A stretch of 32,000 bases of DNA, from the NCBI RefSeq assembly GCF_051307035.1, contig NZ_CP195536.1, positions 1,290,001 to 1,322,000 on the forward strand, written 5' to 3'. The notes below the pieces were generated by a model. The model was not told the DNA's origin. It made no database searches and saw nothing but the letters and a program-made list of their open reading frames with translations. This DNA is from Psychrobacter sp. DM4. Lineage in GTDB: Bacteria > Pseudomonadota > Gammaproteobacteria > Pseudomonadales > Moraxellaceae. Made by a program: the position numbers and the translations under genes. Numbering within the stretch: position 1 is the stretch's first letter; each line of letters begins with the position of its first letter. Below, in pieces: positions 1 to 32,000 of the stretch.

Positions 1-1271
1 TCACGGCCATAAGTTTGCGCGACATACTCTATGACCCGATCACGACCTTCGATACAAAAGTCAATATCAAAATCAGGCATAGAGACCCGCTCTGGGTTCA
101 AAAATCGCTCGAACAACAGATCGTAATGAATAGGGTCAAGGTCAGTGATGTTCAGCGCATAAGCAACGAGTGATCCTGCACCAGAACCACGACCTGGACC
201 GACTGGCACACCATTGGCTTTGGCCCAGCGAATAAAGTCCATAACGATCAAGAAGTAACCTGGGAATCCCATCGATAAAATGATATCGAGCTCGTATTCT
301 AAGCGTTCATCATATCTCTGACGAATATCTGCCCAATTATCACTACGTTGATCTGTCGGAAATAACTTATCTAAACGTCGCTCAAGTCCGCGCTGCGACT
401 CTGAGCGAAAGAAGGATTCTGTGGTCTCGCCTTCAGGCACAGGAAAGTCGGGCAGTACATTAATACCTAGCTTTAAGACCACGTTGCAACGTGTGGCAAG
501 GCGTACAGTATTGTCAACAACTTGTGGTATATCAGCGAACAGCTGCGCCATTTGCGCTTGCGTCTTGAGATACTGCTCATCTGAATACAGCTGCGGGCGG
601 CTTTGATCTGCGAGGACATAAGAGCCTGCGATACATACGCGCGCCTCATGGGCATCAAAATCCTCTTGCGCCATAAACCGGACATCATTATGGGCAATGA
701 TAGGAATATTGTGCTTGGCTCCCGCACGGATAGCAGCGCTGATAAAGGCATCTTCGCCTGAACGATTGGTGCGCTTGATCGCAAAGTATAGTCGATCAGC
801 AAACTGTGCTTGCCACTCAATAACCAATTCATCAGCACGCTCAGGCATAGAACCCACAAGCGCTTGTCCGACATCGGACTTTTCAGTAAAAAGTATGATA
901 ACGCCTGCCGCATGATCTAATATGTCGCTACGTTTGACGATAGGAATACCAAGATTAACAGGATCAGCGCGCCCCTCAGTGAACCCAAGCGAGACAATAC
1001 GCGTGATATTTTGATAGCCCTCATTATTCATCGCCAGCAGCAGCAAACGCGAATCGTCATTATCCATGATGATCTCGCTACCGATAATTGGCTTGATGCC
1101 CTCATTCAGACAAGCACGGTAAAACTTTACCGTCGCATAGAGGTTGGACAAGTCAGTTAACGCGAGCGCGCGCTGATCATCAGCCGATGCCGCTTTCACT
1201 AGCGGCTTGATACGGACGATAGAATCAGTAATGGAATATTCGCTATGAATGCCGAGGTGTACAAATGCCAT
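1..1271 (-). CDS. dnaE: DNA polymerase III alpha subunit, N-terminal ~423 codons; the gene continues past the left edge
   Basis: This ORF is absent from the ORF track because it is open at the window edge. My minus-strand translation from ATG 1271..1269 reads [60 protein letters not shown], a PHP-domain DnaE N-terminus. The same frame at positions 59..1 reads [20 protein letters not shown], which is also DnaE-like. The track ORFs at 421-915 lie in other frames. Confidence 0.88.
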
Positions 1272-1483
1272 AAAAGACTCTTAGAGATGCAAGCAGTGGA
1301 ATAGGTAATAACTATATTATTATCAAATGTTTAACTGTATTTTTAGTCTATAAAAACACACTAACAATGAAGCTTAATTTTTTTGAATTGAGCCCTTTAT
1401 AATAGCATTGTTTGCTATAGACAACCACTGATTGCAGCTGATTAATCTGTCAAGAGAAGATATATCAACGACGAAATCGTCAA

Positions 1484-1516
1484 TAAAAAACCCCCTACCT
1501 TTATGGTTATAGGGAG
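1484..1516 (-). terminator. Candidate rho-independent terminator downstream of ggt
   Basis: The minus strand reads CCCTAT-(10 nt loop)-GTAGGG followed by GGTTTTTTATTG. The stem is short (6 bp including one G-U pair) but is followed by a T6 run about 45 nt after the ggt stop. Confidence 0.4.
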
Positions 1517-1559
1517 TCAATTTTATGCAAAGTATTTTTTACTCTAAAGAGTCCTTTGT

Positions 1560-3500
1560 CTAATACCCAACCACTGCCGCATCGACAATACGCGGATCTG
1601 ACGACCCATATACCCCATTTGGCGTTAGCATAATAGACTGCGTTGAGCCCATAGCGGCTTTTGGACTGACGGTATGTCCCATCGATTCAAGTTTTTTGAC
1701 CGTATCGATATTTAGCGCTTTCTCTACGCGAATCTCATCTGGTAGCCATTGATCATGGATGCGCGGCGCATGGGTGGCCTCAGCGATATTCATATTGTGA
1801 TCGATGACGTTGGAGATGATTTGGGTAACGGTGGTAATGATACGACTACCGCCCGGACTACCTGTGACGATAAATGGTTTGCTGTCTTTAAAGACTATAG
1901 TGGGGCTCATAGAGGATAAAGGACGCTTGTTAGGCTCAACGGCGTTTGCCTCACCGCCCAATAATCCATAAGCGTTAGGTACGCCCGGCTTGGCTGAGAA
2001 ATCATCCATCTCATTATTAAGTAATATGCCTGTGCCTTCTGCGACAAGACCAGTACCATAAGAGAAATTGAGCGTATAAGTATTCGCCACAGCATTGCCG
2101 TCTTTATCTACGATAGAGAAATGGGTCGTTTGATCGCTCTCGTAGGGTAGGGGATTGTTGGCTTTAATGGTAGCAGCTGGTGTGGCTTTATTAGGATCAA
2201 TTGAAGTACGTAATTGATTGGCATACGCCTGAGAGGTCAGACCGCTGGCAGGAACATCAATAAAGTCCGAATCGCCTAGATATTCAGCACGATCGGCATA
2301 AGCCAATTGCATCGCTTCGCTCATTAAATGAATGGTTTGCGCACTATTTTGTCCGTAGTCTTTTAGCGGATAGCCTTCTAATATATTCAAAATCTGCACG
2401 ATATGAATACCACCAGAGGAAGGCGGCGGCATAGAGACGATCTCATAACCGCGATAGTCGCCCGTTACCGGTTTGCGGGCAATAGCCTTATAATCAGCCA
2501 AATCCTGCAAGCTCATATTGCCACCTGCGTCGTTGACGGCTTTGACCAGCTTACGAGCCGTCTCACCTTTATAAAAGCCATCTACGCCTCGGGCTGCGAT
2601 AAGTTTTAGCGAGCGGGCAAGTTCGGGTTGCTTTAAGCGCTCACCCGGTTGATAGGCGCTGCCATCCGCTTTAAAAAACACCTTTTTGGTACTCGGCCAT
2701 TTTTGCAAGCGTTCACTCAAAGCCTCTAGTGACTCTGACAAACCCGCCGTGACTTCTATACCGTTCTCGGCTAAGGCAATCGCTGGCGCCATGACTTGCC
2801 CGCGACTCATGGTGCCATGATCCTCCAAGGCTTTTAATAGACCTGCTACCGTTCCCGGTACGCCAACAGCTAAACCATGATAGCGCGATAAATCACTGAC
2901 AGCATTGCCATCCTCATCGAGATACATATCACGAGTAGCGCTACTTGGCGCTTTTTCGCGGTAATCGAGCGCGACCGTTTTGCGCTGCGCGGCATCATAA
3001 ATCATCATAAAGCCGCCACCACCAATGTTACCTGCGCGCGGCAGGGTAACTGCTAGTGCAAAGCCAACCGCGACCCCAGCATCAACCGCATTACCACCGT
3101 CTTTTAGAATCTTTAGACCAATATCAGAGGCTAATGCTTCTTGAGTGGCGACCATACCATTCTGCGCCCAGATCGGATGCTGGATGGCATCTTCTGAGTA
3201 GATAGCTTGATCGGATTTGGAATTGCTAGTCGTTGATGTAAGCGTATTGGTTTTCGCTCGCGTAATGCTCTTGGTCTCAAGCACTACCGTAGGGTTGTCC
3301 GTCATGATAGCGAGATTAATGGCGCTGGTATTGATTGAGGTATCGTTGAGAGTATTGGTAGCACTAGGTTCAAGCGCGTGGCTTGACATAGACACTAGAA
3401 GTGTACTGCTCGCGAGCAATAGGGCAGATTTTAATCTTGCGCCGCCTGTAGCGCTCAAAACATTACTGGGAGTTTTAGAAAACGAATAGGACATCAGCAT
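1560..3500 (-). CDS. ggt: Gamma-glutamyltranspeptidase precursor with an N-terminal signal peptide
   Basis: The 646-aa ORF carries GGT-family motifs: HPIWAQNGMVATQ, GGGGFMMIY, the autoprocessing site DQTTHFSIVDKDGNAV, and GSPGGSRIITTV. The Shine-Dalgarno sequence AAGGA abuts the first ATG, so the third codon (ATG at 3494) is the better-spaced start. Confidence 0.92.
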   Translation of the reverse strand: MLMSYSFSKTPSNVLSATGGARLKSALLLASSTLLVSMSSHALEPSATNTLNDTSINTSAINLAIMTDNPTVVLETKSITRAKTNTLTSTTSNSKSDQAIYSEDAIQHPIWAQNGMVATQEALASDIGLKILKDGGNAVDAGVAVGFALAVTLPRAGNIGGGGFMMIYDAAQRKTVALDYREKAPSSATRDMYLDEDGNAVSDLSRYHGLAVGVPGTVAGLLKALEDHGTMSRGQVMAPAIALAENGIEVTAGLSESLEALSERLQKWPSTKKVFFKADGSAYQPGERLKQPELARSLKLIAARGVDGFYKGETARKLVKAVNDAGGNMSLQDLADYKAIARKPVTGDYRGYEIVSMPPPSSGGIHIVQILNILEGYPLKDYGQNSAQTIHLMSEAMQLAYADRAEYLGDSDFIDVPASGLTSQAYANQLRTSIDPNKATPAATIKANNPLPYESDQTTHFSIVDKDGNAVANTYTLNFSYGTGLVAEGTGILLNNEMDDFSAKPGVPNAYGLLGGEANAVEPNKRPLSSMSPTIVFKDSKPFIVTGSPGGSRIITTVTQIISNVIDHNMNIAEATHAPRIHDQWLPDEIRVEKALNIDTVKKLESMGHTVSPKAAMGSTQSIMLTPNGVYGSSDPRIVDAAVVGY

Positions 3501-3704
3501 TCCTTTTTTATATATTTAAGAAAGTTACCTCCATACTACTCATTTGTAATCTTTTATGCTATAAATAACACCAACATGCCGGCAGTTAATACTGTCGATT
3601 GTTTTAAATATAGGCAAAATACTATTTAGAATGCTACTCATGAGTCAAGAGCGTTTTGGCAGTCCAAAGAAATAACATTGAGTCATTCCATTAGTTATAA
3701 GTGC

Positions 3705-3737
3705 AAAAAGCGCGCCGCTTAAACGGCGCGCTTTTTT
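3705..3737. terminator. Strong, symmetric (bidirectional-type) rho-independent terminator between the LTXXQ gene and ggt
   Basis: The sequence is AAAAAGCGCGCCG-CTTAAA-CGGCGCGCTTTTTT: a perfect 8-bp GC stem flanked by an A-run and a T-run, 23 nt past the stop at 3760. Confidence 0.8.
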
Positions 3738-3759
3738 GTCTCTGATCTTAACTTACAGT

Positions 3760-4308
3760 CTAGTGTTGCATGTTACGAGTGTGACCACCTTTAGCCATTC
3801 TATCGGCTTTGAGCGTTTCTAACTGCTCGCGCTGCTGGATGGTGAGCACTTGCATGATCGCATTATGTTGTTGCATACGATCCCCTGTGCTGGTTTGTCT
3901 AATGGCTTTAATTTGCGCTTGCTGCGCCGCGGTTAGATTGAGCTGGGCAAAAGGACTATTTTTGCCGTCTTTTTGATCACCGCGGCGATGGCCTTTGCCT
4001 TGCTTTTCTGATTGCATCGTTGCTAATTGCGCACGCTGATCGGCTGTTAGGATATTGAGCATCGCCTCGCGATTTTGCATACGATTGCTGCGATTATTTT
4101 GCTTAAGGGCTTGCAACTGTGCTTGCTGCGTCGCACTCAGATTAAGCTGTGACATAGATCCTCTACCGCCATCTTTCATACCGTTTTTATGCTGCTTTTG
4201 CATTTGGGTGGTCGCAGGCGTGTCGGTATTGGCACCTACGCTAGTACAAGCGGTGATTGCAAAGACGCTAGAGGCGGCGAGTACTGTGCTTAGTAGTAAT
4301 TTTTTCAT
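3760..4308 (-). CDS. Spy/CpxP-family (LTXXQ motif) periplasmic protein, predicted lipoprotein
   Basis: The signal peptide ends in the lipobox AITAC. There are four LTxxQ-type motifs (LSATQQAQL, LTADQRAQL, LTAAQQAQI, LTIQQREQL) arranged as two tandem halves. The Shine-Dalgarno sequence AAGGA lies 6 nt upstream of the ATG. Confidence 0.7.
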   Translation of the reverse strand: MKKLLLSTVLAASSVFAITACTSVGANTDTPATTQMQKQHKNGMKDGGRGSMSQLNLSATQQAQLQALKQNNRSNRMQNREAMLNILTADQRAQLATMQSEKQGKGHRRGDQKDGKNSPFAQLNLTAAQQAQIKAIRQTSTGDRMQQHNAIMQVLTIQQREQLETLKADRMAKGGHTRNMQH

Positions 4309-4387
4309 TGTAATTCCTTTAAAGAGTTAATTTATATGTTGCGAAGCAAGGGTATAAGCTCAAGACATAAATTTTATCTTATGTACT

Positions 4388-4418
4388 TTGACACTTAAGT
4401 TATGACTGAAACTATAAT
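4388..4418 (+). promoter_or_regulatory. Candidate sigma70-type promoter (consensus hexamers, 19-nt spacer) far upstream of the adhesin gene
   Basis: TTGACA at 4388-4393 and TATAAT at 4413-4418 are both perfect hexamers. The spacer is 19 nt, which is suboptimal, and the AT-rich context raises the chance-match rate. Confidence 0.3.
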
Positions 4419-4874
4419 ACGACAGTCAAAGGTTGCGATACTTTATGAAGTATTAAGAAAGGTAACGTTTGGTACTTGAGCGGCGAACTACAGAGCATTT
4501 GCCCGATGATATAGATGCTAAAGCAATGGAGAGACAAGTATGGCCAGAATACTATTTGTACGCCTTGATTCTGCTTACCCCCGCGAAACAGGCGGCTATG
4601 GTCTTGCTATTGTATAGTCGATGGTTATGGCTCATAAGGGTGAGGTAAATATTTATAATAGACAAAATGATATAAATGGACTGTTCGTGCGGATGATATT
4701 GCCGTGTGAGGTATGAGTCATAGTTGTAAATACTCATTGCCCTTGATTCTGTTTTTGCCTCAAAAACTGTTCATTTATCGACAAAAAACAAAGTCTAAAC
4801 AAGAGCCTACAATTATATTCAATATCAAGCATATAATCCGACGAACGGTAGCTAAATACGATTTTAATGATTGA

Positions 4875-4915
4875 TTACCTCTTTATATTCATTTATTGTT
4901 ATATAAAGAGGGTAA
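4875..4915 (+). promoter_or_regulatory. Inverted repeat / stem-loop 1 in the adhesin upstream region
   Basis: TTACCTCTTTATAT-(12 nt)-ATATAAAGAGGGTAA. The arms are 14 bp with a one-base bulge. Confidence 0.35.
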
Positions 4916-4937
4916 TAAATCCGTTGTAAACTAAACC

Positions 4938-4970
4938 CTAAAGATCTAACAGTGATACTTAGATCTTTAG
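4938..4970 (+). promoter_or_regulatory. Perfect 12-bp inverted repeat / stem-loop 2, 83 nt upstream of the adhesin start codon
   Basis: CTAAAGATCTAA-(9 nt)-TTAGATCTTTAG followed by TCAGTTTTCC. This could be an attenuator-like hairpin or a dimeric-regulator site. Confidence 0.4.
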
Positions 4971-5052
4971 TCAGTTTTCCTTTACTTGCACATTACTCTC
5001 TACAACATGAATTTGAATTGATACCTATTCATTACGTCAGGGAGTACACATC

Positions 5053-8000
5053 ATGAACCGCAATTTTAAAGTTATCTGGAACGAGGCATTAGGCTGCTTT
5101 ACTGCTGTTGCAGAATACGCAAAAGCACGCGGCAAATCATCAAAATCTAGCGTGAGTGCCAATGCAAGTATTAACACCAGTACTAGCTTGTCCGCTGTTA
5201 ATACTCTACGTCTTAGTGCTATAGGGCTTGGACTGCTGGCGGCTGGATTGACCATACCCGCAGCTGCTAATGGCTATTATTACTATTATCCTAGTGGAAT
5301 GAGCTTCGCTGGAGATGAGGTAACGCCAAAAGTATATATAAATACGACTTATAGAAACCAGACACTAAAAGTTCAAGGTGGCGAAACCGTCACTGGTGAT
5401 CCAAATACTAAGAATATCAGTGTTGCTGCTAGTAATACTGACAGATCACTAACCGTAAAGCTTGACGAAGACATTGATTTAGGTGCTGATGGTAGTCTCA
5501 ATACAGGCGATACTTTAATCGATAGCTCCGGCATTATGGTGTCAGCCATTGACCCTAATAACAATGTTACATTGAGCAATACCGGCCTAAATAACGGCAA
5601 TAATAGAATCTCTAATGTAGAAGATGGTATTGATCCAAAAGATGCGGTAAATGTAAGGCAGCTCGATAGTAGTATCGCTGAGAATAAAGTGAAGTACTAT
5701 AGTGTCAATTCAGACGGCGGTGCTAATGAATTGAACGAAGGTGCAACGGGTCAGAATGCGATGGCTATGGGACGAAATGCCCGCGCTATAGGTAGTCAGA
5801 CCATTGCTATCGGTAGCGCCTCTAGTGGACAAAATACAATTGCCAAAGGTGCACAATCCATCGCAATTGGCGCAAATGTGGTATCTATAGGGGCATCCTC
5901 TATCGCTATTGGTGGTGATGATCTAGATTTGGCTTCAAAATACAACGTAGATGGCAGTGATATTGATGACGCTCTAAACAGCGGCACAGTAAACACTGTA
6001 TTCAATGAATATGCCGGCCGCGATTTATTAGATCCCAATGACTCCTATGCAGGGCATACCCAAGCACTCGGTGCAGCTTCTATCGCAATGGGTGCTAAAT
6101 CACGCTCAGATGGTCATCTAGCAACTGCCATAGGAATACATTCAAGTGCGTCAGGCACCGCGTCTTCGGCATTTGGTATCGCCGCGACAGCCAGTGAAAA
6201 AGGCGCATCAGCGTTGGGCGCGGGCGCAAATGCTTCTGTCATGGACGGTGTGGCTTTGGGTTCAAAGTCAGTTGCCAATATCGCAGGTGGCGTAGGGACT
6301 GAAGGCTTCGTTCCGACAGGTGCAACACTTGCTGACCAAAATAGTATCGCCTCTACGAGAAGCGAGTCACTTGGCGCCGTGTCCGTCGGTAACGATACCG
6401 ATGGTAACCGTCAAATCGTTAAAGTTGCCGCAGGTAAAAATGATAGTGATGCGGTCAACGTCGCTCAGCTAAGAGGTCTCTCAAACGTTGTTGACCTCGG
6501 TCTAAACTTTGACGCTGACAGTGGTACTACCGTCAATCGGGAGCTGGGTCAAACCTTTAACATCAATGGCGACAGTACAAACATCAGCACCGTCACAACC
6601 GCGAATGGGGTCACCGTACAGATGAGTGACACCCCTACCTTTACTAAAGTCACCCTAGTTGACGCTCCTACAGTAGGGACTGATGCCACCAACAAAACCT
6701 ACGTTGATGGCTCGCGTACCCAAGTGACCTCGAACAACAACTCTATCAGCGTCAGCGAAACCGCCTCAGGCGATGCTAGCGTGTTCGACCTCTCTGTAGA
6801 CGCACAATCACTCAGTGAAAGTGCCCAGTCTCCAGTCGTCTATACCGATGCTACAGGCAACAGACTCTACAAGCAGACCGATGGTAGCTTCAACACTAGC
6901 CCTGATGGTAGTGGCGACCTTGTCACAGCACTCGACGTCATCGCCTCTATGCAATCTGCGACTGGTAGCACCAGTACCCCAACCACGCTGAGCAACATCG
7001 CACCTGGTACTTTGGCAAGTGACTCAACCGACGCCGTTAACGGTAGCCAGTTGTATACCACCAACCAAAACGTCAGCACCAATGAAGGCAACATCACAAC
7101 TAACAGAGACAACATCGCTAAGGGTATCAAGTTTAATGTCAACGACTCCCTTCAAAAGACCTTTGACTTGGGTGAAGAGATTAAACTAAATACAGACAGC
7201 AATCTAACTACGACGCCGTTGTCAACCAATGACGGTATCGAGCTTGGATTGGCGCCGAACCTAACCGGTCTAAATAGTGCAGACTTTGGCGGCGTTAACA
7301 TCTCAACTGAAGGTATCGACCTTAACAACAATCAAATCACAGGTCTAGCTAGTGCAGGTGACATCACACTAGGGGCCAACGAGAGGAATGCGGTTAATGC
7401 AGGCGATCTAAACAATGCGGTTGGCGGCGTTACCAGTCTTGGGTTTGCGCTAAGAGCCGCTGATAATAATGAAGTACAGCGCAATCTAGGCGATGCGGTC
7501 GATATTGTTGGCTCAAACAACAACATTACTACTCAAGTAGTCGATGACAAGATAGCCATCAAGCTCAATAACAACCTTAACTTAGGAGCGTTAGGTACTG
7601 TTAAAACAGGGGGTAACGTTATACTCAATACTGTCGTCACGCCTTTAGGAGTTGTAGTCACCGGTCTTAATCCACTTAACCCTGTGACCTTGACTGCCGC
7701 AGGTCTAAACAATGCGGGTAAAAAGATCATCAATGTCAAAGATGGGGCGGTTACGAGCAGTAGCAGCGATGCGGTTAACGGTAGCCAGTTGTATGACACC
7801 AACCAAAACGTCACGATCAACGAAGGCAACATCACAACCAATCAAGACAACATCGCTAAGGGTATCAAGTTCAACGTCAATAGCGCCCTTCAAAAGACCT
7901 TTGACTTGGGTGAAGAGATTAAGCTGAATACAGACGACAATCTAACCACAACATTGTTGTCAACCAATGACGGTATCGAGCTTGGATTGGCGGATGTCAT

Positions 8001-11000
8001 CACTGTCGGTGACGATATGCCAGTAATGATTGACGGTACAAACGGCACGGTCTCAGGTTTAAGTAATACAACCTTTGATGCTAGTGAGACGTATACCGGC
8101 GGCGTGGCAGCAACCCAAGAGCAACTCTCACAAGCCAATGCTGACATCAATACGACTATAGACCTCGGTCTAAACTTTGACGCTGACAGTGGTACTACCG
8201 TCAATCGGGAGCTGGGTCAAACCTTTAACATCAATGGCGACAGTACAAACATCAGCACCGTCACAACCGCGAACGGTGTCACCGTACAGATGAGTGACAC
8301 CCCCACCTTTACCAAAGTCACCCTAGTCGATGCGCCAACCGTAGGGACTGATGCGACCAATAAAACCTACGTCGATGGCTCGCGTACCCAAGTGACCTCG
8401 AACAACAACTCCATCAGCGTCAGCGAAACTGCCTCAGGCGATGCTCGCGTATTCGATCTTTCTGTAGACGCACAATCCCTCAGTGAGAGCGCCCAGTCAC
8501 CCGTTGTCTATACCGATACTACAGGCAACAAACTCTACAAGCAGACCGATGGTAGCTTCAACACTAGCCCTGATGGTAGTGGCACTCTTGTCACAGCACT
8601 CGACGTCATCGCCTCTATGCAATCTGCGAGTGGTAGCACCAGTACGCTAACCCGACTGAGCAACATTGCACCGGGTACTCTGGCAAGTGACAGCAGCGAT
8701 GCGGTTAACGGTAGCCAGTTGTATACCACCAACCAAAACGTCAGCACCAACGAAGGCAACATCACAACCAACCAAGACAACATCGCTAAGGGTATCAAGT
8801 TCAACGTCAATAGCTCCCTTCAAAAGACCTTTGATTTGGGTGAAGAGATTAAGCTGAATACAGACAGCAATCTAACTACGACATTGCTGTCAACCAATGA
8901 TGGTATCGAGCTTGGATTGGCTAACATCATCACTGTCGGTGACGATATGCCAGTAATGATCGACGGTACAAACGGTACGGTCTCAGGTTTGAGCAATACA
9001 ACCTTTGATGCTAGTGAGACGTATACCGGCGGCGTGGCAGCAACCCAAGAGCAACTCTTGGAGGTTAACAATAGTATCAATCAAACCGTCGATAGAGGTC
9101 TTGATTTCACAGGTGACAATACCCTAGTTACCGTCACTCGTAAAATGGGTGAAAAACTGACTATCAAAGGTGGAGAGGTTGATGCTAACAGACTTGCTTC
9201 TGATAACAACATCGGCGTCATCGCAAATGATACTGACAATTCACTAACAGTCAAACTTGCCAAAGATCTAACCGGTCTCAATAGTGCAAACTTTGGTAGT
9301 GGCGTAAGTATCTCAGCCAACGGTCTAAATAATGGTAGCAACAAAATAACCAACGTAGCAGATGGCTCAACGCCAAAAGATGCGGTGAATTTTGGCCAGT
9401 TGTCGGACACCAATACTAAAGTAGACACCAATACTTCTGACATTGAAACCAATACTACAGATATTGGTGTCAATACTGGGAATATTGCTAAAGGTATCAA
9501 AATTGGTGATGGAGACAGCACTAACGATCAGCAATTCGCCTTAGGTGATACTATCAACATTACAGGTGATAGTAACTTGACTACTACCGCTTCTGAAGAT
9601 GGCGTTCAGATTCAGCTAAACAACCAGCTAAACTTAGGTAACGACGGACGTATGCAGATTGGTAACAGTATCATAGATACTGACGGTTTCACCTTTGTCG
9701 GCAGTAATAGCAATCGCACGGTTAGGCTGAGCAGTATGGGTCTAGATAATGGCGGTAACGTGCTTAGTAATGTTGGTAGAGGAGTGGAGCTGACTGATGG
9801 CGTGAACGTAGGTCAACTACAAGAGGCAACCTTAGCAGGAAACACAGGATGGAGTTTGAGTGCTCAAAGAGATACGCCAACATCAGTTATCAATAGTAAT
9901 GTCGATATGAGTAATACCGACGGTAACATTAGCGTTACGCGAGGAGTCAACCCGCTGTCTAGAGCAATAGGCGGTAACGATCTTAGCTTCGATCTTAACT
10001 CAGATATCGTAGTTGATAGTTTAACGACAGGTCAAAGCATTGTGAGTGGCGACGGCTTTAGTATCGTGGGCGGGCCTAACATGACCCGCGATGGTATCAA
10101 TGCCGCTGATATGAAAGTTACCAATGTACAAAATGGTGAGGTGTCCTCAAGCTCTCAGGACGCCATAAACGGTAGTCAGATGTTCGCACAAGGCACGGGT
10201 ATCAGTAGTATTATTGGTGGTAGCACTGTCTACAATGCTGAAGACGGTAGTTTTACTAACAGCAATATAGGCGGTACAGGCGAAAGTAGCATTGATGGCG
10301 CAATTGCTTCTATCAAACAAGGCGAGATCGTCATTAATGAAAACATCGCAACCAATACAACAAACATCGAAACCAATACGACCAATATTGCAACGAACAC
10401 GACCAGTATTGGAACCAATACTACAAATATCGTTACTAATACAACCAACATTGCAGAGAATAAAGACAAGCTCGACGCAGGTCTGAACTTCGGTGCTGAC
10501 AGTGGCGATGTTATTAACAAACCTATTGGTGACAATAGCGTACTTAGTTTTACGGGCAGTGAAAATATTACCACTACAGCTGATGGCAGTAGCATCAAGT
10601 TTGATCTAAACGGTAATATTAGTGTTGATAGTATCGCCGCAGGTTCCACAGTGATAAACAGCAGTGGTATCTCGATGCAAGGTGGACCTAGTATGACAGG
10701 TCAGGGTATAAATGCTGGCGATCAACGTATTACTGGTGTCGCAGATGGTATAGAAGCAACAGATGCGGTGAATTACGGTCAATTGAGTGCGCTAGATAAT
10801 AGACTTAATAGCAATATGAGCGACTTGGGGTATAAGATTGATGAAGTTGAAGATGACGCTAATGCAGGTATTTCAGCAGCAATGGCAATGTCTTCGCTAC
10901 CTCAAGCATATATCATCGGTAAGTCTATGGTAGGCGGTGGTATCGCTACTTACAATGGTGAAAGCGCAGTAGCTATCGGGGTCTCTAAGCTATCGGGCGA

Positions 11001-11088
11001 CGGTCGCTGGGTTATTAAAGTAAATGGCACAGCAGATACTCAAGGTAATGTAGGTGGCGCTGTCGGTGCAGGTTTCCATTTTGACTAA
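5053..11088 (+). CDS. Trimeric autotransporter adhesin (YadA/Hia/Ata class), 2011 aa
   Basis: The N-terminus has an extended signal peptide region (MNRNFKVIWNEALGCFTAVAEYAKARGKS). YadA-like head repeats are present (NAMAMGRNARAIGSQTIAIGSASSG..SIAIGANVVSIGASSIAIGG). Neck motifs recur (DAVNVRQL, DAVNVAQL, DAVNGSQLY x3, DAVNFGQL, DAINGSQMF, DAVNYGQL). The C-terminal YadA-type membrane anchor reads AGISAAMAMSSLPQ...GRWVIKVNGTADTQGNVGGAVGAGFHFD. The Shine-Dalgarno sequence AGGGAG lies 8 nt upstream. Confidence 0.95.
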   Translation: MNRNFKVIWNEALGCFTAVAEYAKARGKSSKSSVSANASINTSTSLSAVNTLRLSAIGLGLLAAGLTIPAAANGYYYYYPSGMSFAGDEVTPKVYINTTYRNQTLKVQGGETVTGDPNTKNISVAASNTDRSLTVKLDEDIDLGADGSLNTGDTLIDSSGIMVSAIDPNNNVTLSNTGLNNGNNRISNVEDGIDPKDAVNVRQLDSSIAENKVKYYSVNSDGGANELNEGATGQNAMAMGRNARAIGSQTIAIGSASSGQNTIAKGAQSIAIGANVVSIGASSIAIGGDDLDLASKYNVDGSDIDDALNSGTVNTVFNEYAGRDLLDPNDSYAGHTQALGAASIAMGAKSRSDGHLATAIGIHSSASGTASSAFGIAATASEKGASALGAGANASVMDGVALGSKSVANIAGGVGTEGFVPTGATLADQNSIASTRSESLGAVSVGNDTDGNRQIVKVAAGKNDSDAVNVAQLRGLSNVVDLGLNFDADSGTTVNRELGQTFNINGDSTNISTVTTANGVTVQMSDTPTFTKVTLVDAPTVGTDATNKTYVDGSRTQVTSNNNSISVSETASGDASVFDLSVDAQSLSESAQSPVVYTDATGNRLYKQTDGSFNTSPDGSGDLVTALDVIASMQSATGSTSTPTTLSNIAPGTLASDSTDAVNGSQLYTTNQNVSTNEGNITTNRDNIAKGIKFNVNDSLQKTFDLGEEIKLNTDSNLTTTPLSTNDGIELGLAPNLTGLNSADFGGVNISTEGIDLNNNQITGLASAGDITLGANERNAVNAGDLNNAVGGVTSLGFALRAADNNEVQRNLGDAVDIVGSNNNITTQVVDDKIAIKLNNNLNLGALGTVKTGGNVILNTVVTPLGVVVTGLNPLNPVTLTAAGLNNAGKKIINVKDGAVTSSSSDAVNGSQLYDTNQNVTINEGNITTNQDNIAKGIKFNVNSALQKTFDLGEEIKLNTDDNLTTTLLSTNDGIELGLADVITVGDDMPVMIDGTNGTVSGLSNTTFDASETYTGGVAATQEQLSQANADINTTIDLGLNFDADSGTTVNRELGQTFNINGDSTNISTVTTANGVTVQMSDTPTFTKVTLVDAPTVGTDATNKTYVDGSRTQVTSNNNSISVSETASGDARVFDLSVDAQSLSESAQSPVVYTDTTGNKLYKQTDGSFNTSPDGSGTLVTALDVIASMQSASGSTSTLTRLSNIAPGTLASDSSDAVNGSQLYTTNQNVSTNEGNITTNQDNIAKGIKFNVNSSLQKTFDLGEEIKLNTDSNLTTTLLSTNDGIELGLANIITVGDDMPVMIDGTNGTVSGLSNTTFDASETYTGGVAATQEQLLEVNNSINQTVDRGLDFTGDNTLVTVTRKMGEKLTIKGGEVDANRLASDNNIGVIANDTDNSLTVKLAKDLTGLNSANFGSGVSISANGLNNGSNKITNVADGSTPKDAVNFGQLSDTNTKVDTNTSDIETNTTDIGVNTGNIAKGIKIGDGDSTNDQQFALGDTINITGDSNLTTTASEDGVQIQLNNQLNLGNDGRMQIGNSIIDTDGFTFVGSNSNRTVRLSSMGLDNGGNVLSNVGRGVELTDGVNVGQLQEATLAGNTGWSLSAQRDTPTSVINSNVDMSNTDGNISVTRGVNPLSRAIGGNDLSFDLNSDIVVDSLTTGQSIVSGDGFSIVGGPNMTRDGINAADMKVTNVQNGEVSSSSQDAINGSQMFAQGTGISSIIGGSTVYNAEDGSFTNSNIGGTGESSIDGAIASIKQGEIVINENIATNTTNIETNTTNIATNTTSIGTNTTNIVTNTTNIAENKDKLDAGLNFGADSGDVINKPIGDNSVLSFTGSENITTTADGSSIKFDLNGNISVDSIAAGSTVINSSGISMQGGPSMTGQGINAGDQRITGVADGIEATDAVNYGQLSALDNRLNSNMSDLGYKIDEVEDDANAGISAAMAMSSLPQAYIIGKSMVGGGIATYNGESAVAIGVSKLSGDGRWVIKVNGTADTQGNVGGAVGAGFHFD
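6493..7254 (+). repeat. Adhesin internal repeat R1, copy a (762 bp)
   Basis: This copy matches 8161-8922 at an offset of exactly 1668 bp (556 codons). The supplied translation shows about 11 amino-acid differences over 254 residues. Confidence 0.9.
7762..8128 (+). repeat. Adhesin internal repeat R2, copy a (367 bp)
   Basis: This copy matches 8692-9058 at an offset of 930 bp (310 codons). Its first ~231 bp also match 7024-7254 at an offset of 738 bp (246 codons). Confidence 0.9.
8161..9058 (+). repeat. Adhesin internal repeats R1 copy b (8161-8922) and R2 copy b (8692-9058), which overlap
   Basis: The partner copies are described in the two preceding repeat features. All offsets are multiples of 3. 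Confidence 0.9.
10351..10455 (+). repeat. Five tandem 21-bp units encoding the heptads TNTTNIE/TNTTNIA/TNTTSIG/TNTTNIV/TNTTNIA (adhesin stalk)
   Basis: The units were read directly: accaatacaacaaacatcgaa, accaatacgaccaatattgca, acgaacacgaccagtattgga, accaatactacaaatatcgtt, actaatacaaccaacattgca. A shorter related run lies at about 9412-9480. Confidence 0.9.
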
Positions 11089-11121
11089 TGAGATAACGGT
11101 CTATTTCCTAATCCTTTAACT

Positions 11122-11152
11122 AAAAAACAAGGCACCAGATGCCTTGTTTTTT
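11122..11152 (+). terminator. Rho-independent terminator of the adhesin gene
   Basis: AAAAAACAAGGCA-CCAGA-TGCCTTGTTTTTT. The stem-loop and T-run lie 34 nt after the stop codon. Confidence 0.85.
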
Positions 11153-11266
11153 ATTGTTTTCTTAACTTAATTAACAACTATAATATGTAGTCGCAAATAC
11201 AAAAGAAGCCTCTAACGAGAGACTTTTAATCTTAGTAAAGAATAGTACTTCATTTTAAGAAGAAAT

Positions 11267-11512
11267 TTATAAGCCAACTTCTTCCTGCGCCAATTCAATG
11301 ATTTTGACGGGTACTGCAAAGAACCATTCCATACCATCTATGCAAAGAAACTTACCATTTTTAAAAGATACAATATGAGTAGTAAAATCATTGCTAACGT
11401 GATCTCTCATAGCTTGTTCGTCACTAGTATCATCAACCGCGCACCATACTTCATGATCACCACGTCTTAGCATGGCACGGGTCAACGCGCTGCCCGTCAT
11501 TTTGTCATCCAC
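11267..11512 (-). CDS. Hypothetical small protein (81 aa); no family recognised
   Basis: A GTG start is preceded by the strong Shine-Dalgarno sequence AGAGGAGG with 5-nt spacing. No signal peptide or transmembrane segment is evident. A weak hairpin lies downstream at 11206-11225. Confidence 0.55.
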   Translation of the reverse strand: MDDKMTGSALTRAMLRRGDHEVWCAVDDTSDEQAMRDHVSNDFTTHIVSFKNGKFLCIDGMEWFFAVPVKIIELAQEEVGL

Positions 11513-11839
11513 AACCGCCTCCTCTAAAACTTTCTCTACTAGTATCGAAATCTAAAAAACAGGACAGGATTAAATCCATTAGACACAACTACAACAGTAT
11601 AGATGAAATAGGGTATCATTTACAAATATTGATTCGCTATTAATGAATAGCAACAAAAATACGCAATTGCAGTTTTAAAAATCTATTCATCCGATCCCAA
11701 ATAAACGCACAATAACACTAGCGATAGCGTAATAGATGTAGATGAATGCAATGCACTAAAGTCCCGCCTCTAAAGTGAAGATTCCCTAGTGCACTATTGG
11801 AGTTGATGCAAGCCCTGTGTTTCTCCAAATAAAAACGAC

Positions 11840-13021
11840 TTAAACTCTAAACATAGCAGCTGTAGGTTTTAAACCAACGTAAGCCATACCTGCTTGAGTC
11901 AGCCAATGAGGCTGAATAATGCCATGTTGCAAAATGGCATGAACATCTCGATGCGCTCTCTCTATTCTATGTTTTTTGTACAAAGAGGCGGTACCTGCTG
12001 CCGCATAAATCTCAGAAACCATGGTACGAGCATCTGTAGCTGCCGAGCAAGATGCAGCCCAAACATCTGCAAGCTGCTTATCAGAAAAGGTATTTTTATT
12101 GTTAGCCTCTATCCACAGGGTCTCAACGCTATTGTGTAGTTGCAAACGATTTGAGGCGAGTAGTGTCCTACTTTTGGCTATTGTTGACTGTACGGTTGCT
12201 CGATCACGCAGATCTGGGTTCTTGCCTGGTGTCACCTTTTCTAGACACAGATCTGTCAAATCATCGGTTGCAGCTTTTAGCACGCCTAATGCCATTGCTG
12301 CACAGCCCGCCGCATTTATACAGCCAATAGGCAAGCGATTGTAAGCGCTATCAACGACAACTGGACTATCGAAATCGACCGCATATTGAGACGTTACAAA
12401 TGCTTCTTTTACGACCACATCGTGACTGCCAGTACCCTTTAGACCACCAACATCCCAAGTATCTATGATTTCGACCTCTTTTTTTGGAATAAAGAATAAC
12501 TTTAGAGTCGTGCTAGGCCCTAATGTTTTTGGGGATTCTTCTGATAGCACCAAACATCGCAATACAAACCAATCTGCCAATTCGCAACCAGATACTAGAG
12601 TCCATCGACCAGATACCAGATACCCGTTAGGGACTATCTGCGCGGTACCTTCAGGACGTGCCGAGTTGGCATAGACGTGAGTGAAGTCCTTATAAACCTC
12701 TCTCATGCTGGTTTCGTCCAAGAAACGCCCAAAAGTACAAGCCAAATGATTGTTCCAAACTATCCAAGCTGCAGAAGCCTCTGCGCTTGCTAGATGTTCA
12801 TAGACTTTTAGGGTTTCTACTGGAGTGTCCTCCCAGCCGCCCAAAGATTTGGGCAAGCCCATTCGGAACAATCTCGTATCTGAGAGACTCTCAATGACAA
12901 CTGGTGCAATTTTTCTAAGGTATTCTGTCTCTTGTCTATGATAAAGCGCTAGATCACAGCAGTCTTGAACTGCATCGGACGGTAGTATGTCCTTGATCTC
13001 AATCTCAAGTAGATCACTCAT
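11840..13021 (-). CDS. Acyl-CoA dehydrogenase-fold protein, probably a group D flavin-dependent monooxygenase type
   Basis: The 393-aa ORF has an ACAD type 2 layout: N-terminal LFRMGLPKSLGG, a mid-region GYLVSGRWTLVSGC, and a C-terminal RIERAHRDVHAILQH in place of the ACAD YEGT motif. The Shine-Dalgarno sequence GAGGGA lies upstream. Confidence 0.7.
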   Translation of the reverse strand: MSDLLEIEIKDILPSDAVQDCCDLALYHRQETEYLRKIAPVVIESLSDTRLFRMGLPKSLGGWEDTPVETLKVYEHLASAEASAAWIVWNNHLACTFGRFLDETSMREVYKDFTHVYANSARPEGTAQIVPNGYLVSGRWTLVSGCELADWFVLRCLVLSEESPKTLGPSTTLKLFFIPKKEVEIIDTWDVGGLKGTGSHDVVVKEAFVTSQYAVDFDSPVVVDSAYNRLPIGCINAAGCAAMALGVLKAATDDLTDLCLEKVTPGKNPDLRDRATVQSTIAKSRTLLASNRLQLHNSVETLWIEANNKNTFSDKQLADVWAASCSAATDARTMVSEIYAAAGTASLYKKHRIERAHRDVHAILQHGIIQPHWLTQAGMAYVGLKPTAAMFRV

Positions 13022-13380
13022 TTTTTTGCATCCCTCATAATGACAAGCAGTATTTTTAATTCAAGTAAACACCTTGTAAGGCATACTCGAATAATACCCA
13101 ACATCAGACAGGTATACAATCATATATTGACATATATAAGAGTTTTAAATTTTTCTTAACAGTAATTTGACTACTATTCATACATACTAAAACTAAAATC
13201 AGTAGTAGCAACGTTAAATAGATGATTTGGGTACAAGAATGGGTGATAGAAGTTTGATTTTTAAGATAGAAAAGTGCTTTGATATAATAGGTATCGTATT
13301 CAGTATGATGATATAAGACAAAATATTTTGAGGAGCCGCTAGTAGGGCGATCACATTAAGAGGAGCCGCTGAGAATAAAA

Positions 13381-13425
13381 GTAGCTGTTAACTATGAAAT
13401 GATAAATTATATAGTTAGCAGCTGC
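13381..13425 (-). terminator. Candidate terminator downstream of the redoxin gene
   Basis: The 15-bp arms GTAGCTGTTAACTAT / ATAGTTAGCAGCTGC have two mismatches on the minus-strand RNA. They are followed on the minus strand by TTTTATTCT. Confidence 0.45.
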
Positions 13426-13442
13426 TATCTTATCAATGTCAC

Positions 13443-13982
13443 TTAACCATGGGTACCGCGGATAGGGTAGTCGTTTTCTCGGATAAAGGACAAGCCATTG
13501 GCAAGCGCTTCAAGCTCAGGTCTTGCAAAAGGAGCGTTTGAGATATCAATAATGTGAATCTCGCCTTTAGCATTAATTACAAATACACCTGGCTCAGCAA
13601 AGGGATGATCGGTTTCTTTTTCTGAACGCGGATCAGAGATATAAAGTCCTAACGTGTTCATCTGCTCAACGGTCAAGCCATAAGCCATCGGGAAGGTGAC
13701 ATCCTCTAGTTCTTCTAAATGCGCTTGCAACTGCTGTTTGCTATCGCCTGATATAGCAAGAATATCTACGCCTGCATCAGCAAATGATTCTTTTACAGTT
13801 TCTAACTGGTTAAGGTATTTGGTGCAGATTGGGCAATGTTTACCGCGATAGACCACTACTAGCTTCCAGTCATGACCGTTTTCAGGCTTACCTAATGTTG
13901 TCATGTCACCATTTAACATTTGTACCTGAATGTCAGGGAATTGACTGCCAGCCTGGAGTTTTTGAGGGTTATTTGATTGCAT
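13443..13982 (-). CDS. Peroxiredoxin-like / AhpC-TSA family thioredoxin-fold redoxin
   Basis: The 179-aa ORF has WKLVVVYRGKHCPICTKYL (a CPxC motif in the AhpC/TSA position). The Shine-Dalgarno sequence AAGGA lies 7 nt upstream. Confidence 0.78.
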   Translation of the reverse strand: MQSNNPQKLQAGSQFPDIQVQMLNGDMTTLGKPENGHDWKLVVVYRGKHCPICTKYLNQLETVKESFADAGVDILAISGDSKQQLQAHLEELEDVTFPMAYGLTVEQMNTLGLYISDPRSEKETDHPFAEPGVFVINAKGEIHIIDISNAPFARPELEALANGLSFIRENDYPIRGTHG

Positions 13983-14082
13983 ATTTTTATCCTTTAAAGT
14001 TTGTGTTGAAGTGATTTAAATTGAACAACTCATTAGTAGAGCAAGGAGTGTTTGCTGACGAACAAATTCGGCGTCAGTCTTT

Positions 14083-14778
14083 TTAAATTTGATACTTGTC
14101 GATAATCTGATCGCTAAGCGTGACCAGATCTGAAGCTGTAACGTCTGGGGTTGGTACATTAACTGCGGGTAACATAGCATTGTGAGGACGTGTGAGAAAC
14201 GCGCCTTGACAACCAGCTGCTTGCGCCCCAATCGTATCCCAAAGATGACAGGCGACAAGACATAAATCAGACGTTTCAACCGATAATGCTTTGGCGACCA
14301 TTTGATAAGTCTCGGGCGCAGGTTTGAACTTTTCTACTGTCTCAACGCTAAACGAGCGCTCAAAGAACGCGCTTAATCCCGCCTTTTCAAGTGGCGTTGG
14401 CGAAGCACTACTCGCGGAGTTAGTTAATGTCACCAGTCTGAATCCAGCATCACGTAGTTTGGTCAACGCTGGCATGGCATCAGGGTGAGCGGGCATCTCA
14501 CTCATAAGCTGCTTAAACTCGTTAATATCTTGGTCAGTCAGCGTAATCTTGTGAATATCAGCCGTCATCTTTAAGGCACCAACACCAAGCTCACCAAAAG
14601 GTGTATACAGACTAGATAAGGTCATAGCTTGCGAATAAAGCACCAATTGCGCGAACCATTCTCTTAATATGTTCTCGTCACCAAATAAGCGAGCAAACAA
14701 AGGCGCAAGTGTTTCGATATCGAGTAGAGTCTCATTAACATCAAACACGATAACTGAAGGTAACGGAGTAGAGGACAT
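14083..14778 (-). CDS. HAD-superfamily hydrolase, type II haloacid-dehalogenase-like
   Basis: HAD motif I is VIVFDVNETLLD. The protein also has VTLTNS, EKFKPAPETY and a C-terminal cap typical of type II dehalogenases. The track start at 14784 is TTG; the ATG at 14778 has the Shine-Dalgarno sequence AAGGA 6 nt upstream. Confidence 0.78.
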   Translation of the reverse strand: MSSTPLPSVIVFDVNETLLDIETLAPLFARLFGDENILREWFAQLVLYSQAMTLSSLYTPFGELGVGALKMTADIHKITLTDQDINEFKQLMSEMPAHPDAMPALTKLRDAGFRLVTLTNSASSASPTPLEKAGLSAFFERSFSVETVEKFKPAPETYQMVAKALSVETSDLCLVACHLWDTIGAQAAGCQGAFLTRPHNAMLPAVNVPTPDVTASDLVTLSDQIIDKYQI

Positions 14779-14876
14779 ATACAATCCTTCTTATCAAGGT
14801 GAGATAGTACGAATAAGAGTCAAGTTAGTAATTAGAGTCACAACTATTACGCTATTTGGTTTCACTCTAAACGATA

Positions 14877-14892
14877 TTGAGCGTTCATTCAA
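14877..14892. promoter_or_regulatory. Degenerate copy of the TTGAGY-N4-RCTCAA palindrome (S1)
   Basis: TTGAGCGTTCATTCAA. The right half matches the motif at 5 of 6 positions. The site lies 23 bp from S2, upstream of the HAD gene. Confidence 0.35.
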
Positions 14893-14899
14893 GATAAAT

Positions 14900-14915
14900 T
14901 TGAGCATTCACTCAA
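14900..14915. promoter_or_regulatory. Candidate TetR operator S2
   Basis: TTGAGCATTCACTCAA, 122-137 bp upstream of the HAD start codon. Confidence 0.55.
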
Positions 14916-15326
14916 TGTAAAAGGCTAAAAAAGGCATGCTATGGGACAGGACTCTTTTTTGCCACTCCTTTGATAAAAATAGACGCTTAGAAGACTTGTC
15001 TTACTGTTTTTACCTTACTATTTTTACCTTTGAGCCGTCTAAAAAATAGGCTCTGTTAGTGACATAATCGAATATCAAACACGCCCTAGTATCACTGTAG
15101 TATTTACCGTCTTATTATTTAAAGTACCTAAGGCCACTTCGCTTACCGCTGAAATAGTCTAAAAAACTGGGATCTTTGCTCTGTACTGACTACTTATATT
15201 CTAAGTACGTCTGAGCATTGGTAACGACGACCAGTACTCGTTTGACCCAACACAGCTAGCTAGAACCAATAGCCTAAGCATCTTTAATAAACTTTAACTG
15301 GACTGTTATAGCGAGTCAAGATAAAA

Positions 15327-15342
15327 TTGAGTAATCACTCAA
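15327..15342. promoter_or_regulatory. Candidate TetR operator S3 (autoregulatory position)
   Basis: TTGAGTAATCACTCAA, about 60 bp upstream of the TetR ATG at 15403. The flanking CAAGATAAA(A/T)TTGAG is shared with S2. Confidence 0.55.
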
Positions 15343-15402
15343 ATTGTACCGCTGTACTTGTCTCATTATTTGTGGTCACAGCTTTTAGCATCAGGATTTA
15401 CT

Positions 15403-16011
15403 ATGTCACGAACTACTTTATACAATCGTCATGAGGCGTTAGAGCGCGCTATAGCCCTATTCTGGCACAAAGGCTTCCATGCCACCTCGCTAAAGGATAT
15501 CGAACAAGCCTTAGATATGCGTCCGGGTAGCATTTACGCCGCTTTTGGCAATAAGGATGGCTTGTTTCAAGAAGCGCTGGATTATTATGCGCAGTCCTCA
15601 CTCAATGAGCTTGAACGTATACTCGCCACTCATCAGTCGCCTTTGTTAGGATTAGCCGCTTTTATGCGTCAGCTTGGCGGTATTCGTGACAAGGGATTAC
15701 CTAGTCGGGCTTGTATGCTGGTCAAAAGCTTACTAGAGCTTGGCGTACGCGAACAATTAGCCTTAGATAAGGTCGAAAAATTACTAGCGGGCATGGAGGC
15801 GCGTTTTGCCGAGTGTTTTGCTGAGGCGCAGCGATTAGAGGAGTTAGATGATACCCTTGATGCGACTAGGCTGGCGCGTCGATTACAGGCTGAGGTAATG
15901 GGTTTGCGTGCCTTCGCTCAGCGTGATGTTGAGAGTTCTGCGGTGCATGAGCTCGCTGAGGATATGGCATTATCTTTAGAGGCGCTGCAAATAGACGCTA
16001 ATAAGATATAG
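15403..16011 (+). CDS. TetR/AcrR-family transcriptional regulator
   Basis: The N-terminal helix-turn-helix reads ALERAIALFWHKGFHATSLKDIEQALDMRPGSIYAAFGNKDGLF. The track start at 15358 is TTG; the ATG at 15403 has AGGA upstream. Confidence 0.85.
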   Translation: MSRTTLYNRHEALERAIALFWHKGFHATSLKDIEQALDMRPGSIYAAFGNKDGLFQEALDYYAQSSLNELERILATHQSPLLGLAAFMRQLGGIRDKGLPSRACMLVKSLLELGVREQLALDKVEKLLAGMEARFAECFAEAQRLEELDDTLDATRLARRLQAEVMGLRAFAQRDVESSAVHELAEDMALSLEALQIDANKI

Positions 16012-16213
16012 ATATAGATAGAGTTAGACTCAATTAAAAAACCACGATTATTATGTCTACGAGTATACCCTCTAATCATCTAAGACAGTAAAGGCTAAGA
16101 GCAGCGTGACATTGATCATGGTCAACTCGCCATATAGTCTTAATAATAGCAGTCACTACCGTGAACTGTCGTAGTAATTTTCTAGTAGTGATCTGCTAAA
16201 GGACATCTGCGTT

Positions 16214-16618
16214 CTAAGGTAGTGCGCGTTTTTTGCCCAAAGTTAGTGTGTCCCAATCCCTCATCAAAAACAAGGCAATACAGGCTGATAGCATAGGCCA
16301 AGCTGCAAAAAATAGTAGATTGTCAAAGGGCTCAAGGTACAAACCAAAACTGGATAGAGTAGAGGCTGCATGGAACAACAAAACGGCACTATAGGTCCAT
16401 ACTTTAAAAAGTCCTGCGACAAACAGTACAATAAGGATTAACTGGACACTACCTATCATATAGATGGCCGTGTTCCCCATATCTTCAAAGCCGTAAAACT
16501 TAGAAAATAATCCTGTGGTGTGTTCAGGATTTATCAGTTTATCGAGCGTCCAAAATAAGAAAACGACAAAAATCCCTAGTCGCAGTAGCAATAAAGAGAG
16601 CGGTAAATGTTTTGGCAT
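16214..16618 (-). CDS. Small four-helix integral membrane protein, DoxX-like
   Basis: The 134-aa ORF begins LSLLLLRLGIFVVFLFWTLDKL, which resembles the DoxX N-terminus, and has about four hydrophobic spans. The family assignment is tentative. Confidence 0.5.
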   Translation of the reverse strand: MPKHLPLSLLLLRLGIFVVFLFWTLDKLINPEHTTGLFSKFYGFEDMGNTAIYMIGSVQLILIVLFVAGLFKVWTYSAVLLFHAASTLSSFGLYLEPFDNLLFFAAWPMLSACIALFLMRDWDTLTLGKKRALP

Positions 16619-16764
16619 AAGGAGTAACCCTTTAATATGTTGTGATTACAAGTTCAGAGCAATAGGGTAAGTAGAATGAGTGCCAATAGTCGATTAGGTA
16701 TCATGAGTAAACCGCGTCTCATGCAATGACTGTCGTTCTCAAAGACTATCGTTCTCCCAACAAG

Positions 16765-16794
16765 AATGCCGCCTAAAAATTTTTAAGCGGCATT
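16765..16794. terminator. Hairpin between the AhpD-like and DoxX-like genes (possible partial terminator)
   Basis: AATGCCGC-(14 nt AT loop)-GCGGCATT. The T-run on the minus strand is weak (CTTGTT). Confidence 0.35.
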
Positions 16795-16840
16795 GATAGG
16801 CTATCGAAGGCATTATGGCAACGCTTAAGTCGCCGTACTA

Positions 16841-17395
16841 TTAGCCCGCTTTATGCCACTCAAATTTCTCAAACGGCTTATCCACTGGGGTATTAGCAAG
16901 ATGGTTGGTGTAGTTACTCATCACTTTTTGCGCCGCACCTAGCACCACTTCTAGCACTTGACGCTTGGTGAAACCTGCATCTAGGAATGCTTGTACAGCC
17001 GCATCATCGACATGACCGCGATTACGAACTACTGATAGAGTGAAGTCACGTAATGCTTCTAGTTTTTTTGTTGGAAGTGGTGTCTCATCACGTAACGCAT
17101 TAGTGATAGCATCATCGACTTTCATGCTTTTGGCGATGCCAGTATGAGCGGGTACGCAGTAATGGCACGCATGTTCAACGTTGATGGTTTGCCATACCAC
17201 AGTGGTCTCATCATCATCAAAGCTGCTATCTAAGAACAGTTGATGTAGATGCTGATAGCCTTCTAATAGTCCTGGTGCTTCAGCCATTACCGCATGCAAA
17301 TTTGGAACCATGCCAAAGGCTTTGATAGAGACATCGAGTAATTCTTTGCTATCGGCAGGAGCTGTTTCTTTGTTATGTAATGTAAAATCGGTCAT
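16841..17395 (-). CDS. Carboxymuconolactone decarboxylase / AhpD-like alkylhydroperoxidase family protein
   Basis: The 184-aa ORF contains the AhpD-core CxxC motif EHACHYCVPAHTG. The Shine-Dalgarno sequence AAGGA lies 6 nt upstream. Confidence 0.82.
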   Translation of the reverse strand: MTDFTLHNKETAPADSKELLDVSIKAFGMVPNLHAVMAEAPGLLEGYQHLHQLFLDSSFDDDETTVVWQTINVEHACHYCVPAHTGIAKSMKVDDAITNALRDETPLPTKKLEALRDFTLSVVRNRGHVDDAAVQAFLDAGFTKRQVLEVVLGAAQKVMSNYTNHLANTPVDKPFEKFEWHKAG

Positions 17396-17502
17396 ATAGG
17401 GTCCTTGTGAGTCTCTAAGTTTATGAATATTTAAATGAGTATCTAAGTTTGATTGATTGAAATCAGTGAAGAGGTATTGGTCTTTATTCGCTAACTGAGC
17501 CC

Positions 17503-17531
17503 ACTATAAATCATTTTGAGCAATCGCTCAA
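17503..17531 (-). promoter_or_regulatory. Candidate sigma70 promoter of the AhpD-like gene, overlapped by operator S4
   Basis: On the minus strand, the -35 TTGAGC (plus 17526-17531) is followed by a 17-nt spacer and the -10 TATAGT (plus 17503-17508). Confidence 0.4.
17516..17531. promoter_or_regulatory. Candidate TetR operator S4
   Basis: TTGAGCAATCGCTCAA, with perfect 6-bp arms. Confidence 0.55.
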
Positions 17532-17538
17532 TTTATAT

Positions 17539-17554
17539 TTGAGTGATTGCTCAA
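17539..17554. promoter_or_regulatory. Candidate TetR operator S5
   Basis: TTGAGTGATTGCTCAA, 23 bp centre-to-centre from S4. Confidence 0.55.
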
Positions 17555-17725
17555 ATATTTGTAACGGCTGTTTGTGTTACTGATAGTTTATGACAGCTCA
17601 AAGCGTTTCAACTACTCATGTAACGGCAGGGGGTTTAAAAATGAAAATATTGGGGCTTATTGTTAAACATTGTAGAGTGTAATAGCGGCATGAAGAATGA
17701 GAATAAAAGCTCGGTATTGGTATAA

Positions 17726-18469
17726 TTACTTTTTATTGTCTTTTTCTATAGTGGCCAAAAATGCGGCAAACCCTTCACTTGCTCGAGCTTGTAAGCGGCT
17801 GCTAGTAGTCACGCGGACGCGGTTACTCCAAGTAATTACGTAATTTTTCTTCTCAAATTTTTTAACTAAATCCACATCTTCATGGCATTGAAGGGCTGCA
17901 AAACCCCCAACAGCAATATAGGTCTCACTACTAAAGCTTAAGTTTGCCCCATGAATATGACGATGGTTCATTGTGTCTTGGTAATGAGCCAAATAGTCGT
18001 CACGCGTTTTAGGTGTCAGATGCGCCCAGCTATCGACACTGACTACGCCGCAAATCATATCAGTAGATTGGCTATTAATAGGCAGGTCAGTGATATGAGC
18101 CATTTGCTGCTCTAGCCACTCTGTAGCTACTAGAGTGTCGGCGTCAGTGCAAGCGATCCAAGTTGCACCCTGAGCGATTGCATGACGAACTCCCAAATCA
18201 CGCACCTGTCCCACACACCGATAATCACAGCTTATATAATCGATCCCAGCATCTTTGACTAACGATAGCGTGTCATCGGTGCAGCTATCTAGAACCACTA
18301 GCGTATTGACAGTAATGGTTGAGGGTAACCGTTCAATCGCAGTTTGCACTGATGCCAAACAATCGCTGATAGTCAACTCCTCATTGTGCGCAGGAATAAC
18401 AATAGCGATGTTCATATTAGGCGCGTCTTGTTTGTCTGTCTGATATCGCTTATCTGTGTCATCTATCAT
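17726..18469 (-). CDS. Small soluble family-2 glycosyltransferase (GT-A fold)
   Basis: The N-terminal NIAIVIPAHNEE..LVVLDSCTDDT and the DxD motif CTDADT are present. The preferred start at ATG 18469 forms an ATGA overlap with the upstream stop. The track's longer start at 18514 would overlap the upstream gene by 49 nt. Confidence 0.78.
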   Translation of the reverse strand: MIDDTDKRYQTDKQDAPNMNIAIVIPAHNEELTISDCLASVQTAIERLPSTITVNTLVVLDSCTDDTLSLVKDAGIDYISCDYRCVGQVRDLGVRHAIAQGATWIACTDADTLVATEWLEQQMAHITDLPINSQSTDMICGVVSVDSWAHLTPKTRDDYLAHYQDTMNHRHIHGANLSFSSETYIAVGGFAALQCHEDVDLVKKFEKKNYVITWSNRVRVTTSSRLQARASEGFAAFLATIEKDNKK

Positions 18470-19263
18470 GTTAGGTTTTCTTGCATAGCGACGGACGCAG
18501 GGGAGTGCTGCCAAATATCTAACAAAAAATCGCTATCAATAATCTGACTCTGATGCGAAAAGGCTAAGTGTTCTGTGTGATTAGCTGATACATTGAACGC
18601 TTGCTGCAAGCGTTGGTGCACTATATCTCCCGTCATATCAAAACCATCGATAGCATAGCGCCAATGACAACAGAGTAAAGTACCGTCTACCGCTAAGTTT
18701 TGTTTCACCCACAAGATGACACTATCAACATCAGCGGGCGATAAGTAATATAGAATCTCGCTGATGACGATTAAATCAAAAGCCGTTTTATTAGTGAGAC
18801 TAGTGTCTGACAAAGGATAAGCGTACAGAGGTGACTCTGCTAAAGTCGATAAGGCATGAGGAATAATGCCATGTATCACCTTGATATGTGACAAGGCTTT
18901 CAGGCGTTGTTTGGCATGTTGTACTGCATTGGCGTTACCATCTATACTGACCAATGCCTGACAACGGTGCGCAAGGCATTCACTAAACACGCCATTACCG
19001 CAGCCCAATTCAATAGCGTTGTTATACTTAGCTTGTGGCAATACCGCAAGACACATATCGCGTTTTCGCTTTTCATACCAGCGGGTCTGGTACTGCCAAG
19101 GATCGCTACTGTCGCTATACAATGCATCAAAATATGTCTGTGAGTAGGCACCGGATTCAGTGCAGTCTATTGAGGTGGTATAAGAGGTATTTGAGCCGTC
19201 ACTATTATCTGTTTCAGGGTGGTCGTGACTCATTACCGTTGTAGATCTAGGATTGCAGCTCAT
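18466..19263 (-). CDS. Class I SAM-dependent methyltransferase, NodS-like
   Basis: SDPWQYQTRWYEKRKRDMCL..AIELGCGNGVFSECLAHRCQALVSIDGNANAVQHAKQRL follows the NodS-family pattern (DPW ... E-x-GC-x-x-G-x-F ... ID). The start at 19263 is preferred because the Shine-Dalgarno sequence GGGAGG lies 9 nt upstream. The track's start at 19377 lies deep inside the upstream gene. Confidence 0.75.
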   Translation of the reverse strand: MSCNPRSTTVMSHDHPETDNSDGSNTSYTTSIDCTESGAYSQTYFDALYSDSSDPWQYQTRWYEKRKRDMCLAVLPQAKYNNAIELGCGNGVFSECLAHRCQALVSIDGNANAVQHAKQRLKALSHIKVIHGIIPHALSTLAESPLYAYPLSDTSLTNKTAFDLIVISEILYYLSPADVDSVILWVKQNLAVDGTLLCCHWRYAIDGFDMTGDIVHQRLQQAFNVSANHTEHLAFSHQSQIIDSDFLLDIWQHSPASVAMQENLT

Positions 19264-20083
19264 GCAAATAAACCTCCCAAGGTTGACTGATTCTAGCGAT
19301 GGTTTGTGCTGATAAAATGGGCGGATTGCCTGTACTCTGATCGGTGCTAATTTGACTGGTAAAGCAGGTAATGGCATGAGACTTACGCCGTACTTGCTCG
19401 GCAGTTAAGTCCACTCTGAGAGCGAGATGCCAAGGAACCCGGCTATCAGCAGGTTTAGCCCAGTGCCATGCCCAGATCAAGACTTGATAGCAGGGTAAAT
19501 GATGCAGCTTGGCATAGGCTTTGACGACTTGTCCTGTAGCCTCATGATCAGGATGTCCATCATGAACAAAGGGCGTCACCAAAATATCGTTAGGACGGAT
19601 AATGGTTGCTAGTTTTTTCTTAAACAATTCTCGCTCGGCGAACACCTTACCATCAGTGAGCTTAAGAGTAATAGTGGATACTTGAGGCGCGACACCAAGC
19701 GCTTTTAAGGCGTTCATGCTTTCTTGCGGGCGAATAGTATTGAGGCGCTCTGGTGGATAAATCTCTGAGTTTGGATGGCTTTGAGTGCCATTGGTTACGT
19801 GTACAAGGAGGATGGGGGTGCCATTAACGGCTAAATGCTGGAGCAAGCCGCCACAGCCTAGTATCTCATCATCAGGGTGCGGGGCAAAAATACATACTCT
19901 CGTAAGTGCTGTGATGTTTATCGCTATATCTAACGGCGGTAAATTGTGCAGTTCTTGCCAGTTCTGCCATGCGTCTTGACTGGTTCCATCCCCTTCAATC
20001 ACACGATCACCAACAATCGGATGGTCGTGTTTGATAACACTATCTTTTAGAGACTCAATATTACTAGGTATTATAGTTGCCAT
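19247..20083 (-). CDS. PIG-L / LmbE-family zinc de-N-acetylase
   Basis: The family motifs FAPHPDDEILGCGG and HDGHPDHE (zinc ligands) are present. The Shine-Dalgarno-like AGGGA lies 5 nt upstream. Confidence 0.85.
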   Translation of the reverse strand: MATIIPSNIESLKDSVIKHDHPIVGDRVIEGDGTSQDAWQNWQELHNLPPLDIAINITALTRVCIFAPHPDDEILGCGGLLQHLAVNGTPILLVHVTNGTQSHPNSEIYPPERLNTIRPQESMNALKALGVAPQVSTITLKLTDGKVFAERELFKKKLATIIRPNDILVTPFVHDGHPDHEATGQVVKAYAKLHHLPCYQVLIWAWHWAKPADSRVPWHLALRVDLTAEQVRRKSHAITCFTSQISTDQSTGNPPILSAQTIARISQPWEVYLHELQS

Positions 20084-21192
20084 ATATATCCCTGCCCGTT
20101 TGTTGCATCGCCTGATAAGCGATTGGCTGATTCACTAGTCAGCTCGCCAATTTTTTGTAGATCAAAAGCGCCATGACTTTGGCGAATAAACACAGGCAGA
20201 TCGGCGGCCAGTCTTGCAAAATGTGCATTATTACAAAATGGCGCAGCGCCCAATGCTTGTCCGACACTCTCTAGCACTTGCCTTGCTACTTGCTCAGTGC
20301 TTGCTCTGAGTTGGCGAATAGTCAGCTCATGGCTATGCTGCGGCTGGGCGTCAATGACGCGCGCCATATGATGAAAGGACTGCTGAGTCGCTGCTAATGC
20401 TATGCTGATTTGACCTAAATACATCGCCTTATAATTACAAGGTTTTTGCTGATAGGCAAGTACCAAGTAATCGGCCAAAGAAATAGCGGCTCCATACCAG
20501 CAAGCGGCCACCCCAGCGGCTCCATGCCAGAATCCTGCTCTATTTAAATAGGCATTCGCTGTGCCTACTTGCTCAGCTGTAACTTTATTAAACTGTACTA
20601 TGGCTGTATCAGTGGCTTGCATACCGACTGCTTGCCAGCCCCTATAATCACTCTCAATGCCCTCTTGCTGCATATCGACCAAAAGCAGCTGCGCATGACC
20701 GTTCTTGTCTCGATAGCTCATTAGCCCATAATCGACAATAGCTGCGCCTGAACACCACGCCTTGGTGCCATTCACTATGCCATGCTGACTAAATTTGTCT
20801 TGCTCAAAGCTGAGGGGATGGCCCTCTGCTGCCCAAACCGCAAGCAGTCCCTTAATAGGTTTATCGTAGCCTAGTTCCTGCAGTATACTTAGCGCATCTA
20901 AATGAGATTCAAACCATTTGGCAAGTGTCAAATCAACGCCGGCGACATAAGCTAAGATTTGCCAGCGCTTAAGTGTATGAGCAAGTAGTTCGTTCTCGCT
21001 GGTAGGATGTAGGACATTCTCACTATGCGTAACCAGGATATATAGTATGTCACAGCGCAACTTATCAGTAAGATTACGCGTACTTCGCGCCTGATAATCA
21101 GCGGCTATTTTTCTTTCTACAGCCGCTTTTATAGTCTGCAATAAAGGGTTTTTTACAATCACTATAGTGTGCTCCCAGTTATGCTTATCCAT
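20071..21192 (-). CDS. Acyl-CoA dehydrogenase-fold flavoprotein of unknown substrate
   Basis: The 373-aa ORF has a mid-region KAWCSGAAIVDYGLM and WQAVGMQATDTAIVQFNKV, typical of the ACAD beta-domain. The C-terminus reads DLPVFIRQSHGAFDLQKIG where canonical ACADs have IYEGT. Confidence 0.72.
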   Translation of the reverse strand: MDKHNWEHTIVIVKNPLLQTIKAAVERKIAADYQARSTRNLTDKLRCDILYILVTHSENVLHPTSENELLAHTLKRWQILAYVAGVDLTLAKWFESHLDALSILQELGYDKPIKGLLAVWAAEGHPLSFEQDKFSQHGIVNGTKAWCSGAAIVDYGLMSYRDKNGHAQLLLVDMQQEGIESDYRGWQAVGMQATDTAIVQFNKVTAEQVGTANAYLNRAGFWHGAAGVAACWYGAAISLADYLVLAYQQKPCNYKAMYLGQISIALAATQQSFHHMARVIDAQPQHSHELTIRQLRASTEQVARQVLESVGQALGAAPFCNNAHFARLAADLPVFIRQSHGAFDLQKIGELTSESANRLSGDATNGQGYIWQL

Positions 21193-22783
21193 TCAATTTA
21201 TGAGCAGGGTCTGTATGAGCGCAGTCCCCAGATATGCTTTTAGTTTGAGACTTTTTATTGCTATATAAATCCTCTAAAAAGTCTTGCTGCCAGGCGTGAA
21301 TATCATAGTCCTGTAACCCTGCTAACAGCGTTTGATGACGATCTTTTCGTTCTGAGAGCGGCATCATCAGGGCGATCTTTAAGCCTTGTATCATACTCTT
21401 AGTCTGATGTGGATCTATTGTGACCGCTGCCTGCATTTGTGCAGCGGCTCCAGCATATTTGGAGAGTAATAGAACGCCAGGATTATCAGGATTTTGCGCT
21501 GCGACATATTCCTTGGCAACCAGATTCATGCCATCTTTGAGCGAGTTTACCCAGCCAATATCGCTTTGCCAAAACGCTCTCATCAAGCTGTCATGGTTGA
21601 GTACCTTTTCGCTATAAGCAATGGCTTGCCTTTGATGTGTTTGACAGTCTTGAGTACCGTTATGAATACAGCTACTGGGTAATAAGCTGTGATGACTACT
21701 TTTGACCATTTTTTTGACGTCATCATAAAGCTGCTGATAAACAGGTAAATCTAAGCGGCTTGGGCATGCCACTTGTAATAGTTGCAACTGATTTTGATAA
21801 ATCGGGTACTGCTGAAGAAAATGGACATACGCTGAGAAGCGCTCCAACAAACCTTTAGAGTAATCAATCCTATCTACTGCTATGATTTGCTGCGCTACTG
21901 ACTTAATAGCCTTGTTGTCAGGGTTAGATGTTGGGTTTTTGCAAGATAAATGACGAACCCGATTTTGGATTTTGTTTACATTGATGCCAATAGGGTAAGC
22001 CTTGATACTCAGGCAGTGCAGCGGTGCTAAACTTGTATCAACTCTAAAGTGAGTTCTATCGGATTTTATAGTCCTAAAAGAGCTTTGCTGGATATATGGG
22101 AGGGTTGAGGACGAAAGTCTTGGTCGGGTCTTTATAGTGCCTTTCATGTAATATTTTAACACGTCAACACCATTGGCTTTATCTTGTTCAGTTTGTGTAC
22201 CAAGCACATCATAATGAGCAAGATGCTCTATTAGCTGCCCACTTTGAGCAAGCTTTTGCCACAATAGAAGAGGAGCAAATGGGATGTGCAAAAAAAAGCC
22301 GATACGGTTTTTTATACCAAGTTTGCGGCAATAATAAGCCACGCTCAAAAAGTGATAATCATGTACCCAAATCACATCATCTGGCTGAACAACCTTTTGT
22401 AATTGCTGAGCAAAAAGATGGTTCACCATCTGGTAACCTGCATAATCATCATCGGCTTGACTCACCAAATCAGGGCGCTCATGCAGTAATAGCCACAGTA
22501 CACTATTAGCAAAACCACAATAAAAGTGCTGGTATTGCTTGCGTGTGAGCGCTGTGGTCACATAGGTAATGTCTCTATCTGCTGCACGTGTTGATATCGT
22601 CCGTTTACTCGTACCAAATGCGTTGATAGTATCATCACAAGCGTCGATAACCTTACCATTCCAGCCCATCCAAATTACTGAGTTACCTACCAATATATCG
22701 TCTAATGCTACGGCAAGGCCGCCTGCCGCCTGTGCATCATCAGGCATTTTTACTCGATTAGATAAGACGATTAATCGGCTCAT
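21185..22783 (-). CDS. otsA: Alpha,alpha-trehalose-phosphate synthase (UDP-forming), GT20
   Basis: MSRLIVLSNRV...AGGLAVAL, IWVHDYHFL, RIGFFLHIPF, VDRIDYSKGL and KDGMNLVAKEYVAAQ all follow the OtsA pattern. At 532 aa it is longer than the ~474-aa E. coli enzyme. Confidence 0.9.
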   Translation of the reverse strand: MSRLIVLSNRVKMPDDAQAAGGLAVALDDILVGNSVIWMGWNGKVIDACDDTINAFGTSKRTISTRAADRDITYVTTALTRKQYQHFYCGFANSVLWLLLHERPDLVSQADDDYAGYQMVNHLFAQQLQKVVQPDDVIWVHDYHFLSVAYYCRKLGIKNRIGFFLHIPFAPLLLWQKLAQSGQLIEHLAHYDVLGTQTEQDKANGVDVLKYYMKGTIKTRPRLSSSTLPYIQQSSFRTIKSDRTHFRVDTSLAPLHCLSIKAYPIGINVNKIQNRVRHLSCKNPTSNPDNKAIKSVAQQIIAVDRIDYSKGLLERFSAYVHFLQQYPIYQNQLQLLQVACPSRLDLPVYQQLYDDVKKMVKSSHHSLLPSSCIHNGTQDCQTHQRQAIAYSEKVLNHDSLMRAFWQSDIGWVNSLKDGMNLVAKEYVAAQNPDNPGVLLLSKYAGAAAQMQAAVTIDPHQTKSMIQGLKIALMMPLSERKDRHQTLLAGLQDYDIHAWQQDFLEDLYSNKKSQTKSISGDCAHTDPAHKLNG

Positions 22784-23730
22784 GACTTTGATCTCAGTGT
22801 ATTTGAGTTCATTGATACAGGACTATCTGGGTGAGAGAGGAGAGACGCTTGTGCTTGAAAAAACTTCAAAAAATGATGGAGTAAGACGACAACGTCATCA
22901 GTATCATGCAAATAAAAGCGGGCGTAAGTAGGCTCTTCACCTACCTTGATGCCCATACCCTTTGTCAAGTGTTGATAGTAGTGCTCAGATTTACCCTCCT
23001 TCTCGTCAATGACGCCGCTAGGATTCTGCACAGCCAAAAACCCTGCTTCATCCGTAATATCGTCACCCAAAAAAATAGGACAAAGCGTATCAACAGCTGG
23101 TAGTCCTTGTAGCAAAGTTAAAATCGCTGTACCTTTGTTCACGCCCTCTGGGACTATCTCCCAAACAAACTTACCTTGTTTTAAGCACCAATTAGGATAG
23201 TTATTGCTCACCTTTTCCATGAGATTATAAGCGACATCAGCCAAGGCAGGGTTTTGGCGATAGTGCAAAGCAACAGAGTAAGGTTTATCCTCCAAAGTAA
23301 AATCAGCATATGGCGCGCACAGTGCAATAATGATCTGCTTTATATCATTGAGCTCACTGGGGTCGACAGGTACAGCGGTCGTAGACTCATCATTATTAAG
23401 GCTACTATTTAAGCCGTTATTGGGTACTATCTCTAAACCATGCGTAGCTGCTATTGGCAATACTAAGGGCGATAGCATCTTTTGTGCCTCAACCAGACTG
23501 CGACCTGTGACAACCGCAATGCTAACACCCAAGCTCTGTATCTGTTGCAATAGCGTCAAAGTGGTGATGGGAATAATGCTGTCTTTTGGGTCAAGGGTAA
23601 AGGTAGCCAGTGTACCGTCTATGTCCAAAAACAGACAGTACTTCTTATTGTAAGATAAATGGTCAGCGATTTTGTTTGGCTGAAGGTGTATAGGCGATGT
23701 ATTTACGCTAGAGTCAGGTGCAGGAGTCAT
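22780..23730 (-). CDS. otsB: Trehalose-6-phosphate phosphatase (HAD IIB)
   Basis: LFLDIDGTLATFTLDP (motif I), VVTGRS and FLGDDITDE (motif IV) are present. The Shine-Dalgarno sequence AAGGA lies 6 nt upstream. The stop forms an ATGA overlap with the otsA start. Confidence 0.88.
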   Translation of the reverse strand: MTPAPDSSVNTSPIHLQPNKIADHLSYNKKYCLFLDIDGTLATFTLDPKDSIIPITTLTLLQQIQSLGVSIAVVTGRSLVEAQKMLSPLVLPIAATHGLEIVPNNGLNSSLNNDESTTAVPVDPSELNDIKQIIIALCAPYADFTLEDKPYSVALHYRQNPALADVAYNLMEKVSNNYPNWCLKQGKFVWEIVPEGVNKGTAILTLLQGLPAVDTLCPIFLGDDITDEAGFLAVQNPSGVIDEKEGKSEHYYQHLTKGMGIKVGEEPTYARFYLHDTDDVVVLLHHFLKFFQAQASLLSHPDSPVSMNSNTLRSKS

Positions 23731-24402
23731 ATTTATTCCTTTAGTAGAACGTGACGTCAGAGCTAATACGATGAAGGGTTGTAATGAGATATGTGTAGAT
23801 TAGGGCGTGTTTTATCAGTCGACCGTAATACTGACAGAAGCTATTTTTTAGACAATACCATTAAAAACAGCAAGTTTAGATATTCTAAGCGTCTACTGTT
23901 GACAAGTAGGTGGAAAAAACAGTCTCTGTCTGTGTACTTATACTACGTTGTAAACCGAGTTAAAGCACGAGCATTACCGTCGTTTTAGGCTTGGTCTGGA
24001 ACAGTTTTGGTAATCAGCGATGCCTACTCGCGAAAGATCAAACACGCTTTGAGTATTTATGGACAAAATAGCACAAAACTTGTAATAAGTTTGCCACAGT
24101 GCACAGGCAAAAATACGCAATGGCGTATAGATTTTATTAGTATTAGTCCTTTAATTCAATAAACTCTAGTTTGACAATTTGAGTATAAACATACTTATTG
24201 TTAGGAGCATAAGAGAGCTGACACCGCGTCTGGTTACAATCAGATCGTCACATAACTTCTTGCGCAGATGATGAATAGACACCTTTGTTGCACTAAGCGT
24301 GGGTCGTTCCACTGATCTTTTTTAACTGTATAACGCATTATTGATAGTAAGGAAGATGACGATATGAGCATCCCTCCCAGCTCACAGCTTATTGACGTAT
24401 TT

Positions 24403-24432
24403 ATTTAATAGTAATATTAATTACTATTAAAT
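24403..24432. promoter_or_regulatory. Perfect 13-bp inverted repeat (30 bp total) overlapping a candidate promoter upstream of the beta-oxidation operon
   Basis: ATTTAATAGTAAT-ATTA-ATTACTATTAAAT. TTGACG at 24392-24397 followed by a 17-nt spacer places a -10-like TATTAA at 24415-24420, at the dyad centre. Confidence 0.4.
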
Positions 24433-24518
24433 AAATATCGATTGCAACCCTATACTTACTATCCTAGTATATGACCTATGATTTGGTGGATAGGAGCGAT
24501 GACCAAGCTCGATATTAG

Positions 24519-24534
24519 GGTAATTATAATTACC
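24519..24534. promoter_or_regulatory. Perfect 16-bp palindrome 87 bp upstream of the ACAD start codon
   Basis: GGTAATTATAATTACC is fully self-complementary. Confidence 0.3.
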
Positions 24535-24620
24535 ATTTATTTTAACGCTTGGTATTACCGCTGCTTTGTACTGCAAAATATTTCTATTAGCACAAGCTAA
24601 CATCGCCAAGGATAAAGGTT

Positions 24621-25772
24621 ATGAGCATTGAAAATTTAGCCCCAAACTGGATGACTGAAGAGCGTAAAATGGTCTATGAGAGTGCGCTTAAAATGTTTCA
24701 AGGCTGGGAGCCAAATGATGAGAAATGGCGTAAGAATGGCATGATCGATCGCAAGGCTTGGGAGGAGGCTGGCGAGAACGGTTTTTTATGTGCCTCAATG
24801 CCCGAAGAATATGGCGGCGGCGGCGGCGATTTTCGTGATGAAGTTGCGATTATCTATGCACAAGCAGAATCTAATCAGTCAGGTTTTGGCGGTATCGTTC
24901 ACTCAGGCATCGTAGCCCCCTATATCTTAGGTCATGGTACTGATGAGCAAAAACAAGAGTGGCTACCCAAAATGGCGACGGGCGAGTATATCGCAGCCAT
25001 CGCTATGACAGAACCTGGCACCGGTTCTGATTTGCAAGCGCTTAAGACTTACGCGGTAAAAGATGGCGATGACTACATTATCAATGGCTCAAAAACTTTT
25101 ATTACCAATGGTCAGCATGCTAATTTGATTGTGGTAGCCTGTAAGACAGACCGTGACAAAGGCGCTCAAGGTGTCTCCCTTATCGTCGTAGAGACTGATG
25201 CTCTAGAAGGATTTGAGCGCGGTCGTAATCTCGATAAAGTTGGCCTGTCGTCACAAGATACCTCAGAGCTTTTCTTTAGTAATATGCGTGTACCACAAAA
25301 GAACCTGCTCGGTCCGATAGAAGGGATGGGCTTTATTCAGATGATGCAAGAGTTGCCGCGTGAGCGCTTGATTATTGCACTGACAGGTATCGGCGCGATG
25401 AAGCTGGCTATTAATCTGACTCTTGATTATGTCAAGCAACGTGAAGCCTTTGGCAAACCCGTTTGGAGATTTCAAAATACCAAATTCAAAATGGCGGAGT
25501 GTTATGCCAATTATCTAGCTGCTCATAGCATGTGTGATCTGGCGATAGATGCCATCATGGAGAATAGACTGTCTATTCCTCATGCCTCATTGATCAAATA
25601 CTGGGTCACTGAAAAGCAGTGCGATGTGATCGATGAATGTGTGCAGTTATTCGGTGGTTATGGTTATATGAATGAGTATCCTATCGCCCGTCTATACGCT
25701 GATGCGCGGGTGCAAAAAATCTACGGCGGCACCAACGAGATTATGAAAGAGCTAGCTGCCCGCTTTATGTAA
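24621..25772 (+). CDS. Acyl-CoA dehydrogenase, LCAD-like
   Basis: The 383-aa ORF has EEYGGGGGDF, AMTEPGTGSDL, INGSKTFITNG and the C-terminal KIYGGTNEIMKEL, which carries Gly at the usual catalytic-Glu position as in long-chain and isovaleryl type ACADs. The Shine-Dalgarno sequence AAGGA lies upstream. Confidence 0.92.
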   Translation: MSIENLAPNWMTEERKMVYESALKMFQGWEPNDEKWRKNGMIDRKAWEEAGENGFLCASMPEEYGGGGGDFRDEVAIIYAQAESNQSGFGGIVHSGIVAPYILGHGTDEQKQEWLPKMATGEYIAAIAMTEPGTGSDLQALKTYAVKDGDDYIINGSKTFITNGQHANLIVVACKTDRDKGAQGVSLIVVETDALEGFERGRNLDKVGLSSQDTSELFFSNMRVPQKNLLGPIEGMGFIQMMQELPRERLIIALTGIGAMKLAINLTLDYVKQREAFGKPVWRFQNTKFKMAECYANYLAAHSMCDLAIDAIMENRLSIPHASLIKYWVTEKQCDVIDECVQLFGGYGYMNEYPIARLYADARVQKIYGGTNEIMKELAARFM

Positions 25773-25883
25773 TTTGCTTTATGCCAAAGATGTCGCTGGA
25801 TTTATTAATCAAGTCATCTAGTTGTTTATTCCATGTACTATCCATTAATTTGTTACCTATCCAAAAAGTAAAAAGGGATTTTT

Positions 25884-27092
25884 ATGACTGAGACCGCTTA
25901 TATCTATGACAGTATCCGTACCCCACGTGGTAAAGGTAAAAAAGACGGCGCTTTATACCAAGCGTCGCCTATATGGCTGGTGCGTGGCTTGTTAAAAGAG
26001 ATGCAGCAGCGCCATAACTTGGACACCAGCTTGGTGGATGATGTGGTGCTGGGCTGCGTGACTCCCGTGGGCGAGCAGGGTTCTGACATTGCTCGTACTG
26101 CGGTCCTTGATGCCGGCTGGGCGCAGAGCGCGGCGGGTTTAACGTTATCTCGATTCTGCGCCTCAGGACTTGAGTCTATTAACCTTGCTGCGGCCAAAGT
26201 CATGTCGGGCATGGAGGATTTAGTCGTCGCAGGCGGCGTTGAGTCTATGAGCCGTGTGCCTATGGGTTCTGATGGTGGTGCGTGGTACATGGATCCACGA
26301 GTCAATGAAGCGACTGGCTTCGTACCACAAGGGGTTGGCGCTGACACAATAGCCACGCTCAATGGCTTTAGTCGCCGCGATGTTGACGCGTTCGCTACTG
26401 AGTCGCATCGCCGCGCTGCTAACGCTTGGGAGCAGGGCTATAATAATAAGTCAGTCGTGCCCGTCACAGACATTAACGGTATGTTGTTATTGGATAAAGA
26501 TGAGACTATCCGTCCGAATACCACGGTTGAGACCTTAGCAGGGCTAAACCCCTCTTTTGTGATGCCCGGTCAGATGGGTTTTAACAGTGTTATTTTGGAT
26601 AAGTACACCACTATCGAAAACGTAAACCACGTGCATCATGCGGGCAACTCATCAGGTATCGTTGATGGTGCGGCGATATGCTTGGTCGGTAGCGCTGCTG
26701 CTGGCAAAAAAGCGGGTCTTACGCCGCGTGCCAAGATCACTATGGCCTCCGTCATCGGCTCAGAACCCGCTATCATGCTAACGGGTCCAACACCCGCTTG
26801 CCATAAAGCGCTCAAAAAAGCGGGTATGAGCGCCTCTGATATTGATCTTTGGGAGATCAATGAAGCCTTTGCCGCCGTTCCTATGAATACCGCTCATGAC
26901 CTAGGTATCTCGCTTGATATTGTCAACGTCAATGGCGGCGCTATTGCTATGGGTCATCCGCTGGGTGCTACGGGCGCTATGCTCATGACTACCGTACTCG
27001 ATGAGCTAGAACGCCGCGACCTCAAAACCGCTATGCTCACCTTGTGCGTCGGTGGCGGTATGGGTATTGCGACTATCATTGAGCGAGTATAA
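25884..27092 (+). CDS. Acetyl-CoA C-acyltransferase (3-ketoacyl-CoA thiolase)
   Basis: The thiolase active-site motifs [29 protein letters not shown] and LCVGGGMG are present. Confidence 0.93.
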
Positions 27093-27148
27093 CCTCTCTA
27101 TTTACCAAAATAAAAATGATAACTTTGAGATCATTTAAAGGATAAAAA

Positions 27149-29329
27149 ATGACTACAAATACAGACAGCATTGACGCTATAAACACTCTAGCTAATTTTT
27201 CAGCGCAGCGTGATAATGACGGTATCGTCACCGTCACTATCGATCAAAGCGATCGCAAAATGAACGTGATAGGCGATGGGTTTACTGACGCTTTTGCCAC
27301 TTTGACGGACAGCTTTATTAATGATGAGTCTGCTAAGGGCTTAATCTTAACCTCAGCAAAAGACAGCTTCGTGGTTGGCGCGGATATCGATCAGCTCTCT
27401 AACATTGAAACTGCCAAGCAAGCATTTGATCTGGTCGAAGACTTAAAAGCCTGCCTACGTAAACTTGAGAGCGAAGGTAAACCTGTGGTCGCTGCTATGA
27501 CTGGCACCGCATTAGGTGGCGGGCTTGAGCTGGCGTTAGCCTGTCACTATCGTATAGCGATTGACTCGCCAAAGACTAAGCTGGGTCTACCAGAAGTTAA
27601 GCTAGGATTGCTGCCAGGTGGCGGCGGTACTCAGCGCCTGCCACGGCTTGTTGGTATCCAAAAAGCGCTTGAGCTGATGACGCAAGGGGTTGAGCTACGG
27701 GCTAAAGCGGCCTTAGATATTGGTCTTATTGATGCAACAGCTACTGATAACGATGATATGGTAGCGCAAGCGAAAGAGTGGATAAAAGCCAATCCCAAAG
27801 TACAACAACCTTGGGACAAAAAAGGCTTTAAAATCCCAGGCGGTAACAGCATGCATCCCAAAGTGGTGCAAGTGTTCTCTATCGCGCCTGCCATGGCCAA
27901 TCAAAAGTCGCATGGCAATTATCCTGCGATCACGCATATCATGTCTAGCGTCTTTGAAGGCTGCATCGTCGATATCGATACCGGTCTTGAGCTTGAGTCG
28001 CGCTTTTTTGCCGCTTGTGTCTTATCGCCTGAATCTAGAAATATGATCAATACCCTTTGGACGCAGCTCAATAGCATCAAAAAAGGTCAATCTCGTCCCG
28101 ATGGCGTTGAGCGCTATAAAACCAAAAAGGTCGGCATTTTAGGCGCAGGTATGATGGGCGCAGGTATTGCTTATGTCAGTGCCAAAGCAGGACTAGAGGT
28201 CGTATTGCTCGATACCGAATTGGCAGGTGCTGAAAAAGGCAAAGCCTACTCTACAAACCTCCTAGATAAAGCCATCAGTCGTAAACGCTCTACTGAAGAC
28301 AAGAAGCAAGCGCTACTGGATCGTATCAAGCCGACCGTCTCTTATGACGATCTAGCAGATTGCGATTTAATCATTGAAGCGGTGTTTGAGAACCGTGAAA
28401 TCAAAGCCAAGTGTACGCAGCAGTCCGAAGCCGTGATTCCAGAATCAGCGGTTTATGCGTCTAACACCTCAACCTTGCCTATTACCGGATTGGCCCAAGC
28501 AAGCAAACGTCCTCAGCAGTTTATTGGTTTACATTTCTTCTCGCCCGTCGACAAGATGCCGCTGGTTGAAATCATTGTCGGCGAAAAAACTGACGATGAT
28601 ACCTTAGCCAAAGCTTTTGATTATGTATTGCAAATCGGCAAAACGCCAATCGTCGTCAATGACAGTCGCGGGTTTTATACTTCGCGCGTATTCGGCACTT
28701 ATGTGTCAGAAGGCGTCACCATGTTAGGCGAGGGCGTACATCCGCGCAGTATCGAAGTTGCTGGTATGAAAACCGGCATGCCTATGCCGCCACTAGCGCT
28801 ACAAGATGAGGTGTCACTAAGCTTAGCCTTGCTTGTGAGCGAGCAGCAGCAAAAGGATATGCAAGCGGAAGGCAAAACCATGCCAATGCGTCCGTCGTAC
28901 GATATTCTCAAAACTTTAGTCAAAGAGCATGACCGTGAAGGTAAAAAGAACGGCAAAGGCTTTTATGAGTATCCCGATAAAGGCGATAAGCACTTATGGC
29001 CTGAGCTGGTGAACTTATATCCCACAAGCGCTGAGCAGCCAAGCCAAGAGGACTTGGTAGATCGTTTGATGTTTATTCAAGCTAACGAGTCGGCTAAGTG
29101 TTTTGAAGAAAATGTCGTGCGCTCTGTCGCTGATACCAATATCGGCTCTATCTTTGGTTGGGGTTTTGCGCCGCATCAAGGCGGTACATTACAGTTCATT
29201 AATTCTATGGGTGTCAAGCAATTTGTAGCTCGTAGTCGTGAACTTGCCAAGCAGTATGGCGAACGTTTTGAGCCAGCTAACATCTTGGTAGAGATGGCGT
29301 CAAGTGGCGAGGATTTCGTAGATGGCTAA
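27149..29329 (+). CDS. Bifunctional enoyl-CoA hydratase / 3-hydroxyacyl-CoA dehydrogenase (FadB/FadJ type)
   Basis: The 726-aa ORF has an N-terminal crotonase fold (AAMTGTALGGGLELALACHYRIA) followed by the NAD-binding VGILGAGMMGAGIA and the HFFSPV motif. Confidence 0.92.
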   Translation: MTTNTDSIDAINTLANFSAQRDNDGIVTVTIDQSDRKMNVIGDGFTDAFATLTDSFINDESAKGLILTSAKDSFVVGADIDQLSNIETAKQAFDLVEDLKACLRKLESEGKPVVAAMTGTALGGGLELALACHYRIAIDSPKTKLGLPEVKLGLLPGGGGTQRLPRLVGIQKALELMTQGVELRAKAALDIGLIDATATDNDDMVAQAKEWIKANPKVQQPWDKKGFKIPGGNSMHPKVVQVFSIAPAMANQKSHGNYPAITHIMSSVFEGCIVDIDTGLELESRFFAACVLSPESRNMINTLWTQLNSIKKGQSRPDGVERYKTKKVGILGAGMMGAGIAYVSAKAGLEVVLLDTELAGAEKGKAYSTNLLDKAISRKRSTEDKKQALLDRIKPTVSYDDLADCDLIIEAVFENREIKAKCTQQSEAVIPESAVYASNTSTLPITGLAQASKRPQQFIGLHFFSPVDKMPLVEIIVGEKTDDDTLAKAFDYVLQIGKTPIVVNDSRGFYTSRVFGTYVSEGVTMLGEGVHPRSIEVAGMKTGMPMPPLALQDEVSLSLALLVSEQQQKDMQAEGKTMPMRPSYDILKTLVKEHDREGKKNGKGFYEYPDKGDKHLWPELVNLYPTSAEQPSQEDLVDRLMFIQANESAKCFEENVVRSVADTNIGSIFGWGFAPHQGGTLQFINSMGVKQFVARSRELAKQYGERFEPANILVEMASSGEDFVDG

Positions 29330-30413
29330 TAATGATATTTCAAATACATCAGCTATTAGTCAGATGAGCGATTGCTTACAAGGATTGCGCATCATAGATT
29401 TGACGCGCAATCTGCCGGGGCCTTTTGCCACGCGTCTGCTTGCTGATTTGGGTGCAGATATCATCAAAATCGAGCCCAAAGGTGGCGATCCTGCTCGCGC
29501 CTTGGGTGGATTGTTTGATGCCTTGAACCACGGTAAAACAATCGAAAAGGTCGATTTTCGTGATGAAAAGGGCATAGCGTCAGTCAAAGAGCACCTCAAA
29601 AATGCTGATGTTATGCTCGATAGCTTTCGCCCTGGAGTGCTAAAGGGTATGGGTTTGGACGCCCAAACCTTGCATGCAATAAACCCAAAGTTAGTTATCG
29701 TCTCAATCACAGGCTATGGCATGGTTGATGGCAGCGACGTGACTCACGACTGGGCGGACAAAGCCGGTCACGATATCAACTTTATGGCGATGAGTGGCGT
29801 ACTCGATCAGCTGCGTACCGCAACTGGCGAACAGGCTATGCCCAACGTCCAGTTCGCAGATTTGGCAGGCGGTAGTGATACGGCAGTGATTGCCTTGCTA
29901 GCAGCGGTTTTTGCCGCTCAGCGCACGGGTAAAGGTCGCCATGTTGCAGTTAGTATGACGCATAGTTTATACAATCACATGGTTATGCCAAAGGCGACAG
30001 GTACGCTAGTTAAAAGCTTCTCAGGTCAGAATCCACCGCCTCAGCATGACTTTTTGGGTGGACTGCTACCGTGCTACCGCTTATACAAAACCTCAGATGA
30101 TCGTTACATGGCAGTGGGTTCATTGGAACTTAAGTTCTGGCAAGGATTGTGTGAGGTTCTAGAGCTATCTGAGCTCAAAGACGCGCATTGGCAGCGCGGT
30201 GTGATGCCAAACCTGCCTGCTAGCAAAGAGGCCGCCGCCAAAGTCACTGAAAAGTTTGCCAGTCAACCGCTTGAGTTTTGGCAGCAAGCTTTTAAATTAG
30301 CTGATGTTTGCGTCACTCCTGTTTTGAGCTTAGAAGAGGCTAAGGCGCATCCACTATTTGCTCATCAAGACGAGCATGACAGCACGATAGGATGGCAAGA
30401 TATTAAGTCATGA
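29322..30413 (+). CDS. CaiB/BaiF family III CoA-transferase fold, alpha-methylacyl-CoA racemase-like
   Basis: The N-terminal GLRIIDLTRNLPGPFATRLLADLGADIIKIEP is family III. AGHDINFMAMSGVL and FADLAGGS match the racemase His/Asp active-site motifs (GHDINY..., AD-x-GG) as I recall them. The gene overlaps the upstream stop by 8 nt. Confidence 0.75.
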   Translation: MANNDISNTSAISQMSDCLQGLRIIDLTRNLPGPFATRLLADLGADIIKIEPKGGDPARALGGLFDALNHGKTIEKVDFRDEKGIASVKEHLKNADVMLDSFRPGVLKGMGLDAQTLHAINPKLVIVSITGYGMVDGSDVTHDWADKAGHDINFMAMSGVLDQLRTATGEQAMPNVQFADLAGGSDTAVIALLAAVFAAQRTGKGRHVAVSMTHSLYNHMVMPKATGTLVKSFSGQNPPPQHDFLGGLLPCYRLYKTSDDRYMAVGSLELKFWQGLCEVLELSELKDAHWQRGVMPNLPASKEAAAKVTEKFASQPLEFWQQAFKLADVCVTPVLSLEEAKAHPLFAHQDEHDSTIGWQDIKS

Positions 30414-30474
30414 TTTTCATGTATAAGTTTTAAAGTTGTTTGTTCCCTAAATCAATTACCAAGGAAGGTAAGTT

Positions 30475-32000
30475 ATGGATAAGTTTTGGACAGAGAGTTA
30501 TCCGACAGGGGTCAATGCCCAGATAGATTTGCCGCACAGTACGGTCATTGATATCGTAGAGGATAAATTGATAGCATTTGCCGATCGAGAGTTTAGTAGC
30601 AATATGGGCGTGAGCTACTCTTATGCGCAAATTGACAAAATATCGTTAGCGATTGCCGCTTGGATTCAACACTTAGGGCTGGCCAAAGGCTCAGTCATAG
30701 GTATTATGATGCCCAATGTTCATCAGTACTTGCCCATCGTTTTGGGAGTAATACGAGCGGGTATGGTAACGACTTTAATTAATCCATTGTACAGTCCTCG
30801 TGAACTAAGATATCAGCTTGTTGATTCTGAAACCACCGCGCTATTCATCCTAGAGCCGTTTTGTAAAACTCTAGAAAAAATCGTTAAAAATACGCCTGTC
30901 AAAACGGTAGTCATTAGCAAAATAGGCGACATGCTAGGGACAGCTAAAGGGACACTTGTAAACCTTGCCGCTAACTATGTCAAAAAAGCCATTCCTAGCT
31001 ATGAGCTCAGCTCCAATACCCATCATAGTGTTACCAGCTATAAATCTATGCTAAAGCAAGCCAAAAAATTGACCTATTCTCGGCCTAGCTCAAAGGCTGA
31101 TGACTTGTTGATGCTGCAATATACTGGAGGCACTACAGGTGTTGCTAAGGGGATCTTAATCAACAACAAGAACGTTGTGACCGCGACTTATCAGTTTGGT
31201 GAATGGTTCAAACCTGTTTATGCCGACGTTGGCGACGATATGCAGATGAATACTATAGTTGCGCTACCGCTTTATCATATTTATGCCTTTATCTGCTCGA
31301 TAGTCGGCTTGAGCGTAGGTCAACATCTCACCTTGGTGACCAACCCGCGCGATATCCCCAGCTTTATCAAAATTCTAGCCAAGCGCCCCTTTCATCTGCT
31401 TCCTGGCGTAAATACTCTTTTCCAAGCGTTTTTGATGAACCCTAAATTTAAGGAGCTAGATTTCTCTGAGTGCAAATTAACTCTGGTTGGCGGCATGGCA
31501 GCGACGCCTGAGACTGCCAAGCGCTGGGTTGACGTCACAGGCTTACCTATCCTTGAGGGGTGGGGTATGTCTGAGACGTTGGGAGTCGGTACTGCCAATC
31601 CCTTTGATGGCATGAAGTACAGCGGCAACGTCGGTCTGCCGCTACCTGGAGTCGATATCAGTATTCGAGATGACGAGGGAGAGATTCTCAAATTAGGTGA
31701 AGTCGGTGAGATGTGCATCAAAGGCGATAACGTTATCTCAAGCTATCATAACATTGATAATGATAGCTTTTTCACCGCTGATGGGTACTTAAAGACAGGT
31801 GATATCGCGTCTATGAATGAGCAGGGCGCTATCAAGATATATGACCGCAAAAAAGATATGATCATTGTCAGCGGCTTTAACGTCTATCCCAACGAAGTCG
31901 AAAATGTTATCGAGACCCATCCTAAAGTTGCTGAATGTTCAGTGGTGGGTGTCGTTGATGAGCGTCAAGGCGAGTCCGTAAAGGTGTATGTCGTTAAAGG
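30475..32000 (+). CDS. fadD: Long-chain-fatty-acid--CoA ligase (AMP-forming); the 3' end lies beyond the window
   Basis: This ORF is absent from the track because it is open at the edge. My translation reads MDKFWTESYPTGVNAQIDLP..., with the AMP-binding motif LQYTGGTTGVAKG, then GWGMSET and GYLKTGD. The Shine-Dalgarno sequence AAGGAAGG lies 6 nt upstream. Confidence 0.88.
   Translation, partial: MDKFWTESYPTGVNAQIDLPHSTVIDIVEDKLIAFADREFSSNMGVSYSYAQIDKISLAIAAWIQHLGLAKGSVIGIMMPNVHQYLPIVLGVIRAGMVTTLINPLYSPRELRYQLVDSETTALFILEPFCKTLEKIVKNTPVKTVVISKIGDMLGTAKGTLVNLAANYVKKAIPSYELSSNTHHSVTSYKSMLKQAKKLTYSRPSSKADDLLMLQYTGGTTGVAKGILINNKNVVTATYQFGEWFKPVYADVGDDMQMNTIVALPLYHIYAFICSIVGLSVGQHLTLVTNPRDIPSFIKILAKRPFHLLPGVNTLFQAFLMNPKFKELDFSECKLTLVGGMAATPETAKRWVDVTGLPILEGWGMSETLGVGTANPFDGMKYSGNVGLPLPGVDISIRDDEGEILKLGEVGEMCIKGDNVISSYHNIDNDSFFTADGYLKTGDIASMNEQGAIKIYDRKKDMIIVSGFNVYPNEVENVIETHPKVAECSVVGVVDERQGESVKVYVVK

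Follow-up and report, generated by a model that had tools for sequence, protein, structure and literature searches.

The four genes that follow otsB and otsA in Psychrobacter sp. DM4 form an autonomous cassette that is widely distributed, being present and already annotated in hundreds of bacterial species, many of them Gamma- and Betaproteobacteria. It is a real orphan unit that is neither unique to this strain nor an extension of otsBA, and it is also found in Acinetobacter baumannii and many Pseudomonas. The curated families and the literature searched assign no product to it, and no functional study of the four proteins was found in the full-text literature. About an even chance is given to the reading in which the locus consists of two joined units, the cassette occupies the 3' end of stress-induced operons and its product is a soluble N-modified amino-sugar glycoside.

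The window analysed is a 32,000-nt stretch of the Psychrobacter sp. DM4 genome. Six tightly packed ORFs were confirmed on its minus strand, from 17726 to 23730, where an earlier note on this DNA had placed them. The domain names given there were also right for all six (Pfam Trehalose_PPase, Glyco_transf_20, Acyl-CoA_dh_M, which is marginal, PIG-L, NodS and Glycos_transf_2). Judged by sequence, otsB (22780..23730; 316 aa) and otsA (21185..22783; 532 aa) are a genuine and normal pair encoding trehalose-6-phosphate phosphatase and UDP-forming trehalose-6-phosphate synthase. OtsB matches PF02358 with 87.5 bits and TIGR00685 (T6PP) with 120.3 bits, against a cut-off of 68.05. OtsA matches PF00982 with 287.7 bits and solved T6P synthases with E-values of 8e-93 to 2e-80, and the motifs VHDYH, GFFLHIPF, VDRIDYSKG and DGMNLVAKEY are conserved in comparison with the best solved match, 5uof. 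This match consists of two stretches that skip residues 213-257, with a further gapped stretch near 361-390 within the second. As in the canonical otsBA operon of the E. coli type, otsB comes first and overlaps otsA by ATGA, and the family motifs are present in both proteins. The Psychrobacter operon differs in the two insertions in OtsA, in the TIGR02400 score of OtsA (423, under the trusted cut-off of 564.85) and in the four extra genes that come next after a spacer of at most 22 nt.

The first cassette gene (20071..21192) encodes an ACAD-fold flavoenzyme-like protein of 373 aa from ATG 21192 or 363 aa from GTG 21162. Its sole Pfam match is the marginal one to Acyl-CoA_dh_M (35.1 bits, cut-off 33.3). 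In the AF2 model (pLDDT 92.7), four helices are predicted before the beta-domain, and the N-terminal domain is presumably shortened relative to canonical ACADs. The best solved matches, with TM of about 0.7, are the flavin monooxygenases 5gj7/5z8t, DszC/TdsC and the nitrososynthases DnmZ/ORF36/KijD3, together with true ACADs. DszC/TdsC and the amino-sugar N-oxygenases ORF36, KijD3 and DnmZ share the overall fold and are also among the best sequence-profile matches, at an identity to the protein of 13-17%. The motif GxKxWCSGA aligns with GTKAFCSGSA of TdsC, so that K-x-(F/W)-C-S-G is common to both. The protein is a predicted flavoenzyme that may be a monooxygenase or a dehydrogenase, since the scores of true acyl-CoA dehydrogenases are almost as good. 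The operon and its surroundings contain no gene for a flavin reductase partner.

The second gene (19247..20083; 278 aa) encodes a PIG-L/LmbE-family N-deacetylase matching PF02585 with 93.8 bits. Its zinc motif appears intact from the sequence, with HPDD at residues 69-72 and His177/His180 about 105-110 residues on, in keeping with the superfamily's HXDD+H zinc motif (PMC4101496). Among solved structures, diacetylchitobiose deacetylases come closest. The best NCBIfam matches are BshB1 and BshB2, with BshB scores of 60 against a cut-off of 182.5. In the early steps of mycothiol and bacillithiol synthesis (MshA/MshB and BshA/BshB), a soluble glycosyltransferase joins GlcNAc to a small acceptor, and the resulting glycoside is deacetylated by a PIG-L enzyme. 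The pairing of a soluble glycosyltransferase with a PIG-L enzyme is the same in the cassette, and the zinc motif is common to both. However, the cassette glycosyltransferase belongs to GT2, whereas theirs are GT4, and in place of a cysteine ligase the cassette contains a methyltransferase and a flavoenzyme.

The third gene (18466..19263) encodes a NodS-like SAM-dependent methyltransferase of 265 aa from ATG 19263; the longest ORF extends to 19377 and an alternative ATG lies at 19233. The protein carries the SAM motif ELGCGNG and matches PF05401 (NodS) with 53.4 bits (cut-off 24), but its NodS equivalog score of 70 is far under the cut-off of 300. The solved relatives are 4isc (7e-30), NodS 3ofj (3e-11) and gentamicin 3''-N-methyltransferase (3e-4). 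Those that have been characterised, NodS and the gentamicin N-3'' enzyme, both N-methylate amino sugars, which suggests methylation of an amine. In Nod-factor biosynthesis, NodC (GT2), NodB (a deacetylase) and NodS (an N-methyltransferase) lead from a GlcNAc glycoside through de-N-acetylation to N-methylation. The chemical logic proposed for the cassette is the same, and its methyltransferase is a Pfam NodS member with NodS as the second closest solved relative. In contrast to the cassette GT2, which is small and soluble, NodC is a membrane chitin-oligomer synthase; NodB is a CE4-type deacetylase rather than PIG-L, the cassette has no NodA acyltransferase and its hosts are not rhizobia.

The last gene (17726..18469) encodes a small GT2 glycosyltransferase of 247 aa from ATG 18469, or 229 aa from ATG 18415 as annotated by NCBI. 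It matches PF00535 with 55.4 bits and contains TDAD and HED(V)D; all 23 homologues compared retain both Asp residues of TDAD as well as the ED of HED. The AF2 model (pLDDT 89.1) has a GT-A fold like those of the soluble GT2 enzymes 6p61, WrtF, AvpGT and TarS/TarP, and no hydrophobic segment was found in the protein (maximum KD19 0.93). It is predicted to be a soluble GT-A enzyme with a DxD motif. Some loci have no GT2 gene adjacent (for example, L084). The four appended proteins all score under the trusted cut-offs of the NCBIfam equivalogs, in agreement with the earlier remark that the module has no nameable product.

The five overlap sequences described earlier are correct when read directly, given the start codons that were assumed. 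They are ATGA for otsB/otsA (22780-22783), ATGGATAA for otsA/ACAD-like with the ATG 21192 start (21185-21192), 13 nt for ACAD-like/PIG-L (20071-20083), 17 nt for PIG-L/methyltransferase with the ATG 19263 start (19247-19263) and ATGA for methyltransferase/GT2 with the ATG 18469 start (18466-18469). The methyltransferase ATG at 19263 has a GGGAGG Shine-Dalgarno sequence 9 nt upstream. The otsA/ACAD-like and methyltransferase/GT2 overlaps, however, hinge on start codons that public annotations do not use. A database protein 99% identical to the ACAD-like protein (P0001) is 363 aa long; with that length, translation would start at GTG 21162, leaving 22 nt between otsA and this gene. Likewise, the NCBI protein of Psychrobacter sp. 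DM4 that is 100% identical to the GT2 (P0416) has 229 aa, which would place the start at ATG 18415 and leave 50 nt between it and the methyltransferase gene; the conserved core of the family alignment starts at the same point. Thus, the claim of zero intergenic space across all six genes is not secure, but gaps inside the block never exceed about 50 nt, no terminator is predicted within it, and the packing is tight enough for one transcription unit. Terminator-like matches numbered 12 on both strands of an 8.2-kb region, against a shuffled expectation of 6.4 +/- 2.2, and the weak ones inside the block do not convincingly exceed expectation. Of the statement that there is no room for internal promoters or terminators, the part on terminators stands, while an internal promoter within otsA or the 22-nt spacer is possible. 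Stoichiometric expression, which had also been deduced from the overlaps, does not follow: codon overlap suggests translational coupling and does not show stoichiometry.

Comparison with relatives indicates that the otsA/ACAD-like junction is a seam between two units. In 11 of 12 other Psychrobacter/Moraxella loci this junction has a spacer of +13 to +105 nt, and the otsB/otsA ATGA overlap is present in 9 of the 12. Within the cassette, overlaps are the rule, almost always of 4-13 nt and kept across genera. Among the 80 best loci, which are those most similar to the query and over-represent Moraxellaceae and Pseudomonas, the ACAD/PIG-L junction is -4 in 48 and -13 in 29, the PIG-L/MT junction is -4 in 41, -11 in 11 and -8 in 5, and the MT/GT2 junction is -4 in 49. 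The order ACAD-PIGL-MT-GT2 is held in nearly all 80.

The cassette was confirmed by tblastn in >571 places in species-representative genomes and falls into 174 clusters at 50% identity (E < 1e-30). Roughly half of the sampled loci lack trehalose genes within 10 kb. The view of the block as an otsBA fusion and a novelty of this stretch is therefore abandoned. A search of gene neighbourhoods, which the earlier note had proposed, found that every sampled Psychrobacter and Moraxella locus has otsBA directly upstream, an arrangement seen in no other sampled lineage, while the module itself occurs far more widely. In about 19 Pseudomonas loci, GlgA-TreZ-MalQ-TreY-x-GlgX lies directly upstream. This is the characterised trehalose/alpha-glucan locus PSPTO_3125-3130, with an established role in osmotic and desiccation tolerance (PMC8982409). 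There, too, a trehalose operon is followed on the same strand and without gaps by ACAD-like, PIG-L, NodS-like and GT2 genes, with 4-nt overlaps between the appended genes; at L083, the ACAD-like gene begins 1 nt after glgX. The trehalose route differs, being TreY/TreZ from glycogen rather than OtsA/OtsB, many of these loci have an extra second PIG-L paralogue and an endonuclease/exonuclease/phosphatase-family gene downstream, and the published deletions reach no further than glgX. Elsewhere, the upstream neighbour is ligD (putida group) or katE (A. lwoffii group).

From these placements in different lineages behind otsBA, glgA-treZ-malQ-treY-glgX, ligD and katE, the cassette would be a unit recruited to stress-induced operons. 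In Psychrobacter, a promoter upstream of otsB would most likely drive all six genes as a single transcript. The pathway suggested here draws on the closest characterised relatives of the enzymes, which are family-level resemblances. The small GT2 would move an N-acetylhexosamine from a nucleotide sugar onto a small acceptor, the PIG-L enzyme would strip the N-acetyl group, the NodS/GenN-like methyltransferase would methylate the freed amine and the ACAD-fold flavoenzyme would oxidise the product, for example by N-oxygenation as in nitrososynthases. The order could differ, e.g. with modifications made on the nucleotide sugar prior to transfer. The product would be cytoplasmic and made together with trehalose under osmotic, cold, desiccation or stationary-phase stress.

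As the acceptor, trehalose or one of its precursors is possible and the leading candidate, and shared regulation alone would also explain the linkage. A stronger version, considered to have perhaps one chance in four, is that the cassette acts on trehalose, trehalose-6-phosphate or maltooligosyl-trehalose to give an amino-sugar-decorated or N-methylated derivative, with OtsA and OtsB as the first two steps. Two non-homologous routes, otsBA and TreY/TreZ, whose sole common product is trehalose, have the cassette right behind them in the same orientation. Further otsBA arrangements occur in the A. lwoffii group, where otsBA is convergent about 1.5 kb downstream, and in an Azoarcus MAG, where it lies near the cassette. 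A STRING-based co-occurrence is also reported between OtsB and the A. baumannii blsA neighbourhood, to which the cassette genes for LmbE, glycosyl transferase and methyltransferase belong (PMC9948694). Genome comparison supports the trehalose link through the three or four otsBA arrangements and the Pseudomonas TreY/TreZ loci. It is weakened by the placements behind ligD and katE, by which shared stress regulation explains the linkage as well as trehalose chemistry does, and by the lone cassettes of Paraburkholderia, Janthinobacterium and the A. calcoaceticus-baumannii complex. The seam marked by the spacer after otsA also counts against it, and neither the sequence nor the model of the GT2 gives a sign of a disaccharide acceptor.

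It is rather improbable that the cassette modifies a macromolecule or envelope part (lipooligosaccharide, peptidoglycan, glycoprotein or alpha-glucan) instead of making a free solute. One observation in its favour comes from A. baumannii ACICU_02432-02435 (glycosyltransferase, SAM-methyltransferase, LmbE and acyl-CoA dehydrogenase-related), whose orthology to the cassette was established. These genes have the same four families, order and overlapping junctions; otsBA is absent within 10 kb and a divergent DUF2171 gene (A1S_2230/ACICU_02436) lies upstream instead. Loci of the close kin A. pittii and A. calcoaceticus show 39-55% protein identity to the window. ACICU_02432-02435 are listed as a single co-regulated operon, and all four are down 31-62-fold in LPS-deficient mutants, together with the adjacent DUF2171 gene, but many unrelated stress genes in the same table share this drop (PMC5660220). 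The joint expression of the four genes also counts in favour of the two-unit reading. Sources label the GT2 'glycosyltransferase involved in cell wall biosynthesis', although such names are generic. In structure, the GT2 resembles, among others, TarS/TarP, which are wall-teichoic-acid GlcNAc transferases, and the O-antigen enzyme WrtF, and the Pseudomonas neighbours of the cassette make alpha-glucan. Against this, the four proteins contain no membrane segments or signal peptides and are all predicted to be soluble, and genes for a flippase, a polyprenyl-phosphate enzyme or export are not conserved next to the cassette.

Least probable is a meaningless juxtaposition, in which a mobile or shuffled accessory unit, e.g. 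one detoxifying or catabolising an N-acetylated sugar compound, landed by chance behind otsBA: the flanks of the block do vary between Psychrobacter species and some PIG-L enzymes are catabolic (diacetylchitobiose deacetylase), but the six-gene order is kept in 10 of 10 sampled Psychrobacter genomes even though the proteins share about 60% identity, the cassette has come to lie behind stress operons independently in several lineages, neither a transposase nor a repeat flanks the block, and a biosynthetic glycosyltransferase sits poorly with catabolism. GC content is unremarkable (0.458 in the four-gene module, 0.428 in otsBA and 0.446 in the window) and does not point either way on this question.

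The proposed two-unit operon is presumed to have its promoter within the 890-bp non-coding region between otsB and divergent fatty-acid beta-oxidation genes (23731..24620). This region contains no ORF above 65 aa, no conserved ORF and no Rfam match, and at the nucleotide level it does not resemble what lies upstream of other Psychrobacter loci. Its minus strand has one sigma-70-like site (24159-24131), but sites of this kind show no enrichment. The downstream spacer (17396..17725) forms the 3' boundary of the unit and contains two tandem palindromes at 17516-17531 and 17539-17554; as RNA, it folds into a hairpin of -26.7 kcal/mol (z = -6.7). The 16-nt palindrome has further copies at 14900 and 15327, beside a TetR gene, giving 7 matches (both strands counted) against 0.35 expected. 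It is more likely the operator of a neighbouring regulon, and it could also stop read-through.

Six open reading frames were located on the minus strand between positions 17726 and 23730, and the family names proposed for all six in the earlier note were confirmed by Pfam and NCBIfam searches. The first two are otsB and otsA. They are followed by a four-gene cassette coding for an ACAD-fold flavoenzyme-like protein (ACAD-like), a PIG-L protein, a NodS-like methyltransferase and a GT2 glycosyltransferase. OtsB passed the T6PP equivalog TIGR00685 with a score of 120.3 against a cut-off of 68.05. In OtsA, the GT20 domain (PF00982) spans residues 18-507 (288 bits), and solved trehalose-6-phosphate synthases are matched with E = 8e-93 to 2e-80. 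SNR, HDYH, DR-DYSKG and DGMNLVAKE are catalytic or substrate-binding stretches in the E. coli enzyme; relative to 5uof, its best solved match, the protein keeps SNR, VHDYH, GFFLHIPF, VDRIDYSKG and DGMNLVAKEY. It scored under the trusted cut-offs of the equivalogs TIGR02400 (423.1 vs 564.85) and PRK10117 (361 vs 759), and it has two insertions; its alignment with the solved enzymes omits residues 213-257 and is gapped near 361-390. Despite the sub-cut-off equivalog score, the protein was treated as a genuine OtsA from its sequence.

The same note had described the six genes as one operon in which every junction is an overlap. All five overlap sequences that it quoted are present, but two hinge on the choice of start codon, and the observation, while real, was somewhat overstated. 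A database protein (P0001) 99% identical to the window ACAD-like protein is 363 aa long, which corresponds to starting at GTG 21162 and leaves 22 nt between otsA and this gene. Similarly, the NCBI protein from Psychrobacter sp. DM4 that is 100% identical to the window GT2 (P0416) has 229 aa, a length implying an ATG start at 18415 with a 50-nt spacer. In the family alignment, the GT2 core that is conserved begins exactly at this ATG. Each junction was then measured in 80 related loci, from the stop codon of the upstream gene to the closest start available to the next gene. The ACAD-like/PIG-L junction lies at -4 in 48 loci and -13 in 29, the PIG-L/methyltransferase junction at -4 in 41, -11 in 11 and -8 in five, and the methyltransferase/GT2 junction at -4 in 49. 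Codon overlap is thus a conserved trait of the four-gene cassette. Between otsA and the ACAD-like gene, a spacer of +13 to +105 nt is found in 11 of the 12 loci having otsA upstream; this junction is a seam. No convincing internal terminator was found within the six-gene block, all gaps are 50 nt or shorter, and a single six-gene transcript is plausible from this geometry. The GC content of the cassette is not distinguishable from that of its surroundings and does not speak for or against horizontal transfer.

The cassette is widespread. When 1.84 billion representative proteins were searched with the ACAD-like sequence, 174 clusters (50% identity) came up at E < 1e-30 and 655 at E < 1e-10. 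In a separate listing of 120 relatives of this protein, every entry with a source name is from Psychrobacter, in keeping with the origin of the window. A scan of one genome per bacterial species, with a 12-sequence alignment as query, returned more than 571 confirmed cassette places, and the idea of a system unique to the window was thereby refuted. The best 80 of these places were fetched and compared with the six window proteins by tblastn, and nearly all have the order ACAD-like, PIG-L, methyltransferase, GT2. Carriers include Psychrobacter, Acinetobacter, Moraxella, many Pseudomonas, Acidovorax, Noviherbaspirillum, Paenalcaligenes, Pandoraea, Candidatus Burkholderia and Pseudoxanthomonas, and also Paraburkholderia and Janthinobacterium. 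Two fetched loci bear unexpected labels. One assigned to Streptomyces cinereus JCM 3040 (L021, BMPS01000015.1) has 44% GC and, over most of its length, shares about 95% identity with a Moraxella osloensis locus (L020); contamination of the Streptomyces assembly is almost certainly its source. The other (L035), a 2.5-kb contig labelled Mycobacterium sp. MBM, gave its best nucleotide match to a Pseudomonas locus (73% identity).

The genomic settings of the cassette differ among lineages. Only in Psychrobacter (10 of 10 genomes sampled) and Moraxella osloensis is the otsB-otsA pair immediately upstream and on the same strand; the cassette is autonomous, and the special fusion to otsBA that had been claimed is not upheld. 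Elsewhere the cassette follows treYZ/glgX, ligD or katE, or occurs with no trehalose genes within 10 kb. In the A. lwoffii group, katE and a small ORF precede the cassette, and an MFS transporter and convergent otsA-otsB come after it; the corresponding order in an Azoarcus MAG is otsA, otsB, cassette, katE. About 19 Pseudomonas loci, from the fluorescens and syringae groups, have the cassette behind glgA-treZ-malQ-treY-(small ORF)-glgX, an operon that corresponds to the characterized trehalose/alpha-glucan locus PSPTO_3125-3130 (PMC8982409); the cassette genes of P. syringae would accordingly be PSPTO_3131-3134. In one of these loci (L083), the ACAD-like gene starts 1 nt past glgX, and each of the three junctions within the cassette is a 4-nt overlap. 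At least 11 loci, mainly from putida-group Pseudomonas, have ligD directly upstream. Across lineages, these contexts indicate that the cassette has repeatedly been put at the 3' end of operons of the stationary-phase or desiccation type, two of which serve non-homologous trehalose routes. Linkage of the cassette to trehalose and stress loci, as the earlier note had proposed, was therefore borne out by recurrent gene neighbourhoods.

Several other genes accompany the cassette in particular lineages. In the post-glgX Pseudomonas loci, the stretch just downstream has conserved genes for a second PIG-L paralogue and for a protein of the endonuclease/exonuclease/phosphatase family (L083, 13190-13948 and 18430-19212; also L050, L052, L062 and L070-L078), and these may provide accessory steps lacking in Psychrobacter. 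The small ORF between treY and glgX, at the position of PSPTO_3129 (L032, 7070-7513; L047; L052), codes for an apparently disordered protein that is rich in Lys, Ala and Pro, has the motif FAYQIWESEGKP conserved at its N-terminus and recalls desiccation proteins of the hydrophilin type. A cold-shock-domain gene comes straight after GT2 on the same strand in Moraxella osloensis (L020, 13315-13566; L021; L023).

The PIG-L protein scored 93.8 against a cut-off of 28.2 for PF02585, and its nearest relatives are diacetylchitobiose deacetylases and BshB, which are deacetylases of GlcNAc glycosides. It contains HPDD at residues 69-72 with His177 and His180, and so the HXDD+H motif, which is the zinc-binding and general-base motif of PIG-L/LmbE-like deacetylases (PMC4101496). 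The methyltransferase matches NodS (PF05401, 53.4 vs a cut-off of 24), has the SAM motif I ELGCGNG, and fails the NodS equivalog NF041650 (70 vs a cut-off of 300). Its nearest solved relatives are the uncharacterized methyltransferase 4isc (7e-30), NodS (3e-11) and gentamicin 3''-N-methyltransferase (3e-4). NodS and GenN methylate the amines of amino sugars. The GT2 protein scored 55.4 against a cut-off of 23.3 for PF00535 and has a DAD motif, both Asp residues of which are invariant in the family alignment. Its predicted model (pLDDT 89.1), with matches to the GT-A fold, suggests a generic soluble GT-A enzyme. The structural neighbours include small-molecule and GlcNAc transferases and do not reveal the donor or acceptor.

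The ACAD-like protein is degenerate. Its sole Pfam match is a marginal one to Acyl-CoA_dh_M (35.1 bits vs a cut-off of 33.3), with no match to the N- and C-terminal ACAD domains; in contrast, the true acyl-CoA dehydrogenase encoded nearby (24621-25772) matches all three. Acyl-CoA dehydrogenases proper bind FAD and use a glutamate as catalytic base. R76, E95, H97, G142, S148, Y215, R218, W232 and R296 are invariant in the family alignment, which contains no invariant C-terminal Glu. With a predicted model of pLDDT 92.7, the top Foldseek and profile matches were ACAD-fold flavin monooxygenases, namely 5gj7/5z8t, DszC/TdsC and the amino-sugar N-oxygenases DnmZ, ORF36 and KijD3, with true acyl-CoA dehydrogenases close behind. 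The stretch GxKxWCSGA aligns with GTKAFCSGSA of TdsC. Group D flavin monooxygenases depend on an NAD(P)H:flavin reductase partner, often encoded nearby; no flavin reductase gene was found in the operon or among the annotated conserved neighbours of the cassette loci, though a partner may be encoded elsewhere.

The most economical reading of these family resemblances is that GT2 would transfer a HexNAc, PIG-L would remove the N-acetyl group from the product, the methyltransferase would N-methylate the freed amine and the ACAD-like protein would carry out a flavin-dependent oxidation, the order and the acceptor being left free. The end product would be a soluble N-modified amino-sugar glycoside. 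This logic is like that of Nod-factor tailoring by NodC, NodB and NodS. However, NodC is a membrane enzyme whereas the cassette GT2 is predicted to be soluble, PIG-L takes the place of the NodB-type deacetylase, and the cassette has no NodA; no nodA, nodB or nodC genes were found in the window or the related loci. The logic is also like the first two steps of mycothiol and bacillithiol synthesis, although there the glycosyltransferase is of family GT4 rather than GT2, and the cassette has no cysteine ligase. Scores for the equivalogs of these systems were all far under their cut-offs. Membership of both pathway types was rejected because their defining components are absent, and the cassette was rated as a variant on known amino-sugar tailoring logic. 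Its closest real relatives, equally uncharacterized, are the orthologous cassettes of A. baumannii and those that follow the treYZ operon in Pseudomonas.

Recurrent linkage to trehalose genes is explained equally well by shared regulation and by shared chemistry. That the cassette yields a separate, co-regulated stress metabolite, with the acceptor unspecified, is given an even chance. Specific derivatization of trehalose would fit the settings beside otsBA and treYZ and is possible though unlikely; no trehalose genes were found within 10 kb in the loci of the A. calcoaceticus-baumannii complex, Paraburkholderia and Janthinobacterium. More doubtful still is a proposal built on it, in which a previously undescribed class of stress protectant, an N-methylated and possibly N-oxygenated amino-sugar glycoside based on trehalose, would be made beside trehalose in Psychrobacter, Moraxella, Acinetobacter (including A. 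baumannii) and plant-associated Pseudomonas, aiding desiccation, cold or osmotic tolerance. Modification of a macromolecule seems quite improbable; a clear membrane segment is absent from all six proteins (the highest 19-residue hydropathy, 1.64, is in OtsB). It is highly improbable that the linkage is incidental: chance adjacency to a trehalose locus was roughly estimated at about 1% per lineage (20-kb neighbourhood, 3-6 Mb genome), and four or more independent trehalose arrangements are not chance.

Expression of the orthologous genes has been recorded in A. baumannii. ACICU_02432-02435, listed as one operon coding for a glycosyltransferase, a SAM-methyltransferase, an LmbE protein and an acyl-CoA dehydrogenase-related protein, were all down 31-62-fold in LPS-deficient colistin-dependent mutants, and the flanking ACICU_02431 and ACICU_02436 fell too, the latter (DUF2171) by 138-227-fold (PMC5660220). 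The published sequence of A1S_2230/ACICU_02436 (PMC6330354) matches the divergent ORF adjacent to the cassette in four fetched loci (L022, L025, L027 and L028), and through this match the ACICU expression data are tied to those loci. In these members of the A. calcoaceticus-baumannii complex, the DUF2171 protein has 76-86 aa, is encoded on the minus strand (9512-9745 in L022) and is reportedly extremely highly expressed. In a STRING analysis of BlsA, LmbE, the glycosyl transferase and the methyltransferase were neighbourhood partners and OtsB was a co-occurrence partner (PMC9948694). A full-text literature search found only expression tables and STRING mentions, with no paper giving a product or functional study of the cassette, and the supplements of the A. 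baumannii papers searched held nothing on it. The description of the cassette as an orphan thus stands, with no product assigned in the literature searched. The P. aeruginosa PIG-L protein DnpA/PA5002 was dropped, as it is listed singly with no trace of the four-gene cassette.

Desiccation and osmotic tolerance are active topics in A. baumannii on hospital surfaces, Pseudomonas syringae on leaves and Psychrobacter in cold, salty habitats, and trehalose is central to all three. A conserved, strongly expressed four-enzyme cassette without a known product, tied into trehalose and other stress operons, is a concrete gap, and it suggests that an amino-sugar compound has gone unrecognized among the soluble stress metabolites of these bacteria. 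For some host species, mutant collections and mutants of the trehalose pathway are already available, so metabolomics and in vitro reconstitution could test the question directly. If the cassette were merely co-regulated housekeeping chemistry, the finding would be of modest interest.

Downstream of the block, a 16-nt palindrome, TTGAGCAATCGCTCAA, and its variants occur four times (14900-14915, 15327-15342, 17516-17531 and 17539-17554), with seven strand-matches against 0.35 expected. It flanks a TetR-family gene (15358-16011), one copy is near the start of a HAD-hydrolase ORF (14083-14784), and the tandem copies, which would form an RNA hairpin of -26.7 kcal/mol, sit upstream of a gene pair of 184 and 134 aa (17395-16214). 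The palindromes are probably TetR operator sites marking a small regulon beside the operon. The 17-bp-arm inverted repeat at 17515-17555 was set aside as an operon terminator; because it recurs next to the TetR gene, it is more likely a TetR operator. An Rfam search (E <= 1) gave one sub-threshold match, outside the block: NsiR4 at 16766-16826 on the minus strand (20.5 bits vs a gathering threshold of 40, E = 0.56), between the 184-aa and 134-aa genes and probably due to chance. Upstream of otsB, an unusually long (890 bp) AT-rich non-coding region (23731-24620) matches nothing in Rfam, contains no ORF longer than 65 aa and is not similar to the equivalent region in other Psychrobacter species. 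It separates otsB from a divergent, complete-looking beta-oxidation set on the plus strand (24621-30413), consisting of a three-domain acyl-CoA dehydrogenase, a thiolase, a FadB-like enoyl-CoA hydratase/3-hydroxyacyl-CoA dehydrogenase and a family III CoA-transferase. The plus strand also contains a very large ORF of 2011 aa at 5053-11088.

Follow-up and report, generated by a model that had tools for sequence, protein, structure and literature searches.

Which compound could be made by the sugar-tailoring enzymes that are encoded directly behind the trehalose genes otsB and otsA of Psychrobacter sp. DM4? In the window, i.e., the whole stretch of 32,000 nucleotides analysed here, the minus strand revealed a single, tightly packed string of otsB, otsA, a gene for a protein similar to acyl-CoA dehydrogenases (ACAD), and genes for a PIG-L deacetylase, a NodS-like methyltransferase (MT), and a small soluble GT2 glycosyltransferase. 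The first-pass annotation had joined the last three into a unit for transfer, de-N-acetylation, and N-methylation of GlcNAc, an interpretation that as a whole was partly supported. An ORF check recovered all three reading frames at the same positions on the minus strand. The unit itself was incomplete, since a fourth member had been omitted, namely the ACAD-like gene (20071..21192), which is invariant and overlaps the start of the PIG-L gene. The resulting four-gene cassette represents a plausible variation on known amino-sugar logic.

All six genes are located on the minus strand. The string starts with otsB for a trehalose-6-phosphate phosphatase (22780..23730; PF02358, 87.5 bits; TIGR00685, 120 bits, above the cut-off of 68), which shares an ATGA overlap with otsA for a trehalose-6-phosphate synthase of family GT20 (21185..22783; PF00982, 288 bits; TIGR02400, 423 bits, below the cut-off of 565). 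The cassette then comprises the ACAD-fold flavoenzyme as gene 1 (20071..21192, alternative start GTG 21162), the PIG-L/LmbE-family deacetylase as gene 2 (19247..20083), whose first 13 nt are shared with the end of the ACAD-like gene, the NodS-like class I SAM methyltransferase as gene 3 (18466..19263), and the GT2 as gene 4 (17726..18415). No hydrophobic segments were found in any of the four cassette proteins, so that all are predicted to be soluble. Upstream of otsB, a non-coding region of about 890 nt (23731..24620, minus strand) without an ORF of at least 80 aa presumably contains the promoter of the six genes together with their regulatory sequences. No Rfam families were found in the window, this region included, and promoter-like matches in a scan of the window were no more frequent than in shuffles, i.e., at background level. 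About 170 nt past the GT2 stop, a palindromic hairpin with a 17-bp stem (17515..17555, no strand assigned), a pattern match from a terminator-like scan, could serve as a bidirectional terminator at the end of the operon.

Two of the start codons needed closer inspection. The methyltransferase ORF is over-long (18466..19377), and the start is likely ATG 19263 or ATG 19233, leading to a 17-nt overlap with the PIG-L stop or a 13-nt gap, respectively; the former agrees with a 100% identical database protein of 265 aa (P0001). For the GT2 ORF (17726..18514), ATG 18469 would create an ATGA overlap with the methyltransferase gene, while ATG 18415 would leave a gap of 50 nt after the methyltransferase stop; depending on the start, the protein has 229–247 aa. 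The N-termini of orthologs (M..I.V.IPAHNE) favour ATG 18415. Thus, the translational coupling of these two genes, assumed previously, is only possible in the window, where the 50-nt gap is favoured, while a 4-nt overlap was present in the non-Psychrobacter loci checked.

Using a profile from a 12-sequence alignment, we gathered 80 genome loci, and about 80 of the 80 revealed the fixed order ACAD-like–PIG-L–MT–GT2. They span Psychrobacter, Acinetobacter, Pseudomonas, Xanthomonas, and Burkholderiales (Gamma- and Betaproteobacteria) as well as many Actinomycetota. Because these genes keep this order in such distant taxa, their adjacency is not due to chance. Plasmid-borne copies of the cassette occur, among others in Deinococcus and Rubrobacter, and relatives of the methyltransferase were detected in at least 578 species representatives and also on plasmids of clinical Acinetobacter species. 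In a census of the genes directly beside the cassette in non-redundant loci, no fifth partner turned out to be universal, nor did any transporter or regulator. Among 150 cluster representatives, fusions of PIG-L–MT (52), PIG-L–MT–GT2 (2), MT–GT2 (2), and ACAD–PIG-L–MT (1; P0205) were found. In Rubrobacter, a NodB-type CE4 polysaccharide deacetylase, unrelated to PIG-L, occupies the deacetylase slot, while the ACAD-like protein, methyltransferase, and GT2 are still homologous (hhalign 99.5% and 99.9%).

On this basis, our working interpretation, which we hold tentatively and at somewhat less than an even chance, is a self-contained, horizontally mobile four-gene cassette that makes a stress-linked amino-sugar glycoside through the GT2, the PIG-L enzyme, the methyltransferase, and the flavoenzyme. 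The same data bear on the original three-enzyme scheme with the ACAD-like gene as an unrelated neighbour. Three enzymes would suffice for the conversion of GlcNAc via GlcN to N-methyl-GlcN, and nothing else speaks in favour of it. Across phyla, about all loci carry the ACAD-like gene, at the head of the cassette; in the window it overlaps the PIG-L gene, in P0205 it forms a fusion with PIG-L–MT, and the Rubrobacter CE4 variant has kept it. This conservation and fusion already contradict the scheme, which we therefore regard as extremely unlikely.

The PIG-L assignment was confirmed by PF02585 (93.8 bits, gathering score 28.2), and the reported motifs HPDDE and HPDH are both present and invariant across orthologs. 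Invariant residues are H69, P70, D71, D72, and E73 together with D175, H177, D179, and H180. The residues of the two motifs for the zinc ligands and the catalytic Asp, namely H69, D71, D72, E73, H177, D179, and H180, are all unchanged in 20 orthologs, so that the zinc site looks intact, as judged by sequence. The best PDB relatives of the protein are diacetylchitobiose deacetylases, i.e., deacetylases of GlcNAc disaccharides. The best NCBIfam match was BshB1 (60 bits, cut-off 182), and BshB2 also remained below its cut-off (41 against 195).

For the methyltransferase, the proposed NodS family assignment was upheld, as PF05401 was the best Pfam family (53.4 bits, gathering threshold 24), though the match of the window protein covers only profile positions 14–93, while orthologs match positions 14–150. 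The motifs DPW and E.GC..G are present and invariant across orthologs, and further motifs are RWYExRKR, FDLIVxSE..YYL, and CHWRH. A search of the PDB with the family profile A1 resulted in NodS (3ofj; 6e-29, 104 bits), with A1 positions 16–193 aligned to NodS residues 22–208, nearly full length and including the N-terminal DPW segment. The next family was that of phosphoethanolamine N-methyltransferases (55 bits). With the single sequence, the other PDB matches were exclusively gentamicin (aminoglycoside) N-methyltransferases. Structure 4ISC was identified as an ortholog of the window protein (E-value of 6e-30 with the single sequence and 3.5e-71 with the profile); it was deposited as 'Methyltransferase' only, a name without functional content, and a full-text literature search turned up no paper that names it. 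Apart from 4ISC, NodS is the nearest solved structure. Thus, NodS stands as the nearest characterised relative, but the protein fails orthology: for the NCBIfam equivalog NF041650 it reached 70 of the 300 bits required, and genuine nodS genes were matched at only about 30% identity (E-values of about 1e-11 to 1e-14).

This low equivalog score, the ortholog 4ISC without assigned function, and the presence of an amidase, Mca, within the PIG-L family would be compatible with a pathway that does not involve amino sugars, in which an acetylated compound other than a sugar is the substrate of the PIG-L protein, working as an amidase or esterase, and the methyltransferase acts on another nucleophile, so that some other small molecule is detoxified or modified. 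We consider this improbable, given that NodS is by far the nearest characterised relative of the methyltransferase, that a glycosyltransferase is invariably present, and that the replacement of PIG-L by CE4 in Rubrobacter brings in a carbohydrate deacetylase. The CE4 replacement supports N-deacetylation of a sugar followed by N-methylation, and together with the frequent PIG-L–MT fusions it gives this part of the first-pass annotation independent support.

The third enzyme of the initial scheme was likewise verified as a GT2 (PF00535, 55.4 bits, gathering score 23.3), and its DxD motif was found as an invariant TDxD (T90-D91-x-D93) across orthologs, next to the invariant motifs PxxNE, DxCxD, HGAN, GGF, ED, and TSxR. 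The enzyme represents a minimal GT-A protein (215–230 aa in the cassettes), with a maximum KD(19) of 0.93 in the window protein. A single-sequence search of the PDB gave no match, and a profile search gave only generic GT-A matches with nothing pointing to the donor. The score against the PgaC/IcaA-type model was 22 bits (cut-off 422), and the architecture differs from that of a membrane-embedded processive synthase. The best curated matches, an MftF-like family and GpgS, are small-molecule glycosyltransferases, all scoring far below cut-off.

In the omitted ACAD-like protein, Acyl-CoA_dh_M (35 bits) was the only domain detected, while a bona fide ACAD elsewhere in the window matches all three domains (N, M, and C). 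Searching the PDB with profile A3 of this family resulted in DszC/TdsC first (6.6e-11), then MsuC and DszC, followed by ACADs, KijD3, and DnmZ; DszC, TdsC, and MsuC ranged from 6.6e-11 to 5e-9, and the nitrososynthases were found at 2.5e-5 and weaker. ORF36 was also detected. The invariant motif G.K.WCSGA aligns with FCSGA of DszC, TdsC, and MsuC. An AF2 model (pLDDT 79, pTM 0.81) displayed the ACAD fold, and Foldseek rated ACAD dehydrogenases and ACAD-fold monooxygenases as equal (TM 0.6–0.7 for both). At the C-terminus, an invariant ADLxVFxRQ(S/H)H lies opposite RDxRVF…YEGT of ACADs in a weak alignment that reflects our own reading; the C-terminal domain is too diverged for confident alignment, and searching the PDB with a profile of it alone produced nothing significant. 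The protein looks more similar to DszC-type flavin monooxygenases than to true dehydrogenases. A flavin reductase is usually absent from the cassette, which counts against a monooxygenase. The Rubrobacter cassette harbors an additional Pyr_redox_2 NAD(P)H-flavin oxidoreductase, which we counted towards the flavin monooxygenase reading.

From these enzymes, we infer the donor, acceptor, step order, flavoenzyme chemistry, and physiological role as follows. In Psychrobacter, the cassette would be co-transcribed with otsBA. The GT2, most likely with UDP-GlcNAc as donor, would transfer GlcNAc or else another N-acetyl-hexosamine to a common cytoplasmic acceptor, the PIG-L enzyme would remove the N-acetyl group, and the NodS-like enzyme, often part of one polypeptide with PIG-L, would methylate the freed amine. 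Finally, the ACAD-fold protein, probably a reduced-flavin-dependent monooxygenase of the DszC/nitrososynthase type and not an acyl-CoA dehydrogenase, would carry out an oxidation of the product, for which the (methyl)amino group is the most plausible site; against oxidation at an amino group counts that the substrate atom oxidised by DszC-type enzymes is sulfur. The result would be a modified amino-sugar glycoside that is soluble and produced alongside trehalose under osmotic, desiccation, oxidative, or stationary-phase stress.

In the earlier scheme, the UDP-GlcNAc donor, the acceptor, and the order with glycosyl transfer first were purely conjectural, and the gene order, with the flavoenzyme first and the glycosyltransferase last, fits tailoring of the sugar before its transfer equally well. 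UDP-GlcNAc could accordingly be deacetylated, N-methylated, and flavin-oxidised at the nucleotide-sugar level, with the GT2 acting last as in natural-product deoxyaminosugar pathways, which we rate as unlikely. In line with it, the GT2 gene comes last in nearly all loci, ACAD–PIG-L–MT occur fused while the GT2 is joined at the C-terminal end only, and the solved relatives of the ACAD-like protein include KijD3, DnmZ, and ORF36, whose substrates are dTDP-amino sugars. However, the GT2 gene is first in two Burkholderiales loci, and the nearest solved PIG-L structures are glycoside deacetylases; to our knowledge, the characterised PIG-L enzymes (PIG-L, MshB, BshB, and diacetylchitobiose deacetylase) all act on glycosides and not on nucleotide sugars.

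For the acceptor, the neighbourhood of the cassette gave hints. The otsBA context first noted in the window recurs as a trehalose linkage outside Psychrobacter, namely in the P. syringae group, a Burkholderiales MAG, and Acinetobacter plasmids, but is absent from most cassette genomes. Overall, four independent trehalose arrangements were identified, three with otsBA and one with treY–glgX. In Psychrobacter, otsBA overlaps the cassette in 11 of 11 loci. In the P. syringae group (8 loci), malQ–treY–DUF2934–glgX, corresponding to the treY/Z operon PSPTO_3125-3130 (PMC8982409), precede the cassette, and in locus L029 the ACAD-like gene starts before glgX has ended. In the Burkholderiales MAG, otsA–otsB are convergent to the cassette, and an Acinetobacter plasmid island carries catalase, DUF2171, the cassette, an MFS transporter, and otsA–otsB. 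As for other stress genes, ligD and ku (NHEJ) flank the cassette in P. putida-group genomes, and a catalase gene adjoins it in Novosphingobium. In A. baumannii, the cassette is co-regulated with otsBA, which is unlinked there: in a list of only 33 genes, ACICU_02432-02435 and otsA/otsB were both down-regulated more than 10-fold (PMC5660220).

Since the cassette is repeatedly found beside trehalose and other stress genes, it probably makes a modified amino-sugar compound for stress protection, and the recurrent trehalose neighbours make trehalose or an intermediate of the trehalose/alpha-glucan pathway the leading acceptor candidate. Because most cassette-bearing genomes have no trehalose gene within 8 kb, trehalose may, however, be a co-regulated companion and not the acceptor. 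We also put forward, as a speculative and in its details unlikely proposal, that the product is a hitherto undescribed stress metabolite, a glycoside in which trehalose or a related glucan-pathway sugar bears a glucosaminyl residue that is N-methylated and perhaps also N-oxygenated. On this proposal, the cassette would be a mobile four-gene 'add-on' to trehalose protection, moving together with genes for trehalose, catalase, and DNA end joining in bacteria that tolerate desiccation, such as Acinetobacter, Psychrobacter, Pseudomonas, Deinococcus, and Rubrobacter.

Some of these neighbourhoods would also suit the decoration of a macromolecule (alpha-glucan/glycogen, exopolysaccharide, lipooligosaccharide, or protein) with a deacetylated, N-methylated amino sugar instead of a small solute. 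The cassette ends an alpha-glucan/trehalose operon (glgA…glgX) in the P. syringae group, three more glycosyltransferase genes precede it in Novosphingobium, an EPS-type cluster of Sulfitobacter holds a distant NodS-like GT/MT/CE4 trifunctional protein, and the strong down-regulation in A. baumannii was observed in colistin-dependent mutants (PMC5660220). Against this stand the predicted solubility of all four proteins, the minimal GT2 with small-molecule glycosyltransferases as its best, if distant, curated matches, and the neighbourhood census, in which no conserved flippase, polymerase, or exporter was found beside the cassette, so that we regard macromolecule decoration as quite unlikely and retain the soluble, stress-linked glycoside as the preferred product.

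A full-text literature search by enzyme families, 4ISC, and locus tags found no paper assigning a function to the cassette. If our interpretation is true, many bacteria from widely separated lineages possess an uncharacterised pathway that runs alongside the synthesis of trehalose during stress, and a new class of modified amino-sugar metabolites would be added to the few protectants known from bacteria. This would also provide a function for the structural-genomics orphan 4ISC and for genes whose current names, 'acyl-CoA dehydrogenase' and 'DNA methyltransferase', are wrong, and it would bear on the desiccation persistence of hospital Acinetobacter and the epiphytic survival of Pseudomonas syringae. 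For the latter, published work on the treY/Z operon covers PSPTO_3125-3130 (PMC8982409) and ends at glgX, and in the P. syringae group the cassette starts directly after glgX. As the cassette is small, self-contained, and present in the tractable A. baylyi, P. putida, and P. syringae, the proposal is directly testable.

Compared with known systems, the cassette resembles Nod-factor tailoring by NodC, NodB, and NodS in combining genes for a GT2, for a sugar N-deacetylase, and for a methyltransferase from the NodS Pfam family, in the Rubrobacter variant even with a NodB-type CE4 deacetylase. It differs in its minimal, soluble GT2, as NodC is a membrane chitin-oligosaccharide synthase, in its deacetylase, which is usually PIG-L and not a CE4 NodB, in the lack of a NodA acyltransferase, and in the additional ACAD-fold flavoenzyme. 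No nod genes were found in the window or the 80 loci, and the cassette is not encoded with nodABC. A Nod-factor locus was ruled out, there being no NodA, no NodC-type synthase, and no nod context. With mycothiol and bacillithiol synthesis (MshA/BshA, then MshB/BshB), it shares a glycosyltransferase followed by a zinc deacetylase of the PIG-L/LmbE family, which there exposes the amino group of a GlcNAc-glycoside. In contrast, the cassette glycosyltransferase is a GT2 (inverting GT-A) instead of a GT4, a cysteine ligase is absent, the amine is presumably methylated and not acylated, and no flavoenzyme partner is known in those pathways. The bacillithiol, mycothiol, and N-methyl-bacillithiol pathways were also ruled out, with neither a GT4 nor a cysteine ligase and with failing equivalog scores. 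Though E-values to the amino-sugar N-oxygenases KijD3, ORF36, and DnmZ and to the two-component monooxygenases DszC, TdsC, and MsuC are modest, without an ortholog relationship, and though the cassette lacks dTDP-sugar genes and the C-terminal domain of its flavoenzyme is strongly diverged, the ACAD fold is common to all of them, and the motif G.K.(W/F)CSGA is shared with DszC, TdsC, and MsuC.

The window revealed six ORFs with nearly no intergenic space on the minus strand (23730–17726), namely otsB (23730–22780), otsA (22783–21185), an ACAD-like gene (21192–20071), and genes for a PIG-L deacetylase (20083–19247), a methyltransferase (MT; ORF 19377–18466), and a GT2 glycosyltransferase (ORF 18514–17726), the last four of which are referred to here as the cassette. 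Reading of the junctions showed an ATGA overlap of otsB and otsA and a 13-nt overlap of the ACAD-like and PIG-L genes. Between otsA and the ACAD-like gene there is an 8-nt overlap, or a 22-nt gap with GTG 21162 as the start, as in the database protein P0270. PIG-L and MT overlap by 17 nt with ATG 19263, leading to the 265-aa database protein P0001, or are separated by 13 nt with ATG 19233. For GT2, ATG 18469 results in an ATGA overlap with the MT gene and ATG 18415 in a distance of 50 nt; since the N-termini of all GT2 orthologs start with M..I.V.IPAHNE and the gap between both ORFs is usually 25–118 nt in other Psychrobacter loci, the downstream ATG 18415 is more likely the true start. After GT2 and before the next gene, a near-perfect palindrome (17515–17555, 17-pair stem, 7-nt loop) is terminator-like on the plus strand, and a 6-pair core inside it (17516–17531) was scored on both strands. 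The operon is directly followed downstream by a redox/stress-type run of genes (13443–17395, both strands) encoding an AhpC/TSA peroxiredoxin-like protein, a HAD hydrolase, a TetR regulator, a small membrane protein whose only match, to MauE, was weak, and a 184-aa protein without Pfam match. Further away, a 2011-aa trimeric autotransporter adhesin (5053–11088, plus strand) displayed an ESPR signal, a YadA head, seven stalk repeats, and a YadA anchor.

Pfam searches confirmed the assignments of the first-pass annotation for GT2 (PF00535, 55 bits), PIG-L (PF02585, 94 bits), and the MT, whose best family was PF05401 (NodS) with 53 bits against a cut-off of 24; OtsA and OtsB were also clearly matched, and in the ACAD-like protein the middle ACAD domain alone was detected (35 bits). 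The motifs noted earlier by eye proved to be real, as HPDDE and HPDH (PIG-L), TDxD (GT2), and DPW and E.GC..G (MT) are invariant in orthologs from several phyla, together with RWYExRKR and CHWRH of the MT. The NCBIfam equivalog cut-offs were missed for NodS (70 vs. 300), BshB1 (60 vs. 182), and an MftF-like glycosyltransferase (44 vs. 182), and none of the four cassette proteins contained a hydrophobic segment. In database match tables, the MT is named ‘class I SAM-dependent DNA methyltransferase’ or, with the name truncated, ‘Tellurite re…’ and the flavoenzyme plainly ‘acyl-CoA dehydrogenase’, generic or wrong names that look misleading.

An exhaustive search with the MT resulted in 2624 cluster representatives (1059 below 1e-10), many of them long. 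Among the best 150 of these, 93 consisted of the MT alone, 52 were PIG-L–MT fusions, two each were PIG-L–MT–GT2 and MT–GT2, and one was ACAD–PIG-L–MT, the domain order being that of the window genes without exception. Scanning a single genome for each species yielded at least 578 MT relatives, and 80 loci were examined using the window proteins as queries against their ORFs. Essentially every locus that was long enough carried ACAD-like, PIG-L, MT, and GT2 genes on one strand in this fixed order, apart from two Burkholderiales loci with GT2 first. The cassette was found in Psychrobacter, Acinetobacter, many Pseudomonas, Xanthomonas, Pseudoxanthomonas, Burkholderiales, and Actinomycetota (Microbacteriaceae to Micromonospora, Nocardiopsis), in the last of which PIG-L is fused to the MT. 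Based on this near-universal conservation, the ACAD-like gene is an invariant fourth member of the cassette. The three-enzyme scheme of the first-pass annotation, in which GT2, PIG-L, and a NodS-type MT act without a flavoenzyme, is contradicted by the conservation and fusion of this gene and is barely credible. Outside these groups, a cassette fragment with 40% identity to the window MT was found on a 956-nt contig binned to a Cloacibacterium MAG (Bacteroidota), possibly as a result of transfer or of a binning artefact.

The zinc ligands and the catalytic Asp of the PIG-L protein are intact in the ortholog alignment, so that the intact zinc site required by the first-pass scheme appears to be there by sequence; its nearest solved relatives are archaeal diacetylchitobiose deacetylases and TT1542. 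A variant cassette on a Rubrobacter indicoceani plasmid (L083, 4954–9605) revealed the order CE4 polysaccharide deacetylase (PF01522, 92 bits), ACAD-like, NodS-like MT, Pyr_redox_2 FAD oxidoreductase, and GT2, the oxidoreductase being inserted between MT and GT2. Its ACAD-like and GT2 proteins matched the cassette families with hhalign values of 99.5% and 99.9%, and a 546-aa protein without Pfam match is encoded downstream. CE4 is the family of NodB and comprises carbohydrate N-deacetylases unrelated to PIG-L, and its presence in the PIG-L slot is, judged by sequence, a non-orthologous displacement. Together with the frequent PIG-L–MT fusion, this is the strongest computational support for a sugar amine that would be freed and then methylated. 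A cassette pathway without any amino sugar, which this support speaks against, seems quite improbable to us.

The best solved relative of the MT is its ortholog 4ISC, deposited simply as ‘Methyltransferase’, for which no paper was found in the literature. Compared with NodS (3ofj), the MT family profile scored 104 bits (6e-29; profile positions 16–193 aligned to NodS 22–208), followed by phosphoethanolamine N-methyltransferases (at most 55 bits) and, lower, gentamicin N-methyltransferases (c. 36 bits). In the plasmid collection, cassette-type homologs ranked above annotated genuine nodS genes, which reached only c. 30% identity (E 1e-11 to 1e-14). The NodS pattern described at first pass thus holds for the family, the MT being the nearest sister of NodS within the NodS Pfam family, but does not extend to orthology. 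Named relatives among the matches listed for the window MT were Psychrobacter proteins with 60–74% identity. Psychrobacter MTs carry an insertion of c. 21 aa (AL..LAESPLYAYPLSDTSLTNKT; window 18790–18870, residues c. 130–150), which the other 33 aligned members lack. A 1026-aa protein on a Sulfitobacter indolifex plasmid (L084, 5405–8485), named ‘trifunctional glycosyltransferase/class I SAM-dependent methyltransferase/polysaccharide deacetylase’, is encoded in an EPS-type cluster that also contains a flippase-like gene and genes for an ABC transporter, a sulfotransferase, and a GT4; it is a distant NodS-like relative that probably belongs to a different system.

Searching with a profile of 21 ACAD-like orthologs placed DszC/TdsC (6.6e-11), MsuC, and DszC on top, followed by an ACAD-type-2 protein deposited as flavin monooxygenase, true ACADs (c. 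1e-6), and then KijD3, DnmZ, and ORF36. The invariant G.K.WCSGA aligns to FCSGA of DszC, TdsC, and MsuC. An AF2 model displayed the ACAD fold (pLDDT 79, pTM 0.81), and Foldseek retrieved dehydrogenases and monooxygenases alike (TM 0.6–0.7). Owing to its strong divergence, the C-terminal domain allows no confident assignment of single residues. In most ACADs, the catalytic Glu sits in the RDxRVF…YEGT region, in place of which, in our reading, an invariant ADLxVFxRQ(S/H)H appears to stand. The window also contains two more ACAD-superfamily genes (11840–13021, minus strand; 24621–25772, plus strand), one of type 2 with the C-terminal domain alone detected and the other canonical with an adjacent thiolase gene. 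Used as an internal control, the canonical protein matched all three Pfam ACAD domains, marking the cassette protein as atypical. Because of the profile ranking, the CSGA motif, and the atypical domains, we weakly favour a reduced-flavin monooxygenase, with which the NAD(P)H-flavin oxidoreductase of the Rubrobacter cassette is consistent.

A census of neighbours revealed no universal fifth gene beside the cassette. In Psychrobacter, otsB–otsA lie directly upstream and co-directional in all 11 loci. Eight loci of the P. syringae group display malQ–treY–DUF2934–glgX followed by the cassette on the same strand, with overlapping glgX stop and ACAD-like start in locus L029. The genes ahead of the cassette are those of the treY/Z operon described as PSPTO_3125–3130 (PMC8982409), so that the cassette probably corresponds to PSPTO_3131–3134, tags that were not found in the literature. 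A Burkholderiales MAG harbored a bona fide otsA–otsB pair convergent with the cassette. On different replicons, plasmids from three Acinetobacter species, A. ursingii, A. haemolyticus, and A. towneri (L081, 1–16100; L086; L087; NZ_CP089048, NZ_CP032003, NZ_CP114602), share a stress island comprising DUF421, a Haem_oxygenas_2-like iron redox enzyme, DUF2171, the cassette, an MFS transporter, and otsA–otsB. Two of the three examined regions also contain a catalase, two have xseAB alongside, and IS elements break up some copies. A. baumannii carries the cassette (ACICU_02432–02435; GT, SAM-MT, LmbE, ACAD-related) without linkage to otsA/otsB (ACICU_00761/00762), yet both sets are among just 33 genes listed as falling more than 10-fold in a pair of colistin-dependent mutants (PMC5660220). 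The A. baumannii cassette adjoins blsA and the DUF2171 gene A1S_2230 (PMC6240043, PMC6330354), a layout also found in A. calcoaceticus.

In the P. putida group, ligD and/or ku stand beside the cassette, which lies between both in L070 (3412–10379); further loci in the ligD and ku neighbor clusters are L013, L015, L042, L047, L054, L055, L061, L073, and L079, and ligD was also found beside the cassette in L032 and in the two Actinomycetota loci L030 and L077. Novosphingobium pSA2 carries a catalase and three further glycosyltransferase genes ahead of the cassette, and several Deinococcus species, including D. radiodurans, harbor it on secondary replicons. On that of D. radiodurans (L082, 1178–7582), the ACAD-family protein is 779 aa long, and its ACAD N and C domains can be recognised solely in the second half; PIG-L and MT are separated by an oppositely oriented DEAD/DEAH helicase gene, and no GT is annotated nearby. 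Based on four independent physical linkages to two trehalose routes and one co-regulation datum, the cassette is likely to be functionally associated with trehalose-centred stress protection. This evidence concerns the association rather than the acceptor, for which trehalose is a candidate. That the cassette instead decorates a polymer (alpha-glucan, EPS, or LOS) we regard as improbable.

Full-text searching found no paper that assigns a function to the cassette. Our leading, still tentative proposal, held at somewhat less than even confidence, is that GT2 would put a HexNAc on a common cytoplasmic acceptor, PIG-L would strip the acetyl group from the resulting glycoside, the NodS-like MT would N-methylate the freed amine, and the flavoenzyme would oxidise the product, leading to a soluble protectant made together with trehalose. 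The same four-enzyme chemistry on a nucleotide sugar, with GT2 acting last, is an unlikely alternative. The product of the proposed pathway is entirely hypothetical. The cassette itself is both widespread and mobile; it is linked to stress genes, occurs in species that are tractable or clinically relevant, and can be tested directly. Altogether, it can be likened to the NodB/NodS steps of Nod-factor synthesis and to the GT plus PIG-L opening of the mycothiol and bacillithiol pathways, but missed equivalog cut-offs, missing or different partner enzymes, and the extra flavoenzyme place it outside all three.
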